Assembly (NCBI GenBank): GCA_020344215.1
Contig: CP070815.1
Location: forward strand, 3,321,296 to 3,385,295
Origin: Gemmatimonadota bacterium
Lineage (GTDB): Bacteria > Gemmatimonadota > Gemmatimonadetes > Palauibacterales > KS3-K002
Length of the DNA stretch: 64,000 nucleotides
Direction of reading: 5' to 3'
Shown here: one piece after another, positions 1-64,000 of the stretch
How the letters are laid out: each line of letters opens with the position of its first letter
Position numbering within the stretch: position 1 is the stretch's first letter
Notes under the pieces: model-generated
What the model was told of the DNA's origin: nothing
What the model saw: only the letters and a program-made list of their open reading frames with translations
The model's database searches: none
Made by a program: the position numbers and the translations under genes

Positions 1-93
1 CTCAGCGCACCTGAACGCCCGGCGACGTTCGAGCCGCTGGGCGCCGACATGGACTACATCTGCCTCGTCATGCCGCTCCGGCTGATGGAGTAA
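1..93 (+). CDS. 3' end of an unidentified CDS (partial, runs off the window start)
   Basis: Frame 1 is open from base 1 to TAA at 91-93 (..GADMDYICLVMPLRLME*). A hairpin follows at 125-147. Too short to assign a function. Confidence 0.3.
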   Translation, partial: LSAPERPATFEPLGADMDYICLVMPLRLME

Positions 94-124
94 CGCGCGC
101 GCCGCTGCAGCCAGCGTACAGTGA

Positions 125-147
125 AAAGGGGGCTGCACGCCCCCTTT
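125..147. terminator. Bidirectional hairpin terminator between convergent genes
   Basis: Perfect 9-bp stem AAAGGGGGC (125-133) / GCCCCCTTT (139-147) with 5-nt loop TGCAC. There is a T-run after the hairpin on the minus strand and a partial T-run on the plus strand. Confidence 0.6.
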
Positions 148-176
148 CTCGTTCCAGGTTTGCCGCCCCGCGGCGC

Positions 177-1388
177 CTACTCGTAACGCAACGCGACGAT
201 GGGGTCCATGCGGGCGGCGCGCCGCGCGGGGTAGATCCCGAAGAATAGACCGACCGCCGCCGAGAAGCCGAGCGCCAGTACGACCGCGGCTGGCGCCACT
301 GCAGTGTTCCAGTTGGCAAAGTGCGAGAGCCCGAGCGCCGCAGCGGCACCGGCGAACAATCCGAACAGGCCGCCGAACATACAGAGGGTCAGCGCCTCCG
401 CCAGGAACTGGAAGAGGATGTTGCGCCTTGTCGCACCCATGGCTTTGCGGACGCCGATCTCCCGCGTGCGCTCAGTCACCGAGACGAGCATGATGTTCAT
501 GATCCCGATGCCACCCACCATGAGACTCACGAGGGCGATCCCCGCCAGCAGGATGGAGAAGGTTCGGGTGGTCTCCTCGAAGGTGGACATCAAGTCGGCC
601 CGGTTGCGAATGGAGAAGTCGTTCTCGACGCCCGGTGCCAGTCGGTGCTCCCGCCGAATGATCCGCTCGATCTCCACGACCGCCTGGTTCACCAACGCAG
701 GTGAGATGACCTCCAGCGTCAAGGAGGACAACCGATCGCTCCCGCTGATGCGGTAGCGCGCGGTAGAGAGCGGCATAAGGGCCCGGTCGTCGACGCTGTA
801 AAAGCCCCCCTGTTCGCCCGAGCGTGCTAGGACCCCGATGACCTCGAAGGGTATGGCGCGGATCCGGATAGTCTGTCCGACAAGCTGCTCCGGGTAGTCG
901 GTCAGCCGCGCGGCGAGCTGCGAGCCGACGACCGCCACCGTCCTGCGGGCGGCCATGTCCGATTCGCTGATGAAGCGGCCGTATGCCAACTCGACGCCCT
1001 GCACATGGAGGTACTCGGGGACGGTGCCGATAGTCCTGGCACTGACGTTCCGGTTGAGGAGCTCGATCTGGAGCTCCGCGCTGGACTCGGGAACGACCGC
1101 GGAAAGCAGCTGCGCCTCGGACTTGAGGGCCTCGTAGTCGTCAACCTCGAGGAACGCGCCACCGGCGGCCCCGACGCCGCGATGCCAGCGGTGTCCCGAG
1201 GAGACCGTCAGCTGGTTCGTGCCCAGCGACTCGATCTGGTCCTGCACGGCGCGCTGCGCTCCCTCGCCCATGGCTACCACGGTGATCACGGCACCTACGC
1301 CGATGATGATCCCCAGCATCGTGAGGAATGAGCGCATCTTGTTGGCGCGGAGCGCGGAGAGCGCGACCTTGATTGTCTCCCAGATCAT
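177..1388 (-). CDS. MacB-type ABC transporter permease (MacB periplasmic core domain + FtsX TM bundle), no fused ATPase domain
   Basis: The N-terminus MIWETIKVALSALRANKMRSFLTMLGIIIGVGAV is the classic MacB/FtsX-family opening. It is followed by a large periplasmic segment and a C-terminal FtsX-like region (REIGVRKAMGATRRNI). ATG at 1388 is chosen because the upstream gene stops at 1393. About 403 aa, so the permease only. Confidence 0.85.
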   Translation of the reverse strand: MIWETIKVALSALRANKMRSFLTMLGIIIGVGAVITVVAMGEGAQRAVQDQIESLGTNQLTVSSGHRWHRGVGAAGGAFLEVDDYEALKSEAQLLSAVVPESSAELQIELLNRNVSARTIGTVPEYLHVQGVELAYGRFISESDMAARRTVAVVGSQLAARLTDYPEQLVGQTIRIRAIPFEVIGVLARSGEQGGFYSVDDRALMPLSTARYRISGSDRLSSLTLEVISPALVNQAVVEIERIIRREHRLAPGVENDFSIRNRADLMSTFEETTRTFSILLAGIALVSLMVGGIGIMNIMLVSVTERTREIGVRKAMGATRRNILFQFLAEALTLCMFGGLFGLFAGAAAALGLSHFANWNTAVAPAAVVLALGFSAAVGLFFGIYPARRAARMDPIVALRYE

Positions 1389-1392
1389 GCTT

Positions 1393-2829
1393 CTAGCTCC
1401 CTTGTCTCTGCATGCCGGGGACCCCGCTCCCACGGAACCGCTGGAAACGCTCGAGCAACTCGGCCTGGTCCCGCAGTAAGGCCGCAGTCGGCAGCAGGCA
1501 GACCGAGTCCCCCTCCTGCAGACCGGAGATCACCTCGATGCTCTCCCAGTCCGTCACGCCCAATTGCACGGGCACGGGGAAGATCTCGGCATCCCGCAGC
1601 ACGAACACCACACCGGCGGTCGTGCCGCTGTTCGTGCGTTGCGGGCGCTGCCCCGGACCTGCCCCTGGACCCTGACCCTGCATGAACCTTTGGCGCAGCT
1701 CGTCGACCTGCCGCTGCTCCTCCGGCGTTAGCTGCTCGCCGCTGCGGGCCTTCTGCATGAGTTCTCGAATCTGTTCGCGCGTCAGCTCCTGTGGGCCTTG
1801 GCCGTCGGAGCCTGCGGCCGGGCCAAACCGCGCGGCGGCCTCCTGGGGCGTGTTGGCCGCCAGGAGGTTTCCGAACGACGCGCCGTCGATGCCGAGGGCG
1901 AGCTCGGCGACATCGCGGGCGTCGTCGGTCGGATGGACGGCCTGCGTCGGCACGGCGATGACGTTCTCGGCGCCGGCCACCCGGATGGTCACCTCCGCGC
2001 TCATGCCGGGCTTGAGCAGACCTTCCCGGTTCGCGATGCGGATGATCACCGGGAACATCGTGACATTCTGTGTGACCTGTGCCTGCGGCTCGATCTTGAG
2101 GACCCGTCCCTGGAAAGCCCGGTCGCGGTAGGCCTCCACGGAGATGTCGGCGAGCATGTCGGGCTGCACTCGGCCGATGTCGGTCTCGTCGACCAGGGTG
2201 CGCACCTGCACTTCGCTTAGGTCGGCCATAGTCATGAGGAGCGTGCCGCCGCCCACGACCTGGGTCGCCGAGGAGATCACGTTCCCAACCTCGACGGTCC
2301 TGGCGATGATCGTGCCGGAGATCGGCGCGCGGATCGTCGTTTCCGACATCCGCTCCCTGGCGGTCTCCAGAGCCGCCTGCGAGCGGACGAGCTGCGCCCT
2401 GGCGTTCGCATGCTCCAGCTCGGCCTGCTCGAAGTCCTGATCGCTGATGATCTCCTGCTCGCGCATCCGCTGGGCCCGCTCGAGCTGAGACTCGGCGATC
2501 TTGAGCCGCGCCTGGGCCACTTCGAGGTCCGCTTCGGCCTGGGCCAGCCCCTGGCGCGCGTCCACCCGATCGACCTGAACGAGCAACTGGCCTTGCTCGA
2601 CAAGGTCACCGGTCTCGACCGGCAATTGCAGAATCTCACCGGAGGCTTTGGACTTGATCTCCACCGTCGTCACCGGCTCGAGGATGCCCGCGGCCTCCGC
2701 CGAGATGGAGAGCGTCTGCTGCCGGGCGGCCACCACCTGGAACGGGCGGCCCTCTTCCGCCTCCTCGCAGGCCGCGTTGATCAGCGCGAAGATCACCGCA
2801 CCGACCGTCAAGTACCTTCGTGTCTTCAT
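1393..2829 (-). CDS. Efflux transporter periplasmic adaptor subunit (HlyD/MacA-type membrane fusion protein)
   Basis: N-terminal signal/lipobox-like MKTRRYLTVGAVIFALINAAC. Biotinyl-lipoyl-like segment (SGEILQLPVETGDLVEQGQLLVQVD), a long coiled-coil hairpin, then beta-barrel segments. The position directly upstream of the MacB-type permease fits. Confidence 0.85.
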   Translation of the reverse strand: MKTRRYLTVGAVIFALINAACEEAEEGRPFQVVAARQQTLSISAEAAGILEPVTTVEIKSKASGEILQLPVETGDLVEQGQLLVQVDRVDARQGLAQAEADLEVAQARLKIAESQLERAQRMREQEIISDQDFEQAELEHANARAQLVRSQAALETARERMSETTIRAPISGTIIARTVEVGNVISSATQVVGGGTLLMTMADLSEVQVRTLVDETDIGRVQPDMLADISVEAYRDRAFQGRVLKIEPQAQVTQNVTMFPVIIRIANREGLLKPGMSAEVTIRVAGAENVIAVPTQAVHPTDDARDVAELALGIDGASFGNLLAANTPQEAAARFGPAAGSDGQGPQELTREQIRELMQKARSGEQLTPEEQRQVDELRQRFMQGQGPGAGPGQRPQRTNSGTTAGVVFVLRDAEIFPVPVQLGVTDWESIEVISGLQEGDSVCLLPTAALLRDQAELLERFQRFRGSGVPGMQRQGS

Positions 2830-3269
2830 GATCTATCTTGTTCCTCTCGGTTGCCGTTGCCGTGGCGGCGGTCGACTTCCCTCTCGTGGCGCTCACGCTG
2901 TCTCTGGAGCAGGGCGTCGTAGTTGGCCGCCTGCTCTTCCGTCAGCACAGCGCGGATCTCGGCACGCAGCTGCTCTTGCAGCTCTTCGTACCGTGGGCGC
3001 ACCTCGCGCCAGATGCTGGAGATCTGCTCGCGGTACTCCTCCACGACCACCTGGACCTGCGCCTGCTGTTCCTCGTCGAGCTCGAGTTGGGCGGACAGCC
3101 AATCCAAGTAGCTGCGCCTGCGATCGCGGTCGCCGGAGCGCCCGCGCTGCCCGGACGACGCCGTTCGCTCGCCGACCAGCATGCGGTCCACTGCTGCGCC
3201 GGCGACGCCGCCCAGCAGGAGCACGGCGACAAGGAGGGCGAGCGCCCAGGCCTTAGATTTCCCGTTCAT
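2826..3269 (-). CDS. Periplasmic Spy/CpxP/ZraP-like protein (LTxxQ-motif, heavy-metal-resistance-type family)
   Basis: Signal peptide MNGKSKAWALALLVAVLLLGGVAGAA. Helical, Glu/Gln/Arg-rich body with LTEEQ and LDEEQ motifs. 4-nt overlap with the downstream adaptor gene. Confidence 0.55.
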   Translation of the reverse strand: MNGKSKAWALALLVAVLLLGGVAGAAVDRMLVGERTASSGQRGRSGDRDRRRSYLDWLSAQLELDEEQQAQVQVVVEEYREQISSIWREVRPRYEELQEQLRAEIRAVLTEEQAANYDALLQRQRERHEREVDRRHGNGNREEQDRS

Positions 3270-3275
3270 CGGCCT

Positions 3276-3704
3276 TCACCGCTGTTCAACGTTCTCGGGA
3301 ACATCGGCGCCGTTCCCGTTCCTCTCCAGCAAAGCCGCGGCAGCGACGGCCTCGGCGTCCGGCTCCGTCAACGCCACCAGCATCGCCGGCAGCCCATCGC
3401 TCTCGGCGGCCCCACTCAGCACGTCTTCCAGGACGACCGGCTGAGACAGGTCGCCCTGCCAGGCCTGCCACGGCTGGAGCGCGCCTGCGAGTACAGCCAG
3501 CGCGATGCTCGCGGCAACCAATCCCGGCCGGCCCCACGCCGCCAGAACCTCCCACGACGAGGACGTGCGCCGACGCCTGGCCAGCGGCAGCTCGGCGCTG
3601 GCCAAGATGCGCAGCCGCGCCGCGCGCCGTGCGGCGTCGCTGCGCTGCGGCGTCCTGAGCAGTTCGAGCTCATCGATTCGCCGATCGTCATCGGAGTGAA
3701 CCAT
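3276..3704 (-). CDS. Putative single-pass membrane anti-sigma factor
   Basis: Lies immediately downstream of the ECF sigma gene. One hydrophobic span (GLVAASIALAVLAGAL). No recognisable zinc-binding HxxxCxxC motif, so the call rests on position only. Confidence 0.35.
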   Translation of the reverse strand: MVHSDDDRRIDELELLRTPQRSDAARRAARLRILASAELPLARRRRTSSSWEVLAAWGRPGLVAASIALAVLAGALQPWQAWQGDLSQPVVLEDVLSGAAESDGLPAMLVALTEPDAEAVAAAALLERNGNGADVPENVEQR

Positions 3705-3720
3705 CTTCTTACCTCTCTCC

Positions 3721-4290
3721 TCAGGAGCGGGGCTGGTACTCCTTCAAGAAATCCCGCAGCATCCGCCGCGCCCGCGACAGGTGGGAGCGGCAGGTCCCTT
3801 CCGGGATCTCGAGTACGCGAGCGATCTCGGGGTGCGTGAAGCCCTCCAAATCGTGAAGGATCACCACCGTCTCCAACTCAGCCGGCAGCGAGCTCAGGGC
3901 CTCGGCGAGTCGACCGCGCAGCTCGGCCCGTTCCGTGTCGACCGCCGGGCCGCCCGGCGCCGCCGCCGTCAGCGGCACGTCCTCCATCCGCCTGCGGGCC
4001 AGGTACTTCCGCCGGTTAAGGGCGGCGTTGACCAGCAGGCGGTAGAACCACGCTCCGAACGAGCTGCCCGGCTCCAGGGAATCGATCCGCTCCAGCGCGC
4101 GGATGAAGGCGTCGTGCACGAGGTCCTCCGTATCCTCCACGTGCTGGAGGAAGCCGTAGGCGACAGCGAACGCCTGGTCGGCGTACCGTGTTAGGAGAGC
4201 GCCAAACGCCTCACGGTCGCCGCGCCGGACGCGGGCGACAAGCTCGGGCTCATCGCTGACGGGGGGCAGGGCCGCGCTGTCGACGGCCAT
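3721..4290 (-). CDS. ECF-type RNA polymerase sigma factor (sigma-70 family, regions 2 and 4)
   Basis: 189 aa. Region 2 (EDLVHDAFIRALERIDS...FGAWFYRLLVNAALNRRK) and region 4 HTH (HDLEGFTHPEIARVLEIPEGTCRSHLSRARRML). Confidence 0.85.
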   Translation of the reverse strand: MAVDSAALPPVSDEPELVARVRRGDREAFGALLTRYADQAFAVAYGFLQHVEDTEDLVHDAFIRALERIDSLEPGSSFGAWFYRLLVNAALNRRKYLARRRMEDVPLTAAAPGGPAVDTERAELRGRLAEALSSLPAELETVVILHDLEGFTHPEIARVLEIPEGTCRSHLSRARRMLRDFLKEYQPRS

Positions 4291-4389
4291 CGATCCGCCT
4301 TTCTAACACCTGGTGAACCGGGAGCGTTGGGGCATGCCGCCCCGCCGGACAGGTTGGCAACCCTTGAACATTCGTCTAGCTTGAAGGTT

Positions 4390-4671
4390 ATGGCGATGCA
4401 ACCTGCGGGTCACCCCCAAGCTCGAGAGGATGTCTTGTTTCGGCAGGTGGACGACGAGTGGGTTGTGTTCGATCCCGCCGCGAACGAGCTCCACGTCCTG
4501 AACCTCGCTGCCGCCCTCATCTGGAGTCATTGCACAGGCGAGCACGCGCCTGACGAGATCGCCGGGGCTCTCCAGGAAGCGTACGGCATAGAGTTGGAGC
4601 GGGCGGCGGCCGACGTCCAGGCCACACTCGAGCGTTTCCGGGAGGCCGGGCTCCTGCGTCGCGACGGTTAG
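4390..4671 (+). CDS. PqqD-family protein (RiPP recognition element-like peptide chaperone)
   Basis: VLFRQVDDEWVVFDPAANELHVLNLAAALIWSHCTGEHAPDEIAGALQEAYGIELERAAADVQATLERFREAGLL matches the PqqD-family pattern over its full length. ATG at 4390 is preceded by GAAGG. An upstream TTG at 4327 is an alternative start. Confidence 0.75.
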   Translation: MAMQPAGHPQAREDVLFRQVDDEWVVFDPAANELHVLNLAAALIWSHCTGEHAPDEIAGALQEAYGIELERAAADVQATLERFREAGLLRRDG

Positions 4672-4675
4672 CAGG

Positions 4676-5845
4676 ATGTCCACTCTCGACTACCTCAACT
4701 TCCTCGCCGACACCCCGCGGGTCGATGCGTTCCGGCGTGCCATCGAGACGACGGTGTCACCCGGCCAGCTGGTGCTCGATCTCGGCACGGGTATCGGGAC
4801 CTATGCCCTGTTCGCGGCACGGGCCGGTGCACGGGTCCTCGCCGTAGAATCGGATCCAGTGATCGACATCGCTCGTGGGTTGGCGGCCGACAACGGGCTC
4901 GCCGCCCAGATCACCTTCCTGCACGGCCGTACCGAGCGGCTGGAACCGCCTGAGCCGGCCGACGTCCTCGTGTTCGAGGACTTCGCGCCGCACCTCTATC
5001 ATCCAGAGACAGCCAAGGTACTCCTCGATGTTAGGGACCGCTGGCTGAAGCCGGGCGCCAGCTCGATCCCCCGGGCGATCCGGGTCATGGCAGCGCCGGT
5101 CTGCTGCCCGGAGACCTACGCAGCCGTAACACCTTGGCCGGACGATGAGGTGTACGGCTTGGACATCCAGCGCCTTTCGCACGAGTTGCTCAACCGCCTC
5201 CACTCAGCTTCCTGGAGTCGAGAGGTACTACTGGCCGAACCGGCAGAGGTGGCCCGTGTGGACCCGCTGGCGCTGGACTCCCTCGGCCTCGATATCGAGG
5301 CGTGCTGGCGGGTCACGAAGCCGGGCGAGGTTCACGGTCTGGGGCTGTGGATCGACCTCGACCTGGCCGATGGGGTGCTCTACTCCAACGCGCCGGCGGG
5401 TCGTTCGAGCGGGTGGAGCCAACAGCTCCTGCCGCTGGTCGAGCCGCTGGGAGTGCAGGCCGGGGAAGAGGTGCGGGGGCGGATCGCCACGCTGGGCGCG
5501 TCGCCGCGGGATCCGGAGTGGTGGCGCTGGTGGGTGAGCGCCGGGGCAGGGGAGCGGGAGGGGAACACGTTTCGCGGGATTCCGTTGTCGCTGACCCGGC
5601 TGTGCGAGGCGCGGCTGGACCGCAGGCCCAGGCTCACGCCCCGGGGCCACATCCGGCGCGGGGCGCTGGACTTGATGGACGGGAGACGTACTATCAGAGA
5701 GATCGCCCGTGAGCTACTTGCCCGCTTCCCGGAACTAGGCAGTGAGGCGGAGGGGTATAGACTCATGGCCCGGCAGCTTGACGCGGCGCACGCCGAGCTG
5801 GCCCCGGAGCCGCGCGACACATCGCCTGAGGTGAGGTCGGGATGA
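4676..5845 (+). CDS. Class I SAM-dependent methyltransferase with a PRMT-like fold and a C-terminal PqqD/RRE-like domain
   Basis: Motif I VLDLGTGIGTYALFAARAGARVLAVE. ITFLHGRTERLEPPEPADVLVFE resembles the PRMT post-II region. SGWSQQLLPLVEPLGVQAGEEVRGRI parallels the PRMT THW-loop region (THWKQTVFY...GEEI.G.I). The C-terminal RRGALDLMDGRRTIREIARELLARFPELGSEAEGYRLMARQL resembles a PqqD winged helix. Confidence 0.7.
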   Translation: MSTLDYLNFLADTPRVDAFRRAIETTVSPGQLVLDLGTGIGTYALFAARAGARVLAVESDPVIDIARGLAADNGLAAQITFLHGRTERLEPPEPADVLVFEDFAPHLYHPETAKVLLDVRDRWLKPGASSIPRAIRVMAAPVCCPETYAAVTPWPDDEVYGLDIQRLSHELLNRLHSASWSREVLLAEPAEVARVDPLALDSLGLDIEACWRVTKPGEVHGLGLWIDLDLADGVLYSNAPAGRSSGWSQQLLPLVEPLGVQAGEEVRGRIATLGASPRDPEWWRWWVSAGAGEREGNTFRGIPLSLTRLCEARLDRRPRLTPRGHIRRGALDLMDGRRTIREIARELLARFPELGSEAEGYRLMARQLDAAHAELAPEPRDTSPEVRSG

Positions 5846-6078
5846 TGAGCCGACAGGACCCTACCCGGAGAGAATTCCTGCTCAAGCTTGCGCGGGGAGC
5901 TGCCTACACGGCGCCCCTGGTGGCGACGTTCGCTGTGGCGCCCGACCTGCTGGCCCAGGCGGGCTCGCTGCCGGGGCATCACCACACGAATCCCACGTCG
6001 ACGGCGCCGGCGACCGATCAACCGGGCGCGCCAGCCCCGTCGGAGAAGCACCCCCCGCCGAGCACGAAGAAAGAGTAG
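5842..6078 (+). CDS. 78-aa mini-protein with a twin-arginine (Tat) signal and a His/Pro/Thr/Ser-rich tail (candidate modified-peptide precursor)
   Basis: T-R-R-E-F-L-L-K matches the Tat consensus S/T-R-R-x-F-L-K. It is followed by the h-region GAAYTAPLVATFAVAP and an AQA|G cleavage motif. The start ATG overlaps the methyltransferase stop (ATGA at 5842-5845), with GAGGTGAGG upstream. It is a short ORF, so coding status is not proven. Confidence 0.5.
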   Translation: MMSRQDPTRREFLLKLARGAAYTAPLVATFAVAPDLLAQAGSLPGHHHTNPTSTAPATDQPGAPAPSEKHPPPSTKKE

Positions 6079-6090
6079 CCGGACCGGCTT

Positions 6091-6915
6091 GTGTCACCCG
6101 CGTCGATCCTCCACTACAGGTTCCCCGGGAGCCGCCGGACGCTAGGCGTGCGCCTGGAGGCGCCTGGGCTGCTCCCGCTGCTGGCGAGCTTCTACGGCAA
6201 CTACCGCTGCCCTGACCCAGGCGGTCGAGTCGGGTGCACCATCTCCTTGGAGCGAGAGGACGGGTCGTACCGGCTCGTGGGACCGAGCGGCGCTTGGGAG
6301 GCGGCAGACGAAGGCGAAGCGGTCGTGTACTACGAGTCGGAGCTCACCGGGGCCCTGCTCGAGGACGCGACCGCTTTCGTGCACCTGCACGGGGCCGCGG
6401 TTTGCGACGGCTCGCGCTGCCTGCTGCTCGTCGGGCCTTCCGGCGCAGGCAAGTCGACGCTCACCCTCGGACTCCATCTCGGTGGCATGCGTGCTTTGGC
6501 CGACGATGCCCTGCTCATCGACCCGCTGACCGGTGAGGTCCACCCCTTCGATCGCTCGATACGGGTCCACGAGGTGAGCCTCCGCAGCCTCGAGGTCGAC
6601 CCGCGTAAGGTGAGCGGTGCGCGGCTGTGTGGTCCGTACCTCTGGCTCAGCCCCGCGAAGGTGGGGCGCGATGGGGCCGGCTCGCAGCGGCCGGCGGCGC
6701 TGGTGTTCCTCGAAGCTGGCCAGGCGACGTCACTCGAGCGCTTGAGCGCTGCGGAGGTGCTACGGCAGTTGCTGCTAGCGCGACTGGGCGACGCACCGGA
6801 GCGGGATTTCGAGTGCCTGGCTCGAGTGGCGGCAGAAGTCTCGGGCTATCGTCTGGCTTACAGCGATTTCCGGGAGGCGCTGGATGAACTGGCGCGGCTA
6901 CGGGAGAGTCGCTAG
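6091..6915 (+). CDS. HPr kinase/phosphorylase C-terminal-domain-like P-loop kinase (HprK-related)
   Basis: LHGAAVCDGSRCLLLVGPSGAGKSTLTLGLHLGGMRALADDALLID matches the HprK catalytic core (Walker A GxSGxGKS followed by the ..LvaDD motif). GTG start 12 nt after the mini-protein stop. Confidence 0.7.
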   Translation: MSPASILHYRFPGSRRTLGVRLEAPGLLPLLASFYGNYRCPDPGGRVGCTISLEREDGSYRLVGPSGAWEAADEGEAVVYYESELTGALLEDATAFVHLHGAAVCDGSRCLLLVGPSGAGKSTLTLGLHLGGMRALADDALLIDPLTGEVHPFDRSIRVHEVSLRSLEVDPRKVSGARLCGPYLWLSPAKVGRDGAGSQRPAALVFLEAGQATSLERLSAAEVLRQLLLARLGDAPERDFECLARVAAEVSGYRLAYSDFREALDELARLRESR

Positions 6916-7382
6916 CCGTCTGGGTCCGCTCCGTAGACGTCCGACCAGAGATCCCGATCTTCTTGCACCCGCACCTGGTGGACCCTGACGCCGGCCGGTA
7001 GCCGCGGGCCGACCTTGCGCAGGATGTGGGCGGCCAGGTTCTCGGTGGTCGGCAGGTCGCGTCCCGGGCTGAATTCCTCGACGGCGGAATTGATGTGCCG
7101 GTTGTGAAGGCGGCGCACGACCTCCTCGTCCAAGAGGCGATCGAGCTGCGGAAGGTCCATGACCATGCCGGTCTCGGGATCGATGGGCCCGGCGACCGTC
7201 ACCTCGCAGCGGTAGTTGTGCCCATGCCCCTCGGCAAGGGCAGCCTCGCCGAACCGGCGCCGGTTCTCGTCCGCGCTCCACTCGGGTCGGTAGTAGCGGT
7301 GCGAGGCCGAGAAGTGGACAGCGCGAGTCAGGTAGCCGGTCGTCATGCTCGCCTCAGGGTTGGTGGGTTTCGCGTGGCTCAC
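6912..7382 (-). CDS. queD: 6-carboxy-5,6,7,8-tetrahydropterin synthase / 6-pyruvoyl-tetrahydropterin synthase family
   Basis: FSASHRYYRPEWSADENRRRFGEAALAEGHGHNYRCEVTVAGPIDPETGMVMDL is typical of the PTPS/QueD family. An alternative start lies at 7346 (MTTGYL). Confidence 0.85.
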   Translation of the reverse strand: MSHAKPTNPEASMTTGYLTRAVHFSASHRYYRPEWSADENRRRFGEAALAEGHGHNYRCEVTVAGPIDPETGMVMDLPQLDRLLDEEVVRRLHNRHINSAVEEFSPGRDLPTTENLAAHILRKVGPRLPAGVRVHQVRVQEDRDLWSDVYGADPDG

Positions 7383-7397
7383 CTAACTTAGACGCTG

Positions 7398-8309
7398 ATG
7401 CGGGAGCCAGCTACGGCCCGGAAGGTGCCGAAAGTGGCGCAGTTCCTCGACCTGAGCGACTACGCGCGGCCGCTCGCCGTGTGGGTCGCCCGGCGCCTGC
7501 GCGACACATCGGTTACAGGACCCGACGTCACGGTGGTGTGGGGCATCATCGGGTTCGTGGGTGCCTTCTGCTATGCCGTCGGTGGGTACCAGTACGCGCT
7601 GCTGGGTGCCGGCCTGTTACAGGTCAAGAACATCTTGGACGCCGTCGACGGCTCGCTGGCGCGCCTACAAAGCCGGCCGTCCCGCGTGGGCCGCTTCCTC
7701 GATTCGATCGGTGACGCGGTCATCGCCGCCGCCGTCTACGCGGCCCTCGCCATCGCCGTCGCCCGCGACCGGCCCGTGGTGTATGCGACCCTGCTGGCCG
7801 CCGCGGCGCTGGTGCTCAGCCTCCTCCAGGGCTCCGTCTACAACTACTACCAGGTCCGCTACCGGCAACGGCAGGGCGGTGACCGAACCAGCCTGGTCAA
7901 GGAGAGGTTGACCGAGTACGACGAGATTCACTACGAGGACCGACCTTTGGCCCTCGGCTTGCTGCGTGCGCTGATCCAGGCCTACAACGGGATTTACGGA
8001 TGGCAGGACGTGCTCGTGCAGCGAGTCGACCGCTGGGCCGCCGCGCCGCTGCTGGCGGCGGGTCGTGAGGAGTTCGCGGACGAGTTCCGGGACGACCCGC
8101 GCCTGCTTACGGTTCTCAGCGCTCTGGGTCCGGGGATGCAGATCCTTATCCTCGATCTGTACACGATCGCTGGCGTCCGCCATCTCGGCCTCGCTCTCGA
8201 GCTCTTTCTCTGGACGATCGCGCTCGGCGGTACGCTTTACGCCGCTGCGGTCATACTACGGCTGCGTCGTACCGCGGTGAGGGAATCTCGGATTGCGAGT
8301 GGGGAATAG
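7398..8309 (+). CDS. CDP-alcohol phosphatidyltransferase family protein
   Basis: Signature D-x2-DG-x2-AR...G-x3-D-x3-D is present as LDAVDGSLARLQSRPSRVGRFLDSIGDAVIAAAVY. Multi-pass membrane protein. The last ~10 codons lie inside repeat element A. Confidence 0.8.
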   Translation: MREPATARKVPKVAQFLDLSDYARPLAVWVARRLRDTSVTGPDVTVVWGIIGFVGAFCYAVGGYQYALLGAGLLQVKNILDAVDGSLARLQSRPSRVGRFLDSIGDAVIAAAVYAALAIAVARDRPVVYATLLAAAALVLSLLQGSVYNYYQVRYRQRQGGDRTSLVKERLTEYDEIHYEDRPLALGLLRALIQAYNGIYGWQDVLVQRVDRWAAAPLLAAGREEFADEFRDDPRLLTVLSALGPGMQILILDLYTIAGVRHLGLALELFLWTIALGGTLYAAAVILRLRRTAVRESRIASGE

Positions 8310-8483
8310 AGAGGTGGTTTGGGGATTATCGGATATGGATTCGGGGATTCGGGGAGTTCGGGAAGTACGAAGTCGGTTGCGTTGCCGCCGCTTCTCACCT
8401 TCCCCACCTCCCCGGATCGACATGTGAGAATTCCCAAACCACTTGACCGTTCGCCAATTCGACAATTCCCCGTTCCCCCGGAT
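8278..8483. repeat. GGGGAWTC-rich inverted-repeat intergenic element, copy A
   Basis: Tandem GGATTCGGGGA / GGATTCGGGGAG at 8337-8356 and GAGAATTCCC at 8426-8435. GGGGAAT/ATTCCCC-type motifs occur in opposite orientation in the two halves. The exact 12-mer GGATTCGGGGAG is shared with copy C. Confidence 0.6.
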
Positions 8484-10634
8484 ATGTTAGTGTCCATGGA
8501 TAGACGCCCTGAGACCCTCACTGCGATCTTCGAGCCCAAGGGTGTCGCCGTCGTCGGCGCCAGCCGCCGTACCGACACGATCGGCTACGTGATCCTCGAC
8601 AGCCTGCTTCGCGACGGGTACACCGGCGCCGTCTATCCGGTGAACCCACGCGCCGAGGTCGTTCACTCGATGCGGGCCTACCCTTCGATCGCCGATCTGC
8701 CCGGGCCCGTGGACTTGGCGGTCATCGTCGTGCCCAAGGAGCTGGTTCTTCAGGCGGCGAGCGAGTGTGGCGAGGCCGGGGTGAAGGGACTCGTCGTCAT
8801 ATCGGCCGGGTTCCGCGAGGTAGGTGGTGAAGGTGCTGAGCGGGAACGCGAGCTGCTGGCCGTAGCCCGCCAGTACGGCATGCGGATGGTGGGACCCAAC
8901 TGCATGGGCGTCCTCAACACTGATCCGGCGGTCTCGATGAACGCCACGTTCGCGCCAACGACGCCGCCGACGGGGAACGTCGCCTTCCTGAGCCAGTCGG
9001 GCGCCATGGGCGTGACGATCCTCGACTACGCCCGCGAGTACGGGATCGGCGTTAGCAAGTTCCTCAGCCTGGGTAACAAGGCCGACATATCGGGTAACGA
9101 CGCCCTCGAGTACCTGAAGGACGACGAGCGCACCTCGGTCATCCTCATGTACCTTGAGAGCTTCGGTAACCCGCGCCACTTCACCCGGATCGCCCGCGAG
9201 GTGACCCAGGTGAAGCCTGTGGTCGCCGTGAAGGCCGCACGTACCCGGGCCGGCGCGCGTGCGGGGAGCAGCCACACCGGTGCCATGGCGGGGCTGGACG
9301 TCGCCACCGACGCCCTCTTCGCCCAGTGCGGTGTCATCCGGGTGGACACGGTTGAGGGGCTCTTCGACATGGGGATGGGGTTCGGTAATGCGCCGCTCCC
9401 CAAGGGCAACCGGGTGGCGGTCGTCACGAATGCCGGCGGCCCGGGCATCATAATCGCCGACGCGCTGGAGTCTCAGGGGCTGGAGGTGGCGGAGCTCACG
9501 GAAGAGACGAAGACGCAGCTGCGCGAGCAACTGCCGGAGGAGGCGTCGGTCAACAACCCGGTGGATATGATCGCTAGCGCCGATGCCGACAGCTATCGAT
9601 CGGTGCTGGAGACGGTCTTGGAGGACCCCGGAGTCGACGCGGTCATCGCATCGTTCGTGCCGCCGGTGGGTGTGCACGCGGAGGACGTGGCCCGGGCGAT
9701 CACCGATACGGCGGCCGGTCGTGAGGAGCCGGCCATGGCCGTGCTCATGGGTCGCAAGGGGCTGCGCGAGAGCCGGGCACTGCTCAACGCCGCGAGCGTG
9801 CCCGCCTTTATCTTCCCGGAGTCGGCGGTGCGGGCGCTCGTGGGCATGGACCGCTACCGGCGCTGGCTGGAGCGCCCGGCGGGCCGGGTGCGTGTGTTCG
9901 ATGACGTCGAGAAGGGGCGGGTGGCGGGGATACTGGAGGGCGCGGAGTCCGCAGGCCGCCAGCGCTTGGGCGAGTACGACGCGCTCTCGCTGGTCGAGGC
10001 GTACGGCATACCCGTAGTGCCATCGCGACCGGCGGGGACGGCGGAGGAAGCCGTCAGGGCCGCTGAGCTGGTGGGCTTCCCCGTCGTGCTCAAGGTGATG
10101 GCGCCCGAGATCTCACATAAGTCGGAAGTCGGAGGTGTAATCGTCGGGCTGACCTCGGGGCGTGAGGTGAGGGGCGCCTACTACGAGATGATGGATCGCC
10201 TGGCCGGGAGCGGTGTGGGAAAGGATGCGGTCGAGGGCGTCCTCGTCCAACGCATGGTGAGCGGCGGCCGGGAGGCCATCATCGGGACCGCCTTCGACCC
10301 GAGCTTCGGGCCGCTGATCATGTTCGGGCTCGGCGGCATCTACGTGGAGGCTCTCGGTGACGTCGTCTTCCGGGTGCACCCTGTCAGCGACATCGACGCG
10401 GCAGAAATGATCCGCCAGGTGAAGGGCTACAGGCTGCTGGAGGGCGTACGTGGCGAGAAGGGTGTCGACGTCGACGCACTCCAGGAGGCGATTCAGCGAA
10501 TCAGCCAGCTGGTCGGCGACTTTCCGCAAATCGCCGAGCTCGATGTGAACCCGTTCGTCGCCTTTGAGCCCGGCAAGCGGCCGATAGCCTTGGACGCCAG
10601 GGTGGTGCTGGCCTCGCAGGCCGAATCGGAATGA
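8484..10634 (+). CDS. Acetate--CoA ligase family protein (ADP-forming acyl-CoA synthetase: CoA-binding + succinyl-CoA-ligase-like + ATP-grasp domains)
   Basis: IFEPKGVAVVGASRRTDTIGYVIL (CoA-binding). MVGPNCMGV and AFLSQSGAMG motifs. C-terminal ATP-grasp (PVVLKVMAPEISHKSEVGGV). Start set at ATG 8484; the upstream 55 codons of the track ORF are repeat-element sequence. Confidence 0.85.
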   Translation: MLVSMDRRPETLTAIFEPKGVAVVGASRRTDTIGYVILDSLLRDGYTGAVYPVNPRAEVVHSMRAYPSIADLPGPVDLAVIVVPKELVLQAASECGEAGVKGLVVISAGFREVGGEGAERERELLAVARQYGMRMVGPNCMGVLNTDPAVSMNATFAPTTPPTGNVAFLSQSGAMGVTILDYAREYGIGVSKFLSLGNKADISGNDALEYLKDDERTSVILMYLESFGNPRHFTRIAREVTQVKPVVAVKAARTRAGARAGSSHTGAMAGLDVATDALFAQCGVIRVDTVEGLFDMGMGFGNAPLPKGNRVAVVTNAGGPGIIIADALESQGLEVAELTEETKTQLREQLPEEASVNNPVDMIASADADSYRSVLETVLEDPGVDAVIASFVPPVGVHAEDVARAITDTAAGREEPAMAVLMGRKGLRESRALLNAASVPAFIFPESAVRALVGMDRYRRWLERPAGRVRVFDDVEKGRVAGILEGAESAGRQRLGEYDALSLVEAYGIPVVPSRPAGTAEEAVRAAELVGFPVVLKVMAPEISHKSEVGGVIVGLTSGREVRGAYYEMMDRLAGSGVGKDAVEGVLVQRMVSGGREAIIGTAFDPSFGPLIMFGLGGIYVEALGDVVFRVHPVSDIDAAEMIRQVKGYRLLEGVRGEKGVDVDALQEAIQRISQLVGDFPQIAELDVNPFVAFEPGKRPIALDARVVLASQAESE

Positions 10635-11467
10635 CGTCGCAACCGTTCAACTGCACGAGCTGCGGTGCGCCACTCGTACGCGGGGACGATATCTGTCCCT
10701 TCTGTGGTGAGGTCGTCAGGGCAATCCCCCATTCGCCGCCGCCCCCACCTCCCCGGGTGGTGCCGGACGTGGGGCCGGTCGCGCAGACGATGCCGGGCGT
10801 CCGCCGCTCGGAGGAGGAGATAGCGGCCGCCGCTACCGAGGTGCCGGCGTGGGAGGACCGGAAGACCTTCGGGTTCTGGGCCTCGCTGTGGATCACCTGG
10901 CGTGAGAGCGTCTTCCGGCCCGTGGAATTCTTCCGCAGCCTGCCGCCGCGCGGTGGTATCGGACCCGCTCTCGGCTTCTCCGTGCTGTTTACGGCGCTGG
11001 GCCTGCTCCTGAACATCTACTGGGGCACGCTGCAGAGCGCATTGGCGGGGTCGTGGGAGGAGGGGCCGGTCCTCGTCTTCTTCAGCGGCCTCGTCACGGC
11101 GCTCCTCTGGCTGGCGTTCGCCATACCGCTGTATGTCGGCGCGCTCTTCACCATGGCTGGGGTCCTTCACCTCTGTTTCATGGTCGTGGGCGCCGGCCGG
11201 CGCGGCTTCGAGGCCACCTTCCGGGCCATAGGCTACTCGTCGGGCCCTGCGGCTTTCGCCATCTTCCCCTTCTTTGGAGCCCTCTTGGGCCTCGTCTGGG
11301 GAACGGTCGTGCTGTTCATCGGGATGCGCGAGGTCCAGCGGACCACTAACGGGAAAGCCACGCTGGCCTTCCTGCTGCCGCTCTTTGCCTTCACCGCGTT
11401 CGTCATGCTGCTTAGCATCGTCCTCGCCATGATCCTCGCAGGGACTGACTTCGGCGCCCTCGAGTAG
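10631..11467 (+). CDS. Zinc-ribbon + Yip1-domain multi-pass membrane protein
   Basis: N-terminal CTSCGAPL...CPFCG zinc ribbon, a Pro-rich linker, then a Yip1-like region (FWASLWITWRESVFRPVEFFRSLPPRGGIGPALGFSVL) with about 5 TM segments. 4-nt overlap with the upstream gene. Confidence 0.5.
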   Translation: MTSQPFNCTSCGAPLVRGDDICPFCGEVVRAIPHSPPPPPPRVVPDVGPVAQTMPGVRRSEEEIAAAATEVPAWEDRKTFGFWASLWITWRESVFRPVEFFRSLPPRGGIGPALGFSVLFTALGLLLNIYWGTLQSALAGSWEEGPVLVFFSGLVTALLWLAFAIPLYVGALFTMAGVLHLCFMVVGAGRRGFEATFRAIGYSSGPAAFAIFPFFGALLGLVWGTVVLFIGMREVQRTTNGKATLAFLLPLFAFTAFVMLLSIVLAMILAGTDFGALE

Positions 11468-11565
11468 CGGCTCACTTCCCCGGGGAACTCGACTCAAGCA
11501 GTGGGTGTTTGCCGGAGGGGAAGCGGCGACCGTTGGTCGCTGCCGATCGTCACACGAGGGTAGGC

Positions 11566-11923
11566 ATGCAAGGCAAGCAGATAAGTGCGTTCGGCGCTCT
11601 ACTAGCCCTCGCTGTTGCCGCGGGGACAATTGGAGCCGGCCGTTCCGGCCAGAACGATAGTCTGGAGAGCGGTGGGCGGGCCGCGGCCTCGGTAGAGCCG
11701 CAGCAAGCTGTTGACATCGAGATACGTGAGTTCCGCTTCCGGGCCGACACCGTTCGGGTTCCGCTCGGCGCAAGTTCCTGAGGGCCTGGCCGGGGGGAAT
11801 GGCAAGCGCTCCGGGTTTTCCACAGGCTGGCCGCGACTGTGGAAAAGCGGCGGATCAGATGGACACGTACAGGTCGCCGCCTCTGGCATGAAATCGCCGG
11901 TCTGCCCATCTTGTATCTCCTGA
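11566..11923 (+). pseudogene. Possible frameshifted cupredoxin-like secreted protein
   Basis: Signal peptide MQGKQISAFGALLALAVAAG. AVDIEIREFRFRADTVRVPLGA resembles the first strands of cupredoxin/plastocyanin-like proteins. The frame stops at 11781, and an overlapping +1 ORF (to 11923) ends ..GHVQVAASGMKSPV, weakly like a copper-site end. Recollection-based and weak. Confidence 0.2.
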
Positions 11924-11957
11924 TCATTTAACGACTTGTCTGTGGAGGCCTCAACCT

Positions 11958-12752
11958 ATGGGCACGATCTGGAAGGGGCATGTCAGCTTCGGACTCGTGA
12001 ACATCCCGGTACGTGTGGAAAACGCCACGCGCGACACGACCCCAAGATTCCGCATGCTGCACGGCCGAGATAACTCGCCGGTGAAGACGGTGCGCGTCCG
12101 CCAGGGTGACGAGGAGCGTGTGGAATACAGGGAGTTGGTCCGGGGGTACGAATACGAGCCGGGCCACTACGTGATCCTCGACGATGAGGACTTCCGGCAG
12201 GTAGCGCTTCAGACCACACGGACAATAGACATCATGGATTTCGTGGATGAGTCGGAGATCGACTCGCGCTACTTTGAGAAGCCGTACTACCTGGAGGTGC
12301 AGCGAGGCGGCGAGAAGGCTTATGCCCTGCTCAGGAAGGCCATGCGTGAGACCGGCAAGGTGGCGGTGGCGAAGGTCGTCTTCCAGCGTCGCGAGCACCT
12401 GGCGGCAGTCAAGGTAGTGAACGACGTGCTGGTCCTGGATCTCATGCGCTTCGAAGACGAGCTCCGCCCGCTGAACACAGTCGAGACACCTGGGGAGGAG
12501 GGGTTGAGCGAGAGGGAAATCGCCATGGCGCTCCAGCTCGTCGAGCAGCTCTCTGCCAGCTTCGACCCGAAGAGCTACAAGGACGAGTACGCCGAGAAGC
12601 TGCTCGGGCGGATCCAGGCCAAGGTCGAGGGCCGCGAAGTAGCGCAGGTCCAAGAAACGGAACCGGTCGAGACGCAGGTGGTGGATCTCGTGGCCAGGCT
12701 GAAGGAGAGCCTCGAGCGCGCGGAAGGAGAGCGCCGCGCTGCAGACGGCTAG
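11958..12752 (+). CDS. ku: Non-homologous end joining protein Ku
   Basis: MGTIWKGHVSFGLVNIPVRV is the canonical bacterial Ku N-terminus. 264 aa. Adjacent to ligD. Confidence 0.9.
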   Translation: MGTIWKGHVSFGLVNIPVRVENATRDTTPRFRMLHGRDNSPVKTVRVRQGDEERVEYRELVRGYEYEPGHYVILDDEDFRQVALQTTRTIDIMDFVDESEIDSRYFEKPYYLEVQRGGEKAYALLRKAMRETGKVAVAKVVFQRREHLAAVKVVNDVLVLDLMRFEDELRPLNTVETPGEEGLSEREIAMALQLVEQLSASFDPKSYKDEYAEKLLGRIQAKVEGREVAQVQETEPVETQVVDLVARLKESLERAEGERRAADG

Positions 12753-12805
12753 GGTGGGAATATCGAAGGAAGGGAGAGGGAGAATTCCCACTAGAACGTA
12801 AGAAG

Positions 12806-15391
12806 GTGACGGACCTGGACCGATATCAGGAGAAGCGGGACTTCGCCCGCACGCCCGAGCCGGCCGGCTCGGAGCATGGGGCAGGGTCGCCGGAAGCGGC
12901 GCGCCGGTTCGTAGTGCAGAAGCACGCGGCGCGCCGCACGCATTTCGACTTGCGCCTCGAGATCGGCGGAATGCTCGTCAGCTGGGCCGTGCCGAAAGGG
13001 CCCAGCGCCGACTCGGATACGAAGCGGTTGGCCGTCCACGTCGAAGACCACCCGCTCGAGTACGGTGACTTCGAGGGGGTCATCCCGAGGGGCGAGTACG
13101 GCGCCGGTAGCGTGATTATCTGGGACCGGGGCCGCTACGAGCCGCTAGGTGAGACCGAGGACTCGGAGGAGGCGCTGCAGCGGGGTGTTCGGGAGGGGAA
13201 GCTCGACTTCGTTCTCTACGGTGAGCGGATGCGGGGTCGTTGGACTCTGGTGCGCATGAAAGGCCGGGAGACTGAGGACAGCTGGCTCCTGATCAAGAAG
13301 AAAGACGTTCACGCGGAGCCCGGTGACCCTGAAGGCCTCGTGGACCGCTACCGCGATTCCGTGGTGTCGGGCCGAGACCTTGATGATCCCGCACTCGGCG
13401 CGGGGGACCCGGGGCAGGATGCGGCCAGGCCCCCTGTAGATACGCGACCGATGCTGGCCGGGCGCGCCGAGACCCTGCCGGCCGGCGAGGCGTGGTGCTT
13501 CGAGCTGAAACTGGACGGAATAAGAGCCGCAGCTTGGGCCCAGCCCACCGGTCTGCTTCGGGTCTACTCGCGGCGCGGACACCGCCTGGAGTCGGCATTC
13601 CCCGAGATCGGCGACGCCCTCGAGCTGCTCGCCCGCCGCGCGGGCAGCGAGTTCGTCATCGACGGCGAGATCGTCGTGGCCGCCCCCGAGGGCGGCTCCC
13701 GCCTCGAGGACCTTCAGCCCCGTTTCAACCTCCGGGACCCTGGGGAAGTCGCGCGGGGCGCGAGAGCGCAGCCTGCCGAGATGCACGTCTTCGATCTCCT
13801 CTGGCTCGACGGCAAGGACTTGAGGGACCGGCCACTGTCCGAGCGAAAGGACCGGCTGCGCCACATCCTGAGATCGGCAGGTCACAACCTCCACTACGTT
13901 CCCCACGACCTCGCCAGCGGAAACGCCATGAAGACCCGCGCGCGCCGGGAAGGCTGGGAAGGCGTCGTCGCTAAGCGCCTCAAGAGTCGCTACCGCTCCG
14001 GCGAGCGCTCGCCGGACTGGCTCAAGGTGAAAGAGCTCGCCCGCCAGGAGTTCGTGGTGGGCGGCTGGACGGAGCCTCAGGGCAGCCGCCGCGGCTTCGG
14101 CGCGCTGGTGGTGGGCTACCACGACGAGGCCAGCGAGGGCATGCCGCTTCACTGCGCCGGCCGGGTCGGTAGCGGCTTCAGCGAAGCGGATCTACAGGCG
14201 ATAAGGGACAAGCTCAACTCCTTGGCACAGGAAGTCAGCCCCTTCGCCGAGGTACCTGAGGACGCGGAGGACGCCCATTGGGTCCGCCCCGAGCTCGTGG
14301 TCGAGGTGAAGTTCCAGGAATGGACCCGCGATGGCCGGCTGCGCCAGCCGGTCTTCCTGGGCCTACGTAGCGACGTGGACCCGGCCGGGGTGGTCCGGGA
14401 GGGTGGCTCTGCCGACTTGGCAACGGGCCCTCCGGTCGAGCTTACCGCCGAGATCGAGTCGCTGATCCAGACGCTCGAAGTGCTGGAGCGAGAGGGCGCC
14501 GACGCTGAAATCACGGTGGAGGGCCGGCGGCTTAAGGTCACGAACCTCCAGAAGGTCTTTTGGCCTGACATCGGGGCCACCAAGGGGGAGCTCTTGCGCT
14601 ACTACCTATCGGTGGCACCCGCGATACTGCCTGCGGTCGGCGCCCGGCCCCTTACCTTGGAGCGGTACCCCAACGGCATCGGCGGTGAGATGTTCTACCA
14701 GCAGCGGATGCCCGGGCCCGTACCGGAGGGGGTCCGCACCGTGACGCTGGAGCTCGACGGCGAGCCGGCCGAGCGAGTCATCGGCGGTGACGTCTATACG
14801 CTCCTTTATACGACACAGCTCGCGGCGATCTCACAGCACGTCTGGCCGTCCAAGCTCGAGACGCTCGACGACTTGGACTACGCCGTCCTCGATCTCGACC
14901 CTGGTGAGGACGTGCCCTTCTCCGCCGTGTGCGAGGCGGCCCTGGCAACCCACGAGCAGCTCCAGCGCCTCGGACTGCGCGGCTACCTGAAGACCTCCGG
15001 CGCGAGCGGGATGCACATCGTGATCCCGCTTCAGGCCGGCACGGGCTACGAGACCGGCCGCCTGCTGGCGGAGCTCGTCGCTCAGCTCGTCGCCGGGTCA
15101 CGCCCGCGGCTCACGACCGTGCAGAGGGTCGTCTCGAAGCGCGGTGCCCGCGTCTACCTCGACTTCCTCCAGAACCGCCGGGGTGCCACAGTGGCTTCCG
15201 CGTACTCAGTGCGGCCCAGACCGGGAGCGACGGTCTCCGCCCCCTTGAGCTGGATCGAAGTCGAGGGCGAGTTGAAGCCGGGCGACTTCAACCTGCGGTC
15301 GATGCGCGACCGCTTGGCCACCGTCGGCGATCTTTGGGTCGCGTGTCGCACCGATTCGAACGACGTACGCGAGGTTCTTGAGCTTCTGTGA
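12806..15391 (+). CDS. ligD: ATP-dependent DNA ligase D (phosphoesterase - ligase - polymerase/primase domains)
   Basis: PE domain (FVVQKHAARRTHFDLRLE...WAVPKGPS), ligase adenylation motif FELKLDGIRA, and a C-terminal LigD polymerase domain (VTNLQKVFWP...YLKTSGASGMHIVIPL). GTG start with AAGAAGG upstream. Confidence 0.9.
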   Translation: MTDLDRYQEKRDFARTPEPAGSEHGAGSPEAARRFVVQKHAARRTHFDLRLEIGGMLVSWAVPKGPSADSDTKRLAVHVEDHPLEYGDFEGVIPRGEYGAGSVIIWDRGRYEPLGETEDSEEALQRGVREGKLDFVLYGERMRGRWTLVRMKGRETEDSWLLIKKKDVHAEPGDPEGLVDRYRDSVVSGRDLDDPALGAGDPGQDAARPPVDTRPMLAGRAETLPAGEAWCFELKLDGIRAAAWAQPTGLLRVYSRRGHRLESAFPEIGDALELLARRAGSEFVIDGEIVVAAPEGGSRLEDLQPRFNLRDPGEVARGARAQPAEMHVFDLLWLDGKDLRDRPLSERKDRLRHILRSAGHNLHYVPHDLASGNAMKTRARREGWEGVVAKRLKSRYRSGERSPDWLKVKELARQEFVVGGWTEPQGSRRGFGALVVGYHDEASEGMPLHCAGRVGSGFSEADLQAIRDKLNSLAQEVSPFAEVPEDAEDAHWVRPELVVEVKFQEWTRDGRLRQPVFLGLRSDVDPAGVVREGGSADLATGPPVELTAEIESLIQTLEVLEREGADAEITVEGRRLKVTNLQKVFWPDIGATKGELLRYYLSVAPAILPAVGARPLTLERYPNGIGGEMFYQQRMPGPVPEGVRTVTLELDGEPAERVIGGDVYTLLYTTQLAAISQHVWPSKLETLDDLDYAVLDLDPGEDVPFSAVCEAALATHEQLQRLGLRGYLKTSGASGMHIVIPLQAGTGYETGRLLAELVAQLVAGSRPRLTTVQRVVSKRGARVYLDFLQNRRGATVASAYSVRPRPGATVSAPLSWIEVEGELKPGDFNLRSMRDRLATVGDLWVACRTDSNDVREVLELL

Positions 15392-15511
15392 GTGAATCAT
15401 ACCAACGCCGCACATTCTTTCCGAAATTGGGCTGCCGGATGTTCGATGTATTGGAACTTCGTGACACGCATGTCACGTAGAGTAAGCATTTGCGCGAACG
15501 AAACGCGCGAA

Positions 15512-15525
15512 TTCTGAATTCAGAA
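15512..15525. promoter_or_regulatory. Perfect 14-bp palindrome TTCTGAATTCAGAA (possible operator) in a low-GC spacer
   Basis: Read directly: TTCTGAA/TTCAGAA. It is flanked by TTTGCGCGAA ... GTTTGCGCAAAA repeats of a TTTGCGC core. Confidence 0.3.
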
Positions 15526-15633
15526 GTTTGCGCAAAATCCAGCGACGTCCGCCAGTCGCCTCATCTGCATAACTCGTTGTACCACAACGCGTTGGCAAAC
15601 GGGTATCGAACGGCTGTTCGATGCCCGCCGGTC

Positions 15634-15662
15634 TTGCGCGCGCCTCACGCCGCATGTATAAT
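15634..15662 (+). promoter_or_regulatory. Candidate sigma-70-type promoter (TTGCGC - 17 nt - TATAAT)
   Basis: -35 TTGCGC at 15634-15639, a 17-nt spacer, and a consensus -10 TATAAT at 15657-15662 preceded by TG. Points toward the small ORFs at 15809 and 16190. Confidence 0.4.
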
Positions 15663-15808
15663 GGGCGCGCTTCGAAGTTAGGGTTCGCTGCTCTACGGAT
15701 CTTTTCCGGGGATTCTCTGCAGAGCGGCCCATTCTGATAAATTTGGAATTCTTGCAGCCGATCTTCGGCGTGCTTGGCGTGGGCCCTGAACCTGAAGGAC
15801 CTGACCGA

Positions 15809-16027
15809 ATGCCTGAGTCACGTTCAGTCAACCTCGTTGTCAATCTGCCAGCGGACCTGGCCGATGAGGTGGAGCGTGTGCAAGAGACCGACCCCGAGTT
15901 CATTGAGAGAGTTCTGGCCTATGGGTTAGTCCGGCGAGCCGTGTTTGCTCGTCTGCAGGGTGTGACGGCCCTGCACCGGCCGTCTACGTCACCTCTTGAA
16001 GTGTCGTCGCTCGAGACAACTTTCTAG
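15809..16027 (+). CDS. Hypothetical small protein, possibly ribbon-helix-helix-like
   Basis: MPESRSVNLVVNLPADLADEVERVQETDPEFIERVLAYGL resembles a CopG/RHH beta-strand plus helix. Short ORF, weak call. Confidence 0.3.
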   Translation: MPESRSVNLVVNLPADLADEVERVQETDPEFIERVLAYGLVRRAVFARLQGVTALHRPSTSPLEVSSLETTF

Positions 16028-16189
16028 CTGATGTAGACGGCCGCCCTCCCCCCCGCCGAGGGCGTTTCGCTCCGCTTGTTCCCGTCACAAGCCAGCGATC
16101 CTTGACCGGTAGCGATTGGCTACTTAGCATCGTGCCAGGTGGCCTGTTGCTCGTGTGCGACGTGGTTGCCCTTGTCGAGGAGGGGAGGT

Positions 16190-16552
16190 ATGGCGCGGCG
16201 AACGGGAAAGGGCGAGCCGCGGAAGCCCCGCAAGCCGGTCGCAGAGCCGGAGGAAGTCCTTCGGGCGAAGTATCTGGACTATTGCTCGGCCCGCCTCTGT
16301 GATGTGTTCATGGAGCTGGAGGAGGAGCGGGTCTTCGAGCTCGCCAGGGCGGCTGAGGAGAGGGCGGGGGTCTCGCAGGGCGCGCTCAGCTTTCAGGAAA
16401 TCGCGGACCTGCTGGTCGAGCAACTGATGGACGACCTTGCTCTTCCCAACTTCACGACCTGGGGAGAGGCCTACCAGGAGCACCCTGAGGACTACGACCC
16501 CTACCTGTTGGGTCTCTGGAAAACGATGGTCGAGTCCCCGGCTACCCGGTAG
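16190..16552 (+). CDS. Hypothetical acidic protein
   Basis: GGAGG lies 4 nt upstream of ATG 16190. 120 aa (MARRTGKGEPRKPRKP..., acidic helical body). No family recognised. Confidence 0.5.
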   Translation: MARRTGKGEPRKPRKPVAEPEEVLRAKYLDYCSARLCDVFMELEEERVFELARAAEERAGVSQGALSFQEIADLLVEQLMDDLALPNFTTWGEAYQEHPEDYDPYLLGLWKTMVESPATR

Positions 16553-16889
16553 TCGGTTGGCGTAAAGCTGTCGGGTGAGCGGTGCCGTGGGCGTGGGCAG
16601 GCGGGCGCGCCGTGTTGTGGCGGACAGTGTGTCCAATCCATTGTCTTTTATGGAGTTAGGGACGCCGCGCCGAGCCGGCCTCGGGGCTGTGGTGGTCGGA
16701 CTGCGCGAGGACGGCTGTGGCCCCGCAGCCGATCCACCGGTCACCGGAGCACTCGCACCCCTCTTTCAATGAGCTGAACCGCGGGGTATCATTCAGCCCA
16801 TCGCAGTCAGATTCAAAGCGCCGATGTCCGCTTGGCTCGCCTTGTTGGACCGGGCGGGCGTGGCCCGGTGAGGTGAAAGGGAGAAAGAG

Positions 16890-17531
16890 ATGGCAGTGGG
16901 GCATGAGGAGCGGCGCGACGACGCCATCCAAATCGGAGAGTGGAAGGTCGAGCGCCGGCTGGCAACGGCGCGAATCGAGGGAGGCGGCCCGCTGAACGTC
17001 GCCGACGAATGCAGAGGCCACTGCTGTCTTCACGGCGTGTACGCGTCGCTGCCCGAGCGGGATCGAATCTTGGAGTATGCGGATCGGATCGTGGCTGTCA
17101 TGGACGATACGCAGACCGCCGACACGAGCCTGTGGTTCGAGGAGGAGGTCGAAGAGGATGAGGATTACCCCGGCGGCCTCTGCGTGGGGACGGCGGTTTA
17201 CCGGGACAAGTGCGCCTTCCTGAACCGTGATGGGCTGTGCGTCCTGCAGATTCTGGAGCCCAGCCTGCGCCTCCCAGGGGGCGAGCGGCTGAAGCCGTTC
17301 TACTGCCGACTGTTTCCGCTGACCACCTGGGCTGATCGCCTGGAGTTTGACGACCTGTGCGACGGCGTCAGGCCCTGCTGCACGCTGGCCGCGGACGGGC
17401 CCACGCGAGCGATCGACGCTTACGCCTTCGAGTTCAAAGCGGTGTTGGGTGCGGAGGGCTACCAAGAGCTGCGCCGTGTGGCCGGAGGGTGCGAGGAGCG
17501 GGAGCCGGCCGGGAGCCGGCCGGGCGGCTAG
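16890..17531 (+). CDS. DUF3109-like Cys-rich protein
   Basis: CRGHCCLHG, KCAFLNRDGLCVLQ and KPFYCRLFPL motifs match my recollection of the DUF3109 cysteine pattern. Confidence 0.55.
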   Translation: MAVGHEERRDDAIQIGEWKVERRLATARIEGGGPLNVADECRGHCCLHGVYASLPERDRILEYADRIVAVMDDTQTADTSLWFEEEVEEDEDYPGGLCVGTAVYRDKCAFLNRDGLCVLQILEPSLRLPGGERLKPFYCRLFPLTTWADRLEFDDLCDGVRPCCTLAADGPTRAIDAYAFEFKAVLGAEGYQELRRVAGGCEEREPAGSRPGG

Positions 17532-17929
17532 CGGGCGGCGACGACCTGAACGCCGACCTTTCTGGCTCTGGGTCCGTCGAACTCGGCGAGAAAGACGGCC
17601 TGCCAGGTTCCCAGCACGATATCTCCGTCGGCCACGAGCAGCGTCGCCCCCGGGTCGATGAGGCTCGTCTTGACGTGGGAGTCGGAATTCCCCTCGGCGT
17701 GCCGGTAGGCGGACTCATCGCTCGGCACGAGCTCACCCAGTTTCCAGGCGATATCTCGTGCCACATCGGGGTCCGCCCCCTCGTTCACCGTGAGACCGCA
17801 GGTCGTGTGGAAAGACCACAGATGCGCCACGCCCTCATCGACCCGGGCGCGGCGCACCGCCTCGCGGACTAGCGCGGTGATGTCGACGAGCTGTTCGCGC
17901 CGCGCCGTCCGGATCTCAAGGGTTTCCAT
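17528..17929 (-). CDS. YjbQ/UPF0047 family secondary thiamine-phosphate synthase-like protein
   Basis: HTTCGLTVNEGADPDV...RHAEGNSDSHVKTSLIDPGATLLV...LGTWQAVFLAEFDGPRARKV is typical of the YjbQ family. Confidence 0.85.
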   Translation of the reverse strand: METLEIRTARREQLVDITALVREAVRRARVDEGVAHLWSFHTTCGLTVNEGADPDVARDIAWKLGELVPSDESAYRHAEGNSDSHVKTSLIDPGATLLVADGDIVLGTWQAVFLAEFDGPRARKVGVQVVAAR

Positions 17930-18260
17930 GCTTGGCCTCAGACTTGTCAGGCGTCGGGTCGGTCGGGGACTCGGGTGGCGGACGGCTCCCGGCGGTCCCC
18001 GCCTCCTTGGTGGCTTCCGGCTCGTCCGGCGCGATGGTCTCGGCCGGGCGCGGCGCTATACGCTTAAGCTCGTCCCGGGCGTCTGCCTCTCTGCCGGCCT
18101 GGGCGATCTCCGATTTGACCTCGTTAAGTGCCTTCTGGAACTCACGCAGGCTCTTACCGATCGCCTGGGCGATACCGGGCAGCCGGCGCGGCCCGAAGAA
18201 GATGAGCGCGATGGCCAGGATGACGATGAACTCGGTCCAGCCGATGTTGCCGATTCCCAT
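17916..18260 (-). CDS. tatA: Twin-arginine translocase subunit TatA/E
   Basis: MGIGNIGWTEFIVILAIALIFFGPRRLPGIAQAIGKSLREFQKAL is the canonical TatA TM plus amphipathic helix. The upstream 93 codons of the track ORF are repeat-element sequence. Confidence 0.85.
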   Translation of the reverse strand: MGIGNIGWTEFIVILAIALIFFGPRRLPGIAQAIGKSLREFQKALNEVKSEIAQAGREADARDELKRIAPRPAETIAPDEPEATKEAGTAGSRPPPESPTDPTPDKSEAKHGNP

Positions 18261-18322
18261 GCGACTACGCTGCTGGTTAGGGTTCGTGCTGCCTGGGACC
18301 GAGTAAATATATGCCTTACGCT

Positions 18323-18540
18323 GGGAATTCTCGAATAGAGCGGTTGGAACTAGGAATGGCGGTTGGGATTCGGGAATCCGGGTATCCAGGGATTGGGGAC
18401 TTCGGGAGTCGGGGACTCGGGGAGTCAGGGCGGTTGGGAAAGTCGGACCCTGCTCAATCCAATCCCTAGCTTCCGGGTTCCTGGATACGCGGAGTCCCGG
18501 AGTCACGAATCCCGGAATCCCCGACTCCCACCGGTTCATA
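18323..18540. repeat. GGGGAWTC-rich inverted-repeat intergenic element, copy B
   Basis: GGAGTCGGGGA (18405-18415) and its exact reverse complement TCCCCGACTCC (18518-18528). GGGTATCCAGG (18380-18390) pairs with CCTGGATAC (18481-18489). GGGAATTCTC at 18323-18332 is shared with copies A and C. Confidence 0.65.
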
Positions 18541-19623
18541 CGAGCAGAAGGGGTCCGATTCCATGACGTCGCCGGTCATGCCGTAGGCGCGGGCCCGCGA
18601 GCCCCCGCACATCCAGCGGAACTCGCAGCGACCGCACTTCCCTTTCAGCCGGTCCATATCGCGCAGTTCTGCCAGGTGGGGTGAGTTGCGATAGATGGAG
18701 GAGAGCGGCTCGGCACGCACGTTGCCGAGCAGCGGGTGCGGCAGGAAACCCGCCGGGTAAACCTCCCCCTTGTGCGAGACGAAGATCACGCCGTTCCCGT
18801 CCCGTACCCCGAAGCCCATGCGCATGGCCTGCTTACCCACCTGCTCCAGCGGCATGCCCTCCTCGAGCTTGCGCTGTAGCCAGAACCTCCGGTAGTGCGG
18901 TGCTTCGACGGTGCCGACGTGGAACGGCGCGTCGTCTGCGACCTCGTACACCCAGGCACAGAGTTCCTCGATGGCCTGGGCTGAGGGGATCCCCAGCTCT
19001 TCGCCCCGCCCCACAGGGACGAGCAGGAATAGGCTCCAGCGTCGTACCGGGGGCACGAACTCCGCGCTCAGCAGCCGGTACATCTCCTCGAGGTGAGGCA
19101 GGGTCTCGCTGGTGACCGTCGTGTTGATCTGGACGGGTATCCCGAACTCGCGCGCCCAGCCCAGCGCGTTGATCGAGTTGACGAAAGTGCCCGCCACGCC
19201 GCGGAAGGAATCGTGGACCTGCTCGTTCGGGCCGTCCAAGCTCGTCCCCATGGCGGAGACGCCCAGTTGCTTGAACTTCTCTACCACCTCGCGGGTGAGG
19301 GTCGGTGTCGTGCTGGGCGTGATGCTGACCGGGAGGCCGATCTGCCGGCCGTAGGCGATCAGGTCGAAGAGGTCCGGTCGCTTCATCGGATCGCCGCCCG
19401 TCAGGATGATCATGCTGCCCATCTCCTTCACGTCACGCATCAGCGCCTCCCCCTCCCTAGTGGACAGCTCGAGAGGGTCACGGTGCGGGATCGCGGACGC
19501 CCGGCAGTGCACGCACTCGAGGTCGCACGCGATGGTCATCTCCCAGTAGACGTTGCGCGGTGCCCGCTTGAAGACGTACCCGGGATAGTTGGTTTTCTGG
19601 ACGAGTTCCGCTTGAAGGCCCAT
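18466..19623 (-). CDS. Radical SAM/SPASM domain protein (AhbD/NirJ-like)
   Basis: CDLECVHCR CxxxCxxC cluster motif, ILTGGDPMKRPD, SLDGPNEQVHDSFRGVAGTF, QINTTVT, and a C-terminal SPASM Cys cluster (GKCGRCEFRWMCGGSRARAY...DPFCSY). The last ~22 codons (VGVGDSGIRDSGTPRIQEPGS) lie in repeat copy B. Confidence 0.85.
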   Translation of the reverse strand: MGLQAELVQKTNYPGYVFKRAPRNVYWEMTIACDLECVHCRASAIPHRDPLELSTREGEALMRDVKEMGSMIILTGGDPMKRPDLFDLIAYGRQIGLPVSITPSTTPTLTREVVEKFKQLGVSAMGTSLDGPNEQVHDSFRGVAGTFVNSINALGWAREFGIPVQINTTVTSETLPHLEEMYRLLSAEFVPPVRRWSLFLLVPVGRGEELGIPSAQAIEELCAWVYEVADDAPFHVGTVEAPHYRRFWLQRKLEEGMPLEQVGKQAMRMGFGVRDGNGVIFVSHKGEVYPAGFLPHPLLGNVRAEPLSSIYRNSPHLAELRDMDRLKGKCGRCEFRWMCGGSRARAYGMTGDVMESDPFCSYEPVGVGDSGIRDSGTPRIQEPGS

Positions 19624-19733
19624 TCTTCGGTAATCAGTATATAGTAGGCGGTGATCGGCGACGGACGGCCGACCACTGATCGCTTCTGATTCGAGCTAAA
19701 GGCTGCAACATACGAAAAACCAAGGATTTCGCC

Positions 19734-20267
19734 ATGGGAGACACATCGCTGCCCCTCACCGTCGGCGACTCGTCGTTGGACGAGGCCCGGCCTGTCAGCC
19801 ACTCGCAGCAGACCATGACCCACCTGGCCTCGCCTCAGGACGGCAACTTGCGGGGTAGCGTCTTCGGCGGCGTGATCCTGGCGCTCGTAGACAAGATCGC
19901 CTACGTGTGTGCCACGCGGCATGCCGACTGCCCGACCGTGACCGCCTCCTTCGACCAGGTCGACTTCCGCTCACCTATCGAGATAGGTGAGATCGTGACG
20001 CTCGAGGCGTCGGTGAACTGGGTGGGCCGGACATCGATGGAGATCGGTGTGCGAGTTATGGCGGAATCGGTCACCGGCGGCTCGCCCCGGCACACGAACT
20101 CCTGCTACGTAACGATGGTCGCGGTCGATGAGGTCGGTAAGCCACAGCCGGTCCCGAAGCTGGTCATCGAGGACGAGGTGCAGTACCGGAGGTACCGGGA
20201 CGCCGTCGAGCGACGGGAGGCGCGGCTGAGGCTGACCGAGGAGAGACGGCGGCGAAGGCAAGAGTGA
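19734..20267 (+). CDS. Acyl-CoA thioesterase (hotdog fold, YciA-like)
   Basis: GNLRGSVFGGVILALVDKIAYVCA...VTASFDQVDFRSPIEIGEIVTLEASVNWVGRTSMEIGVRV is a typical hotdog thioesterase pattern. Confidence 0.8.
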   Translation: MGDTSLPLTVGDSSLDEARPVSHSQQTMTHLASPQDGNLRGSVFGGVILALVDKIAYVCATRHADCPTVTASFDQVDFRSPIEIGEIVTLEASVNWVGRTSMEIGVRVMAESVTGGSPRHTNSCYVTMVAVDEVGKPQPVPKLVIEDEVQYRRYRDAVERREARLRLTEERRRRRQE

Positions 20268-20276
20268 TGGGTCGAG

Positions 20277-20834
20277 CTAGTGGTACCCACCCCGAAGGAT
20301 CCTCACCACTTCGTTCCCGTAGAACATCTCAATGTACTTGGCCTGAACGGGCGTGACCCGGCGCACCGCCCAGACGAGCTCGACGTGGTTCGGCTCCGTC
20401 GCCGCCTGCAGCGGCTTCATATTGGCTTCTGCAGGCGTGCGATTCCCCTTCTTGTGATTACAGCGCGTACACGCCGTGATCACGTTGTCCCAAGTGTTAT
20501 CGCCGCCGCGGCATAGCGGCAGCAGGTGATCCCGGGTCAGGAACTCGCGATGCCCGAGGTGGCGCCGGTGCCGCCCGCAGTATTGGCAGCTGTAGTGGTC
20601 GCGGGCGAAGAGGAAGGTGTTGGTCACGTGGCGGCGGAAGCGGCGCGGGACGTGGACGTACCTGACCAGGCGGATGACGACGGGGGCCGGGAAGACGAGG
20701 CTCTCCGACCTGAAGTACCGTGCCTCGTCGACCTCGAGAGCCTCGGCCTTCCGGTCGATGACCAGGCGAAGCGCCCGCCGAAGCGGGACGATAGTGAGCG
20801 GCTCGTAGGACGCGTTAAGCGTCAGGCATCCCAT
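20277..20834 (-). CDS. HNH endonuclease
   Basis: CQYCG...TRDHLLPLCRGGDNTWDNVITACTRCNHKKGNR is the HNH motif. Start set at MGCLTLNASYEPL (20834); the track ORF extends to 20939. Confidence 0.8.
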   Translation of the reverse strand: MGCLTLNASYEPLTIVPLRRALRLVIDRKAEALEVDEARYFRSESLVFPAPVVIRLVRYVHVPRRFRRHVTNTFLFARDHYSCQYCGRHRRHLGHREFLTRDHLLPLCRGGDNTWDNVITACTRCNHKKGNRTPAEANMKPLQAATEPNHVELVWAVRRVTPVQAKYIEMFYGNEVVRILRGGYH

Positions 20835-21037
20835 GACGTCAAGTCGCCTTGTCGTGAACGCACGAGAGGGTTCGTGATTCTTACCGGGCAGCGTGCGTTT
20901 GTCAAGGACGCGGCAAAGATCGCCCGGCGGGGAAGTCACTGTGGCCGCGGGTGTTTAGCCCGCCCGCCTAATGTTAAACACCAGGTGCAGCGAAATGTGC
21001 CAGCGCGGGTGGGGCCGGCGCGAATGAGGCGTGTGGG

Positions 21038-21409
21038 CTAGCGGTCGCGCAGCTCGATGGGCTCGACCGGATACTCCACGTGGAAGTAGTGGCTGGAGTT
21101 CTCGTGGTTGATATGGATGTGGACCACGGTGACCCCATCGGTCACCTCACGATTGAACATCGTGACCTCTATGCCCTTGGAGAGGCTGACAGGGCCCAGG
21201 TCGCTGATGCCCTGCGGGTACTCCATGTGGTCGGCGAAATAGGATTCGCACATCGTGATGAGATGTCGCAGGTCCTCGACGGCGGCGGCGTCGTAGGCCC
21301 GCTCTCTGGCCCGACTGTACTTTGGCAGGGCGATCATCGCGAGCAGTCCGATGATCAGAATGACAACGAGAAGCTCTATTAACGTGAAGCCGCGCCGGTT
21401 CACAGACAT
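21038..21409 (-). CDS. Prepilin-type N-terminal cleavage/methylation domain protein (type IV pilin / pseudopilin)
   Basis: RRGFTLIELLVVILIIGLLAMIALP is the class III signal peptide with the conserved G|FTLIE. Confidence 0.75.
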   Translation of the reverse strand: MSVNRRGFTLIELLVVILIIGLLAMIALPKYSRARERAYDAAAVEDLRHLITMCESYFADHMEYPQGISDLGPVSLSKGIEVTMFNREVTDGVTVVHIHINHENSSHYFHVEYPVEPIELRDR

Positions 21410-21625
21410 ACCAGCAACCCCGCTACCTTTCCCTCCCCGAAGCCGCTGCATCCCGTTGCGGTCGGCGTCCGGCCGCAGCGATGCCAGGATGGGAGTCAGG
21501 CACCCAGCTACACGTAACTACCCAGTTGACGGATAGTTAGGGAAAGAACGCGGGCGGGAGGCGGCGGGATGCAGCGCCGCCGACGCGCTGGTTAGGACTT
21601 ACGGCAAATTTACCGGCCGTTCTCG

Positions 21626-24103
21626 CTAAAGCAAGCTTATCGGATCCCGGTCGATCTCCAGGCGCAGGTCGCCGGCCGGGCGCTCGAACCGGGTGGCGAA
21701 GTAGCCGAGCACGCGGCCGAGCGCCGCCGCGTCGCGCGACTTGAGGACGAGGTGCCAGCGCCAGCGGTGGCGGATGCGGTCGATAGGGCAGGGCGCTGGG
21801 CCCAGCAGGTCGATGGTGGCGATCCGCTGCGCCTCGAGGAGGCCTGCGAGCCATCTTGACGCGGACTCCGCGGTCTGCTGGACGGCCAGCTCACGGGTCC
21901 CGGAGATGACCAAGTTGGCGAGTCGGTTGTGGGGCGGGTAAGATGGGCCGGCGCGCTCCTCGAGCTCGCGCGCGGCAAAGCCGTAGTAGTCGTGAGCGAT
22001 GGCGAACTGGACGGCATAGTGGTTGGGAAGGGACGTCTGAACGATGACTTGGCCGCCCGCAGGCCCGCGGCCGGCGCGCCCGGCCACCTGAGTGAGGAGC
22101 TGGAAGGTCCGCTCGCTGGTCCGGAAGTCTGGGAGGTTGAGGCCGACGTCGGCGTTGATGGCGCCCACGAGGGTCACGTTGGGGAAGTCGAGGCCCTTGG
22201 CAATCATCTGGGTGCCGAGCAGGATGTCCACCTCGTGCCGCTCGACCCGGCCCAAGATCTCGTGGTGCGACCACTTGCCGCTCGTCGTGTCCACATCCAT
22301 GCGGGCGACACGGACACTGGCGAACGTTTCGCCGAGGACCCGCTCGACCTGCTCGGTGCCCACACCGCGGTGGCTGAGGTTCGTGGAGCCGCAGTCGGGA
22401 CACGACTCGGGGGTGGGCTCCTGGTGATTGCAGTAGTGGCAGACCAGGCGCGGAGGTCGCCGGTGCTGTGTCAGCGACACGTTGCAGCGCCAGCAGGTGC
22501 GCACGGCACCGCAGTCGCGGCATTGGGTGAAGTTGGCGTAGCCCCGTCGGTTGAGCAGCAGAATCGTCTGCTCACCGCGCCCCAGGCGTTCCTCGAGCGC
22601 CCGTTCGAGGGCGGTGGAGAGAACGAGCGGTCCGGGCGGCGATCCGGGCCCGGCGGCACGCGATTTCCGCTCCTCCCGCAGGTCGACGACCTGGACCGCG
22701 GGGAGTGGGCGCGCGCCGATTCGTTCGGGAAGTTCGATCAACTCCCATTTCCCCGACCTGACGTTCGACCAGCTCTCCAGCGATGGGGTCGCCGAGCCCA
22801 AGACAGTGAGAGCGCCGGCGCGCTGTGCCCGTAGCGCGGCGACTTCGCGGGCGTGATACCGGGGAGCCGGGTCGCTCTGCTTGTAAGAGGGCTCGTGCTC
22901 TTCGTCGATGATGATGGCGCCGAGGTCGCGGACGGGGGCGAATACCGTCGAGCGAGCGCCGATCACCACGCGCTTGGCACCGGTACGCAGCGCGCGCCAG
23001 GCCGCGTAGCGCTCCCCGTCGCTGAGCGCCGAGTGGAGCAACGCCACATCGTCACCGAATGCTGCCCGGAAACGGCTCAGCGTCTGCGGCGTGAGCGAGA
23101 TCTCGGGGACCAGGAGAATGGCGCCACGCCCTCGGTTCTTCACCAGCTCGCGGAGCAACTCGATGTAGACCAGCGTCTTGCCGGAACCGGTGACACCCTT
23201 GAGGACGAATACCCCGGGACGCCCGCGGCTTGTCGCCTCGACAAGCCGCTCGATGGCGGCGGCCTGCGCCTCTGTGGGTGTGTGTGATTCGTCTTGGACA
23301 GGGAGGTCGGCGAACGGGTCGACAACGGACTCTTCCACTCGAATCTCGGCGACGCCCTTGTCCACGAGCCCCTGGACCACCGATCGGCTCATCGCCAGCT
23401 GCTGTGTGAGGTGGGCGACCTCGGAGTGGCCACCGACAGTCTCCAGGTACTCGTACAATTCGCGCTGGCGACGTGCGCGGCCAAAGATTCGGTCCCGCTC
23501 CTGCAGGCTGGTCAGCTCACGGGTGAGGGCGATCACCTGCTGCGCGCGCACCCGCTGGTCGACCGCCGGGGCTTCACGCTCTATGTCTAGGAGCCCCTTA
23601 CCTGCCAACGCACTAGCCGCCCGGGCCCAGGGACCAGGGCCGAGCGCCTTGCTGACGCTGCTCAGTTTGACCGGCCCCCTCCGGCGCTCGAGGTGCTCCA
23701 GTAGCGTACGCTCGGTGGGCGTGAGCGCGGTGGCTTCAGCGCCGCGCCGACAAACCAGCCGCTCCGCCGACGCGGATGTGAGTCGTGAAGGCAACGCCGC
23801 CCTCAGGGTCAGCCCCAGGGGCGCCACGTAGTAGTCCGCTATCCAGCGGCAGAGCGCCAGCAGCTGGTCATCGAGCACCGGCTCCGGGTCGGGCACGTCC
23901 AGGACGTCGCGTACCGTATCCGGCAAGTCGAGCGGATCGCTCACTAGCTCGTCCACCCAACCGGTGAGCTGCCCGCGGCCGAACGGTACGACGACCCGGC
24001 TGCCGGGCTTGATTTCCCCCGTCAGGCTATCCGGCACCCGGTAGAGGAAGTTTCGGTACAGCGGTCGCGGCACCGCGACGCGCGCGTATAGCGTCACCGT
24101 CAT
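21626..24103 (-). CDS. priA: Primosomal protein N' (replication restart helicase PriA)
   Basis: 825 aa. Walker A GVTGSGKT, DEEH box (IIIDEEHEPSYKQ), Cys-rich zinc-binding insert (CRDCGAVRTCWRCNVSLTQH...CHYCNHQ...CPDCGS), C-terminal domain. Confidence 0.9.
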   Translation of the reverse strand: MTVTLYARVAVPRPLYRNFLYRVPDSLTGEIKPGSRVVVPFGRGQLTGWVDELVSDPLDLPDTVRDVLDVPDPEPVLDDQLLALCRWIADYYVAPLGLTLRAALPSRLTSASAERLVCRRGAEATALTPTERTLLEHLERRRGPVKLSSVSKALGPGPWARAASALAGKGLLDIEREAPAVDQRVRAQQVIALTRELTSLQERDRIFGRARRQRELYEYLETVGGHSEVAHLTQQLAMSRSVVQGLVDKGVAEIRVEESVVDPFADLPVQDESHTPTEAQAAAIERLVEATSRGRPGVFVLKGVTGSGKTLVYIELLRELVKNRGRGAILLVPEISLTPQTLSRFRAAFGDDVALLHSALSDGERYAAWRALRTGAKRVVIGARSTVFAPVRDLGAIIIDEEHEPSYKQSDPAPRYHAREVAALRAQRAGALTVLGSATPSLESWSNVRSGKWELIELPERIGARPLPAVQVVDLREERKSRAAGPGSPPGPLVLSTALERALEERLGRGEQTILLLNRRGYANFTQCRDCGAVRTCWRCNVSLTQHRRPPRLVCHYCNHQEPTPESCPDCGSTNLSHRGVGTEQVERVLGETFASVRVARMDVDTTSGKWSHHEILGRVERHEVDILLGTQMIAKGLDFPNVTLVGAINADVGLNLPDFRTSERTFQLLTQVAGRAGRGPAGGQVIVQTSLPNHYAVQFAIAHDYYGFAARELEERAGPSYPPHNRLANLVISGTRELAVQQTAESASRWLAGLLEAQRIATIDLLGPAPCPIDRIRHRWRWHLVLKSRDAAALGRVLGYFATRFERPAGDLRLEIDRDPISLL

Positions 24104-24475
24104 AATTCGGCCAGCGACAGGTGCGCTGGGGTCAGGATAGGGGACCTAGGCTTCACCGCCGAGAGATGCCCAGGCCGGGCTCGGCGGTCAAGTGAATGCG
24201 GCCCCGGGCGATGCATACGCCTACGAACGGGCCCTCGGCCAAGAGGGCCGCCCCGTCCAGGTCGGCGTAGGTGATTGAATAATAATTGCGAATCTCACCT
24301 TAAACTGGCCAATGCTATCAAAGTAACCTTGGGGCCAAGAGGCCGTAATGTTGTACAGCAAGACCCCGGCATCTATATGCGCTCGATTCGCGCACCTGAT
24401 GAAATCATTTAGTGACGATCTTACATTCCGGTTGACGGCACCCGTTCTTCTTTCGAATCTCTCTTTACTGAGTCT

Positions 24476-24750
24476 ATGAAAAACGATGACGGTTTGTCCG
24501 CCCCCTTCGGTGCTTATGCATTGACCGGATATCGAAAAGCGTTGCGATCTCTGGCGTCTTCTTTAAAGCCGAGTCGCCCGAGTTTGCGACTTCCTCTTCT
24601 TTTGAGAAGCTGTCCGGAATTCGGGGGTTACCGATGGTAGAAGCAGAAGTTTACGGTATCAAGATGCGCCTGTTTCCCGGCGATAATCTCGGAGACCGGT
24701 ATGTACTCTTCACGCCTTTCTATCTTGAAAAGGTAGAAAGAGAGTATCTT
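24476..24750 (+). pseudogene. Low-GC gene fragment, possibly the N-terminal part of an FkbM-type methyltransferase (frameshifted and truncated)
   Basis: MKNDDGLSAPFGAYALTGYRKALRSL... is followed, after a frame change, by FEKLSGIRGLPMVEAEVYGIKMRLFPGDNLGDRYVLFTPFYLEKVEREYL. The latter resembles the region preceding the SAM motif in FkbM-family enzymes. Homology stops where GC content rises at about 24750. Weak. Confidence 0.25.
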
Positions 24751-24899
24751 CCCCGTCGCTTGCCGCTCAGGCTGTCCTCGTCGGTCAGGCGGACCCAGAC
24801 GGCGAACCTCTCACCGTGCCCGGCCCGCGCGATAGCGAAGCGATGCCTGGTGGGGAGGGGGATGACCGCGTAGTCGAGGTTCAAGACCCCCCGCGAGCG

Positions 24900-25607
24900 C
24901 TAGTCGCCGACCTTCTCCCGCGGGAAGAACGCGACCCTGACAAAGTCGTAAGGCGGCCAGGGCCCGGTGAGATCGAACTGGAATTCGGGGTGATCCGCGT
25001 CCAACTCGTCGGCGTATTCGACGAAGGCGACCCAGTCGGCCCTGTTGACTAGGAAGGCGGCGGAGAGAACGCGCCGGCCCGCTGGCGGCAGAGTGAAGGC
25101 CGCCCGCGACCTGCGGCGCAGCGATGTGTAGAAGCTCGCCGCCTGGTCCGCCAGTTCACCTTCGCTTACGTCGGGACGTCGGCCGGATGGCTGGATGTGG
25201 AGTCGCATCTCGAACGCGCCGTCCAGGAAGGAAAGCGCCTCATCGAGGGCAACATGCTGGTCCTCGAGGAAATCCACTACGTGCTCGCGACTTCGGAAGA
25301 CGATCCCGTAGGGAGCCGGCACGATCGTCGCCCTCCGCATGGCGCGCTCGATCGTCGCGCTGTGCTGCTGGATGAACTCCTTGTTCCAATCGGGTAGGCG
25401 ATAGGGGACCGCGTGGACGAGTGCCGCCAGGCCGCGATGCTCGACCAGCTCGTCACCCGGCGTGCCCTTGAGCTTGGCCAAGGCGCGTTCCGACCCGCGG
25501 GCCCGCACGATGCCGTGCAGGAGCAGTCCTTGCTGCTCCGTGGCGTCGGTCTGTTCTGCGGCGTCCGCTTCGCTGGCTGCCGTCACAGGTTGCTCGAGCT
25601 TTCCCAT
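24900..25607 (-). CDS. GvpL/GvpF family gas-vesicle-protein homologue (orphan)
   Basis: LLLHGIV... HSATIERAMRRATIVPAPYGIVF ... GAFEMRLHI ... LSAAFLVNRADWVAFVEYADELD...FDLTGPWPPYDF follows the GvpF/GvpL pattern, including the C-terminal TGPWPPY motif. Confidence 0.75.
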   Translation of the reverse strand: MGKLEQPVTAASEADAAEQTDATEQQGLLLHGIVRARGSERALAKLKGTPGDELVEHRGLAALVHAVPYRLPDWNKEFIQQHSATIERAMRRATIVPAPYGIVFRSREHVVDFLEDQHVALDEALSFLDGAFEMRLHIQPSGRRPDVSEGELADQAASFYTSLRRRSRAAFTLPPAGRRVLSAAFLVNRADWVAFVEYADELDADHPEFQFDLTGPWPPYDFVRVAFFPREKVGD

Positions 25608-26818
25608 CCGTCGCTCAGGAGCGGATAGATCTCATCTTGCGGCTTCGGCGTCGTCACCTCGGGGCCGTCCTGTCCGAGGTAGACGTTGATCTCGGAACGC
25701 ACGCCGAAACCCTCCTCCGCGATGTACACACCCGGCTCTATCGAAAAGGCCACACCGGGGAGCAGCCTTCGCACGTCGTTGGTCTCGGCGCCGTCGATGT
25801 TCGGGCCGAGCCCGTGGATCTCATTGTCGATTGAGTGGCCGGTTCGATGGTTGAAGCGATCGCTGAACCCGGCCTGCTCGATCACCGCGCGGCTCGCCCC
25901 GTCCACGTCGCAACCACGCAACGGCGTGTCGGGGTCGGCGTGATGATCCGCCACGTACTTCACAGCGGCTTCGCGGGCACCGTGAACGGCTCGCCAGACC
26001 TCCTGTAGACGCCCCGGGATCTCCGTGCCCATGAAGCCCATCCACGTCTGGTCGGAGAAGACCGAGCCGGGCTCGCGGGCCCACAGGTCGATGAGCAGCA
26101 CACGCTCCTCGACGATCGGGGCCGCGCCATCGGGCGTCGGCTCGTAGTGGCCGTCGGCGGCGTTGGCGCCGACCCCTACGATCGTGTCGCCTTCGACCAG
26201 GCCCGCCTCGTCCATCATCGCGATGATCGATTCCTTGAGACCCCACTCGCTGAGCGCGGCACGGGAGCGCACGGCATCCGCGGCCAGCTTGAAGGCACGC
26301 GCCGCGATGTTCGCGATGAGGTTGGAGACACGACGGTGGCTCTCCAGCTCGGCCTCCGACCAAGTGGCTGCGAACAGTGTCGCCAGGTCGCCCGACTCTA
26401 CCGGGTGCACGCCCGTCCGTTTGATCAGGTCGAGAACACCGGCCGGGACTCGGTCCAGCCCCGGCACCTTGTCGTTCTCCGAGTACTCCATGGCGACCCG
26501 CTGACCGGGCGTTAGCAGCTCCGCCAGCGTCTTCTCGAGCTCCTGCCACTTGAAGTAGACCTGCACGTCGCCCGTCCACTCGCTCCAAGGCGGCAGCTCG
26601 AGCGAATGGGCCACGGCTACCGGCTCGCCCTCAACCGGAATGAGTACGAAGTAGCGGCGGCTGAGCGGTTGCAGCAGCCCCAGCACTCGGCCAGCCACCG
26701 GGTTCATCGCGTGAAAGTCGTACAGTAGCCAGCCGTCGAGCGCGCGCTCGTCGAGCGCCGCCTGAATGGCTCGCAGTCGCTCCGAATCGATGTACGCGCG
26801 CTGTGCTGTGTGGGCCAT
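25583..26818 (-). CDS. M24 family metallopeptidase (Xaa-Pro aminopeptidase-like)
   Basis: Pita-bread C-terminal domain with HRTGHSID...HG.GPNI ... GVAFSIEPGVY ... GVRSEINV metal-ligand motifs. Confidence 0.85.
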   Translation of the reverse strand: MAHTAQRAYIDSERLRAIQAALDERALDGWLLYDFHAMNPVAGRVLGLLQPLSRRYFVLIPVEGEPVAVAHSLELPPWSEWTGDVQVYFKWQELEKTLAELLTPGQRVAMEYSENDKVPGLDRVPAGVLDLIKRTGVHPVESGDLATLFAATWSEAELESHRRVSNLIANIAARAFKLAADAVRSRAALSEWGLKESIIAMMDEAGLVEGDTIVGVGANAADGHYEPTPDGAAPIVEERVLLIDLWAREPGSVFSDQTWMGFMGTEIPGRLQEVWRAVHGAREAAVKYVADHHADPDTPLRGCDVDGASRAVIEQAGFSDRFNHRTGHSIDNEIHGLGPNIDGAETNDVRRLLPGVAFSIEPGVYIAEEGFGVRSEINVYLGQDGPEVTTPKPQDEIYPLLSDGWESSSNL

Positions 26819-26823
26819 TGCAG

Positions 26824-27753
26824 TCAGTCCTGTCGAACGCGGTCCGCATCGGCGGCCTCAGCGACGCCGTTCGCTTTGGTCCCCTTGATCAGCGTTACGC
26901 CGATCGTGCGCTCGGGGCCCAGCAGGTTGCGTATCTCGTACTCGCGGGCGATAGCCCCTTTGAGCCCCCGCCAACCCCAACGTCGCCGGGCCCGCCATAG
27001 AATCGACAGCTTGTCGACCAGCGTGAAGAGCTCGGCCAGCTGTGTGAATGTGCGCCCGCGGATGAGGAAGGGGAAGACCTGGTCTGACCAGTCCTCGACC
27101 TGGAGGTCCACCACGCTGGCTTCGCGCAGCGCTTGCTTCCACTCCACCAGCATGAGGGGCGCCGCGCCCAGGTGCTGCACGAGAATGCGGCGCTGCTCAT
27201 CGTCGACGTGGCCTGTCCAGATGAGGCTGATCAGCACCACGCTGCCTGCCGGTCGCGTAATTCGCGCTAGCTCGGCCACAGCCCGCAACGGGTCGGCTGA
27301 GCTTGCCAGCCCCAACTCGCCGATCGTCAGGTCGAACACCTCGTCCTGATACGGCAGGTCGTCAATGGGCGCGTTATGGTAGTGGACCTTGGAGGCTACG
27401 CCCTCGTCCCGGGCCCGCTGTTCCGCCACGTCGATGGCTGCCGGGTCCGGATCGACGCCGGCGACGTCCGCTGGGTAGTGCTTCGCGAAGAAGTTGGCGA
27501 CCGCGCCGCGCCCGCACGGCACGTCGATCACCGACTGCGGCGTCTCGCTTTCTGACAGGCCGGTGAGCTTTGCGATCTGCCGATAGAGGGTCTGGTCGCC
27601 GGCGGAGAAGCCGCGGGAACGGCTCAAACGCAGGAGGTCGATCATCGACGGCCCACGTGCTGGGGCCGACGGTGAAATAGGAGCTGGAGCGGCGTCTCGA
27701 TCGTCGCCAGGGGGCATGCGCGGAAGTATAGACAGGCCCCCAAGAAGGGTCAA
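26824..27753 (-). CDS. Class I SAM-dependent methyltransferase with a C-terminal extension
   Basis: VIDVPCGRGAVANFFAKHY..DVAGVDPDPAAIDVA...DDLPYQDEVFDLTI (Methyltransf_11-like). The start is uncertain: TTG at 27753 overlaps the upstream stop, and ATG alternatives lie at 27717 and 27645. Confidence 0.7.
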   Translation of the reverse strand: MTLLGGLSILPRMPPGDDRDAAPAPISPSAPARGPSMIDLLRLSRSRGFSAGDQTLYRQIAKLTGLSESETPQSVIDVPCGRGAVANFFAKHYPADVAGVDPDPAAIDVAEQRARDEGVASKVHYHNAPIDDLPYQDEVFDLTIGELGLASSADPLRAVAELARITRPAGSVVLISLIWTGHVDDEQRRILVQHLGAAPLMLVEWKQALREASVVDLQVEDWSDQVFPFLIRGRTFTQLAELFTLVDKLSILWRARRRWGWRGLKGAIAREYEIRNLLGPERTIGVTLIKGTKANGVAEAADADRVRQD

Positions 27754-28739
27754 CTGAGGTCAAGGCCGGCCAGCGCTCTGACGTGGGCCAGACCGCAAGC
27801 GGCCAGCAGGCCGAGGTCGTAGCCTCCTTCGAGCACGGACACGAGCCGGCCCTCGCAGTGCGCTGCGGCGATTTCAGCCACCCGTCGGGTGAGGTCGTGG
27901 TAATCCGCCGGTCGCAGCGTCAACCCTGCGAGGGGATCACCGGCGGCGGCATCGAAGCCGGCGGAGATGAAGACGACGTCGGGGCTGAAGCTGGAGAGCG
28001 CCGCGTCGATCCCAGCCAACAGAGCACCCACGTAGCCCTCGGAGGGCAGGCCGGGAGGGACCGGCAAGTTCAGGGTCGCGCCCTCCCCGGCGCCTTGACC
28101 GCGGTGCCCCGCGTGTCCGGTTCCTGGGTAATGGGGCGACTGGTGCATCGAGAGGTAGAAGACATCCGGGTCCTGGTAAAAGATCGCCTCGGTGCCATTA
28201 CCGTGATGCACATCCCAGTCGATGATCAGAGCGCGCCGCAGTCCCTCCTCCTGCGCATAACGTGCCCCGATCGCCACGTTATTGAATAGGCAGAAGCCCA
28301 TCGCCCGGTCCTCGGTGGCATGATGGCCCGGCGGCCGTGCGAGACAGAAAGCGTTGCGTGCCGAGCCGTCGAGCACCGCTCGGATCGCCGTCAGAACAGT
28401 GCCGGTCGCGGCCAGCGCCGCGTTCCAGGAACCGGCTGACACGGTAGTGTCGGCGTCCAGGTGCACGAGACGCTCGGAATCTTCGGCACGACGCACAGCC
28501 GCACGCACCCGCTCGACATGTGTAGCAGGGTGCACGAGCGTGAGGTGCTCCTCCGCGGCATGCTCGCTCTCGAGTATAAACATGCGCCCCTCCAGGCGCG
28601 GCGTCGCGTCGTCCAGCGCCGCCAGCAGAGCGTGAAGCCTGCCGGCGGTCTCCGGATGCCCGGGACCCGTGTCGTGCTGGGCGCAGTCGGGATGGTGGGT
28701 GACCAGCGTGGGCGGGTAGGTGGCAGTTGACATGTTCAT
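27750..28739 (-). CDS. Histone deacetylase-family amidohydrolase (AcuC/APAH-like)
   Basis: ARPPGHHATEDRAMGFCLFNNVAIGA...IIDWDVHHGNGTEAIFY...YPGTG...ISAGFDA are canonical class I/II HDAC-fold motifs. Confidence 0.85.
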   Translation of the reverse strand: MNMSTATYPPTLVTHHPDCAQHDTGPGHPETAGRLHALLAALDDATPRLEGRMFILESEHAAEEHLTLVHPATHVERVRAAVRRAEDSERLVHLDADTTVSAGSWNAALAATGTVLTAIRAVLDGSARNAFCLARPPGHHATEDRAMGFCLFNNVAIGARYAQEEGLRRALIIDWDVHHGNGTEAIFYQDPDVFYLSMHQSPHYPGTGHAGHRGQGAGEGATLNLPVPPGLPSEGYVGALLAGIDAALSSFSPDVVFISAGFDAAAGDPLAGLTLRPADYHDLTRRVAEIAAAHCEGRLVSVLEGGYDLGLLAACGLAHVRALAGLDLS

Positions 28740-28914
28740 TGACCGCGCCGGTTGGGAGTCGGGGTATGATGAGGGTGCTGCTGACGCTTCGGGCGGACCT
28801 TCTCGTAGCGGCCCGTAGTGGAGTCCGGCGAGCGCGACTTCCGCTGTCTCGAAGGCCGCGGCGCTCGCCGCCGTTGCTTGGGCTTGGCCGTCGGCCGGCC
28901 CGACTCGGGCACTA

Positions 28915-29946
28915 TCATGAGATCTCCAGCGTCGGCATGCGAGCCCGCAGGTACTGCTCGCAATCGCGTATTGGGTAGAGCATCACGTGCCAGCGCGGGT
29001 CCGGCAGCGCCAGCGGCGCCGTTTCGGCGAGCAGCCAGCGGCTTACCTCGTCGGCGACGTCGAGCGTCTCCGGGCCGGCGCGGCCCTCGATGCGTGCCAG
29101 GGCCCAATAGATGTCGTGACCGCCGGCCGGCCGCAGCCGCAGGTACCAGCTGTACACCTCGCCGACCTCGGGCCGCACCGGCTTGAAGACAGAGGAGCGG
29201 TGACCGCCGCCCATCTGCAACACCGCCTCCATCTGATCGAGGGGTAGGAACTGGGTGCGGTGGCTCTTTACCAGGCCGATGGCGCGGCCCGACCTCAGCA
29301 AATCCGGATCGATGGCCAGCCGGCCGTCAACGAGCAGGAAGCCGTCACTGGGACGCTCCGCTGCCCAGCGCTTGGCCAAGCGCCGCTCGATGGCCGCGCG
29401 CTGGAGCTTGACGGCGGACCTCCCGGCCTCGGCGAGTCCGATGGGGTGAACCTCGCCGGCGGGCGCCTCGACGTCGATCAGCGCCTCTTCGGCGAGCCCG
29501 ATCTCCAGAAAGCGATCCGGCGATAACAAAGCGTGTGGGAAGGCGAGCACCTCCTCCTCGATCACGCCCCAGGTCGTGAACGCCCTGTCTTCGCGGTGCC
29601 GGATCACCGCCGCCACGTAGCCGTGCACGATGGGCACGACCCCGAGGTAGCCGCAGATGCGGGTGTGCTCGATGCCATCGAGGAAGAACTCGAAGCGCGA
29701 GTCGATGGGCGCACCTACCGGGCGCGTGGCGAAGCTCCCATCGCCCTCGACGATCTCCGCCTCGCCGAGTGCCGTAGGCTCGACCGGTGGCTCGGGACCC
29801 GGGCTGCCGCCGTGGACGGGATGCCAGCCGCTGCCCAGCTCGACTGTCAGGTCGAGGAGCCGCCGCCAGATCGGTGGGCCGACGCTCGGTTGATCTGATC
29901 GCCCGAGCCCTCTACTTTCACCTTTGGTGGCGCTGTCTTCAGGCAC
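28915..29946 (-). CDS. Hypothetical protein, NurA-like nuclease domain suspected
   Basis: Order of motifs FFLDGIEH ... FLLVDGRLAI ... IGLVKSHRTQF ... VYSWYLRL ... LYPIRDCEQYLRA parallels NurA (xDGS, llDGsL, GvsKs, fYlr, yP..l..Ad..a). Recollection-based. The start codon is uncertain: ATG 29946 is the only ATG before the conserved region, but internal GTG/TTG starts are possible. Confidence 0.4.
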   Translation of the reverse strand: MPEDSATKGESRGLGRSDQPSVGPPIWRRLLDLTVELGSGWHPVHGGSPGPEPPVEPTALGEAEIVEGDGSFATRPVGAPIDSRFEFFLDGIEHTRICGYLGVVPIVHGYVAAVIRHREDRAFTTWGVIEEEVLAFPHALLSPDRFLEIGLAEEALIDVEAPAGEVHPIGLAEAGRSAVKLQRAAIERRLAKRWAAERPSDGFLLVDGRLAIDPDLLRSGRAIGLVKSHRTQFLPLDQMEAVLQMGGGHRSSVFKPVRPEVGEVYSWYLRLRPAGGHDIYWALARIEGRAGPETLDVADEVSRWLLAETAPLALPDPRWHVMLYPIRDCEQYLRARMPTLEIS

Positions 29947-29951
29947 GGATT

Positions 29952-31004
29952 ATGAATAGGCGTTCCTTCCTACTTCTACAACGGGGCGGTCGCCGCCCTT
30001 CACTGGCGCTGGGCATCATCGCCGCGCTCGCGGCCCTCGTCTTTGCCGGCTGCGACGTGGAGTGGGGCGGCATTTCCGTCGAGCTCAGGGAGCCGGCCAT
30101 CGAGACGGCCGACACCTCCGCGCTACCCGATAGCGTGGTCGAGACCCCGCCCCTGGCGCTGCCGTCTGGGCCTTTGCTCTTTCACGTGCGGAGGACTGAC
30201 GAGCTTGGCAGGGCGGGCATCGAGCCGGTGGCGGAGCTTCAGGAGGGAGAGCTGAGGCCAGTGGGGCCATTGCTGGCTGAGCGGGCCGGCGAATACGTCT
30301 CCGATTTCATCGCTCGCTACTACCAGAGCGACCAAGCCTACACCCTCTTCCGCGGATCAACCCGCGTAGGGACCTTCTACGTCGGGGCACCGGCCGTGCA
30401 AGGCTCAGGGCTGTGTCTCGAGTTGCGGGCGCGGGGACGCATCGAGTTGCGCCCCCAAGCCGACACGTTGAGCGAGTTCCTCGCCTGGCCCCCCGGTGTG
30501 CGGACGGGCGCCGATAGCCTGGTCGTGCCCGACTACCGATCCGACATGGTCTCCTTGTCCCAGGTGCTGGCTCGGCTCGGCGTGCGGGATCGCGAGATCC
30601 CGGGCGTTTGGCGCTTCAGAGCGCCGACCGACCTGCGCGCCGTTCAAGTAGGGTCCGGACCACGTGGCTTTGCCGCGTCGTTCACGGTCGGCGATGCGCT
30701 GGAGGCGGGCCCGCCGCCTGACTCCGCCGGGGTGCTCTTCATCGTGGCGGATTACGATCGCTCGCGCGGCTACTTCCCCCTCTATTTCGACGCCGCCTGG
30801 TACGGGCCGGGCCAGAAGCGCGCGCTGCGTTGGATCGATGCCGCCGACCTGCTGGGTGATACGGCACGCGAATGGTTGCTGCACGCTTACGGTGACGCCG
30901 ATAGCTGGTACGAGCTGGTCGCGCAGCGTGACACCGTGCGATCCGTCGTCTGGTCGAGCCGCCGCCCGGTCTGTGAGGCGGAGGGCCCCGGTGCCGGTTC
31001 CTGA
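29952..31004 (+). CDS. Hypothetical lipoprotein
   Basis: MNRRSFLLLQRGGRRPSLALGIIAALAALVFAGC has a lipobox (VFAG|C). 350 aa, no family recognised. Confidence 0.55.
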   Translation: MNRRSFLLLQRGGRRPSLALGIIAALAALVFAGCDVEWGGISVELREPAIETADTSALPDSVVETPPLALPSGPLLFHVRRTDELGRAGIEPVAELQEGELRPVGPLLAERAGEYVSDFIARYYQSDQAYTLFRGSTRVGTFYVGAPAVQGSGLCLELRARGRIELRPQADTLSEFLAWPPGVRTGADSLVVPDYRSDMVSLSQVLARLGVRDREIPGVWRFRAPTDLRAVQVGSGPRGFAASFTVGDALEAGPPPDSAGVLFIVADYDRSRGYFPLYFDAAWYGPGQKRALRWIDAADLLGDTAREWLLHAYGDADSWYELVAQRDTVRSVVWSSRRPVCEAEGPGAGS

Positions 31005-31046
31005 CGTCTGAGGCCGGGAACGCCTGGGGACCATTTCGGAAGCGGT

Positions 31047-31077
31047 GAGGGCTGACCACCGTTGGTGGTCAGCCCTC
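31047..31077. terminator. Hairpin between convergent genes (14-bp perfect stem)
   Basis: GAGGGCTGACCACC (31047-31060), loop GTT, GGTGGTCAGCCCTC (31064-31077). No clear U-tract. Confidence 0.5.
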
Positions 31078-31110
31078 TGTCACTAGCCGGCAACTCCAGC
31101 GAGCGCGAGG

Positions 31111-33825
31111 TCAGAAACTCTGCCTCAGGCGCACTAGCACGAGCCGTCCCAGCACCGGTGCCCCCACCATCTCCAGGTGCCGGTTGTCGAAGATATTAGT
31201 GGCGGCCACCGTGAGCTCTGTGGAGCGCGAGATCGGCAACGCGTAGGAGACCTGCGCGTCGAAGAGAGTGTAACTGGGCACCGTGCCCTCATACACGCCC
31301 GAGCTCACCGGGAAGGTGTCCACGTAGCGGCCCCGAAGCTCCGCTCGCAAGCCAAGCCGCTCGTTGCGGTAGTGAGCGCCCAGGATTGCCTTGTGCTGCG
31401 GCGAGTTCAGAGCGATGTCGCCCACGCCCTCAAGATTCTCGAAAAGCTTCTCGCTGGCAAACGAGTAGCTGCCTAGGATGCTTAGCCAATGGGTGGCGAG
31501 CAGTGTAAACCCGAGGTCCAGACCCCACATGTCGACATCGCCGAACTGGCGGTAGCTGAGCAGGATGTCAGCGGGATTTGCAGCGCTCGTGTTCTCCGGG
31601 CTAATCGTTGCCAGCGGGATGCCTGTCAAATCGGGGTCGCCGGCTATGCCCGCCATGCCGGCGGCGATTTGAGCCGCTTGCTCGGTGGGCAGGAACCGTT
31701 CCAAATACGTCTGCAAAGACTCGCGCTCTAAGAAGACCGTCGGAGTCTCCGTGCGCAGCGGGCCGATAAAATCCTCGATCCGCGTATAGTACACATCGAG
31801 ACCGACCAGCAGGCGATCACCGATCAGTCCCTTGTAGCCCACCTCGAAGATGTTGGTGATCGTCGGCTTTAGCTTCGCGATGTCTTGGACCGTCGAGACG
31901 TTAACATCGTCGAAGGCTCTTGTCGTCTGGTTCAGCGAGCGCAGCTGTGTATACACATCGGCGGCGGTGGGTGGGGGCAGAGCGCTCACATCGACACAGG
32001 TCGGCTCAGGTGGCACCTCCAGGCACCCCGTCTGCTGGGCCAGTACGCCGACCGCCACGCCCCAGAGCAGCGTCGCGTCGAGCGGCAGGGGATCCTGCTC
32101 CGACACGCCGGGTACGAGATCCGCCCAGAACGTGCGCATCATCGGAACGCCGCTTCCATCGCGCTGGAACGTAAAGCCGGTCTCCGGCACGCCGCTGCCG
32201 TGTACGCCAAACGGCTGCGTGGGCGATCTCTCCAGCGATGGCAGGTCGAGGAACAGGTTGACGCTGGTCGGCTGGCTGAAGGCCCGGTTGTACGTCGCGC
32301 GGAGGCTGTGTCCATCCGCTGGCTTGAAGACGAGCGCGGCGCGCGGCGACAACACGACCTCGTCCACCACGTCGTGATAGTCCGCTCGGCCCGCCAACAC
32401 CAGGTCGAACTGCGGCGACAGCTCGGTTTCCGACTGCACGTAGCCGCCGACCTCGGTGATGTTATCGTTCTCCTCGTTATCGCCGTGGATCGAGGTTTTC
32501 GTCTTTGGCACCGTGCGGATAACGTCAGCGCCGTAGATGAAGCGCTGTCGCTCGCCGAGCTCGGCGCCGTGCTGGATCTGTCCTACGTAAAGGAGCGAGT
32601 TGTCGCTCACCGGCTGGCCCGTGCGGAGCAGGAAGCTATCCCCGGCGTCGCTGAGGTTTATGTAGCTCTGTGCGAACAAGTTACCGCGCCGGAATCGCGC
32701 CTGCAGGTACGAGTACGTCCAGTCATCCGCCTGCGCGGCGCCGATCCCGGTCATCTCGACACTGGAGCCGAGGCGTGTGGCACCGCCGTTCAGGATCAGC
32801 GTGCTCACGTCGTCCAGGCGGAAATCTAGGCGCAGGTCGCCCGAGAAGCGTTCCTGCTGGAAGTCACGTGACCTTATCTCGAACGGGTCACTCATCTTCC
32901 AGTCGTCACCCCGGAAGTACGTGCCCGAGACCTTGTAGCCGATGTTGTCGCTGAAAAGTCCGGCGTAGCGGAGAGTGCCCTGGACGACCTCACGCTCACC
33001 TCCGGTAGCGCTGACCATGCCACCCTGGTGGTCGAGCGGCGAGCGGGTGATGAGGTGCATCACGCCCTTGTCGACGTTGGGGCCGTACAGGGCGGAGCCT
33101 GGGCCGAGCACGAACTCGATGCGCTCGACATCCTCGTTAGTGAGCGGGATCAGGTTGTAGGCGTTGAACCTCAGCGAGGGCACCGACGCCCAGCGGTTGT
33201 CGGTCAGCACGAACAGGGCACCGGAGAAGACGTTGTTATATCCGCGCGCCACGACGTTGTGCTGGGACAGGCCGGTTGTGACGACGTCCACGCCGGGCAC
33301 ACCCCGCACGTGTTCGACCGATGTCGTGGCCGGACGCTCTTGGACCGCCTCGCTGTCGACCGTGTAGACCGAGGCTGGCGAGTCGAGGGCCTTCTCCTGA
33401 GTGCGCGAGACTGTGACCACCACCGGGTTCAGCTGGAACACGATGGACGTCAGCTCGACGGTTCCGACGGAAGCAGCGGCACCAGCCGACACGTCCAACC
33501 CGTCCACGCGCTTCGTCCTGTAGGCCACGTGGGTAAAGACCAGCGAGTAACTCCCGGGGTCGACGTTGGCGATCCGGAACTGGCCGTCGGCACCGGTAAC
33601 CGCCGAGCGCTGGGCCCGGCCGGCCACACCCACGACCAGCTCCACCGCGACGTCCGGGATCGGTGCGCCGTCCTCGGCTTTGACCACCTGGCCCGTGACA
33701 GTCCCCTGCTGGGCTAGGGCGGAGCCCTGGGCGCCGAGGATCAGCACCAGGCCTGCTGCAAGGCACAAGAGCCAGCGGCCCCTGTAACGCCTCGGCGGGC
33801 TGTTGGTAAGGGGAAGTGTCTCCAT
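31111..33825 (-). CDS. TonB-dependent receptor with N-terminal carboxypeptidase-regulatory-like domain
   Basis: Signal peptide. GTVTGQVVKAEDGAPIPDVAVELV..DGQFRIANVDPGSYSLVF (CarboxypepD_reg), plug domain, a long beta-barrel, and a C-terminal aromatic residue (..RLRQSF). Confidence 0.9.
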   Translation of the reverse strand: METLPLTNSPPRRYRGRWLLCLAAGLVLILGAQGSALAQQGTVTGQVVKAEDGAPIPDVAVELVVGVAGRAQRSAVTGADGQFRIANVDPGSYSLVFTHVAYRTKRVDGLDVSAGAAASVGTVELTSIVFQLNPVVVTVSRTQEKALDSPASVYTVDSEAVQERPATTSVEHVRGVPGVDVVTTGLSQHNVVARGYNNVFSGALFVLTDNRWASVPSLRFNAYNLIPLTNEDVERIEFVLGPGSALYGPNVDKGVMHLITRSPLDHQGGMVSATGGEREVVQGTLRYAGLFSDNIGYKVSGTYFRGDDWKMSDPFEIRSRDFQQERFSGDLRLDFRLDDVSTLILNGGATRLGSSVEMTGIGAAQADDWTYSYLQARFRRGNLFAQSYINLSDAGDSFLLRTGQPVSDNSLLYVGQIQHGAELGERQRFIYGADVIRTVPKTKTSIHGDNEENDNITEVGGYVQSETELSPQFDLVLAGRADYHDVVDEVVLSPRAALVFKPADGHSLRATYNRAFSQPTSVNLFLDLPSLERSPTQPFGVHGSGVPETGFTFQRDGSGVPMMRTFWADLVPGVSEQDPLPLDATLLWGVAVGVLAQQTGCLEVPPEPTCVDVSALPPPTAADVYTQLRSLNQTTRAFDDVNVSTVQDIAKLKPTITNIFEVGYKGLIGDRLLVGLDVYYTRIEDFIGPLRTETPTVFLERESLQTYLERFLPTEQAAQIAAGMAGIAGDPDLTGIPLATISPENTSAANPADILLSYRQFGDVDMWGLDLGFTLLATHWLSILGSYSFASEKLFENLEGVGDIALNSPQHKAILGAHYRNERLGLRAELRGRYVDTFPVSSGVYEGTVPSYTLFDAQVSYALPISRSTELTVAATNIFDNRHLEMVGAPVLGRLVLVRLRQSF

Positions 33826-33915
33826 GCTGAACCCCTCCGTACAGGTTTACGGATGCTGAGCAAACGGGCGTTTTTACGGGTAGAGGGGACAAACTACACT
33901 TTTTTTCCGCTTCCG

Positions 33916-35646
33916 CTACCAGCCCGGCCCAGGCAGCCTTCGGGCCAGGGCCCGGGCCAGGAACCGGAGCCGGTCGGGCCAGGGAAGCCGACCGAGGGTG
34001 GTGCGGACGACCCCGCGGGTGAAGTAGGTCGCCTGCGAGTAGTCGATCTCGACCTCCATCACCACGGGCCGGCCGTCGGAGTGAATGGACCGGGCCTCGC
34101 ACAGTACTCTGAGCACGCGGTCATCGCCGGCGATCGGGAGGTACTCGACTCCCACGGCCCGGCAGATGGCCTCGAGGTCGAAGTCGGGGAGCCGGCTGGC
34201 CGTCTTGCGTGCCAGGGCGGCCTGCTGGAACTGTGCGATCTGGGCCAGCTCCCGGTCGCGGAGCACGAGGATCGTCACGGGGAGCTGCAGCTGGGCAGCG
34301 GTGAGCAACTCGAGACCGGTCATCAGGAAGGCGCCGTCGCCGGCCAGGGCTACGGCGGGGCGGTCCGGGCATGCCAGTGCCGCGCCGAGGGCGGCGGGGA
34401 CCGAGTAGCCCATGCATGAGTAGTCCACCGGCGCCAGGAAGGAGCGCGGCCGGTCGATGCGCAGGATCTCCATGGCGAGGAAGGTGCCGTTCCCGCTATC
34501 GGTCGTATAGATGGCGTCGGCGCCGTACACCTCCTGTAGGCCTTTCAGGAGCCGCGCCGGGCTGACACGATCCTGGCTCCCGTCCTTCCAGCCGGCATCC
34601 ACCTCCGCCCGGCCTCTGCCAATCGCTTCCCGCAGTCCGGAGTCGGTGGCCCGGTGGTCCAGCTTTGGAAGCAGCGCGGCGACGAACGCTCGAGCGTCCG
34701 ATACGATCTGCACGTCCGCAAAGTAGTTTCGGCCCAGCACCGACGCGTCGACGTCGACGTGCACCAGCGGGCCGGGTGGCTCAAGCCCATAGCTCCCTGT
34801 GCCCACCTCGGAGAAGCGGCAGCCGACGGCCAACATGAGGTCGCAGCCGGCGGCGACCTTGCGGACGAAGTCCGGCGCCGCGGGCCCGAAGCCGCACCAG
34901 AGCCAGAGGGGGTGGCTCTCCGGGAAGATGCCCTTCCCCTGGATCGTGGTGGCCACCGGTGCCTCGAGCTGTTCCGCCAGGGCCACGAGATCCGCGCCTG
35001 CGCTCGCCGCGCCTAGGCCCAGGTAGAGCAGGGGGCGCCGACTCTCCGCCAGCAGCTCCCGGGCCCGGGTGAGGAGCTGCGGGTCCGGCTCCGGCGTTGA
35101 CGGCGCCTCCCCGGCGAACGCGTCGAGGTCGGGCTCGTGCCGGGACAGGTAAAGGTTGACCGGGACTTCCACGAAGGCCGGTCCAGCCGGGGCGGCCCGG
35201 GCGATTCGGCAGGCGCGGCGGACCGTGGCGTAGAGATCGGAGCCCTGCTCCGGCTTCAGCTGTGCCTTGGTCACCGGCCGCACCATGGCCATCTGATCGA
35301 CATCGTGCAGCTGGTAGGCTTTACCGGTGTCGGTGCGGGTACCGCAGCCCAGCACGAGCATCGGGATGCCGTCGAGATAGGCCTCGGCGATCCCGGAGAG
35401 CGCGTGGGTAAGCCCGGCGCCGGGCACCACGTTCACGCAGCCGAGCAGGCCCGACGAGCGCGACACCCCGTCGGCCATGAACGAGGCGCTCTGCTCGTCG
35501 GTGACGAGGATCGGGCGCACCTTGCCCGCGCGGCTCAGCGCGTCGTAGAGCTCGATGTTGTGGGTGCCGGGGATGCCGAAGGCGAAGGGAACGCCTTCGT
35601 CCTCCAGCGCCTGCACCACGATCTCGGCGCCCGTCATCTTCGTCAT
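33916..35646 (-). CDS. Thiamine pyrophosphate-dependent enzyme (acetolactate synthase large-subunit-like family)
   Basis: MTGAEIVVQALEDEGVPFAFGIPGTHNIELYDAL (TPP_enzyme_N), a central domain, and the C-terminal TPP-binding motif (LAGDGAFLMTGLELLTA). Confidence 0.85.
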   Translation of the reverse strand: MTKMTGAEIVVQALEDEGVPFAFGIPGTHNIELYDALSRAGKVRPILVTDEQSASFMADGVSRSSGLLGCVNVVPGAGLTHALSGIAEAYLDGIPMLVLGCGTRTDTGKAYQLHDVDQMAMVRPVTKAQLKPEQGSDLYATVRRACRIARAAPAGPAFVEVPVNLYLSRHEPDLDAFAGEAPSTPEPDPQLLTRARELLAESRRPLLYLGLGAASAGADLVALAEQLEAPVATTIQGKGIFPESHPLWLWCGFGPAAPDFVRKVAAGCDLMLAVGCRFSEVGTGSYGLEPPGPLVHVDVDASVLGRNYFADVQIVSDARAFVAALLPKLDHRATDSGLREAIGRGRAEVDAGWKDGSQDRVSPARLLKGLQEVYGADAIYTTDSGNGTFLAMEILRIDRPRSFLAPVDYSCMGYSVPAALGAALACPDRPAVALAGDGAFLMTGLELLTAAQLQLPVTILVLRDRELAQIAQFQQAALARKTASRLPDFDLEAICRAVGVEYLPIAGDDRVLRVLCEARSIHSDGRPVVMEVEIDYSQATYFTRGVVRTTLGRLPWPDRLRFLARALARRLPGPGW

Positions 35647-35650
35647 CTGA

Positions 35651-37159
35651 TCAGCTCAATAGAGGCCCGGCGTCCCGGCGGATGCGCTCTGCCACCCGGT
35701 CGGCCAGCGCCATGATCGTCAGGTACGGGTTGATCTCGATCGAGTCGGGGAAGAGGCTGGCATCGGCTACGAACAGCCAGGGCACGCCGTGCACGCGGCC
35801 GAAGGAGTCGGTCACCGAGTCGCCGGCAGTGAGCCCCATGCGGCAGCCGCCCTGCAGGTGGGCGGCCGACACGGTGACGCCGCCCGGCCGGAAGTGACTC
35901 TCGTCCACGATCTCCTCGAGGCGGTCGGCGTCCTCACGCGCCACCGTCGGCGTCGCCGCCGCGGGGACGTGGACACGCTGCGCGCCCGCCGCGAAGAAGA
36001 TACGGGACGAGGTCAGAGTCCCCCGGGCCAGCGCGCTTCTTACCTCCGGTGTGAAGCGGTAGTGAACCACTGGTTGTCCGTTCCCATCGATGACGACCCG
36101 GTTGTGGCGGTCCACATGATCGCGGGCGAGGACGAGGATCATCTGCAGGCGCGGGAAAGCGCGCATGAACGCGCTGTGCGCTGCGCCGAAACCACTCAGG
36201 CTCTTCGCCGTGGTGAACGGGAAGTACATACACGTTTCGAGGATGAAGCCGTCCGACTCGATGAACTCGTCCAGGTAGTAGCTCTTCGGATGGCCGACGA
36301 AGTTGGTGATCGCGCGCGCGTGCTCCGCCACCAGGATGAGCGCCGGGTGGCAGGTGAAGCCGTGACCGAGGCGCGGCAGCTTGGCCGGCAAACGTGAGCG
36401 GAGCAGCAAGGCCGGCGAGTGCACCGCCCCGGCACAGACGACCACGACTTTCGCCCGGATGGTGTATTCACCGGGTTCCCACGGCGATGGCTCCCCCTTC
36501 TCGGCGTTCGGCCTCGGCGACACACGCGCCACCACCGCCCGGCCCTCCAGCCGGACCACCTCGCAGCGCGTCACGACCTCGACGCCCCCACGCTCTGCAC
36601 GCGGTAGCTGGACCCGGTTGGTGCCCTGCTTCGCCTGGTTGGGGCACCCCAGGTTACAGAGGCTCGAGCCGCGGCAACCTCTGACGTTCACCGGGAACTG
36701 CTGGGCTTTGTAGCCCAGGTGTCGGCACCCCTGGACGAAGAGCCGGTTGTTCTCGTTGATCCGCTCTTCCTCCATGTAGTGGACGTTGTTCTGCACGATG
36801 AACTTGTGTGTGCGCCGCTCGATCTCCGCGTAACCGAGGCCGGGTACGTTCCAGCGCCGGATCACGCGCTCCGATGCCATGATCGACGTGCCGGTGTACA
36901 CCGTCGTCGAGCCGCCGTAGCCGCAGCCCATGGCCAGGGTCATCGAGCCGTCAGCGGTGAGGAAGCCGCCCCCGTCCTCGTAGAGCGCCTGGGCCATCTC
37001 GACTTCTCGGCCGCTGAACTCGTCGTCCCGGAGGCGGGGCCCCTTCTCGAGCACGGCGATCCGCGCCCCGTCCCGGCAGAGCGGCGCGAGCTCCTGCGCC
37101 ACCGTGCCACCGCCTGCGCCGGAGCCGATGATCACGACATCGTAGTCCCGCTCCCGCAT
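35651..37159 (-). CDS. GMC family FAD-dependent oxidoreductase
   Basis: MRERDYDVVIIGSGAGGGTVAQELA (GxGxxG) and a C-terminal GMC_oxred_C-like region (HLQGGCRMG). The track ORF to 37612 is an artefactual N-terminal extension overlapping the upstream gene. Confidence 0.85.
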   Translation of the reverse strand: MRERDYDVVIIGSGAGGGTVAQELAPLCRDGARIAVLEKGPRLRDDEFSGREVEMAQALYEDGGGFLTADGSMTLAMGCGYGGSTTVYTGTSIMASERVIRRWNVPGLGYAEIERRTHKFIVQNNVHYMEEERINENNRLFVQGCRHLGYKAQQFPVNVRGCRGSSLCNLGCPNQAKQGTNRVQLPRAERGGVEVVTRCEVVRLEGRAVVARVSPRPNAEKGEPSPWEPGEYTIRAKVVVVCAGAVHSPALLLRSRLPAKLPRLGHGFTCHPALILVAEHARAITNFVGHPKSYYLDEFIESDGFILETCMYFPFTTAKSLSGFGAAHSAFMRAFPRLQMILVLARDHVDRHNRVVIDGNGQPVVHYRFTPEVRSALARGTLTSSRIFFAAGAQRVHVPAAATPTVAREDADRLEEIVDESHFRPGGVTVSAAHLQGGCRMGLTAGDSVTDSFGRVHGVPWLFVADASLFPDSIEINPYLTIMALADRVAERIRRDAGPLLS

Positions 37160-37161
37160 GA

Positions 37162-37557
37162 TCAGACCGCCTCCCAACCACGCGGGTCGGGACGGTAGCC
37201 TATGGCCGCGGCCCCGGTGTCGCGCCCATAGTAGCCCAGGAGCGACAGGGTCCTGAGACCCCAGAAGCCGACACGAATCCGGTCGGCTGGGTGATACTGG
37301 AGGTGGGCGAGGAACCGTGTCCGGCGGGCCGCGTCGAGCGACGTGAAACGGCGGCCGTAACGGAATAGCGGCAGCCATTGCAGGAACCGCAGAAACAGCC
37401 GCAGCTGTCGCCGCAGCGCCCGAGGCCGCCGGCGAAGCGATTCCTCGACCAGCGCACCGAGCTCGCTCCAGCCGCCGTCGTCCAGCTCCGCGGCTTCCGG
37501 TACGACCGTGCAGACCACCGCTCTGAACACCGGCAGCTGTCCGGCCAGTGTCGGCAA
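37162..37557 (-). CDS. Small subunit partner of the GMC oxidoreductase (gluconate 2-dehydrogenase subunit 3-like)
   Basis: 131 aa. Its stop is 2 nt before the GMC start. Pattern ...VVPEAAELDDGGW...FTSLDAARRTRFL...RTLSLLGYYG resembles the Gluconate_2-dh3 family. Confidence 0.5.
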   Translation of the reverse strand: MPTLAGQLPVFRAVVCTVVPEAAELDDGGWSELGALVEESLRRRPRALRRQLRLFLRFLQWLPLFRYGRRFTSLDAARRTRFLAHLQYHPADRIRVGFWGLRTLSLLGYYGRDTGAAAIGYRPDPRGWEAV

Positions 37558-37650
37558 CGTCTTCGTGGCGACCCCCGTATCTGTTCCCTGCTCTGATGGT
37601 CTGGGCTAACAATGGGCTATATTATAGGGCAAGGTCAAAAGGAGGTAGCC

Positions 37651-38394
37651 ATGTCCGTGCTGTCGCCGTGGATTGGCGGTACGCGACGGCTCGTTGGGCA
37701 TGTGGGGCAGAGCGGCCTGCTCTTTGGCCCTATTCGCCGGGCCATCGTCGAGCCGGCCGCGACCGCCCACGATGAGGCACTTCGCTTGCTCCTCTGCTAT
37801 CATGGGAAGCGAGCTTGGCAGGCAGGACTCATCGCCGGCTGCTGCGGCAATCTGTCGGCCCGTCTGCACAACAGGGACGCCATCTACATCACGCCACGCG
37901 CTGCGAACAAGTCGCGCTTGCACGCATCCGACATCCAGGTCGTCGACCTGTACGCCGGGGCCGAAGGGCTCGAGAGCGTCAGCGTGGAGTTGCCGTTGCA
38001 CCGCGCCTGCTATCTGGCCGACTCGATGGTAGGTGCGGTGATCCACACCCATGCGCCGGCCCTAACGGCGCTCGGTATCCGCGGTCTCGACCTCAGCGAG
38101 ATTCTGCCCGAGGCCGCGGCGTCGCTGGGTCGCCTGGCCCGGGTGCCCTACGCACCGGCCGGCTCCGCGGAGCTGGCTGAAGCCGTCGGCCAAGCCGTCG
38201 CCTACGGCGCGCTGCTGCTGCTTCTCGAGCACCACGGCGCGGTCACCGTGGGGAACACCCTCGGCGAAGCCTACGAGCGGATGGAGTTCGGCGAGCTGAG
38301 CGCTAAGGCAGCGCTGATGGCGACCGCGGATAGGGGCTTCGCCGCAGCTCGCATCGCCACCAGCGCCGCAGGACCGGCGCGACCATCAGGTTGA
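37651..38394 (+). CDS. Class II aldolase/adducin-domain protein
   Basis: CCGNLSARL...IYITPRAANKSRL...ELPLHRACY....GAVIHTHAPALTALG...LLEHHGAVTVG. AAGGAGG lies 6 nt upstream of ATG 37651. Confidence 0.8.
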   Translation: MSVLSPWIGGTRRLVGHVGQSGLLFGPIRRAIVEPAATAHDEALRLLLCYHGKRAWQAGLIAGCCGNLSARLHNRDAIYITPRAANKSRLHASDIQVVDLYAGAEGLESVSVELPLHRACYLADSMVGAVIHTHAPALTALGIRGLDLSEILPEAAASLGRLARVPYAPAGSAELAEAVGQAVAYGALLLLLEHHGAVTVGNTLGEAYERMEFGELSAKAALMATADRGFAAARIATSAAGPARPSG

Positions 38395-39283
38395 GCCAGA
38401 GAGCCCAGAGTATCCCCGCCGGCGAGTCGATGGCGAAGTGGTTCTGCGTGTAGACCGTGGAAACGACGACGCCAGCCGCCGCCACCACCAGAAGCAGCGC
38501 GGCAGTCTTGGAGAACCAACGAAACCCCAAGTAGGCCATCGTCGTCGACGCCGCCACGTGCGAGCTGGGGAACGAGCAGCCCAGCGAATCTCCCTGGGCC
38601 TGTAACATCCACTCGAGCCGGTAGAAGAATCCCTGCTGGTGCGGACCTTCATAGTGCTCGCTCAGGAAGTGGGGGCCGTCCACCGGGAACGCGATGTATA
38701 CGAAGAAGCACGCGTAATAGACGAGCACGACCCTTAGCGTTACGTCGTGCTTCATCTCCTGGCTGCCCTTGAACAGCACGTACAACAGCGGGACGATCAC
38801 GGTCAGATAGTAGGCGAAGTAGGCCAGTTGCATGACCTCGCTGAACCACACCCAGGGCATGGCCGGCATCCAGACCTCGTCGAGGTGGATGCCGAACACC
38901 GCGATGTCCAACGCTCCGACGACCCGGTCGAACGGCGCGTCGTGCAGCAGGCGCCGGATGAAGTCCAGCTCGGTCCAGAACGCCAGGATCCAGAGGAGCG
39001 GATAGATATCGCGGAACACACGGCCCACGGGCGACAGGCGGTTGCCCGCGCGCTCGAGCAGCGTCGGCATGGCTGCCGCGACCGCGTGCGCGAGGAAGAG
39101 CCAGAACGCGTAAGACCATTGCGGGATCAAGATCACCCAAACGACCGCCAAGAGGACGTTGTACGCCGACGCGATCCTGTCGACGAGCCTCATCCGGTCG
39201 GGCTCGAGGGGTGCGTCGTCGGCGGCAGCCAGTTCGGTGATTTCAGGGGCGCCAAGCGCGTCTGCTGTTGAGTCGTTCATCAA
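38303..39283 (-). CDS. PAP2-superfamily integral membrane protein (phosphatase / phospho-headgroup transferase-like)
   Basis: Multi-pass membrane protein with SFPSSHVAAS (PSGH-like C2 motif) and VYTQNHFAIDSPAG (C3 HxxxD motif). Confidence 0.65.
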   Translation of the reverse strand: MMNDSTADALGAPEITELAAADDAPLEPDRMRLVDRIASAYNVLLAVVWVILIPQWSYAFWLFLAHAVAAAMPTLLERAGNRLSPVGRVFRDIYPLLWILAFWTELDFIRRLLHDAPFDRVVGALDIAVFGIHLDEVWMPAMPWVWFSEVMQLAYFAYYLTVIVPLLYVLFKGSQEMKHDVTLRVVLVYYACFFVYIAFPVDGPHFLSEHYEGPHQQGFFYRLEWMLQAQGDSLGCSFPSSHVAASTTMAYLGFRWFSKTAALLLVVAAAGVVVSTVYTQNHFAIDSPAGILWALWLNLMVAPVLRRWWRCELRRSPYPRSPSALP

Positions 39284-39286
39284 CGA

Positions 39287-40504
39287 TCAGTGGCTCGGGG
39301 AAGCCTGCTTTGGAACCGTCTGCACGAAGTTGCCGAACTGCACCGGCTCCTCCAGCCGGCACGACCACGCCAGGCGGCCGTTCCACACCGTCATGTCCGG
39401 GCAGCCGTCGCACATGTTCTGCCGCCCGTCGGGTAGCACGTCGATGGGCTGGATGAGCATCACCGACTGGTAGTGCAGCCGCTGCAAGACCCGCAACGGG
39501 TTGCGGAGGTACGACCGCGCTGCTCGCGCCAGACCGCGGTCCAGAGGTGAGAGCGCCAGCAAGGAGCGGCCGCGCCTGTGGACCTTGGGACTACTATAGG
39601 CTAGGTAGCGCCCGTTCCTCAGGTGATGAGTGACCTGTGCCAGTTCCATGAACCGGGCGCCGACGTAGCCGTGAATCCTTCCCTTGGTCCCCAGGCGACC
39701 GGTTAGCAGCCACTTGAACGAATCCGGCTTCTCGGTGCCATTCAGGTACGCGCACGGTTGAAAATCGGGGAAGCGATCCCGAATGGCTGCGAGGATGTCC
39801 GTCGACTGGATGTCGGTCCTCGGCTGTGTATCGGTGGCGTAGCGGATGCCGGCGAAGTCGATCTTCTGACCGTTCACGTAGTAGTCGAACTGGCCGTCGA
39901 TCAGGGCCGCTCGGAAGGCGATGAACACCAGCACGTGAACGATGTCGATGTGCTGCGCGCCCCAGGCCACAACGTCCGGCACGCATTCGAGGGTGTCCTC
40001 GTAGATCGTCGAGTTGAAAGCGCAGGAGAGGCCTCCCACGCCGGCGATCAGCTGCGCGTACTCGAGCCGCAGCTCGTTGAGTTCCACCTCGCTCTTCCCA
40101 CGCCAGCGCGGCCGGGTCTGCTTGCTGTCGATATGCAGTGTCAGCCCCCAGAGTCCGGCGCGCTTCATCTCGGTAAGAAGCTCGCGGCTCAGTGCCAGGC
40201 CGTTGGTGTTGAGGATCGGCTTCAGCCCCCGCCCCGCGATCATCGCGACGATATCGACCACCTCGGGGTGGCAGAGCGGGTCGCCACCGGCGACCGAGAT
40301 CCCATCGGCCTTGCGAAACCGCGCGAAGACATCGAGGTCATCGGCGATCTCCTCCAGCGACCTGTGCGACTTGGGCTCGTTCGTCCGGTAGCAACCGTCA
40401 CAGTAGAGGTTGCAGGCGGCAGTCGGTTCCAGCCACGAGATCGCGTTGTCCGGCAGGCTCCACGGTAGCCGGTAGAGCGATCGATGATCCAGTTGGGCGG
40501 TCAT
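39287..40504 (-). CDS. Radical SAM protein (unassigned subfamily, C-terminal Cys-rich domain)
   Basis: LPWSLPDNAISWLEPTAACNLYCDGCYR (CxxxCxxC), ISVAGGDPLCHPE, NTNG. C-terminal CDGCPDMTVWNGRLAWSCRLEE. Its stop is 3 nt from the PAP2 gene start. Confidence 0.8.
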   Translation of the reverse strand: MTAQLDHRSLYRLPWSLPDNAISWLEPTAACNLYCDGCYRTNEPKSHRSLEEIADDLDVFARFRKADGISVAGGDPLCHPEVVDIVAMIAGRGLKPILNTNGLALSRELLTEMKRAGLWGLTLHIDSKQTRPRWRGKSEVELNELRLEYAQLIAGVGGLSCAFNSTIYEDTLECVPDVVAWGAQHIDIVHVLVFIAFRAALIDGQFDYYVNGQKIDFAGIRYATDTQPRTDIQSTDILAAIRDRFPDFQPCAYLNGTEKPDSFKWLLTGRLGTKGRIHGYVGARFMELAQVTHHLRNGRYLAYSSPKVHRRGRSLLALSPLDRGLARAARSYLRNPLRVLQRLHYQSVMLIQPIDVLPDGRQNMCDGCPDMTVWNGRLAWSCRLEEPVQFGNFVQTVPKQASPSH

Positions 40505-40777
40505 GGGCTCCCTTTAGAACGGGCTCGGAGTTGTAATCGCAGGCTCTCTGCTGAGTGCGGTGCCGGCAAGCTATTCCTGTCCGCCTCCGCGGGCAAGGAA
40601 TCTCGCGGTTTGCCGGCGGCTTGGGGCACCAGGCTCGGGCCTGGTCCCGAGCCTGGCGCTCCAGCGGTGCCGCCGGGGGATGCCAACCCTTCCCCCGCTC
40701 AGGGCGTCTAAGGCCTTGGAGGGACGGGTAGCAGCCCCATCCACACGAAACCCGGGAGTGAGCTAGGAACGTGCATC

Positions 40778-43450
40778 ATGGTGGGAACCCTGCGAACGGC
40801 GCTGCTGGCGGCGGTCCTTGCAGGAGTAGGAGTGCAGCCGGCGCTGGCGAACGCCGAAGGAGATCCTGAGGAGAAGCCGGACCCCAAGCCCTACCGAGCG
40901 CAGGCGAGCCGCGCGACGCCGGGCACGCCGGAGATCGATGGGGAATTGGATGAGGCCGCCTGGGCACTGGCCGAGCTGGTAACCGACTTCGTGCAGCGTG
41001 ACCCCGAGGAGGGCGCCCCGGCGACGGAGCGAACCGAGGCCCGGGTGCTGTTCGATGACGGGTCGCTATACGTCGGGATCCGTGCCTACGATAGCGAGCC
41101 GGACAAGATCATAGGGCAGCTCACGCGGCGCGATCAGTGGTCGGCGTCCGATTGGCTCACCGTCTCGATCGACTCCTACTACGACCGGCGGACGGCGTTC
41201 GAGTTCCGGGTGAACCCGGCCGGGGTCGAGCGCGACATGTATCGGTACGATGACACCTGGGCGGACGACTCATGGAATGCGGTATGGGACGTCGCCACGA
41301 GCGTGGATGAAGAGGGCTGGGTGGCCGAGTTCCGCATCCCGTTCTCGCAGCTCCGCTTCTCGCAGGCCGCCGAGCAGATCTGGGGCTTCAACATCGAGCG
41401 CGTCATCCAGCGGAAGAACGAGGTCGTGCAGTGGAAGCCGATCGCGAAGGATGCTTCCGGCTGGGTGTCCGAGTACGGCGACCTGGTCGGGATCAACGGG
41501 ATCCAACCGCCGCGGCGTCTGGAAGTGCTGCCCTACGTGGTGGCGACTCAGGGCTACACGCCGGAGGATCCGGACAATCCGTTCCAGACCGGCAGTGAGT
41601 TCCAGGGCAACGTCGGTGGCGACCTGCGCTACGGCGTGACCAACAGCCTGACGCTGAACCTCACAGTGAACCCCGACTTTGGCCAGGTCGAGGCCGACCC
41701 GTCGGTGGTCAATCTCTCCGCCTTCGAGACTTTCTTCCAGGAGAAGCGTCCGTTCTTCCTGGAAGGTGCCAACATCTTCAGCTTCGGCCTGAGTGGCAGC
41801 GGCGGTTGGGAGCAGCTCTTCTATTCGCGGCGGATCGGCCGGCGGCCGCAGGGTGAAGCCGACGCGCGTGACGGCTACGTCGACCACCCCGATAACACGA
41901 CGATCCTGGCCGCGGCCAAGCTGTCGGGTAAATCGGCCGACGGCTGGACCGTAGGCGTGCTCGACGCGGTCACCGGCAAAGAGAAAGCCGCAGTGATCGA
42001 CGGCGACGGCATCCGACATGCAGATGTCGTCGAGCCGCTGACCAACTACGGCGTGGCCCGGGTCCAGAAGGACTTCAACGGCGGCAGTAGCGCGGTTGGC
42101 GCCATAGTCACGCTGACGAACCGCGACCTGCCCGCCTCGCTCGACTATCTGCGCTCCTCCGCCTACGCCGGCGGCATCGATGCGCGGCACCGTTTCTGGG
42201 ACGGCAACTGGGAGCTCACCGGTCAGGTGCTGATGTCGCACATCCGCGGCTCCGAGTCGGCGATCGATGATGCGCAAGTGAGTTCGGCCCGCTATTTCCA
42301 GCGACCCGACGCCAGCCACCTCACCTACGACCCGACGCGGACCAGCCTGTCGGGGACGAGCGGGTCGTTCAGCTTCGCCAAGATCGGCGGTGGCCACTGG
42401 CGCGGCTCGGTGCGGAGCTCCTGGATCTCGCCGGGCTTCGAGGTGAACGACCTGGGCTTCCAGAGGTCGGCCGATGCGTGGCGCAACGGCGCCTGGATCC
42501 AGTACCGCGACGTGCAGCCGGGCAAGATCTTCCGACGCTACTACCTGAACTGGAACGGCTGGAATCATCAGACGCTCGGCGGCGAACGGACAGCGACGGG
42601 CATGAACGTCAACGGCAGCTTCACGCTGCTCAGCTATTGGGGTGGCTGGGGTGGCGTCGAGCGGCAGTTGCCCGGCCTCTCCATCCAGACGCTGCGAGGT
42701 GGACCGGCGATGAAGGCACCTGCCGCCTGGAACTGGTGGGGCGGCTTCTACAGCGACGACCGCAAGCCGGTCGCCTTCGAGACGGGCACTTGGGGTTGGA
42801 AAGATGAGGAGAGCTCCACTTCGGCCGGCGTCTGGGCGTTCGTCGCCTGGCGGCCGCTGGCCAACGTGCGGCTGACGCTGGGGCCGGAGTACAGCTGGAA
42901 CCACGACGATTGGCAGTACTTGACGACCGAGGATGCGCTGGGCTCAACGCACTACTTCACGAGCGTGCTCGACCAGAAGACCTTGTACCTGACGACCCGG
43001 CTCGATTGGACGTTCACGCCTAACTTGAGCCTGCAGCTGTACGCACAGCCGTTCGTCTCGGCGGGCACTTACACGGCGTTCAGCGAGGTCGTCGACCCGA
43101 AGGCGGACGCCTATGCCGACCGGTTCGCCCCGCTGGAAGAGGATCGTCTCACGTACGAAGCGAGCACCGAACCGGACGAGCCCGGCACCTACCATGTGGA
43201 CCTGAATCGGGACGGCGAGACGGATTTCTCGTTCGACGACCCGGACTTCAACTTCAAGCAGTTCCGGTCGACGGTGGTGCTGCGTTGGGAGTACATGCAG
43301 GGCTCGACCCTGTTCTTCGTCTGGTCATCGAGCAAGACGGCCTACAATTACACGGGCTCGTTCAGTCCGCTGAACGACTTTGACGCACTACGGCAGGCAG
43401 AAGGGGAGAACTACTTCAGCATCAAGGTAAATTACTACCTGAACCCCTGA
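40778..43450 (+). CDS. CBM9-like + DUF5916-type outer-membrane beta-barrel protein
   Basis: Signal peptide. PEIDGELDEAAWALAELVTDFVQRDPEEGAPATERTEARVLFDDGSLYVGIRAYD...AFEFRVNPAGV matches the CBM9-like N-terminal domain of this family. It is followed by about 600 aa with alternating beta-strand character. Confidence 0.7.
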   Translation: MVGTLRTALLAAVLAGVGVQPALANAEGDPEEKPDPKPYRAQASRATPGTPEIDGELDEAAWALAELVTDFVQRDPEEGAPATERTEARVLFDDGSLYVGIRAYDSEPDKIIGQLTRRDQWSASDWLTVSIDSYYDRRTAFEFRVNPAGVERDMYRYDDTWADDSWNAVWDVATSVDEEGWVAEFRIPFSQLRFSQAAEQIWGFNIERVIQRKNEVVQWKPIAKDASGWVSEYGDLVGINGIQPPRRLEVLPYVVATQGYTPEDPDNPFQTGSEFQGNVGGDLRYGVTNSLTLNLTVNPDFGQVEADPSVVNLSAFETFFQEKRPFFLEGANIFSFGLSGSGGWEQLFYSRRIGRRPQGEADARDGYVDHPDNTTILAAAKLSGKSADGWTVGVLDAVTGKEKAAVIDGDGIRHADVVEPLTNYGVARVQKDFNGGSSAVGAIVTLTNRDLPASLDYLRSSAYAGGIDARHRFWDGNWELTGQVLMSHIRGSESAIDDAQVSSARYFQRPDASHLTYDPTRTSLSGTSGSFSFAKIGGGHWRGSVRSSWISPGFEVNDLGFQRSADAWRNGAWIQYRDVQPGKIFRRYYLNWNGWNHQTLGGERTATGMNVNGSFTLLSYWGGWGGVERQLPGLSIQTLRGGPAMKAPAAWNWWGGFYSDDRKPVAFETGTWGWKDEESSTSAGVWAFVAWRPLANVRLTLGPEYSWNHDDWQYLTTEDALGSTHYFTSVLDQKTLYLTTRLDWTFTPNLSLQLYAQPFVSAGTYTAFSEVVDPKADAYADRFAPLEEDRLTYEASTEPDEPGTYHVDLNRDGETDFSFDDPDFNFKQFRSTVVLRWEYMQGSTLFFVWSSSKTAYNYTGSFSPLNDFDALRQAEGENYFSIKVNYYLNP

Positions 43451-43487
43451 TGTCTCGGCGCCCGTAGCGAACGGGCCTCGGGAGCGC

Positions 43488-43530
43488 GCGGCGCTGTGAC
43501 CCTCTCGACGGGTTACAGCGCCGCTGTTTT
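43488..43530 (+). terminator. Rho-independent terminator
   Basis: 15-bp stem GCGGCGCTGTGACCC / GGGTTACAGCGCCGC (one G-U pair), 7-nt loop, then TGTTTT. Confidence 0.7.
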
Positions 43531-43598
43531 CGACGGCTTGTCGGCCAGCGGGGCGCCGTTGTAAGCTGGCTCCGCCAACGCTGAGCAGAGGAGGGGCC

Positions 43599-44336
43599 AT
43601 GCGCTTCGCAGACAAGGTCGCATTCGTAACCGGCGCTTCGAGTGGGATCGGGCGGGCCTGCGCCACTCGATTCGAGGAGGAGGGCGCCGCGGTCTTCGCC
43701 GTTGCGCGCCGCGAAGATCGGCTGAAGGGCACGTTCGATCACTATACGATAGCCGATCTGCGCTCGGATCAGGCGGCACGGGCCGCGGTCGACAGCTGCG
43801 TCGAGCGGCTGGGCCGGGTCGACTACCTCATCAACGCGGCCGGTGTGATCGGGACGGGCGGCGTCCTTGACACGCCGCCCGAGGAGTGGGAGCGGCTGTT
43901 CGCGTCGAACGTCGACAACGTCTACTACGTTACACGCCACGTCGCTCCACACCTGATCGAGAGCGGCGGCGCCATCGTCAACGTGTCGTCGGTCACCAGT
44001 CTGCGTCCCTACGGCAACTTGCTAGGGTACTGTGCGTCTAAGGCGGCGGTCGACATGTTCACCCAGTGTGTAGCCCTCGAGCTGGCGCCCCACGGTGTAC
44101 GTGTCAACGCGGTGAACCCCGGGGTCGTGGTCACCGAGCTACACACGGTGGGCGGTGCGGTGCCGGATTACGAGGCGTTTCTCGAGCGCTCCAAGGCGAC
44201 GCACCCGCTGGGCCGGGTCGGGCAGCCGGAGGAGATCGCGGCGCTGTGCGCTTTCTTGTGCTCGGACGAGGCGGGCTGGATAACGGGAGGGATACACACG
44301 ATCGATGGCGGGAGAGCGCTGCTGAGTGCGCGCTAG
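43599..44336 (+). CDS. SDR family oxidoreductase (FabG-like)
   Basis: VAFVTGASSGIGRA (TGxxxGxG), NAAG, and the S...YCASK catalytic motif. Confidence 0.9.
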   Translation: MRFADKVAFVTGASSGIGRACATRFEEEGAAVFAVARREDRLKGTFDHYTIADLRSDQAARAAVDSCVERLGRVDYLINAAGVIGTGGVLDTPPEEWERLFASNVDNVYYVTRHVAPHLIESGGAIVNVSSVTSLRPYGNLLGYCASKAAVDMFTQCVALELAPHGVRVNAVNPGVVVTELHTVGGAVPDYEAFLERSKATHPLGRVGQPEEIAALCAFLCSDEAGWITGGIHTIDGGRALLSAR

Positions 44337-44617
44337 ACGGGTCGATGGCGTGGGGGGACGGATCACCTATTTTGGGGGTCTAACATCACGCCATATTGGA
44401 TGCAGCCAATTCTTCTCCTGGGGGTCTATCTGTAGAGCTGTGTTGTACTCAACGATTGCCTGCTCTCGCATTCCCACAAAGTCTAGCATGTCTCCACTGA
44501 TACTGTGATATGTTGCATCAAACCGCGCGTGTCAGGACCATCGTCTTAGCCATGGTTCACCTCGTTCCTCGGCACGCCGGGCAACACGCCGTTGGCTGCC
44601 GGCGCTGCCGCCTTTCC

Positions 44618-46282
44618 TCACCGGCGCGCTCCGCGAGCGCCGCCGTTCCCGCGCGGGTCCGCGACGCCGATGTACGCATCCGTCAGCGCATCGAACTCGA
44701 TCCCGTGGATCCGTGCGAAGTAAGGTGCGGAAGCACGGGCCTCAGGAGTGAAGCCGAAGCTCGCCAGCTCGGCCATATCCGCCGCCGACCACGTGGCCGC
44801 GCGCCGGCCCTCTATGTAGATCACCTCGGGCGTCGGGTGGAAGCGGGGTAGTGCCATCGCGTCCGCCAGCGAGAGTTCCTCGTCCACCACGCGGCTCACG
44901 ACCTCCACAATCGCCGAGATGATGCGCCGGGCTCCCGCGGCACCCAGCACGTACGCCGGTTCTCCGTCTTTCAGCACGATGAGTGGCGACTGCGACGAGA
45001 AAGGGCGCGCACCCGGGGGCTGCGATCCGAGGTAGCCCATCGTCGCCGCGTACACAAACCCGAGGCCCGGCGCCGCCACCTTGGAGCCCATGATGGGCCC
45101 GAGTGATTGCGTCAGCGCCACCAATCCCCCCTCCCGGTCAGCGACGGACAGATGCGTCGTGTACGCCGGTTCGAACCACACGGGCGAAGCTTGGCTGCTG
45201 GGCGTTAGGAGGACAGACTCGACTACCCTTGGGTCTTCCACCTCCGTGGCGCGCGAGGTCGCCCAGTCCTTCGAGACCAGGGTATGCGCTTGCCGGGCGG
45301 CCGTCCCCAGGTCCTTGGTGCGGTCCTCGAAGCTCAGGAGCAAAGCCTGCGCGGTGAGCGCCATCCACTCGGGCGTTCCTGCCCGATCAGTAAGGTTGAA
45401 CTGTTCGAGGATATGTAGCGCCTCGATTGTGGTGGCTCCTGAGGCGGGGAGATAGGCGCCCACCAGGTCGTAGCCCCGATAGCTGCCCCGCACGACCAGC
45501 GAGCGGCGCGCCGCGTGCCGCGCGAGGTCCGCCGCGCTCACGAAACCGCCGCGGCGCTGCATGTCGGCGGCGATGCTGTCTGCGATCCAGCCCCGGTAGA
45601 ACACGTCCGCGCCGCCCTCGGCGATGGCCCGCAGGGTGCGGGCGAGATCGGACTGGACGAGCCGTTCGTTGGCTGCGTACGTCTGGCCGTCGGGTTTGAG
45701 GAAATATCGAGAGGAGGCCTCGAACTCCCGCAGCTGTTCCGCGATGCCGGCGATCCGCTCGGCATCCTGGGGAGGCAAGGCAAAGCCCTGTTCGGCGAGC
45801 GCGATGGCAGGTGCGATCAGCTCTGCCCACGGCCGCGTGCCGTAGGCGGCGTGCGCCGTGGCCAGCGCCGCTACGGTGCCTGGAACCCCGATGGTGGGGT
45901 AGCCGTAGAGATCCTCTTCTTCCGCCGGCTCGCTGGGCGCTCCAGCCGGCACCTCCGTGGTGCCGTCGATCCCAACGAACACCCCCTCCGGGGAGCGTAA
46001 CAGGATCTGGGTGCGGCCGCCGAGCCCCGACATGCAAGGCTCGACAACCGAGAGTGCAAACGCCGTGGCGACGGCGGCGTCCACCGCGTTTCCCCCTGAC
46101 TCCAGCAGCTGCACGCCGACGTCCGTGGCGAGTGGAGAGCCGCTCACCACCATGCCGTGGGCCGAGCGGCTAAGCTGCTCGGGTCGGTAGGCGGGATGCT
46201 CGGCCGTCGGCGCCCGGGGCTCACACCCTAGGAGCGCCACGCTGGCTAGGAGCAGGAGGCGTGACACCACTGACGGTCTCAC
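44618..46282 (-). CDS. ggt: Gamma-glutamyltransferase
   Basis: Lipoprotein-type signal (LLLLASVALLGC). GGNAVDAAVATAFALSVVEPCMSGLGGRT. Autoprocessing site TTHLSVADREG. Confidence 0.9.
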   Translation of the reverse strand: MRPSVVSRLLLLASVALLGCEPRAPTAEHPAYRPEQLSRSAHGMVVSGSPLATDVGVQLLESGGNAVDAAVATAFALSVVEPCMSGLGGRTQILLRSPEGVFVGIDGTTEVPAGAPSEPAEEEDLYGYPTIGVPGTVAALATAHAAYGTRPWAELIAPAIALAEQGFALPPQDAERIAGIAEQLREFEASSRYFLKPDGQTYAANERLVQSDLARTLRAIAEGGADVFYRGWIADSIAADMQRRGGFVSAADLARHAARRSLVVRGSYRGYDLVGAYLPASGATTIEALHILEQFNLTDRAGTPEWMALTAQALLLSFEDRTKDLGTAARQAHTLVSKDWATSRATEVEDPRVVESVLLTPSSQASPVWFEPAYTTHLSVADREGGLVALTQSLGPIMGSKVAAPGLGFVYAATMGYLGSQPPGARPFSSQSPLIVLKDGEPAYVLGAAGARRIISAIVEVVSRVVDEELSLADAMALPRFHPTPEVIYIEGRRAATWSAADMAELASFGFTPEARASAPYFARIHGIEFDALTDAYIGVADPRGNGGARGARR

Positions 46283-47727
46283 GGCTGTGCTCCGGTGCTG
46301 GGGTACCGAACGGCCTGGCCTGGTGCCACCCCGTCGACAAACTCACCGCGGTCGAGCACGAGGGTGCCGTTAACCAGTACGTAGTGCACACCGTCCGAGT
46401 ACTGCGCCGAGTCGAGGTAGGTGGCGCGGTCGATGATCGTGTTGGGATCGAACACCGTGATGTCGGCGTACGCGCCAATGCTCAGCCGGCCCCTGTAGCG
46501 CATAGAGGGTACCGCACTCTCGAGCCGCTGCGCGGGCATGATCGTTATCTTCCGCAGCGCTTCCATAAGGGTGAGATGGCCTTCGTTACGTGTCAGTCGA
46601 CCCAGCAGGTGGGTGAATGTACCGGCGCCACGCGGGTGTCCCAACCCGTCGACGATAACGCCGTCGCTCGCTACCATCACGTGCGGATGCCTGAGCGCCA
46701 TCAGCATCTCGTCCTTCGGGATAAAGAAGGTGATGATCGTGGCGCCCTTCTCACGCCAGTACTCGAAGGTCTCTTCGTTCAGCCTCTCACCGGTATCGAC
46801 GAGCATGATCGAGTCGTAGCTGACGCCGCCGAACCGCTCCTGCCAGCCCGGATCGTAAAGTGCTGACTCCAACCGTGTGCTGTTGGCCAGGTACGGGTGG
46901 ATGTCGGCCATTACGTCGATGCCGTGTCTGCGCGCGCCCTCGATCATTTCGAGGCACGGCCCCATCGATCCGATCGCTGAGGAGGCGAGGTGAACGACCT
47001 GGGCGCTGGCCCCGGTGATCGCCGCCGCCGCGATGACTTCCTGAACCGATTGAACGATGGTCTCGGGGAATACCGAGCCCTTGTACCGCGAGTGGACGTG
47101 GGCGGGCACGCCGTGGCGGGCTGCCACGTCGAACATGGCGATGATCTCCTCGTAGGAGGCGCCCGGTGTGTAGTTGATCCCGAAGCCGATCCCCACTGCG
47201 CCGGTCTCGATGGCCTGCGCAGCGATCGCGCGCATATGCGCGATCTCGGTCTCGCCCGCCGGCGCATAGAGATCGGTCACGCCCGCTGCCGCGCGGACAT
47301 CGGGGTGCCCGACCGTGGTACCGTAATTCACCAGCGACCCGTCGACCTCGAAGGCCGCGTACCAGCCCGCGATGTCCACGGGTCCACCGTGCATGCTGAC
47401 CACGGTGGTGACGCCGTCCTTGATCTTGTAGCGCTGGGGCTCACGGCCGGCCCGGATCCGGGCCAGGATGTCCACGAAGCCTGGCGCCACCACTAGGCCC
47501 GAGGCATCGATCACGCGGCGTGCCGTCAGCGGCTGGTCGGTGATCGCGATGATGCGATCGCCGCGGATGAGCACGTTCTGCACGCGGTCGGTCCCGCTGG
47601 CTGGATCCACAACCCGGCCACCGACTATGGCGATGTCTCCGGGTTCTTGGGCGGCTATGGGGCTCACCCCGCAGATCGAGATCAGCCCTGCCAACGGTAG
47701 GAGCTGTCCAAGACGCGTCCACAGCAT
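46279..47727 (-). CDS. N-acyl-D-amino-acid deacylase (D-aminoacylase) family amidohydrolase
   Basis: Signal peptide MLWTRLGQLLPLAGLISICG. IAIVGGRVVDPASG...VIDASGLVVAPGFVD, HPRGAGTF, GAYADITVFDP...VLVNG. The canonical HxH after PGFVD reads ILAR here. Start ATG at 47727; the track ORF to 48453 is a read-through fusion. Confidence 0.8.
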   Translation of the reverse strand: MLWTRLGQLLPLAGLISICGVSPIAAQEPGDIAIVGGRVVDPASGTDRVQNVLIRGDRIIAITDQPLTARRVIDASGLVVAPGFVDILARIRAGREPQRYKIKDGVTTVVSMHGGPVDIAGWYAAFEVDGSLVNYGTTVGHPDVRAAAGVTDLYAPAGETEIAHMRAIAAQAIETGAVGIGFGINYTPGASYEEIIAMFDVAARHGVPAHVHSRYKGSVFPETIVQSVQEVIAAAAITGASAQVVHLASSAIGSMGPCLEMIEGARRHGIDVMADIHPYLANSTRLESALYDPGWQERFGGVSYDSIMLVDTGERLNEETFEYWREKGATIITFFIPKDEMLMALRHPHVMVASDGVIVDGLGHPRGAGTFTHLLGRLTRNEGHLTLMEALRKITIMPAQRLESAVPSMRYRGRLSIGAYADITVFDPNTIIDRATYLDSAQYSDGVHYVLVNGTLVLDRGEFVDGVAPGQAVRYPSTGAQP

Positions 47728-47889
47728 CGTTTTGCTCCTGTCTTGTGTGCGGCTCTGCTCAATCGATGGATTGCGACGTCGTGTGTATTGTTGAAGCCTC
47801 CAGATCGAGCGCTTGGTCACCTTGGCACGGTGTGAGCACCAAACTAGAGCCAGGGCACGCGCCGTGAACAGCCCGGCCGCTGTGACGCC

Positions 47890-48637
47890 GTGTTGAGCCT
47901 GACCCGGCCTGCCGGTTATGCGAATCTTCTCGTCGTACATCTGGCCCCCGAACGAGAAGCTGGACATCAGCGATTCGCCGATCGGCGTCTGCCAGGTCCC
48001 CGCATAGTCCAAGGTGAGGGTCGTCACCTGGTAGTTGTCGGTTGCTTGGTTGCCCAACGGCACGCGGAAGAACCCGTACTCCCGTTCCTCGGTGTACTCC
48101 GTGTTGGTGTAATCGATGCCGGTGGCCAACCGGTGGAAGAAGCCCGGCGTGGGCGTATAATTGATGCTGTGTCCGGTGATGAAGTGGTCCACGAGACTGT
48201 TAAGCTTCATCTCCAGGACTGAGGCGTCGTCGTGGTCGGTGGTGTAGTCGCCCTCCCCGCGGAACACGTTCAGCAGCATCCCCTCGGCGTTGCCGCCGTC
48301 CGGGATCCATCTGATGTCGCGGTGGCTGTAGGAGTTGTTTAGCTGGATGTTTAAGACATTGCTCGGGTCGAACCCGAAGTTCCCCCGCGCGGACCAGGAC
48401 CGGCTGTTCTGCGGGTAGATTACGCCTTCCTGGCCCTGCAACTTGGCCGACACGAAGTAGTTCAGAGTCGGCGTGCCGCCGCGTGACTTCGTTGGGGGCT
48501 GGGTCAGGTGGGGAGGGAGGCCGGGCGAGACAACCCGCTAGGCCCAGGAGAGCGAGCAACACGCACCGCGCACGCCTTCCTGTCGAACGGAGGTTCCGGT
48601 GGCGGCGGCGATCGAACCAGGGGGCCGTGTCTTGCAT
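47890..48637 (-). pseudogene. TonB-dependent receptor remnant (barrel fragment only) preceded by a frameshifted lipoprotein-type signal
   Basis: About 190 aa of TBDR beta-barrel-like sequence (..GIDYTNTEYTEEREYGFFRVPLG...LTLDYAGTWQTPIGESLMSSFSFGGQMYDE) with no plug and no distal barrel. A separate frame upstream encodes ARCVLLALLGLAGC. There is no stop before the D-aminoacylase start. Confidence 0.5.
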
Positions 48638-48716
48638 GGCCAGCTGCCCGTTGAGCGACAGGTCGACCGCTCACCTGCGGTGGACAACACACAACCCCGC
48701 CGATAACGCCACCCAA

Positions 48717-51329
48717 CTAGAACTCCAACCGCTGCGGCCCGTTCGCCGTGCCGAGGTAGATGGCGTTGAACAGGATCTTGAATGTCTCGTGCGGTTGCCC
48801 TCGGTACTGCGGGCGGAATCCGAACAGGATCACGCGCCCATCTCCGTAGCGCGCCTCGACCAGGGCCGCCTTGCCGTTCAGGAACTCGGTGTGCAAGGCA
48901 TAGCCGCTGAGCAGCTGTCCCGTCTCCGGATAGCGCGCGACGACCGCAACGTCGCGGCGGTCTCCCTCGACCTCGAAGAGCGGGCCGTTCGAGTAGAAGA
49001 CGACCGTCTCCTCGGGCATGCCGTAGCCTGCCGGGTGGTTGGTGTCGATCTCCACGGCGAGGATCGAACCGGGCGCATAAAAGGCACTACCGCTTCGCTG
49101 CTCGTTGAACGCCGGGCGCACGTCGTTCACCGGTAGCCCGAGCTGCTCTATGGCGAAGCCGGAGGACGAGTCGATGCAGATGAGCGTGCCGCCGGCCTTC
49201 ACGAACGCGCGGATCGCTGCGGTACCGGCATCGCCCAATCCGCCGGCGTATTCCGCCGGTACCGTGCCGGGCTTCCGCCCTTCGACGATCGAGCTGGCTG
49301 ACACGTCCGGGAGTATGATCACGTCGTAGCGTGCCCGGAGATCGCCGGCGCGGATCTCCGTATCGTGCAACGTCCGATAGGGCAGGTCCCAGCCCTCGAG
49401 CACCCAGCGGGTCCAGCCCTCGTCCATCGATGCAGTCCAGGGCTGATAGAGGCCAACCCGCGGCTGACCGACCTGATACCCTGTGACGGTACCCGAGAAC
49501 GACTGCGCCGACAGACCCTCGTCGCTCGCCAGGCTCTCCAGGATCTGTCGGACGTCCGGTCCGTGCAGCACGGCGCTCCCGACGGGCCAACGTTGGCCTC
49601 CCGACTCCGCGGCTTCGGACAGGAGAGCGACGCGGCCGCCGGATGCCAGCAGTCGATGGATCGCCAGGTTGCCGGCGTTCGTCACGTTCGTCACGACGAA
49701 AGTCGAGCCTGGCCCGGTTACGCTGCCGGCCGGCGGCTCGATCTCGTCGGTCAGCAACTGCAGATCGGCCGCGAACGGCGTCAGCGCCTCCACCACTTCC
49801 ACGCCCATTTGGAGCGGGAGCGTCCAGCCAGCGGCGTCGTAGGGAGTGTCGGGCGGCCCGCCGGGATAGGCGCGGAGGTCCGGGTAGGACTGGCGCTCGA
49901 GCAGATCCTTGGCATGTGCCCGGTAAGGCTGCGCCATTAGTACGACCCAGCTGCCGGCTGGGTACTCGATCCCCTCGGACAAGAAAGGCGACCTGGCGCG
50001 ATGGATCTCCACGCCGCCACCGCGCACCACTTCCAGCATGGCGGCTGCGCTCCCAACGTCCCGCTGGTTCGCCGGTACCACGTAGGCGAAGGGAGGCTCA
50101 TCGCGACCTGCTGAGACGGCCTGGCGACCTAGCTCGACGTAGTAACGGATGAGACGGGTACGCTGGCGCGCGGCAAACCCGATCACCGAGCGTGCGGCGA
50201 TCAGCTGGTAGTCGATTATATCGCGGATGTGCCACCAGCCGCCGGGCCACGGGTTCGGGAAGTTGATCCCGTGCTGCGGCTGTCGGACCTGATCCGGCTC
50301 GAGAAAAAGCGGGGAGGCGAGCCGTGCGCTGGCCGACTCGGAGAGTATGCCGATCATGTTATGTCGCGCGGGCACCGTCCGCAGGCCGCCATGCCACCAG
50401 AGGTCGAATCGCCACGCGTTCACAACGCCGGACTTGTCGGCCGCCTCCAGGTCGGTGGAGATCTGCAGCCCGACCAGCGAGATCATCCGCACGAGCAGCG
50501 GATCGATGTTCGGGTTCGCCGGGTCGTCGAACGGCGGGACGAAGAACCGCGCGCCGTCGCGCCCCATCTGGTGCACGTCGTAAACGACCTCGGGGAACCA
50601 CTGCCGGTACAGCAGGTCGGTGAGCAACCGGGTCTCGACCTGGGTGAGCATATACCAATCGCGGTTGTTGTCATGGCCCGCGTACGGATGGTACAGCCAC
50701 GGCATCCCCCCGCCCTCGTACGGAGTGCCCAGGGTCCGCTCGTACCAGTCGGACACCATCTGCTGACCATCGGGATTGGCCGACGGGATCAGCAGCACCA
50801 CGACATCCTCTAACGTCGCGGCTAGGTCGGGATCGCTGGCCAGCGTATAGGCCAGCTCCATCACGCCCTGACTCGAGGCGATCTCTGTGCTGTGGATGTT
50901 GTTGCTGATCAAGACGACGGCCGGCTGCTTCTCGAGCAGCGCTTCGAGCTCATCCTCCTCCAGCTCTCGGGGATCGGCGAGCTTGGCCTGGTTGAGCCGG
51001 ATCTCCTCGAGCCGCGCCATGTTGTCGGGCGTCGTGACGGTAACGAGGATGAACGGCCGTCCTTGAGTGCTGCGGCCGACCGTGTCGACACGCACTGCGG
51101 TGGAGGCGCTGCCCAGATGGTCGAAGTAGGCGGTGATCTTCTCCCAATCCGCGAGCTTGAAGTCGGCGCCCACAGGGTGACCGAGATATTCGGCCGGCGC
51201 CACGGGTGCCGCGTCACCGAGCTCGCTGTGACTGGCGGATCGGGATGTATCTTGGCCGGCGAGCGCCCCGGCCTGCAGTAGCAGAGCGACTCCGGCGGCC
51301 ATCGGCGTCAGTCGACTGGGATGGGCCAT
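48717..51329 (-). CDS. M14 family zinc carboxypeptidase-like protein with a large C-terminal extension
   Basis: Signal peptide. NNIHSTEIASSQGVMELAY...LLIPSANPDGQQMV...AGHDNNRDW are M14-type zinc/substrate motifs. 870 aa. Confidence 0.8.
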   Translation of the reverse strand: MAHPSRLTPMAAGVALLLQAGALAGQDTSRSASHSELGDAAPVAPAEYLGHPVGADFKLADWEKITAYFDHLGSASTAVRVDTVGRSTQGRPFILVTVTTPDNMARLEEIRLNQAKLADPRELEEDELEALLEKQPAVVLISNNIHSTEIASSQGVMELAYTLASDPDLAATLEDVVVLLIPSANPDGQQMVSDWYERTLGTPYEGGGMPWLYHPYAGHDNNRDWYMLTQVETRLLTDLLYRQWFPEVVYDVHQMGRDGARFFVPPFDDPANPNIDPLLVRMISLVGLQISTDLEAADKSGVVNAWRFDLWWHGGLRTVPARHNMIGILSESASARLASPLFLEPDQVRQPQHGINFPNPWPGGWWHIRDIIDYQLIAARSVIGFAARQRTRLIRYYVELGRQAVSAGRDEPPFAYVVPANQRDVGSAAAMLEVVRGGGVEIHRARSPFLSEGIEYPAGSWVVLMAQPYRAHAKDLLERQSYPDLRAYPGGPPDTPYDAAGWTLPLQMGVEVVEALTPFAADLQLLTDEIEPPAGSVTGPGSTFVVTNVTNAGNLAIHRLLASGGRVALLSEAAESGGQRWPVGSAVLHGPDVRQILESLASDEGLSAQSFSGTVTGYQVGQPRVGLYQPWTASMDEGWTRWVLEGWDLPYRTLHDTEIRAGDLRARYDVIILPDVSASSIVEGRKPGTVPAEYAGGLGDAGTAAIRAFVKAGGTLICIDSSSGFAIEQLGLPVNDVRPAFNEQRSGSAFYAPGSILAVEIDTNHPAGYGMPEETVVFYSNGPLFEVEGDRRDVAVVARYPETGQLLSGYALHTEFLNGKAALVEARYGDGRVILFGFRPQYRGQPHETFKILFNAIYLGTANGPQRLEF

Positions 51330-51433
51330 GGTGTCCTTCTCTTAGGTGATGGGTGGACGAACTTCCCGAGCGGCAAAGCTTATGCACAGCAGGTAGCCGA
51401 GCAAGGGCAGCGGGCGGCCCGCTGATCGCCGGT

Positions 51434-53254
51434 TCAGCTACCCTGCCGCCAGATCCGGCGCACGGCCAGCTGGACCTCCGTCGGCTCGTCCACCTCGGTC
51501 AGCCTGTAGACCGGGACGCTGCGCTCACCCAGGGTGACTCTGACGGTCTGGTTCTCACCGTAGCGTGATACGGTAAATTCGGCCGACTGGCCCGGATTAG
51601 ACCTCCAGAGGAATGCCTGTAACGAGGCCAAGCTGGTGACTTCGACCCCGTCGATAGCGACGATCAGATCGCCGTAGCTGAGCCCGCTGCGCCAAGCCGG
51701 CCCGTCTCTTACGATTCCACTCAGCGCGAGCCGGCCGTTCGACTCTCCGAGCTCGACCCCCATGAAGCCAATGCTGTCTCTTCGTCGGGTTGCGTCCTCA
51801 TCGACGGTCAGTTCGTAGCCGGCGAGCCGGAAGAAGTCCTCGAACGGGATGTCGTCGGTCCCGAAGACGTAGCGATCGAAGAACTCGCGGAAGGAGCCGC
51901 CGGCCACCTCCTCGATGACCGCGCGGATCCCTTGGGCATCGAAAGCTGCAGCGTCGTCGCGGGTTCGCTCCCAGATCAGGCGCATCACGTCGTCGAGCCC
52001 TCCGGCACCGTGCGTCCGGTTCGCGATCTCCAGCTCGAGCAGGTTGGCGATGACGCGGCCCTTGAAGTAGTAGTCGGTGCGGTAGTTGTCGGAGCTCTCG
52101 TCTTCGCGGTAGAAATGGATCCAGGCGTTGAAGCTGGCGTCAGCGGCGCTCTGCAGGGTGTGGCCCGGGATCGATCTGTACTCGGTAACGAAACCGATGG
52201 GGTCGTCGAGACTCTCGAGGAGTCGGGCGCGGCGCAGGATCCGGTCGCCGTAGTACGAGGTGAATCCCTCGTAGAACCAGAGCGCGTCGGTGTAGTTCTC
52301 TTCCTCGTAGTTGTAAGGCCTGAACGCGGGAGGCTGGATTCGCTTCACGACCCAGGCGTGGAAAACCTCGTGGGAGACAACGCCTAGCACGTCCTGGTGA
52401 CCGGGCACGCTCCGAAAGTCCAGGCCGCCGAGCCCGATCGTCGTCCCGTTGGCGTGCTCGATCCCCCCGTCGCGGGTGAGCGTTAAGAACACGAACGCGT
52501 ACCGCTCGTACGGCAGGCCACCGTACAACTGCGAGCAGGTCTCGACGATCTGGGTGAAATCGTCCCTCCAACGCTCGAGGTCGGCGTTGTGCGGGCCGAG
52601 GATTAATATGACGTGCGGGATCCCTCCCACCTCGAACTCGATCTCATCGAAGTGGCCGATCAGCATCGGCGCGTCGATCAGCTCGTGATACGAGCGGGCC
52701 GAGACCCTGTACGGGTTATCACCCGACGGGGCCAACGCGCCGTTCAGCCGCCAGCCGTCCGGCAACTGGAAAGTAGCCGAGGCTGGGGCGTCGGCTGCCC
52801 CGACCACATGCATGAACAGGTTGGGCCCGATGATGTGGCCTCCACTGTCGTAGACGAACGACCAGCGGATACCCGGCTCGCGCGCGTAGACCTCGTAGTC
52901 GAGCAAGACCTGTTCCGCCCCACCCGTCTCTATGCGCCAGGTGTTCTTGTCGGCCTTGTGCCAGGCGAGGGGCCGGCCGGTCCCGTCCTGTGGAGCGAAG
53001 CTGATTACGTGCCGCTCGTACTCCCGTACCAGGTACGAGCCCGGGGTCCAGACGGGCATCGATACGTCGACGACCGAGGACCCATCCCCAGAGATCGCCA
53101 TCCGTACGTGGAACACGTGAGTGTGGGGCTGCGTGACCGTTACCGTGTAGTCGACGGCCACCTTCGGCGGCTCGACTGCGAGTGCGGTAGGCGCGGCGAT
53201 GAGAGCCGAGGCCGACAGCGCCAGCAAGGTGCGAGCCAGCTTGGCTGAGTTCAT
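51434..53254 (-). CDS. M61 family glycyl aminopeptidase with C-terminal PDZ domain
   Basis: Signal peptide MNSAKLARTLLALSASALIAAPTALA. HEVFHAW zinc motif (HExxH). PDZ-like GLSYGDLIVAIDG. GAGGAG upstream of ATG 53254. Confidence 0.85.
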   Translation of the reverse strand: MNSAKLARTLLALSASALIAAPTALAVEPPKVAVDYTVTVTQPHTHVFHVRMAISGDGSSVVDVSMPVWTPGSYLVREYERHVISFAPQDGTGRPLAWHKADKNTWRIETGGAEQVLLDYEVYAREPGIRWSFVYDSGGHIIGPNLFMHVVGAADAPASATFQLPDGWRLNGALAPSGDNPYRVSARSYHELIDAPMLIGHFDEIEFEVGGIPHVILILGPHNADLERWRDDFTQIVETCSQLYGGLPYERYAFVFLTLTRDGGIEHANGTTIGLGGLDFRSVPGHQDVLGVVSHEVFHAWVVKRIQPPAFRPYNYEEENYTDALWFYEGFTSYYGDRILRRARLLESLDDPIGFVTEYRSIPGHTLQSAADASFNAWIHFYREDESSDNYRTDYYFKGRVIANLLELEIANRTHGAGGLDDVMRLIWERTRDDAAAFDAQGIRAVIEEVAGGSFREFFDRYVFGTDDIPFEDFFRLAGYELTVDEDATRRRDSIGFMGVELGESNGRLALSGIVRDGPAWRSGLSYGDLIVAIDGVEVTSLASLQAFLWRSNPGQSAEFTVSRYGENQTVRVTLGERSVPVYRLTEVDEPTEVQLAVRRIWRQGS

Positions 53255-53388
53255 TGGGATCTCCTCGACAGCGGGCCGGCGGGCCTGACGGTCACCTGGC
53301 ACGTCTTATTCGGTTGGTGCAATCGCCTGAAGGTACCTACACACATTAGATGATACTGCGTGGGGCACGGTTGCTGGCCTGCGGCACG

Positions 53389-53417
53389 AAAAAGAGGGGC
53401 GCCCTCTGGCGCCCCTC
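53389..53417 (-). terminator. Rho-independent terminator downstream of the sigma factor gene
   Basis: On the minus strand: GAGGGGCGCC - AGAG - GGCGCCCCTC (perfect 10-bp stem) followed by TTTTT. Confidence 0.7.
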
Positions 53418-53458
53418 CGGTTCTTCTCTTCGCGGCGGTCTTTGTCCGGCAAACCGGC

Positions 53459-54358
53459 TCAAGCCGCGGCGAAGCTGGCGAGCGCCGCCCCGCGCTCGCC
53501 CTCACGCAGCTCTTTCAGTGCCCGGTCGCGAAGCTGGCGCACCCGCTCTCGGGTAATGCCGAGCTTCTGACCGATCTCCTCCAGGGTGTGCTCGCGACCG
53601 TCGCCAAGGCCGTAGTAGAGCCTCAGGACCAGTGCATCGCGCTCGCGGAGCGTACTGAGCGCCTCGTCGATCTGCTCTTGGAGCAGTCGCTCCTCGACCT
53701 GCGTGACGGCCGTGGTGGCCTCCTCGGTGACGAAACGCTCGACCAGACTCGAGTCCTCGCTGTCGCCGATCGGCGCGTCGAGGCGGACCTCGCCGGCGTT
53801 CAGCGCCTCGAGCATCTCCACCGTAGCAGGGTTCATGCCAAGGTGCCGGGCGATCTCCTCGCTGGTCGGCTCACGGTCCAGGGTCACCTTAAGCGCCTGC
53901 CGCGCCTTGAGGATCTTGGACAGCTCCGCCGCACGATTGAGCGGCACGCGGACGGACCGCCCATGGTGGGCCAGCGCAGATAGGATGGCCTGGCGGATCC
54001 ACCAGACGGCGTAGCTGATGAACTTCACGCCTTGGTCCGGATCGAACTTGATGGCCGCCGTCACCAGCCCGAGGTTACCCTGCTGGATCAAGTCGCCGAG
54101 CGGCAGCCCACGCCCCTGGTACTTTTTCGCCACGGAGATCACGAAGCGCAGGTTGGCCTTGCAGAGGGCCTGGATCGCCCTGGTATCCCCCTTTTGGGCA
54201 CGCCGCGCCAGCCTGATCTCCTCCTCAGGGGTAATCAGCCCGTGCTGGCTAACGTCCTGGAGGTACTGATCCAGGGCAGAATCATCCCCCGCCACCCGGC
54301 TCTTGAGGGCCTGGCTGGCCAGACGCTTTGCCCTGGCAGACTCCCGTTCCATGATCAT
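53459..54358 (-). CDS. RNA polymerase sigma factor, sigma-70 family (RpoD-like, regions 1.2-4, no long region 1.1)
   Basis: LITPEEEIRLARRAQKGD (1.2/2.1), LRFVISVAKKY..RGLPLGDLIQQGNLGLVTAAIKFD, YAVWWIRQAI (2.4), region 4.2 TLEEIGQKLGITRERVRQL. Confidence 0.9.
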   Translation of the reverse strand: MIMERESARAKRLASQALKSRVAGDDSALDQYLQDVSQHGLITPEEEIRLARRAQKGDTRAIQALCKANLRFVISVAKKYQGRGLPLGDLIQQGNLGLVTAAIKFDPDQGVKFISYAVWWIRQAILSALAHHGRSVRVPLNRAAELSKILKARQALKVTLDREPTSEEIARHLGMNPATVEMLEALNAGEVRLDAPIGDSEDSSLVERFVTEEATTAVTQVEERLLQEQIDEALSTLRERDALVLRLYYGLGDGREHTLEEIGQKLGITRERVRQLRDRALKELREGERGAALASFAAA

Positions 54359-54554
54359 CGCTCTATGCTATACTCCGCTATGCTGCGGCCTCTGCCTTCA
54401 CTCAGGTCAAACTAAAGTCCCGGCTGGGAACGCCTGTTCCGCCGGGATCTCGCCTGCTGGGCGGGTTTCCGCCCGACTGCACCCGGGGTCCGGCAGATAA
54501 GACACCATAGGGACAAGAAAGTTTCACCGCGACCCGGGGGCTTGCCAACCGTTT

Positions 54555-54582
54555 AAGATATAGCTCGCCATGTCATTGTCAA
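54555..54582 (-). promoter_or_regulatory. Candidate promoter for the sigma-70 gene (TTGACA - 16 nt - TATCTT)
   Basis: On the minus strand: consensus -35 TTGACA (54582-54577), a 16-nt spacer, TATCTT (54560-55555 region, exact 54560-54555). This would give a ~190-nt leader. Speculative. Confidence 0.25.
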
Positions 54583-54643
54583 GCGTGGATTTCGGCGGTC
54601 AGCCGGACCGGACTGGCCGACTCTCTTAAACCTCACGCTGCAG

Positions 54644-55681
54644 TTAGTTCCAGCGGAAGATCTTAACGGCGGCGCCAAAGCTGGCGACCCCCCAGGCGGC
54701 GACCACCGCCAGGCGCGCCAGGTTAGCGCTGAGCGGGGCGCCGTCGATCATCACGGAGCGCAGTGCGTCGAGCAGCGGCGTCAGCGGCAGGGTCTGAATC
54801 AGGGGCTGCAGAGCGTCGGGGAATCTGGCGTAAGAGAAGAAGACGCCGGAAAAGATCCACATCGGGAGCATCACGAAGTTCATGATCCCGGACACGCCTT
54901 CGACTGTCTGGGCGCGGCTGGCGGTGAGTAGGCCCAATCCTGCGAAAGCGAGCGCGCCGACGACGGAGACGATCAGCAGGTCGAAGATCGAGCCATGAAC
55001 CCGAACGTCGAACACGACCCAGCCGAACCCGACCAGGGCCGCGACCTCGAGGATCATGAAGACGAAGCGGGAGAGCCCGTACGACAGCAGGTAGTGGCTC
55101 TTGCGCATCGGTGTGGCGAGCAGTCGCTTGAGCAGTCTCTTGCGGCGCGCCTGCACGATGTTGAAGCCGATTCCCCACATCCCGCTGCCCATCAGGTTGA
55201 GGCCGAGGAGCCCGGGGATGAGGAAGTCGATGTAGCGGGACCCCGGCTCGGTGAGATGTCGCTCGCTGACTACCCGCGGATCAGCGCGTCCGGCTGCCCG
55301 CTGCAGGGCGTCATCCACCACGCGCCGGGCGAGCTGCCCCTCGCTGCGGGTCGGATCGAAGACGTACGTGACCGAGTCGCCGGGGACCACGACGAGGGCG
55401 AGCTTGCCCGTGCGCAATTCGTCGGCTGCCTCCGCTGGCGTCATCGGGAACGCGCGCAGAGCGGGGAAGCTGTCGAGCCTGGCGGCAAGCGCGGCCGCGC
55501 CGGGCCCGTCCGCCACACCGATTCGTAGCGATTCGGCGGGCCGATTGCGGAAGGCTATGCCGAGACCTCCTGCCAGGAGGACCGGAAAGATGAAGACCCA
55601 GAAGATCGCCTCCGGCTCACGCAGGAACTCCACTACCCGGGCCCGGGTCAGCTCCCAGAGCGGGCTTGAGGACCTATTCAT
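54644..55681 (-). CDS. ABC-2 type transporter permease
   Basis: Six-TM ABC-2 architecture with a large first loop. 8-nt overlap with the upstream ATPase gene. Confidence 0.8.
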   Translation of the reverse strand: MNRSSSPLWELTRARVVEFLREPEAIFWVFIFPVLLAGGLGIAFRNRPAESLRIGVADGPGAAALAARLDSFPALRAFPMTPAEAADELRTGKLALVVVPGDSVTYVFDPTRSEGQLARRVVDDALQRAAGRADPRVVSERHLTEPGSRYIDFLIPGLLGLNLMGSGMWGIGFNIVQARRKRLLKRLLATPMRKSHYLLSYGLSRFVFMILEVAALVGFGWVVFDVRVHGSIFDLLIVSVVGALAFAGLGLLTASRAQTVEGVSGIMNFVMLPMWIFSGVFFSYARFPDALQPLIQTLPLTPLLDALRSVMIDGAPLSANLARLAVVAAWGVASFGAAVKIFRWN

Positions 55682-56612
55682 CTCTCAGGTGCCGCCCCGT
55701 CAGCGATACGAAGACGTCCTCGAGGGAGGCGTGGTGAGTGGTAAAGCTGGTGAGTTCGACGTCGTGTCGCCGCAGTGCGCTGAGCAGGGCGGGAACCGTA
55801 CGGTGCACCTCCCTGACGGTGAGGAAAATCCCCTCCCGCTCACGACGCACGTCCTGGACGCCTTCGACGTGGCGCAGCCAGTTGTCGACGGCCGGGTCGT
55901 CGTTCGCGAGGGCGAACTCGACGACGTGCTCGCCCCCCAGTCTTGAGATGAGTTCCCCGGGGGTTCCGAGGGCGATCACGCGGCCGCGATCCACGATGGC
56001 GACCCTGTCGCAGAGCCGCTCTGCCTCCTCCATGTAGTGGGTGGTCAGCAGGACGGTGCGGCCGGAGGCCTTGAAATCGAGGACCAGGTCCCAGAGCCCG
56101 CGCCGCGACTGGGGGTCGAGGCCGGTGGTGGGCTCGTCCAGGAAGAGGAGCTCGGGCTCGCTGACCAACGCACAGGCAACCGCCAGCCGCTGCTGCTGGC
56201 CGCCGGAGAGGCGCGAGACCCAAGCGGCCCGCTTCTCTTCCAGCTCGACGATCCGAAGGACCTCGTCGATGCTCCGGCCGCGGTCGAAGAAGCTGCGGAA
56301 CAGCCGCAGCGTCTCCTCGACCGTCAGCTTCTCGGCCAGCTGGGTCTCCTGAAGCTGAACGCCGAGACGCTGCCGGAGCGCACGGTCGTCCGTCCCCCAG
56401 TGCGTGCCCAGGATCTCCAGCTCGCCGGCATCCGGCTGGAGGAGGCCCTCGAGTATCTCGACCGTGGTCGTCTTGCCGGCGCCATTCGGGCCGAGCAGGC
56501 CGAAGCACTCGCCGGCGTACACCTCGAGGTCGAGCCCGTCGACGGCCACGACATCTCCGTAGCGCTTCTCGAGACCCTGGCAACGGACGGCGACCTCGAC
56601 GATGCCGTTCAC
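55674..56612 (-). CDS. ABC transporter ATP-binding protein (DrrA/ABC-2 subfamily)
   Basis: Walker A GPNGAGKTT, signature LSGGQQQRL, Walker B LLFLDEPTTGLD, H-loop TTHYM. Confidence 0.9.
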   Translation of the reverse strand: MNGIVEVAVRCQGLEKRYGDVVAVDGLDLEVYAGECFGLLGPNGAGKTTTVEILEGLLQPDAGELEILGTHWGTDDRALRQRLGVQLQETQLAEKLTVEETLRLFRSFFDRGRSIDEVLRIVELEEKRAAWVSRLSGGQQQRLAVACALVSEPELLFLDEPTTGLDPQSRRGLWDLVLDFKASGRTVLLTTHYMEEAERLCDRVAIVDRGRVIALGTPGELISRLGGEHVVEFALANDDPAVDNWLRHVEGVQDVRREREGIFLTVREVHRTVPALLSALRRHDVELTSFTTHHASLEDVFVSLTGRHLRDE

Positions 56613-56639
56613 CTACTGCTCGTCCTGCTCGTTTCCCGA

Positions 56640-57134
56640 CTACTCGACTCCGAGCAGCTCCACGTCGAAGATCAAAGTAGCGTTGGGCGGGATCGCGCCC
56701 GGAAAGCCGCGTTCGCCATAAGCCAGCTCGGGCGGGATGATGAAGCGCCGCTGGTCGCCGACCTGCATCAGCGCTACTCCTTCGTCCCAGCCGCGGATGA
56801 CGCGGCCCGCTCCGAGGGGGAAGGCGAACGGGCGGCCCCGGTCCACCGAACTGTCGAATTTCGTGCCGTCCTCCAGCCAGCCGGTGTAGTGCACTTGTAC
56901 AGTCTGGCCTGGCTGTGCGGCCACGCCTGTGCCGCTGCCGATCACGACGTACTTGAGGCCGCTCTCCGTAGTCACCGTGTCACCCGCCACCGGTGGCGGC
57001 CCGCTGGTCTCGCTCATCTCACTTGTCTCCAATTCACCCACCGCTTCGCCAGCTGCCCGGTCCCCATCGGAACCGCTATTGCAGGCCAGAGCTAGCATCA
57101 CAACGGGGATGACGATAGTAAGCCTCCCGATCAT
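56640..57134 (-). CDS. FKBP-type peptidyl-prolyl cis-trans isomerase (lipoprotein)
   Basis: Signal with [45 protein letters not shown]...IPPELAYG...[14 protein letters not shown]. Confidence 0.9.
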
Positions 57135-57155
57135 CAGTACCCCCTGTTTCCGTCG

Positions 57156-57653
57156 CTACCTGACTCCTAGAAGCGCCACGTCGAAAACCAGCGTGGCACT
57201 GGGCGGGATGACATCCGGGTAACCCCGCTCGCCGTACGCCAGCTCGGGCGGGATGATGAAGCGCCATTTGCCACCGACCTGCATCATCCCGATACCCTCG
57301 TCCCAACCGCGGATCACCTGGCCGGCCCCGAGACGGAACTCGAACGCCTCGCCGCGCAGCACGGAGCTGTCGAACAGGGAGCCGTCCTCAAGCCAGCCGC
57401 TGTAGTGCACCCGAACCTGCTGGCCCCGTTCCGCCTGCGGGCCGGTGCCGTTCAGGATGACGATGTACTTGAGGCCGCTGGCCGTCGTGATGGTGTCACC
57501 TTCCACCGGCGGTGGGCCGAGGCCTTGGCTTAGACGGGCGGAGTCGGTGTCGGGCACCGAGCTCGTCTCCGCGGGTGGGTCGACAAGTGAAGCGGCGGTG
57601 AAGATCAGGGTGAAGATCACGGCCGGGCCTATGTATCTGAGCTTGTTGGTCAC
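57156..57653 (-). CDS. FKBP-type peptidyl-prolyl cis-trans isomerase (tandem paralogue)
   Basis: [39 protein letters not shown]...[29 protein letters not shown]. Same architecture as the adjacent gene. Confidence 0.9.
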   Translation of the reverse strand: MTNKLRYIGPAVIFTLIFTAASLVDPPAETSSVPDTDSARLSQGLGPPPVEGDTITTASGLKYIVILNGTGPQAERGQQVRVHYSGWLEDGSLFDSSVLRGEAFEFRLGAGQVIRGWDEGIGMMQVGGKWRFIIPPELAYGERGYPDVIPPSATLVFDVALLGVR

Positions 57654-57957
57654 GTGCCCTCCTGGATCCTGGCCCGCTGCCCCCTCGACGCAAAGCTGCT
57701 CGCCGTCCGGGAGTCGAGGCGGACCGTGCGAGCGTTCCGGGACGTCCTCGCACGCAGGCGAAGCCGCTCGTTACGGTGCGGAGAGTACTGTTGATGGGGA
57801 GGGCCCGCAACCGGCCCGAGCTTGACAAGGGTGTGCCGGTCGGCGTCGATTGCGGTCGTTTGGGTGCAGACTACTCGATCAACGGCTCCCGCTTACGGGC
57901 CGGCAAGGGCAGCCTGGCGTCAAGGTCCTGCCGCTGGCGGTTCGGCGGTGTGGGTGG

Positions 57958-57998
57958 CAGAGAAGAAGAAGAAGAAGATGATGATGATGACGATGACT
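57958..57998. repeat. Compound trinucleotide microsatellite GAG(AAG)5(ATG)4 ACG ATG AC
   Basis: Read directly: cagAGAAGAAGAAGAAGAAGATGATGATGATGACGATGAC. Highly atypical composition for this genome. Confidence 0.9.
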
Positions 57999-58481
57999 GT
58001 TGCATCACAGATCGCGATGATCCTCTGGGCGGCGACGGCGGCGTCGAGTGGCCCGGTCCAAGACGACGGTGATGTTGGTTGGCCACGCGAGTTCATGCAT
58101 GCCGGCCACCTGATCGTCGTGTACCAGCCCCAACTGGAGAGTTTCGAAGGGGACCACCTTACAAGCCGAGCGGCGGTGTCGGTGACGCCGGAAGGTAGGT
58201 ACGAGACGATCTTCGGGGCCGTCTGGTTCGACGCCTTCGTGGAGACCGATCGTGACAACAGAGTGGTGACGATCGTCAGCGTAGCGGTCCCGAGAGTGCG
58301 ATTCCAGAACGCGACCGAGGAACAGGCGCGGCAGTTCGCCGAGGTCCTGGAATTCGAGATCTCGGCTTGGGACATCGTCGTTTCCCTGGATCGCGTATTG
58401 ACCGGCTTGGAGCTTGCCGAGAGAGAGCGGGTAACCATGGAGAGCCTCTCGGTCGCAAGGGACGGCGCGGGTCCGGCTTGA
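57978..58481 (+). CDS. Hypothetical secreted protein starting inside the trinucleotide repeat
   Basis: MMMMTMTVASQIAMILWAATAASSG is a signal-like N-terminus. The body (GWPREFMHAGHLIVVYQPQLESFEGDHLTSRAAVSV...) is not assigned to any family. The exact start among five in-frame ATGs is unknown. Confidence 0.5.
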   Translation: MMMMTMTVASQIAMILWAATAASSGPVQDDGDVGWPREFMHAGHLIVVYQPQLESFEGDHLTSRAAVSVTPEGRYETIFGAVWFDAFVETDRDNRVVTIVSVAVPRVRFQNATEEQARQFAEVLEFEISAWDIVVSLDRVLTGLELAERERVTMESLSVARDGAGPA

Positions 58482-58919
58482 CGCACCCTACCACGCCGGC
58501 GCCCGGCCTGGCCGATCGGCCGGTAGAGAAGGATCTTGATCGGCGGCCGGGTGTAACCAACCTTACGTAGGGTGTCGGCGTACCGTCGACAGGCCCGACC
58601 GTCCTCGCGCGCGGCTCCACACCTGGGCGGCCGCTATACAGGGCAGCTAGCCGTGCTGGACCGGGCGGCCCGCGCCCTCCACGGCCCGCGCGAGCGTCCC
58701 TCCCCCCGAATTGGGTCGCAAGTCTCGGGAGACGGGTGCTCCAAACCGGCCCGAAGCTCCAGCGAGACGGGAGCAGTGCCGCTTGTCTTGGTCAAGCGGC
58801 GCATGGTCACCTCTGACGGCAGGTGCGCATCGGTGAATAGGCAGCGTGGTGCCATGGACAAGGCGGCGCCTGTATGGCTAGTTTGTCAGCCCCCGGAGGA
58901 TTCACCGGGTGGAGGTCCA

Positions 58920-59660
58920 ATGCGTTGGGATTACGCGGGTAAAAGCGACGTCGGCAGGGTCCGGCAGGGCAACGAGGACGCGCTCTTCGCGAGCGGGGAG
59001 CGGGGCGTGTTCATCGTGGCCGACGGTATGGGCGGCCACGTCGCCGGCGAGGTCGCCAGCCAGATCGTGACCGAGACGGTCGGCCCGGGTGTTAGCCAAG
59101 CCATCGAGGAAGGACTGGACGGCGCCGAGCTGGAGAACCGCGTGCTCGAGCTCATCGAGGAGGCCAACCGGGCGATCCTGGAGCGCGCCGACAACGAGCC
59201 CGAGAAGCGGGGCATGGGGACGACGCTGACGCTGCTCGCTCTGATACCCGGCACGGGGTATCTCGTTGACCAGGTGGGCGATAGCCGCGGCTATCTGCTG
59301 CGGGACGGGACCTTAAGCCAGATCACCCGCGACCATACCGTCGTCCAGCAGCAGGTGGACCGGGGCGCATTGACGCCCGAGCAAGCCCGTGATCACCCTC
59401 TGTCCCACATACTGACCCGGGCTCTGGGCACCGAGTTGAGTGTGGAGGTCGACACCTACGGCGACTCGGTACAGCCGGGTGACCTGTTCTTGCTCTGCTC
59501 CGACGGGCTGAGCGGGATGCTCCCCGACGAAGAGATTCAGGAGATTCTCTCCCGGGCTGCTGAGGACCTAGAGGAAGTCGCCGACGAGCTGATCGATGCG
59601 GCCAACGACGCCGGTGGCATGGACAACATCACGGCCGTTCTCGTCAGAATAAGCGAGTAG
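58920..59660 (+). CDS. PP2C-family Ser/Thr protein phosphatase (Stp1/PrpC-like)
   Basis: GKSDVGRVRQGNEDA...FIVADGMGGHVAGEVAS...GMGTTLT...VGDSRGYL...LCSDGLS...GGMDNITAVLV. GGAGG upstream of ATG 58920. The track ORF from 58572 is an N-terminal over-extension. Confidence 0.85.
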   Translation: MRWDYAGKSDVGRVRQGNEDALFASGERGVFIVADGMGGHVAGEVASQIVTETVGPGVSQAIEEGLDGAELENRVLELIEEANRAILERADNEPEKRGMGTTLTLLALIPGTGYLVDQVGDSRGYLLRDGTLSQITRDHTVVQQQVDRGALTPEQARDHPLSHILTRALGTELSVEVDTYGDSVQPGDLFLLCSDGLSGMLPDEEIQEILSRAAEDLEEVADELIDAANDAGGMDNITAVLVRISE

Positions 59661-59722
59661 GCCAGCGTCGCGTCGTAACGGGCGGCGAGGGCCCGGGCCA
59701 ATCGGCACGCCAATTCCCCAGT

Positions 59723-61051
59723 TCAAGTACTCTCCAACCCCACCAGCGAGAGGATCCTCTCTTCGGGCGCCGTTACGAGCTCGAGAACACGCTCCGCTTC
59801 CGCCAGCTCGATCCGCGGCCAGGTGAACACACGCATCACGCGCGCTGTGTGATAGAGGTCACGGCCCAGGCGTGGCAGGTCGATGAGCCCTGCGCGGCCG
59901 GCGGACGTGAGGCGCTCGACACACCCGTCACGCCCCAACATCAGGATATCCAGCTCCAGCAGGCGCGACTTGGCTGGGTAGTCGATGAAAAGGGTGCCGG
60001 GCTCGAGCCCCAGCTCCGCCGCCAGGTGGTCCTCGAGCTCCGCCCTGAGATCGGGTCGCTCGTGGAACCAGGGGGCGACCTCGCGCTTCAGCCGGGAGAG
60101 GGCGTCGGTGAGCGCATCTCCCCACCACTCGGCGGCGCGCTTCGGCAGGCGGCGGTGTCGGAGTGCCGGGATCAACCGCTCCCGGGCGCGCCGAGCGCTC
60201 GCGCTGTCGCTCTCGACCGCCTGGGCCTCGAGAACGCTGAGAAGCTCCTCGTCGCCGGTCCCCACGATGTGGTCGCGCGTCGCCCAGCCGCCGGTCAGCG
60301 CCTCGCGGATAAGCCTCTGGAAGACCACTGAGGCCGCCCGCACCGCGTGGTGCCAGTATACGTTCCGGAACATCTGGTACTTCGCGAAGAGCAGCGACTC
60401 GAGCGCCGAGACGCCCTGGGCGGCGACGCCGACCTCCAGACGCCCGGTCTCCGGGTCGCGCAACAGGCGCAGCGAGTCGAGGAGCCGGTCGACGTCGATC
60501 GCGCCGTAGGGGACACCGCAGAAGAGGGCGTCGCGCGTGAGATATTCGATCTTGTCCAGGTCCAGCGAGCCGGAGACGAGCCCCTGTAGCGGGCTGTCCG
60601 AGCGGCCGAGGATCAAGGCGTGAATGGCCTCGGCGGCCCCGGACCCCAGCGGACCCAGCGCGGCGGCAACGTCTGGATCTGCCAGGAACCCCCCGGCTAG
60701 ATGCTCGTGGTCCTCGGGCACCAAACCGGTCTCCAGCTCCTCCAGCGTGTGGCTGAATGGGTAGTGACCGATGTCGTGGAGCAGCCCGGCCAGGCGGAAG
60801 ATCGACTGCTCACCGTCGGAGACCTCCCCCAACTGACCGGACACCTCCAAGCGTCGCAAGGCGCGGCCCGTCAGGTGGTAGACACCCAAGGCATGATCGA
60901 AGCGCGTGTGGATCGCGCCGGGGTAAACGAGATAGGCCAGCCCCAGCTGCTTTACGCGACGCAGCCGCTGGAATGCCGCCGTGTCGATGAGTCGAAGCGC
61001 TGGTGGCTCGATCCAGATGTTCTGCCAGATCGGGTCGCGGATGACGGTCAT
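59723..61051 (-). CDS. HD-domain phosphohydrolase (dNTP triphosphohydrolase/SAMHD1-like family)
   Basis: TRFDHALGVYHLT...LAGLLHDIGHYPFSH...LDLDKIEYLTRD. Confidence 0.8.
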   Translation of the reverse strand: MTVIRDPIWQNIWIEPPALRLIDTAAFQRLRRVKQLGLAYLVYPGAIHTRFDHALGVYHLTGRALRRLEVSGQLGEVSDGEQSIFRLAGLLHDIGHYPFSHTLEELETGLVPEDHEHLAGGFLADPDVAAALGPLGSGAAEAIHALILGRSDSPLQGLVSGSLDLDKIEYLTRDALFCGVPYGAIDVDRLLDSLRLLRDPETGRLEVGVAAQGVSALESLLFAKYQMFRNVYWHHAVRAASVVFQRLIREALTGGWATRDHIVGTGDEELLSVLEAQAVESDSASARRARERLIPALRHRRLPKRAAEWWGDALTDALSRLKREVAPWFHERPDLRAELEDHLAAELGLEPGTLFIDYPAKSRLLELDILMLGRDGCVERLTSAGRAGLIDLPRLGRDLYHTARVMRVFTWPRIELAEAERVLELVTAPEERILSLVGLEST

Positions 61052-61138
61052 GCGTGGGAATTATCGAACATCGGCCCGGTGAGCAACACGCCATGCAGGG
61101 AGGCCGCTGTCCCCTGGCCTGCTAGCCCGCCCGGAGGC

Positions 61139-61393
61139 TCAGTGCAGCTTCTCGTACTTCTCCAGAAGCTCCGCTTGCGTCTCCTGGTAATCGGGGTTCG
61201 GGACAATGCAATCCACAGGGCACACCTCCAGGCACTGTGGCTCGTCGTGCGCCCCAACGCACTCGGTGCACCGCTCCACCTCGATCCAGTATACAGGGAT
61301 GTCGGTGGCCAGGCCTTCGTTCACCGCGTCGTTCGGGCAAACGGGCAGGCAGGCCCCGCAGTCGATGCATTCATCGGTGATCATCATCGCCAT
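61139..61393 (-). CDS. YfhL-type 4Fe-4S dicluster ferredoxin
   Basis: MAMMITDECIDCGACLPVCPNDA...CTECVGAHDEPQCLEVCPVDCI gives two Cys clusters. Start set at 61393. Confidence 0.85.
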   Translation of the reverse strand: MAMMITDECIDCGACLPVCPNDAVNEGLATDIPVYWIEVERCTECVGAHDEPQCLEVCPVDCIVPNPDYQETQAELLEKYEKLH

Positions 61394-61424
61394 GGCGCTA
61401 CCCCCCGGTTCCATAGGAGAGGTG

Positions 61425-61649
61425 TGCAATCCGCTCGGGACGATTTCGGCGAATCGGGAACAGTGAAGTCGGAATCGCCAAGTTCCTCGGGAATTCTCTG
61501 GTCTTCATTCGTGGATTCGGGGAGCTGGGGAGGTATAGAGCGTTCTTTACTTCCCGACCTCCCCTGATCCCCGACTCCGCGAATCGTCATTCGAGGGTTC
61601 CCGGACAAGCTCCCCCGTTCCGCATTCGCAGTTCGAAACCCCGAATTCC
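61425..61649. repeat. GGGGAWTC-rich inverted-repeat intergenic element, copy C
   Basis: GGGAATTCTC (61489-61498), GGATTCGGGGAG (61513-61524, identical to copy A), TCCCCGACTCC (61568-61578, identical to copy B), CCCCGAATTCCC at 61638-61649 abutting the maeB stop codon. Confidence 0.6.
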
Positions 61650-63935
61650 CTACGCGAGAAGCGGTGTCTCCTCCGCCTGCCGCTCCAGAGCATCCACCAC
61701 AGCGATCGCCGTCAGGTTGACGATGTCGCTGACGTCGCTGCCGCGCTGGAGGATGTGCACGGGCTTGGGCATACCCAAGAGAATCGGTCCGATGGCGGTG
61801 GCGCCGCCGATCCGGGCCATGAGCTTGTAGGCGGCGTTCGCGGCGCCCAGGTCCGGGAAGACGAGCACGTTGGCTCGTGACTGGAGCTGGCTGAACGGGT
61901 AGCGGCTCTTGAGGATCTCGGGCACGACCGCTGTGTCCGCCTGCATCTCGCCGTCGACCACCAGGTCGGGGCAGCGTTGCTTAACGATCTCCACGGCTTT
62001 CGCCACCTTGATCGAGTCGGGGTGGCGCGTCGAGCCGAAGTTGGAGAATGAGATCATGGCGACGCGCGGGTCGACGCCCATGCGCTGGGCGAAGCGAGCG
62101 GCGAGTATCGCCGTCTCCGCCAGCGTCTGGGAGTCGGGCGTGATGTTGACGGTGGTATCGGCGAAGAACATGACATCCTTCTCGAGCACCATCATGTAGA
62201 GGCCGGCGATGTGATGTACGGCTGGGCTCACGCCTACGGTCTCGAGGCAGGGGCGCAGCGCTTCCGGATAGTGCATCTCCTCACCGGCGATCAGCCCATC
62301 GGCGTCGCCCATGCGCAGCATCATCGCGGCGAAGTAGATCGGCTTCTCCAAGTATTCCGCCGCCTCGGCCCGGGTGATCCCCTTGCGCTGCCGCACCTTG
62401 TAGAAGTGGTCGACATATTCCTCGCGCCGCGGGTGCTCGGTGGGGTCGACGATCTCCGCTTTCTGCAGATCGATCTCGATCGCGTAGCGCTCCACGGCTC
62501 GCTTTATCCGGTCCGGATTACCGACCAGGATGGGCTGCGCGACCTGCTCTTCCAGGCAGGTACGTGCCGCGTGGAGGATCCGGTCGTCGGTGGCCTCGGG
62601 GAAGACTATGCGCTGCAACTGGGGCGCGTGCTGCGCCTTTACAACGATGTTGCGGGTGACCTCCCGGGCGCGGCCGAGCCGGGCCTCGAGCTCGTTGCGG
62701 TACTCGTCGAGGTCGATCTCGATCCGGGCGGACCCCGATTCCATGGCGGCCTTGGCGACCGCAGGTGCCTCCCAGAGCAGGACGCGCGGGTCGATCGGCT
62801 TCGGGATGAGATAGTCGCGTCCGAAGGTCAGCTTCTTGACGCCGTAGGCGCGGGCCACTTCCTCGGGCACCGGCTCCTTCGCCAGCTCGGCCAGGGCATG
62901 GGTCGCCGCCATCTTCATCGCCTCGTTCGTGGCCCGGGAGCGCACATCGAGAGCGCCGCGGAAGATGAACGGGAAGCCCAAGACGTTGTTCACTTGGTTC
63001 GGGTAGTCGGAGCGACCGGTGGCCATGATCACGTCGTCGCGGGCCCCGAGCGCCTCCTCCGGCAGGATCTCGGGGTCGGGGTTGGCCATGGCGAAGACGA
63101 TCGGGTTGTCCGCCATGACCTTGAGATCGTCGCCGCTGATCACGCCGGGCTGGGAAAGCCCGATGAAGACGTCGGCGCCCTTCAGCGCGTCGGCAACCGT
63201 TCGGTACTTCGTCTTGTGGGCGAAGCGCGCCTTGTACGGATTAAGGTTGTCACGCTCCGACTGGATAACGCCCTTGCTGTCCGTCATGAAGATGTGCTCG
63301 CGCTTCGCGCCCAGCGAGATATAGTGCTCGGCGCAGGCGATACCCGACGCCCCAGCGCCACTCACCACGATGATGACCTCGGCGATATCCTTGCCGGCGA
63401 CCTCCAGGGCGTTCAAAAGGCCCGCCCCGCTGATAATCGCCGTCCCGTGCTGGTCGTCGTGGAAGACCGGGATGCTCAGCCGTTCGATCAGCGTCTCTTC
63501 GATGTAGAAGCAGTCGGGGGCGGCGATGTCCTCGAGGTTGATGCCACCCACAGTGGGCTCGAGCAGTTCACAGAAGCGGATCGTGTCCTCGGGGTCCTGG
63601 CTGCCGACTTCGAGGTCGAACACGTCGATGTCCGCAAACCGCTTGAACAGGACGCCCTTGCCTTCCATCACCGGCTTCGAGGCCAGTGCGCCGATCCGGC
63701 CCAGGCCCAGCACGGCGGTCCCATTAGATACTACGGCGACAAGATTGCCCCGCGCTGTGTACTTGAAGGCCGCGTCTTCGTCTTTGTGGATCTCCCGGCA
63801 GGGCTCTGCGACGCCGGGCGTGTACGCCAGCGATAGGTCGCGCTGGGTGTTGCATGGCTTGGTGACATGCAACGCGATCTTGCCGGGCCGACCCTCCGAA
63901 TGGTAGGCCAGCGCCTCTTCACGTCGGATATGCAT
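61650..63935 (-). CDS. maeB: NADP-dependent malic enzyme (malic enzyme domain + phosphate acetyltransferase-like domain)
   Basis: [39 protein letters not shown]...[12 protein letters not shown]...[11 protein letters not shown]...SGAGASG, and a C-terminal PTA-like domain. Start set at ATG 63935. Confidence 0.9.
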
Positions 63936-64000
63936 TGTCACTTTCTCCCTAAGGTGCGGTGCCAAGAGATCGATTAGTGCAAGACTGAGGCCAGTGGACA

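Follow-up and report, generated by a model that had tools for sequence, protein, structure and literature searches.

A widespread four-gene cassette in a Gemmatimonadota genome and its proposed role in making an RRE-guided, Tat-exported modified peptide

Four closely packed genes in a 64-kb stretch of DNA from a Gemmatimonadota bacterium (the whole stretch analysed is referred to here as the window) raise the question of whether they encode a pathway that modifies a small peptide, and of how such a pathway would relate to those already known. All four open reading frames (ORFs) are present on the forward (+) strand: a PqqD-family RRE protein (ORF1; 4390–4671), a PRMT-fold SAM-dependent methyltransferase (ORF2, hereafter MT; 4676–5845), a precursor peptide gene (5842–6078; 78 aa, or 77 aa from an alternative second ATG at 5845, which shares 1 nt with the TGA) and an HprK-related P-loop kinase (ORF4; 6091–6915; 274 aa). 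The tight packing that had been described can be read from the sequence itself, with a 4-nt gap at 4672–4675, an ATGA overlap at 5842–5845 and a 12-nt gap at 6079–6090, and a Shine-Dalgarno-like run, GAGGTGAGG, lies 5 nt 5′ of the small ORF.

The PqqD/RRE protein, the PRMT-fold MT, the small peptide and the HprK-like kinase occur together in approximately 45 loci, where they are arranged in at least eight gene orders, and since the same gene set recurs in so many different arrangements, far beyond what chance would produce, the cassette is a real four-gene operon and not a chance adjacency. These loci span at least eight phyla (Gemmatimonadota, Planctomycetota, Nitrospinota, KSB1, Poribacteria, Zixibacteria, Pseudomonadota and Acidobacteriota), and the families that recur across them are PqqD, MT, the peptide, the kinase and an NTP_transf_5 nucleotidyltransferase, with no others. 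The reverse test, a search starting from the peptide homologues, recovered the same enzymes, and the neighbourhood, including the short Tat-leader ORF, was found to be conserved across phyla, in keeping with the original prediction. The NTP_transf_5 gene is carried by most loci outside the window's clade and is absent from the 64-kb window and from that clade; the clade has lost a gene that is common in its relatives, which implies that its product differs from theirs. The window's clade also has an ECF sigma factor, an anti-sigma factor and an LTXXQ (CpxP/Spy-like) protein directly upstream, the sigma/anti-sigma pair being divergent, and MacAB-type efflux genes lie upstream in the window itself; the ECF and LTXXQ neighbours recur only within this clade. 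No lasso cyclase or B2 protease was detected in the window by phmmer with the C and B2 proteins of the lasso cluster L004, and neither a leader protease, an exporter nor tat genes are visible in the 64 kb. As had been observed earlier, genes for YcaO, Lan and radical SAM enzymes are likewise missing next to the cassette, and no SipW-like signal peptidase I gene recurs in the flanks of any cassette locus.

Profile searches supported the enzyme assignments. ORF1, which had been described as a full-length PqqD-family protein, is confirmed as such by its matches to PF05402 (1.3e-15) and to TIGR04353, the "HPr-rel-A system PqqD" model, whose cut-off of 35 bits it passes with 42.3 bits; it also matches lasso_PqqD_Strm at 2.3e-10. 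The longest form of this ORF begins at TTG 4327, but the true start is probably ATG 4390, judging from the 93-aa product, which matches the length of its homologues (87–93 aa). The closest relatives of the protein are the lasso B1 RREs, which bind YxxPxL leaders, and the nearest solved structures are likewise of this class (TfuB1, 6jx3, at 2.8e-4, and TbiB1). The claim that ORF4 is an HprK-like kinase also holds. It aligns with TIGR04352 (HprK_rel_A) over positions 11–280 of 280 at 1.3e-18, with a score of 67.1 bits that is below the 200-bit cut-off, and reaches only 0.005 against Pfam Hpr_kinase_C (PF07475), far below the curated cut-off. The profile of the kinase family matches HprK/P structures (1ko7, 1.4e-9), and the AlphaFold (AF2) model (pLDDT 92.6) has a predicted PEPCK/HprK fold, its Foldseek matches including PEPCK (5e-7) and HprK/P (2e-4). 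The P-loop is intact, with a Walker A motif, GPSGAGKST, that begins at G115 (6433–6459); H100, G120, K121 and D138 are invariant, and the D138-D139 pair is conserved. HprK homologues are known to phosphorylate lasso precursors (PMC8498205).

The identification of ORF2 as a SAM methyltransferase was upheld by matches to Methyltransf_25 (2.4e-9) and PRMT_C (1.7e-8) and by Foldseek searches with the AF2 model (pLDDT 82), in which PRMT6, CARM1 and PRMT3 ranked at the top (E ~1e-25, TM 0.77; 2.8e-25 for PRMT6). The MT thus shares with the eukaryotic-type type I PRMTs (PRMT1/3/6 and CARM1) the Rossmann and β-barrel fold, which occupies residues 1–297, at approximately 26% identity. Across the MT family the GxGxG signature of the SAM-binding motif is invariant, and E58, E101 and W247 are conserved (E101 and W247 at 90% or above), so that, in common with type I PRMTs, the double-E loop retains its first Glu and the THW loop its Trp. 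It differs from those enzymes in that the double-E loop has its second acidic residue displaced or absent and the THW loop has other residues in place of T and H; since this second Glu and the THW His are not conserved, the sequence gives no pointer to the methyl acceptor. Two further differences from type I PRMTs are the location of the gene in a bacterial operon, with a peptide as the proposed substrate, and an additional C-terminal helical domain (residues ~305–373; 5588–5794). This domain had been predicted to be a second PqqD-like winged helix, which proved to be correct in part. Its alignment with the PqqD family by hhalign (94.9% probability, E 4.4e-8) covers helices α1–α3 only; in the AF2 model the domain has helices at 322–333, 340–350 and 357–373, and the three-stranded β-wing is missing. 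It is consequently a degenerate three-helix remnant of a fused RRE, and the cassette does not have two full RREs; in approximately 13 related cassettes the helical domain is missing altogether. Relatives of the MT are located in the lasso clusters L004, L042 and L053, and those of L042 and L053 carry a full PqqD domain at this position (PF05402, 8.7e-17), which ties the MT family to peptide substrates.

The small ORF belongs to a previously unannotated peptide family of 144 database sequences, 70 of them non-redundant. A search with the family profile returned only short proteins (55–174 aa), indicating that what its members share goes beyond a generic Tat motif. The leader of the family consists of [K/R]R-x-F-L-K-K, a spacer and then Y-x-x-P-x-V, and the pattern [KR]R-x-F-[LI], spacer, [YWF]xxPx[VI] was found in 144 of 144 members, with R10, F12 and P25 invariant, R9 nearly invariant and the RR motif near the N-terminus (median residue 10). 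The RREs of lasso peptides and of the Bacillota linear polyphosphorylated peptides (LPP; Popov et al., Nat Commun 2026; PMC13381572) bind the motif YxxPx[L/V]. In the window's peptide, the leader/signal region (residues 1–40; 5842–5961) contains the Tat motif T8-R9-R10-E-F-L-L-K15, with the RR at 5866–5871, followed by the RRE-type motif Y22-T-A-P25-L-V27 (5905–5922), which is embedded in a 16-residue uncharged stretch, and an AxA site, A38-Q-A40 (5953–5961). It therefore fits the sequence features of a twin-arginine signal (S/T-R-R-x-F-L-K, h-region, AxA), as had been claimed for this ORF. Tat-signal models match members of the family (TIGR01409 in 7 and TIGR02811 in 19 of 32 tested), and no other Pfam or NCBIfam model matched the peptides. 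The full combination of RR, 13 or more uncharged residues in a row and an AxA-like site is present in 38 of the 70 non-redundant peptides. Comparison of the leader codons with those of 12 relatives gave 212 synonymous and 53 non-synonymous differences, showing that the leader is under purifying selection.

The cores that follow are hypervariable and rich in Gly, Pro, Ser and Lys, or, as also described, in Gly, Pro, Ser, His and Met; that of the window's peptide comprises residues 41–78 (5962–6075; GSLPGHHHTNPTSTAPATDQPGAPAPSEKHPPPSTKKE). A Ser or Thr lies 1–3 residues from the AxA-like site in 18 of the 38 full Tat-type members, and the position of the first Ser after this site varies from 1 to 12 residues. 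By its position, S42 (5965–5967) is a candidate phospho-acceptor in the window's peptide.

These data are best explained, with a probability that we put at roughly 0.6, by an operon whose product is a small secreted peptide that is made on ribosomes and modified after translation, with modification guided by an RRE and export through Tat; a peptide-modification pathway acting on the small ORF, as originally proposed, therefore stands as the best reading, supported by the profile matches and the cross-phylum neighbourhood. The 77- or 78-aa product would be the substrate, and residues 1–40 would double as a twin-arginine signal peptide and a RiPP leader, since the h-region contains the Y-x-x-P-x-V motif bound by lasso-type RREs. 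A PqqD-like RRE gene beside a short precursor gene whose product pairs a constant leader with a changeable core is the gene content of an RRE-dependent RiPP pathway. The discrete PqqD protein would bind the YxxPxV motif in the cytoplasm and present the peptide to the HprK-like kinase, which would phosphorylate a Ser hydroxyl, most likely that of S42, two residues past the AQA|G position at which cleavage is predicted; as in LPP and paeninodin, the phosphorylation may be repeated. PqqD would also present the peptide to the PRMT-fold MT, after which the modified peptide would be exported by the general Tat system and lose its leader to the housekeeping signal peptidase I, the pair taking the place of the dedicated SpI-like peptidase and ABC exporter of LPP. 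A more specific version is tentative and, in our judgement, falls somewhat short of even odds: PqqD would be recruited to the Tat h-region and would hold the peptide until both the kinase and the MT have acted, with Tat and signal peptidase serving as exporter and leader peptidase. To our knowledge, it would represent the first RiPP family to have a Tat signal for its leader, the first RRE with the part of a Tat "proofreading" chaperone and the first case of a PRMT-fold enzyme that tailors peptide natural products.

Another explanation concerns the Tat signal. The same RRE-guided pathway could operate with RR-x-F-L-K-K being recognised in the leader by the kinase, by the MT or by the helical domain of the MT, and not serving as a functional Tat signal, in which case the product would remain cytoplasmic or membrane-bound or be released in some other way. 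Such an arrangement would account for 18 of the 70 non-redundant peptides, of Planctomycetota type, which have an invariant KR but no AxA site, whose uncharged stretch is only 12 residues long and broken by R/K and FEMAE, and which are nonetheless found in full cassettes; it would also suit the "clade 3" peptides, in which a charged, acidic region directly follows YxxPxV. It may be that in these two lineages the motif does not serve as a signal peptide, and the KR subfamily with its short, charged h-region shows that the "Tat" motif may do more than direct export. The motif is, in addition, stricter than that of typical Tat signals, as illustrated by the invariant F12, and its spacing to YxxP is 5–6 residues in cassettes with an MT and 2 in those without. 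On the other hand, the leader is an exact match to the Tat consensus, its N-terminal position included, 38 of the 70 peptides have a sufficiently long uncharged region followed by an AxA-like site, the Tat-signal HMMs are the sole library matches, the cassettes have no exporter or protease of their own, and the canonical Sphingomonas HPr-rel-A cassette adjoins a protein with a Tat-like signal. We regard recognition in place of export as unlikely.

An alternative that concerns the role of the product, and is compatible with the mechanism proposed above, is that it is not antibiotic-like but a His- or Met-rich periplasmic peptide for metal binding or envelope stress that is matured by modification and controlled, in the window's clade, by the divergent ECF sigma/anti-sigma pair. 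His and Met are found in the cores at approximately twice the background frequency, with clusters (HH/HxH or MxM, e.g. GHHH, MGMGMG and MMMQMMM) in 25 of 70, and the upstream ECF, anti-sigma, LTXXQ and MacAB-type genes would be in keeping with such a role. However, these ECF and LTXXQ neighbours are clade-restricted and may merely reflect inherited synteny, 45 of the 70 cores have no His or Met cluster, and the conserved core of the cassette includes no metal-related gene; we regard this role as improbable. Strongly disfavoured is the possibility that the locus has no joint function, being either a decaying lasso cluster from which cyclase and protease have gone or a housekeeping methyltransferase and a P-loop protein that lie together by chance. 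It could draw on the relatives of the MT and the kinase in true lasso clusters (L004, L042 and L053), on the degenerate RRE domain of the MT and on the loss of NTP_transf_5, but it is difficult to reconcile with a cyclase-free cassette that is kept in at least eight phyla in many gene orders, with a leader under purifying selection, with the intact catalytic motifs of the MT and the kinase, and with the translational coupling of the ORFs.

If the proposed pathway is right, phosphorylated linear peptides would occur beyond Bacillota, in Gemmatimonadota, Planctomycetota, Nitrospinota and further phyla that have been little studied, the uncharacterised NCBI "HPr-rel-A" cassette would gain a candidate substrate family, and a bacterial PRMT-fold enzyme would join the chemistries of peptide tailoring. 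The Gram-negative versions would need no dedicated protease or exporter, the leader itself being a Tat signal. With four genes in 2.5 kb, the cassette is a small system for the coupling of modification to Tat export, and the precursor motif, [KR]R-x-F-L-K-K, spacer, YxxPxV, provides a direct handle for genome mining.

The original prediction had held that the gene combination matches no known RiPP class, a statement that is now out of date because its logic, which combines a discrete lasso-type RRE and an HprK-like kinase with a linear precursor whose leader carries YxxPxV, is shared with LPP (PMC13381572) and the NCBI HPr-rel-A system. In LPP, the kinase LppK polyphosphorylates Ser3 of a linear core in a process that involves an RRE and a leader with the YxxPxV motif, a signal-peptidase-I-type enzyme (archaeal-type, SipW-like) cleaves off the leader, and the clusters, reported as restricted to Bacillota, encode a dedicated SpI-like peptidase, an MsbA-like ABC exporter and an NTP transferase (PMC13381572). 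The window's cassette has in common with LPP the linear precursor with a conserved leader and variable core, the discrete lasso-type RRE and HprK-like kinase with no macrolactam cyclase, NTP_transf_5 in most of its relatives, and the position of the candidate site S42 near the leader/core junction, which parallels that of Ser3. It differs in occurring in Gram-negative and uncultured phyla, in having a leader of the twin-arginine signal type, in lacking the SpI-like peptidase and MsbA-like exporter, in the added PRMT-fold MT and in the absence of the NTP transferase from the window's clade; in sequence, its kinase and RRE are no more than distant relatives of those of LPP. The lasso clusters of paeninodin/pseudomycoidin type are similar in that an HprK-like kinase, with or without NTP_transf_5, tailors a precursor that a PqqD-type B1 RRE recruits via a [Y/W]xxP leader (PMC8498205), but the window has neither the Asn-synthetase-like cyclase nor the B2 protease, and its precursor does not show the Thr(-2)/Gly1...Asp/Glu pattern of lasso cores or end in a Ser.

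The HPr-rel-A system (TIGR04352 kinase A, TIGR04353 PqqD and NTP_transf_5), on which a literature search returned no paper, resembles the cassette in that the window's PqqD passes its cut-off, the kinase aligns over its full length, relatives carry NTP_transf_5, and the annotated Sphingomonas example also lies beside a Tat-like signal protein. It differs in the score of the window's kinase (67 against a 200-bit cut-off), in the nucleotidyltransferase, which is present in the Sphingomonas reference cassette and missing here, and in having neither an MT nor the small YxxP-bearing peptide family. The SynChlorMet (Scm) cassette was considered as well and rejected (E-value 0.15 for ScmC; 26.5 against a 100-bit cut-off for ScmD; no adjacent radical SAM). 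Tat proofreading chaperones of the TorD/DmsD/NapD class are small cytoplasmic proteins that bind a Tat signal peptide while the passenger matures. Their fold is unrelated to the PqqD/RRE winged helix, and the cassette has no counterpart of cofactor insertion; by analogy, and if the model is right, PqqD would likewise bind a Tat signal before export. Set beside these systems, the cassette looks like an undescribed Gram-negative cousin of Bacillota LPP.

The original prediction of a four-gene cassette was confirmed as a whole, with four same-strand ORFs found both in the ORF list and in the sequence: ORF1, encoding the PqqD protein (4327-4671, + strand), ORF2, encoding the methyltransferase (4676-5845, +), ORF3, encoding the small peptide (5842-6078, +), and ORF4, encoding the kinase (6091-6915, +). 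The tight packing that had been described was also seen in the sequence, with a 4-nt gap between ORF1 and ORF2, an ATGA overlap between ORF2 and ORF3, and a 12-nt gap between ORF3 and ORF4. A Shine-Dalgarno-like run, GAGGTGAGG, lies 5 nt 5′ of the small ORF, and a second ATG at 5845 shares 1 nt with the ORF2 TGA. Since the homologues of ORF1 are 87-93 aa long, its true start is probably the ATG at 4390. Antisense ORFs are numerous here because the GC content is 68%.

ORF1 matched PF05402 at 1.3e-15 and scored above the cut-off of TIGR04353 ("HPr-rel-A system PqqD family peptide chaperone"), in agreement with its proposed identity as a PqqD-family RiPP recognition element (RRE); the lasso PqqD model was also matched, and among solved structures the lasso B1 proteins TfuB1 and TbiB1 come nearest. 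In ORF2, profile searches detected a class I SAM methyltransferase domain and a PRMT beta-barrel, and the AlphaFold model (pLDDT 82) gave PRMT6, CARM1 and PRMT3 as its best fold matches (E about 1e-25), which supports the suggested PRMT-fold methyltransferase. Of the arginine-binding residues, this family conserves the first Glu in the double-E loop and the THW-loop Trp but not the others. The second PqqD-like winged helix that had been placed at the C-terminus of ORF2 was upheld only in part: in a profile-profile comparison the C-terminal 85 residues aligned with the PqqD family (94.9%, E 4e-8) over three helices only, and the model likewise contains three helices and lacks the beta-wing. A full second RRE was consequently rejected, and judging from the profiles and the model this region is a vestigial RRE remnant. 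Methyltransferases of 312-343 aa without the C-terminal domain occur in about 13 cassettes. The HprK-like kinase assignment was supported by an end-to-end alignment of ORF4 with TIGR04352 (HprK-related kinase A; 1.3e-18), although this fell far under the curated cut-off, by retrieval of HprK/P crystal structures with the kinase-family profile (1ko7, 1.4e-9), and by the match of the ORF4 model (pLDDT 92.6) to the PEPCK/HprK fold. Invariant positions in the kinase family include the P-loop, His100 and Asp138, and a search for kinase homologues retrieved nothing beyond close relatives in Gemmatimonadota, each labelled 'hypothetical'. P0095 and P0096, distant homologues of the kinase (372-378 aa), carry a PqqD domain (PF05402), and these natural RRE-kinase fusions support an RRE-guided action of the kinase.

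The homologues of the methyltransferase are mainly from Gemmatimonadota, and the window is assigned to that phylum on this basis. The methyltransferase-family profile, run against one genome per species, yielded 52 loci, which were then scanned with five component HMMs. PqqD, methyltransferase, small peptide and kinase were found together in about 45 of these loci, from Gemmatimonadota, Planctomycetota, Nitrospinota, KSB1, Poribacteria, Zixibacteria, Pseudomonadota and Thermoanaerobaculia, with at least eight gene orders. The neighbourhood, including the short ORF, is thus conserved across genomes. When all flanking ORFs were clustered, the cassette families were the only ones common across phyla. 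Most loci outside the window's clade also encode an NTP_transf_5 nucleotidyltransferase. Our HMMs and phmmer found no NTP_transf_5, lasso cyclase, B2 protease or Lnt-like protein in the 64-kb window, as had been claimed for the lasso cyclase and protease.

In a reverse test, we started from distant homologues of the peptide and sought the enzymes on the encoding contigs, which again carried them. One contig (L062) encodes PqqD, kinase, methyltransferase, peptide and NTP_transf_5, and another (L064) encodes NTP_transf_5, a 290-aa protein, PqqD, methyltransferase and peptide; the 290-aa protein has no Pfam match and sits where the kinase lies in L032, L045 and L048, which have the same gene order. 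The methyltransferase was absent from L061 and L063, which encode peptide, kinase, PqqD and NTP_transf_5, and from L060, which encodes peptide, kinase and NTP_transf_5 and has a gap without a gene call in place of PqqD. The core of the wider system therefore comprises the peptide, RRE, kinase and nucleotidyltransferase. The methyltransferase is an accessory found in a large subset, and the window's clade has kept it and lost the nucleotidyltransferase.

Some loci showed further variation. In one clade (L006:4677-6098, L046:9457-10890 and L039:1718-3175), a multi-TM protein of ~470 aa is encoded between the PqqD and peptide genes; its C-terminal part weakly matches CN_hydrolase, as in the apolipoprotein N-acyltransferase Lnt. 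The peptides of this clade finish in HHH(G)EK and are acidic following YxxPxV, a hint of an additional acylation step on the membrane's outer face. In L037 (7995-11850) the methyltransferase gene is seemingly split, with HMM positions 2-318 at 7995-9956 and the C-terminal part at 11482-11850, directly 5′ of the peptide gene, which suggests disruption by an insertion, possibly a mobile element.

The small ORF is present in every complete cassette. A profile built from 32 members and searched against a collection of 5.8 billion proteins retrieved ~100 further proteins, all of 55-174 aa, all "hypothetical" and none with a Pfam domain. All 144 sequences (70 non-redundant) share the motif [K/R]R-x-F-[L/I]-(K-K), spacer, [Y/W/F]-x-x-P-x-[V/I], in which R10, F12 and P25 (window peptide numbering) are invariant. 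The first half corresponds to the Tat consensus, and Tat-signal models were the only Pfam/NCBIfam models matched by the peptides, consistent with the Tat-type leader predicted for the small ORF. The second half, [Y/W]xxPx[L/V], is the motif bound by the RREs of lasso peptides and of the linear polyphosphorylated peptides (LPP) of Bacillota (PMC13381572). The full Tat type, with RR, a stretch of 13 or more uncharged residues that includes YxxP, and an AxA-like site, was seen in 38 of the 70 non-redundant peptides, including that of the window, and 18 of these 38 have a Ser or Thr no more than three residues from the AxA-like site. The variable remainder is composed of Gly (16%), Pro (15%), Ser (9%) and Lys (8%), among other residues, and His/Met clusters occur in 25 of 70 cores. 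Over the 36 leader codons, comparison of the window with 12 relatives of its clade gave a total of 212 synonymous and 53 non-synonymous changes; the small ORF is therefore translated and constrained. In a Planctomycetota subfamily the peptides combine KR with 12 uncharged residues and lack an AxA site, while in "clade 3" an acidic stretch follows YxxPxV, so the motif may serve enzyme recognition beside, or instead of, export. RRxFLKK and YxxP are separated by 5-6 residues in all methyltransferase-containing cassettes and by 2 in the methyltransferase-less L060, L061 and L063; this link held in a two-case prediction test (P0179 and P0149), although it is confounded by phylogeny, the methyltransferase-less cases being closely related to each other.

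Three peripheral relatives of the methyltransferase sit in genuine lasso clusters, all with typical precursors bearing YxxPxL leaders, which ties the family to RRE-presented peptide substrates. L004 (1-8274) encodes B2, cyclase, kinase, methyltransferase and NTP_transf_5. In L042 (7709-9233; cyclase, with a kinase also present) and L053 (832-2215; the contig begins inside the cyclase gene), the methyltransferase and a complete PqqD domain (PF05402 at 8.7e-17) form one fusion protein, explaining the C-terminus of the window enzyme as a decayed fused RRE. Precursors from L042 and L053 have in common a C-terminal PPGQNKS motif, similar to the APW-x-x-PPPG(Q) or HPPPS that many Tat-type peptides carry close to their C-terminus; this may be a site of recognition or modification that both groups share.

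A divergent block on the − strand (177-4290) adjoins the cassette upstream and encodes an ECF sigma factor (3721-4290), a putative anti-sigma (3276-3704), an LTXXQ/CpxP-like periplasmic protein (2826-3269), and a MacB permease with a HlyD-type adaptor (177-2829). Clustering of flanking ORFs showed that the sigma/anti-sigma/LTXXQ trio, and likewise the downstream PTPS and CDP-alcohol transferase genes, recur beside the cassette solely in the window's clade; these neighbours were therefore rejected as parts of the system and treated as inherited synteny, though the trio might regulate the cassette in this clade. A few kb downstream lies a bacterial NHEJ pair, Ku (11958-12752) and a multidomain LigD-like ligase (12806-15391); Ku is syntenic in the relative L001, whose contig stops short of the LigD position. 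The cumulative GC skew has its minimum at ~3.5-4.5 kb, where gene orientation switches (region 3000-5000). In L001 (1341-4102), this sigma/anti-sigma/LTXXQ block has dnaA and dnaN immediately upstream of it, while a search of the 64-kb window found neither DnaA nor DnaN, indicating a rearrangement near a possible origin region.

From these data we infer a four-step pathway. PqqD would bind Y22-x-x-P25-x-V27 within the signal peptide, and the kinase would phosphorylate a Ser, the best candidate being S42 because it lies two residues past the predicted AQA|G cleavage point, paralleling Ser3 of LPP. The methyltransferase would methylate an acceptor; the RR-motif arginine, a Lys/His beside the candidate Ser and phosphate capping were weighed as targets from sequence, and none was favoured. 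Finally, Tat would export the peptide and signal peptidase I would cut off the leader, which would explain cassettes without an exporter or protease. No other Tat substrates and no TatA were found in the 64-kb window. The original interpretation is largely supported, with three corrections: the second RRE is vestigial, close functional precedents now exist, and the chemistry and export in the window system are to be taken as proposed steps.

Literature searches on Tat signal, RiPP and HprK, and on PRMT and lasso, found no paper on this system, nor did searches under the TIGRFAM names HPr-rel-A, SynChlorMet and TIGR04352/3, and a structure-based survey of RREs from 2025 mentions no example involving a kinase, Tat or Gemmatimonadota. 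The earlier view that no RiPP class matches the cassette does not hold, however, since close functional precedents now exist in LPP and the HPr-rel-A cassette. A tblastn search against plasmids gave a single match, the reference HPr-rel-A cassette of Sphingomonas parapaucimobilis plasmid NZ_CP155749.1 (L059:7936-10559), with PqqD, HprK-related kinase A and nucleotidyltransferase annotated as HPr-rel-A by NCBI; the gene before it encodes a hypothetical protein of 161 aa, which has a Tat-like signal, TSRRMLMLGAVGASTVIAVRPALAQT, but no YxxP motif and is a possible substrate of the canonical HPr-rel-A system. HprK homologues phosphorylate the C-terminal Ser of paeninodin-type lasso precursors, sometimes repeatedly, and in pseudomycoidin an NTP_transf_5-type enzyme attaches hexoses to that phosphate (PMC8498205). 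In LPP, which Popov et al. (May 2026; PMC13381572) described as restricted to Bacillota, the precursor has a YxxPxV leader, LppB is a discrete RRE, the HprK-like kinase LppK adds several phosphates to core Ser3, and the other components are a SpI-like leader peptidase, an MsbA-like exporter and an NTP transferase. The window cassette similarly has a YxxPxV-leader precursor, a discrete RRE and an HprK-like kinase, but unlike LPP it has neither the peptidase nor the exporter and, in this clade, no NTP transferase, and it adds the novel elements of this system, a Tat-type leader and a PRMT-fold methyltransferase.

Follow-up and report, generated by a model that had tools for sequence, protein, structure and literature searches.

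A Gemmatimonadota peptide whose leader looks like both a Tat signal and a PqqD docking site is encoded in a methyltransferase- and kinase-containing cassette

Results

The peptide gene is part of a conserved four-gene cassette

The window, that is, the whole 64,000-nucleotide stretch of Gemmatimonadota DNA analyzed here, encodes on its forward strand a peptide of 78 residues between the genes for a methyltransferase and a kinase. Upstream of the methyltransferase gene is a gene absent from the first-pass annotation, encoding a member of the PqqD family.

4390..4671, + strand: PqqD-family RiPP recognition element (discrete RRE, or peptide chaperone), Pfam PqqD 1.3e-15
4676..5845, + strand: predicted PRMT-fold SAM-dependent methyltransferase, Pfam Methyltransf_25 and PRMT_C, with a stop codon overlapping the peptide start
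5828..5836, + strand: Shine-Dalgarno-like GAGGTGAGG, read from the sequence, 5 nt upstream of the peptide ATG
5842..6078, + strand: precursor-like peptide, 78 aa, with leader (residues 1-40) and core (residues 41-78)
6091..6915, + strand: HprK-related kinase, NCBIfam TIGR04352 HprK_rel_A, 1.3e-18, 67.1 bits

Translation of positions 5842-6078 on the + strand reproduced letter for letter the 78 residues reported in the first-pass annotation, and the composition given there was also correct. Residues 41-78 contain 9 Pro, 5 Thr, 4 Ser, and 4 His with neither Arg nor Cys, and the Arg residues of the peptide are restricted to positions 4, 9, 10, and 18. The ATG of the peptide gene (5842) overlaps the methyltransferase stop codon, as had been described, in the sequence ATGA (5842-5845). 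GC content by codon position within the peptide ORF was 0.68/0.58/0.81, resembling that of the flanking genes. The start of the PqqD gene is uncertain; the ORF opens with TTG at 4327, and the ATG at 4390 agrees with the orthologues. ORFs at 4303-4683(-), 5380-6051(-), and 5888-6145(+) were discarded as spurious because all overlap conserved genes, and the first of these gave no family match. A scan for promoters and terminators around the operon returned nothing above shuffled controls, and a small palindrome following the peptide stop codon was not conserved in orthologous loci.

The peptide had 40 close homologues, a profile search brought the number to 129, and an exhaustive search gave 132 clusters at 50% identity. 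Every named record of the family was from Gemmatimonadota, and none of the four profile libraries searched held a model for the peptide. Comparison of the window leader with those of 11 orthologues gave pS values of 0.42-0.75 and pN values of 0.02-0.27. The dN/dS ratio was computable for 10 pairs and was 0.01-0.16 in nine; the value of 0.48 was obtained with the most distant orthologue (L028). The first-pass annotation had looked to conservation and purifying selection as the marks of a genuine gene, and both were found: the peptide gene is real and subject to purifying selection.

The genes encoding PqqD, the PRMT-fold methyltransferase, the peptide, and the HprK-like kinase were found together at about 20 distinct loci, in the order PqqD-methyltransferase-peptide-kinase in the clade of the window and kinase-PqqD-methyltransferase-peptide elsewhere. 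The neighborhoods of the cassette are unrelated to one another, one lying between rpoC and rpsL (L005), others by an RND pump (L012) or dnaE (L013), and a further one (L014) also carrying an NTP_transf_5 partner. Between the window and L005, the leaders are 68% identical, compared to 39% for PqqD, 40% for the methyltransferase, and 32% for the kinase. Thus, the leader is conserved, the core is variable, and the tailoring enzymes are co-located (alignments A1 and A2; about 20 loci), and the four genes travel together. The presence of the PqqD/RRE gene makes the cassette RiPP-like.

Genes encoding PTPS, a CDP-alcohol phosphatidyltransferase, an acyl-CoA ligase, and Yip1 were evaluated as possible members of the cassette and rejected, as they are absent from four other contexts; PTPS and the acyl-CoA ligase recur in L015. 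Neither a transporter nor a peptidase forms a conserved part of the cassette in the window and related loci; a Peptidase_S51 was found in one related locus. The peptide is the only conserved small ORF found in the cassette.

The leader carries a twin-arginine motif and a Y-x-x-P-x-V motif

Three features were discerned in the leader and at its junction with the core.

5863..5886, + strand: twin-arginine motif T8-R-R-E-F-L-L-K15; R 93%/96%, F 91%, and L 88% conserved (225 members)
5905..5922, + strand: Y22-T-A-P25-L-V27, candidate RRE-binding motif in the h-region, [Y/W]xxPx[LVIAFY]
5953..5967, + strand: A38-Q-A40 / G41-S42, predicted signal peptidase I site and then the candidate phospho-acceptor Ser42

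The Tat-like signal proposed in the first-pass annotation is borne out by the full consensus, by the uncharged run that follows it, and by conservation of both throughout the family. Residues T8-K15 fit S/T-R-R-x-F-L-K exactly, the F, L, and K included, and pass RR.[FGAVML][LITMVF], the published pre-filter rule of TatP (PMC6085387). Eight of the 430 six-frame ORFs of at least 50 residues in the window pass the loose Tat rule, and the peptide ORF alone among them has the strict consensus. The twin position is RR in 101 of 105 cluster representatives, RK in three, and KR in one. The uncharged stretch of the window peptide, G19-P34, is 16 residues long with a mean Kyte-Doolittle hydropathy of 1.22. 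The TATFIND rule calls for an uncharged run of at least 13 residues (PMC8047123); in the family, the run following RR has a median length of 16 and reaches at least 13 in 201 of 225 peptides.

Neither Pfam TAT_signal (PF10518) nor NCBIfam TIGR01409 matched the window peptide at E values up to 10, but these are very short, low-scoring models whose silence counts weakly against Tat. The sole weak match of the peptide was to NCBIfam TIGR02811 (E 0.05), "formate dehydrogenase region TAT target," an example of the small Tat-signal proteins of about 70 residues that are known; the match covered the signal region only and was far below the cutoff.

A disordered Tat cargo of 38 residues had been called odd in the first-pass annotation, which overstates the difficulty, since unstructured hydrophilic segments as long as about 100-120 residues pass through Tat unless they contain a hydrophobic stretch (PMC6708511). 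The cores of the family are 13% hydrophobic and fit what Tat tolerates. The twin-arginine leader is also kept where the cassette is eroded or absent, as in L032, whose RRE is degenerate, and in L030, which has no RRE nearby. Larger proteins with similar leaders (P0229, P0235, and P0218) had no informative Pfam domain and were, therefore, dropped as independent evidence for export.

The A-x-A site is present in the window peptide as A38-Q-A40, as previously noted, but close relatives also have AQP, AQG, or AQT. Counting from the leader Tyr, [AG] is found at Y+16 in 79% and Q at Y+17 in 59% of the family alignment, and small-x-small ([AGS]x[AGS]) is at the expected place in 152 of 225 peptides. 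Proline at -1 is unfavorable for signal peptidase I. The AQP sequences of many close homologues and the restriction of small-x-small to those 152 peptides would be in keeping with an uncleaved signal anchor, tethering a periplasmic His/Pro-rich tail to the inner membrane. However, [AG]-Q-[AGS] dominates in the wider family, and an uncharged stretch of about 16 residues with two conserved prolines and a hydropathy of about 1.0-1.2 is weak for a transmembrane helix, and we consider such an anchor improbable.

The leader thus carries a near-consensus twin-arginine motif and, within the h-region, a Y-x-x-P-x-V motif as well. The latter has the form [Y/W]xxPx[L/V/I/A/F/Y] read by the recognition elements of lasso peptides and of the linear polyphosphorylated peptides (LPPs) described from Bacillota (Popov et al., Nat Commun 2026, PMC13381572). 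Family members have Tyr in 86% (Phe in 10%), followed by Ala at +2 (90%), Pro at +3 (99%), [VI] at +5 (92%), and [TS] at +7 (96%), with Trp at the Tyr position in three of 105 cluster representatives.

The window PqqD scored 42.9 bits against a cutoff of 35 for TIGR04353, "HPr-rel-A system PqqD family peptide chaperone," and its best PDB match was the lasso RRE TfuB1 (6jx3, 2.8e-4), followed by LppB (9x8z) and TbiB1. Residues N38, Y65, and D75 of PqqD align with N33, Y60, and D70 of LppB in a pairwise alignment that is itself weak (E 0.14), and the Asn and Asp (N38 and D75) are invariant across seven cassette PqqD proteins. Mutation of N33 or D70 in LppB weakens leader binding (PMC13381572). 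Judged by this alignment, the window RRE retains the residues that bind Y-x-x-P-x-V in LppB. At L015, the Tyr of the peptide motif is replaced by Phe and the Asp of the RRE by Lys, a co-variation seen at this single locus; a metagenome scan that started from the Phe-type subgroup yielded one short locus.

The h-region is conserved far beyond the needs of a signal peptide, as would be expected if the RRE reads the leader, and on its sequence features the leader looks like both a Tat export signal and a chaperone docking site. Our literature search found no description of a leader serving for both Tat export and RRE docking, and nothing relevant linking Tat to RiPP leaders or PRMTs to RiPPs.

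Conceivably, the leader might be a handle for the RRE, the kinase, and the PRMT-like enzyme only, with the peptide remaining cytoplasmic or leaving by an unlinked transporter and the Tat likeness being ancestral or coincidental. Consistent with this are the silence of the Tat-signal HMMs, the excessive conservation of the h-region, the variation of A-x-A among close homologues, and the precedent of LPP, lasso, and PQQ precursors, whose leaders are not signal peptides. Set against these are the retention of the full Tat consensus, an uncharged run of 13-20, and small-x-small across more than 100 clusters, the confinement of variation at RR to RK or KR, the persistence of the leader in L032 and L030, and a cassette that, unlike those of LPPs, is without an exporter or peptidase. 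We regard a leader acting as a handle alone as unlikely, and favor the dual function.

The core has a His cluster and a conserved C-terminal motif

Two conserved features were found in the core.

5974..5985, + strand: His cluster G45-H-H-H48; H46 at least 90% conserved among close homologues
6037..6063, + strand: C-terminal motif P66-S-E-K-H-P-P-P-S74; family form P-[WS]-x-x-x-P-P-P-[GS]

In other subfamilies, S-S-x-H-K or Met-rich runs are found in place of the His cluster. P66 does not vary in any of alignments A1, A2, and A3, and most of the wider family have Trp in place of Ser67 in the C-terminal motif. The pN of the C-terminal block was 0-0.10 in nine of ten comparisons and 0.22 for L007, with pS of 0.3-0.8.

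The first-pass annotation had offered a metal-binding peptide linked to a Spy/ZraP-like operon as one option. The His- and Met-rich cores are in keeping with metal binding, but the operon link is absent from four other contexts. The operon, divergent from the cassette in the clade of the window, encodes an ECF sigma factor, a Metal_resist/LTXXQ protein, a membrane fusion protein, and MacB. This neighbor and the His- or Met-rich cores could also suggest a small periplasmic protein of the ordinary kind, exported by Tat and perhaps binding metal, with the enzymes encoded alongside it acting on another substrate. Such a protein would leave unexplained the strict linkage to the PqqD, methyltransferase, and kinase genes in at least four unrelated neighborhoods and two gene orders, the translational coupling of the methyltransferase and peptide genes, the agreement of the RRE-type motif in the leader with residues kept in PqqD, and the lack of a second conserved small ORF in the cassette. 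We, therefore, find this very unlikely.

The kinase appears intact and a candidate acceptor lies near the start of the core

TIGR04352 is the best-matching family of the kinase, yet the score of 67.1 bits is below the cutoff of 200. A profile of the kinase family searched against the PDB matched HPr kinase/phosphatase (1ko7, 1.9e-8) across the H, GxSGxGKS, and ADD motifs, the second of which is the P-loop.

about 6433-6456, + strand: intact kinase P-loop, G115-S122

As read from these matches, the kinase keeps the HprK catalytic core, with P-loop and ADD intact. Homologous kinases also carry a weak Pfam tag, ScmC, and a literature search for this name returned unrelated acronyms only.

The HprK-like kinase of LPP biosynthesis phosphorylates core Ser3, 18 residues past the leader Tyr (PMC13381572). 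Ser42 of the window peptide sits at Y+20 relative to Tyr22. A Ser is found within Y+18 to Y+23 in 187 of 225 family peptides (83%), with the exact column of Ser42 being Ser in only 46% of the family. By analogy with LPP Ser3, Ser42 is the candidate phospho-acceptor. Of the three options in the first-pass annotation, the tail as kinase substrate is the best supported, by an intact HprK homologue and by a candidate phosphorylation site assigned by analogy only.

The methyltransferase resembles PRMTs but has diverged loops

The methyltransferase scored 35.1 bits against a cutoff of 27 for Pfam PRMT_C, and phmmer aligned residues 9-296 with PRMT6 (7e-23, 26% identity). Foldseek matched the methyltransferase model to PRMT6 (4c05) with an E value of 8e-27 and a TM score of 0.79. 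The earlier suggestion of a PRMT-fold neighbor is upheld by these results, and as modeled the methyltransferase has the PRMT fold. The Rossmann domain and beta-barrel are common to this enzyme and the type I PRMTs (PRMT6, PRMT1, and CARM1). Unlike them, the cassette enzyme is bacterial, linked to a cassette, and extended at its C-terminus.

about 5639-5800, + strand: C-terminal three-helix extension of the methyltransferase, aa 322-375 (AF2 model, pLDDT 85.4)

Comparison of the C-terminal part with PqqD by hhalign gave a probability of 62%. Both signature loops of type I PRMTs are altered. In the double-E loop, the first Glu (E101) is kept, but the window enzyme has its second acidic residue displaced by one position, and orthologues either vary at this residue or lack it. 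The THW loop has become SGW, TGW, or xPW in cassette methyltransferases, with Trp kept and His lost. Distant bacterial relatives (P0277-P0285) keep both loops, as SEW...E and THW. The divergence of these loops in the cassette clade suggests a changed substrate.

The possibility had been raised in the first-pass annotation that this enzyme acts on the twin-arginine motif itself. Methylation of R9/R10 or R18 would then switch the Tat signal off or on and so gate export. The enzyme is indeed a PRMT homologue in sequence and predicted fold, near-invariance among the arginines of the family is limited to R9 and R10, Arg is absent from the core in 51 of 225 peptides, the RR pair is the only Arg in ten, and R18-G19 forms an RG dipeptide. 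Nonetheless, the canonical second Glu in the double-E loop and the THW His are no longer found in the cassette clade, 39% of the family have Lys at position 18, and we view gating by Arg methylation as doubtful. An Arg to Lys change usually blocks Tat targeting. No bacterial arginine demethylase is known, so methylation of the twin arginines would be a one-way block. We accordingly see only a slight chance that PqqD-guided methylation of the twin arginines of the peptide licenses or blocks Tat export.

Discussion

The combined features of leader, neighbors, and family distribution suggest that ORF 5842-6078 is probably the precursor of an RRE-dependent peptide-modification cassette specific to Gemmatimonadota. 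The closest known systems are the NCBIfam "HPr-rel-A system" and the LPPs of Bacillota. LPP clusters likewise encode a discrete PqqD-type RRE, an HprK-like kinase, and a linear precursor. YxxPxV is found in both leaders, and the LPP RRE reads the motif via a conserved Asn and Asp. Both precursors have a Ser acceptor, a candidate in the present case, a few residues into the core and about 18-20 past the Tyr, and leader removal by signal-peptidase-I-type chemistry would be a further likeness. However, only the YxxPxV part of the LPP leader consensus, YxxPxVLxHQxIxFETxxS, matches the window leader. LPP clusters also encode a SipW-like homologue of signal peptidase I, an MsbA-like ABC exporter, and an NTP-transferase; the peptidase and exporter are missing from the window and related loci, and membership in the LPPs was rejected for this reason. 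The cassette differs further in the Tat-consensus n-region, the PRMT-fold methyltransferase, the C-terminal P-[WS]xxxPPP-[GS], and its occurrence in Gemmatimonadota, and the LPP paper mentions neither a methyltransferase nor Tat (PMC13381572).

The window resembles the HPr-rel-A system in a PqqD above the TIGR04353 cutoff and in a kinase whose best family is TIGR04352, albeit below cutoff, and differs in having no nucleotidyltransferase in the window. Our literature search found no paper mentioning the HPr-rel-A system or TIGR04352/TIGR04353. Phosphorylated lasso peptides of the paeninodin type, with a B1 RRE and an HprK-like tailoring kinase, have a leader motif and kinase of the same kind. 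The loci examined have no Asn-synthetase-like cyclase (C) or transglutaminase-like B2 peptidase; membership in the lasso peptides was, therefore, rejected, and the product should be linear.

We propose that, in the cytoplasm, PqqD captures the leader via Y22, P25, and V27, which may also shield the signal peptide in the manner of Tat proofreading chaperones. Such chaperones (TorD, DmsD, and NapD) hold a twin-arginine signal peptide until maturation is complete, and PqqD bound to a twin-arginine leader would work likewise, although its winged-helix RRE fold is unrelated to TorD or NapD. PqqD would present the leader/core junction to the kinase for phosphorylation of Ser42, possibly several times, as by LppK, and the methyltransferase would add methyl groups to the peptide. 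After these steps, the leader would direct the small, hydrophilic, disordered, and modified core to Tat for post-translational export, with the general signal peptidase I cutting near A38-Q-A40. If Tat and the general signal peptidase I serve the leader, no dedicated peptidase or exporter is needed. The product would be a peptide of about 38 residues, modified and either periplasmic or secreted, with abundant His and Pro and the conserved C-terminal P-S-E-K-H-P-P-P-S, for which a metal-binding or envelope-related role is possible.

If this proposal is correct, the peptide is the missing substrate for the PqqD "peptide chaperone" and HprK-related kinase cassette flagged by NCBIfam, and phosphorylated linear RiPPs are extended from Bacillota to a Gram-negative phylum. 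A leader of 40 residues would double as tailoring-enzyme handle and Tat signal, and housekeeping Tat and signal peptidase I would replace a dedicated leader peptidase and exporter. There would be a natural rationale for the use of Tat, in that export would occur only after ATP- and SAM-dependent maturation in the cytoplasm, and the RRE fold would take on a new function, that of a chaperone proofreading signal peptides. Peptides of this class would be overlooked by precursor-mining tools that filter out ORFs bearing a signal peptide. A bacterial PRMT homologue is also placed in a tractable four-gene system in which its substrate could be identified. Should methylation of the twin arginines prove true, it would be the first enzymatic modification of the Tat motif, and the enzyme the first bacterial PRMT to function in a peptide-maturation pathway.

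The peptide is encoded by a conserved gene

Retranslation of the 78-aa open reading frame at 5842-6078 (+) returned exactly the translation quoted in the first-pass annotation. Its ATG shares bases with the stop codon of the 389-aa upstream gene (ATGA) and is preceded at 5 nt by the Shine-Dalgarno-like GAGGTGAGG. The residue counts given earlier for the tail and the positions given for the four arginines were correct. The GC3 in the peptide frame, 0.81, matches that of the flanking genes. A sequence search with the peptide recovered 40 homologues of 76-113 aa, a profile search raised this to 129, and an exhaustive HMMER scan covering 1.84 billion representatives yielded 132 clusters (50% identity), almost all of them 40-130 aa in length. 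Profile searches found no database model for the peptide. All 15 loci from species-representative genomes were from Gemmatimonadota (Gemmatimonadales, Longimicrobiales, and Ca. Kutchimonas).

The leader (residues 1-40) was compared with that of eleven orthologues. Synonymous differences were near saturation (pS 0.42-0.75) and pN was 0.02-0.27. Of the ten pairs for which dN/dS could be computed, nine gave 0.01-0.16; the remaining one, with the most distant ortholog L028, gave 0.48. The C-terminal motif block of the core (residues 41-78) had a substitution pattern like that of the leader. The homologue searches and the leader dN/dS bear out the conservation and purifying selection anticipated for this ORF, which is a real gene.

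The leader carries two motifs

The segment T8-R-R-E-F-L-L-K15, previously read as a Tat consensus, fits that consensus and also the TatP pre-filter regular expression as quoted in PMC6085387, and G19-P34 supplies the uncharged stretch of at least 13 residues that TATFIND asks for (PMC8047123). Translation of the window in six frames gave 430 ORFs of 50 aa or more; eight passed a loose Tat rule and the peptide ORF alone had the strict consensus. The twin-arginine pair was RR in 101 of 105 non-redundant representatives, RK in three, and KR in one. Judged by sequence, the leader n-region is a textbook Tat motif. Elsewhere in the window, a 350-aa ORF at 29952-31004 (+) without a Pfam family starts MNRRSFLL...AALVFAGC, in which a lipobox-like Cys comes after a twin-arginine motif, and may encode a Tat-dependent lipoprotein.

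Residue frequencies were obtained by anchoring 225 family sequences on the conserved leader Tyr, which is Y22 in the window.

Residue frequencies in the peptide family (Tyr = 0; n = 225)
-13, -12: R 93%, R 96%
-10, -9: F 91%, L 88%
-5: A 84%
-4: [RK] 81%
0: Y 86% (F 10%)
+2: A 90%
+3: P 99%
+5: [VI] 92%
+7: [TS] 96%
+16: [AG] 79%
+17: Q 59%
+20: S 46%

The second motif, Y-x-A-P-[VL]-[VI], lies in what would be the h-region and fits [Y/W]xxPx[L/V/I/A/F/Y], the leader motif bound by discrete RREs in the pathways for lasso peptides, PQQ, and the linear polyphosphorylated peptides (LPPs) of Bacillota (PMC13381572). Leader identity to the most distant cassette is 68%, versus 39% for the PqqD protein, 40% for the methyltransferase, and 32% for the kinase described below. 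The "h-region" is kept far more strongly than is usual in signal peptides, and one rival reading is that the leader is not an export signal.

Loci of a subgroup whose leader Tyr is replaced by Phe (AAFVPP in the leader; tail PPPTQTGR, PPPWSRPPPTQTGR) bear on the roles of the two motifs.
L015: 3616-3939 and 6448-6702 (-)
L032: 8786-10330
In L015, the one Phe-type locus with a readable RRE, Lys replaces the Tyr-binding Asp kept in all others. L032 lacks the kinase and keeps only a remnant of PqqD and a methyltransferase shortened to 271 aa, yet its RR-F-L-L-K leader is intact, which suggests erosion of the cassette with retention of a peptide predicted to be exported. This evidence is anecdotal; it fits a leader in which the Tyr-Pro part serves the RRE and the RR part something else, most simply Tat.

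Beyond the leader, the family core is variable, Pro/Gly/Ser/Ala-rich, and 13% hydrophobic; that of the window has only one aliphatic residue. The [AG] and Q at +16 and +17 coincide in the window with a predicted A-Q-A signal peptidase site, the rival being an uncleaved signal anchor. Subfamily-specific core segments are His-rich, Met-rich, or S-S-x-H-K; the abundance of His or Met in some cores is a hint that the product may bind metal. In alignments, the core carries a C-terminal motif, P-[WS]-x-x-x-P-P-P-[GS], with the form PSEKHPPPS in the window and an invariant P66. Three longer proteins (P0229, P0235, and P0218; 159-219 aa) have a leader of this kind, RR...A-A-[YF]-x-A-P-V-I-x-[ST]-F, followed by a 120-180-aa domain without a Pfam match, so this leader type is perhaps not confined to short peptides.

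A PqqD protein, a methyltransferase, and a kinase accompany the peptide

The peptide gene belongs to a four-gene cassette.
about 4390-4671 (+): PqqD-family gene, directly upstream of the methyltransferase gene and overlooked in the first reading
4676-5845: PRMT-fold methyltransferase
5842-6078 (+): the peptide
6091-6915: HprK-like kinase

PqqD-type proteins are RiPP recognition elements (RREs), which bind precursor leaders. The window protein matches Pfam PqqD (1.3e-15) and scores above the curated cutoff of NCBIfam TIGR04353, "HPr-rel-A system PqqD family peptide chaperone", making it by score a member of an already defined system; a literature search found no publication on the HPr-rel-A system. 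Orthologue comparison indicates ATG 4390 as the likely start. A 126-aa antisense ORF at 4303-4683 (-), considered as a divergent neighbour of the methyltransferase, had no family match and was rejected, the plus-strand frame 4327-4671 encoding the PqqD/RRE. The closest solved structure to the window PqqD is the lasso RRE TfuB1 (E 2.8e-4), followed by the LPP RRE LppB and by TbiB1. In LppB, N33 lies at the Pro kink and N33A nearly abolishes leader binding, and D70 hydrogen-bonds the Tyr hydroxyl and D70A weakens binding (PMC13381572). An ungapped alignment places N38 and D75 of the window PqqD at N33 and D70, and both are invariant in the cassette PqqDs (7/7).

The kinase falls best into TIGR04352, HprK-related kinase A (1.3e-18, below cutoff). 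A profile of ten cassette kinases retrieved HPr kinase/phosphatases first (1ko7, 1.9e-8), in an alignment spanning the conserved His, GxSGxGKS, and ADD, which are invariant in the cassette kinases.

The neighbouring enzyme, annotated earlier as PRMT-fold, is a genuine PRMT homologue: phmmer aligned residues 9-296 with PRMT6 (7e-23), followed by PRMT2, PRMT3, PRMT8, PRMT1, and CARM1, and its AF2 model (pLDDT 85.4) superposed on PRMT6 with a TM of 0.79. The PRMT6 SEWMGYGLLHESM corresponds to FEDFAPHLYHPET, which retains the first Glu; its second acidic residue is displaced, and in orthologues that residue is variable or absent. THW is replaced by SGW, TGW, or xPW, and more distant bacterial relatives have SEW...E and THW intact. 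Because these signature loops have diverged, we class the methyltransferase by its fold without naming a substrate residue. The earlier proposal that the RR pair itself is methylated as an export switch is one of the rivals to the pathway proposed below.

In the window clade, the methyltransferase has a C-terminal three-helix domain (aa 322-375, ~5639-5800; AF2 pLDDT about 80-90) that is absent from the 331-336-aa enzymes of other cassettes. In profile comparison it weakly resembles PqqD in its helical half (hhalign probability 62%, E 7.7e-5), and it may be a second leader-binding module.

Cassette linkage and genomic context

With HMMs built from the cassette proteins, about 20 distinct loci were found in which the full cassette adjoins the peptide. 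Genes of the window clade are arranged as PqqD, methyltransferase, peptide, kinase. In other Gemmatimonadales the kinase comes first, followed by PqqD, methyltransferase, and peptide, and the unit is flanked by rpoC and rpsL or neighbours an RND pump or dnaE. An NTP_transf_5 nucleotidyltransferase is present as an extra gene in one locus and a Peptidase_S51 in another. The exceptions are L030 (Longimicrobiales), which lacks a cassette within 7 kb, truncated contigs, and the Phe-type subgroup. It is against this linkage that the rival of an unrelated small Tat protein is set. In P0204 (446 aa), a cassette-type methyltransferase is joined in frame to a family peptide via a ~70-aa junk-like stretch; the fusion is probably a frameshift or assembly artefact, and it shows the methyltransferase-peptide adjacency in yet another lineage.

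Two groups of genes flank the cassette, the first being a divergent operon (177-4290, -).
177-1433 (-): MacB_PCD/FtsX permease
1393-2829 (-): HlyD/CusB-type membrane fusion protein
2826-3269 (-): Metal_resist/LTXXQ-like protein, below cutoffs
3276-3704 (-): 142-aa protein, no family match, possibly an anti-sigma factor
3721-4290 (-): ECF sigma factor
6912-7382 (-): PTPS/QueD-like protein
7398-8309: CDP-alcohol phosphatidyltransferase
8319-10634: ADP-forming acyl-CoA ligase
10631-11467: Yip1 protein

The four downstream genes are syntenic in the window clade and all missing from four other cassette contexts; PTPS and the acyl-CoA ligase are nevertheless found on the flanks of the Phe-type peptide gene in L015. 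Because synteny is essentially limited to the window clade, we rejected both these genes and the divergent operon as cassette parts. MacB-type permeases with PadR also occur near the cassette in L012 and L032. MacAB pumps are able to expel periplasmic peptides.

A small palindrome, AGCCGGACCGGCT, at 6077-6089 separates the stop codon of the peptide from the GTG that starts the kinase, and hairpins with no sequence in common are predicted at its place in orthologous loci. Further away are a full three-domain LigD (12806-15391, +; phosphoesterase, ligase, and primase-polymerase), which adjoins Ku in related loci, and a 137-aa type IV pilin or pseudopilin with a prepilin-type N-terminal methylation motif (21038-21451, -; Pfam N_methyl, 1.2e-8). 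The window lies near the chromosomal origin, since dnaA and dnaN are ~8 kb upstream of the cassette in related loci. No tRNA genes or Rfam families at the gathering threshold were found in the entire 64 kb (1-64000).

Proposed maturation pathway

The observation as first noted is confirmed and its interpretation partly supported. We propose that PqqD would bind Y22, P25, and V27 in the cytoplasm and present the junction region, that the kinase would phosphorylate Ser42, and that the methyltransferase would methylate some site. The RR leader would then direct post-translational export by Tat, and signal peptidase I would remove the leader. PqqD on the h-region would resemble Tat proofreading chaperones. 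Tat suits a substrate needing prior maturation with ATP and SAM, and it tolerates short, hydrophilic, unstructured cargo (PMC6708511).

By analogy, the LPP family, which was reported from Bacillota in 2026 and has a YxxPxV leader, the discrete RRE LppB, and an HprK-like kinase (PMC13381572), would be the best functional counterpart of the cassette. Its kinase adds one to four phosphates to core Ser3, 18 residues past the Tyr (PMC13381572). Compared with this Y+18 position, Ser42 of the window is at Y+20, two residues beyond the predicted A-Q-A site, and 83% of the family has a Ser at Y+18 to Y+23, versus roughly 47% expected, by our own estimate, from the 10% Ser of the core. Unlike LPP systems, the cassette has neither a dedicated peptidase nor an exporter, and the LPP paper makes no mention of a Tat signal, a methyltransferase, or Gemmatimonadota (PMC13381572). 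The cassette is best classed as a variant of the RRE/HprK-kinase peptide-maturation systems, set apart by the Tat-type leader and the PRMT-fold enzyme.
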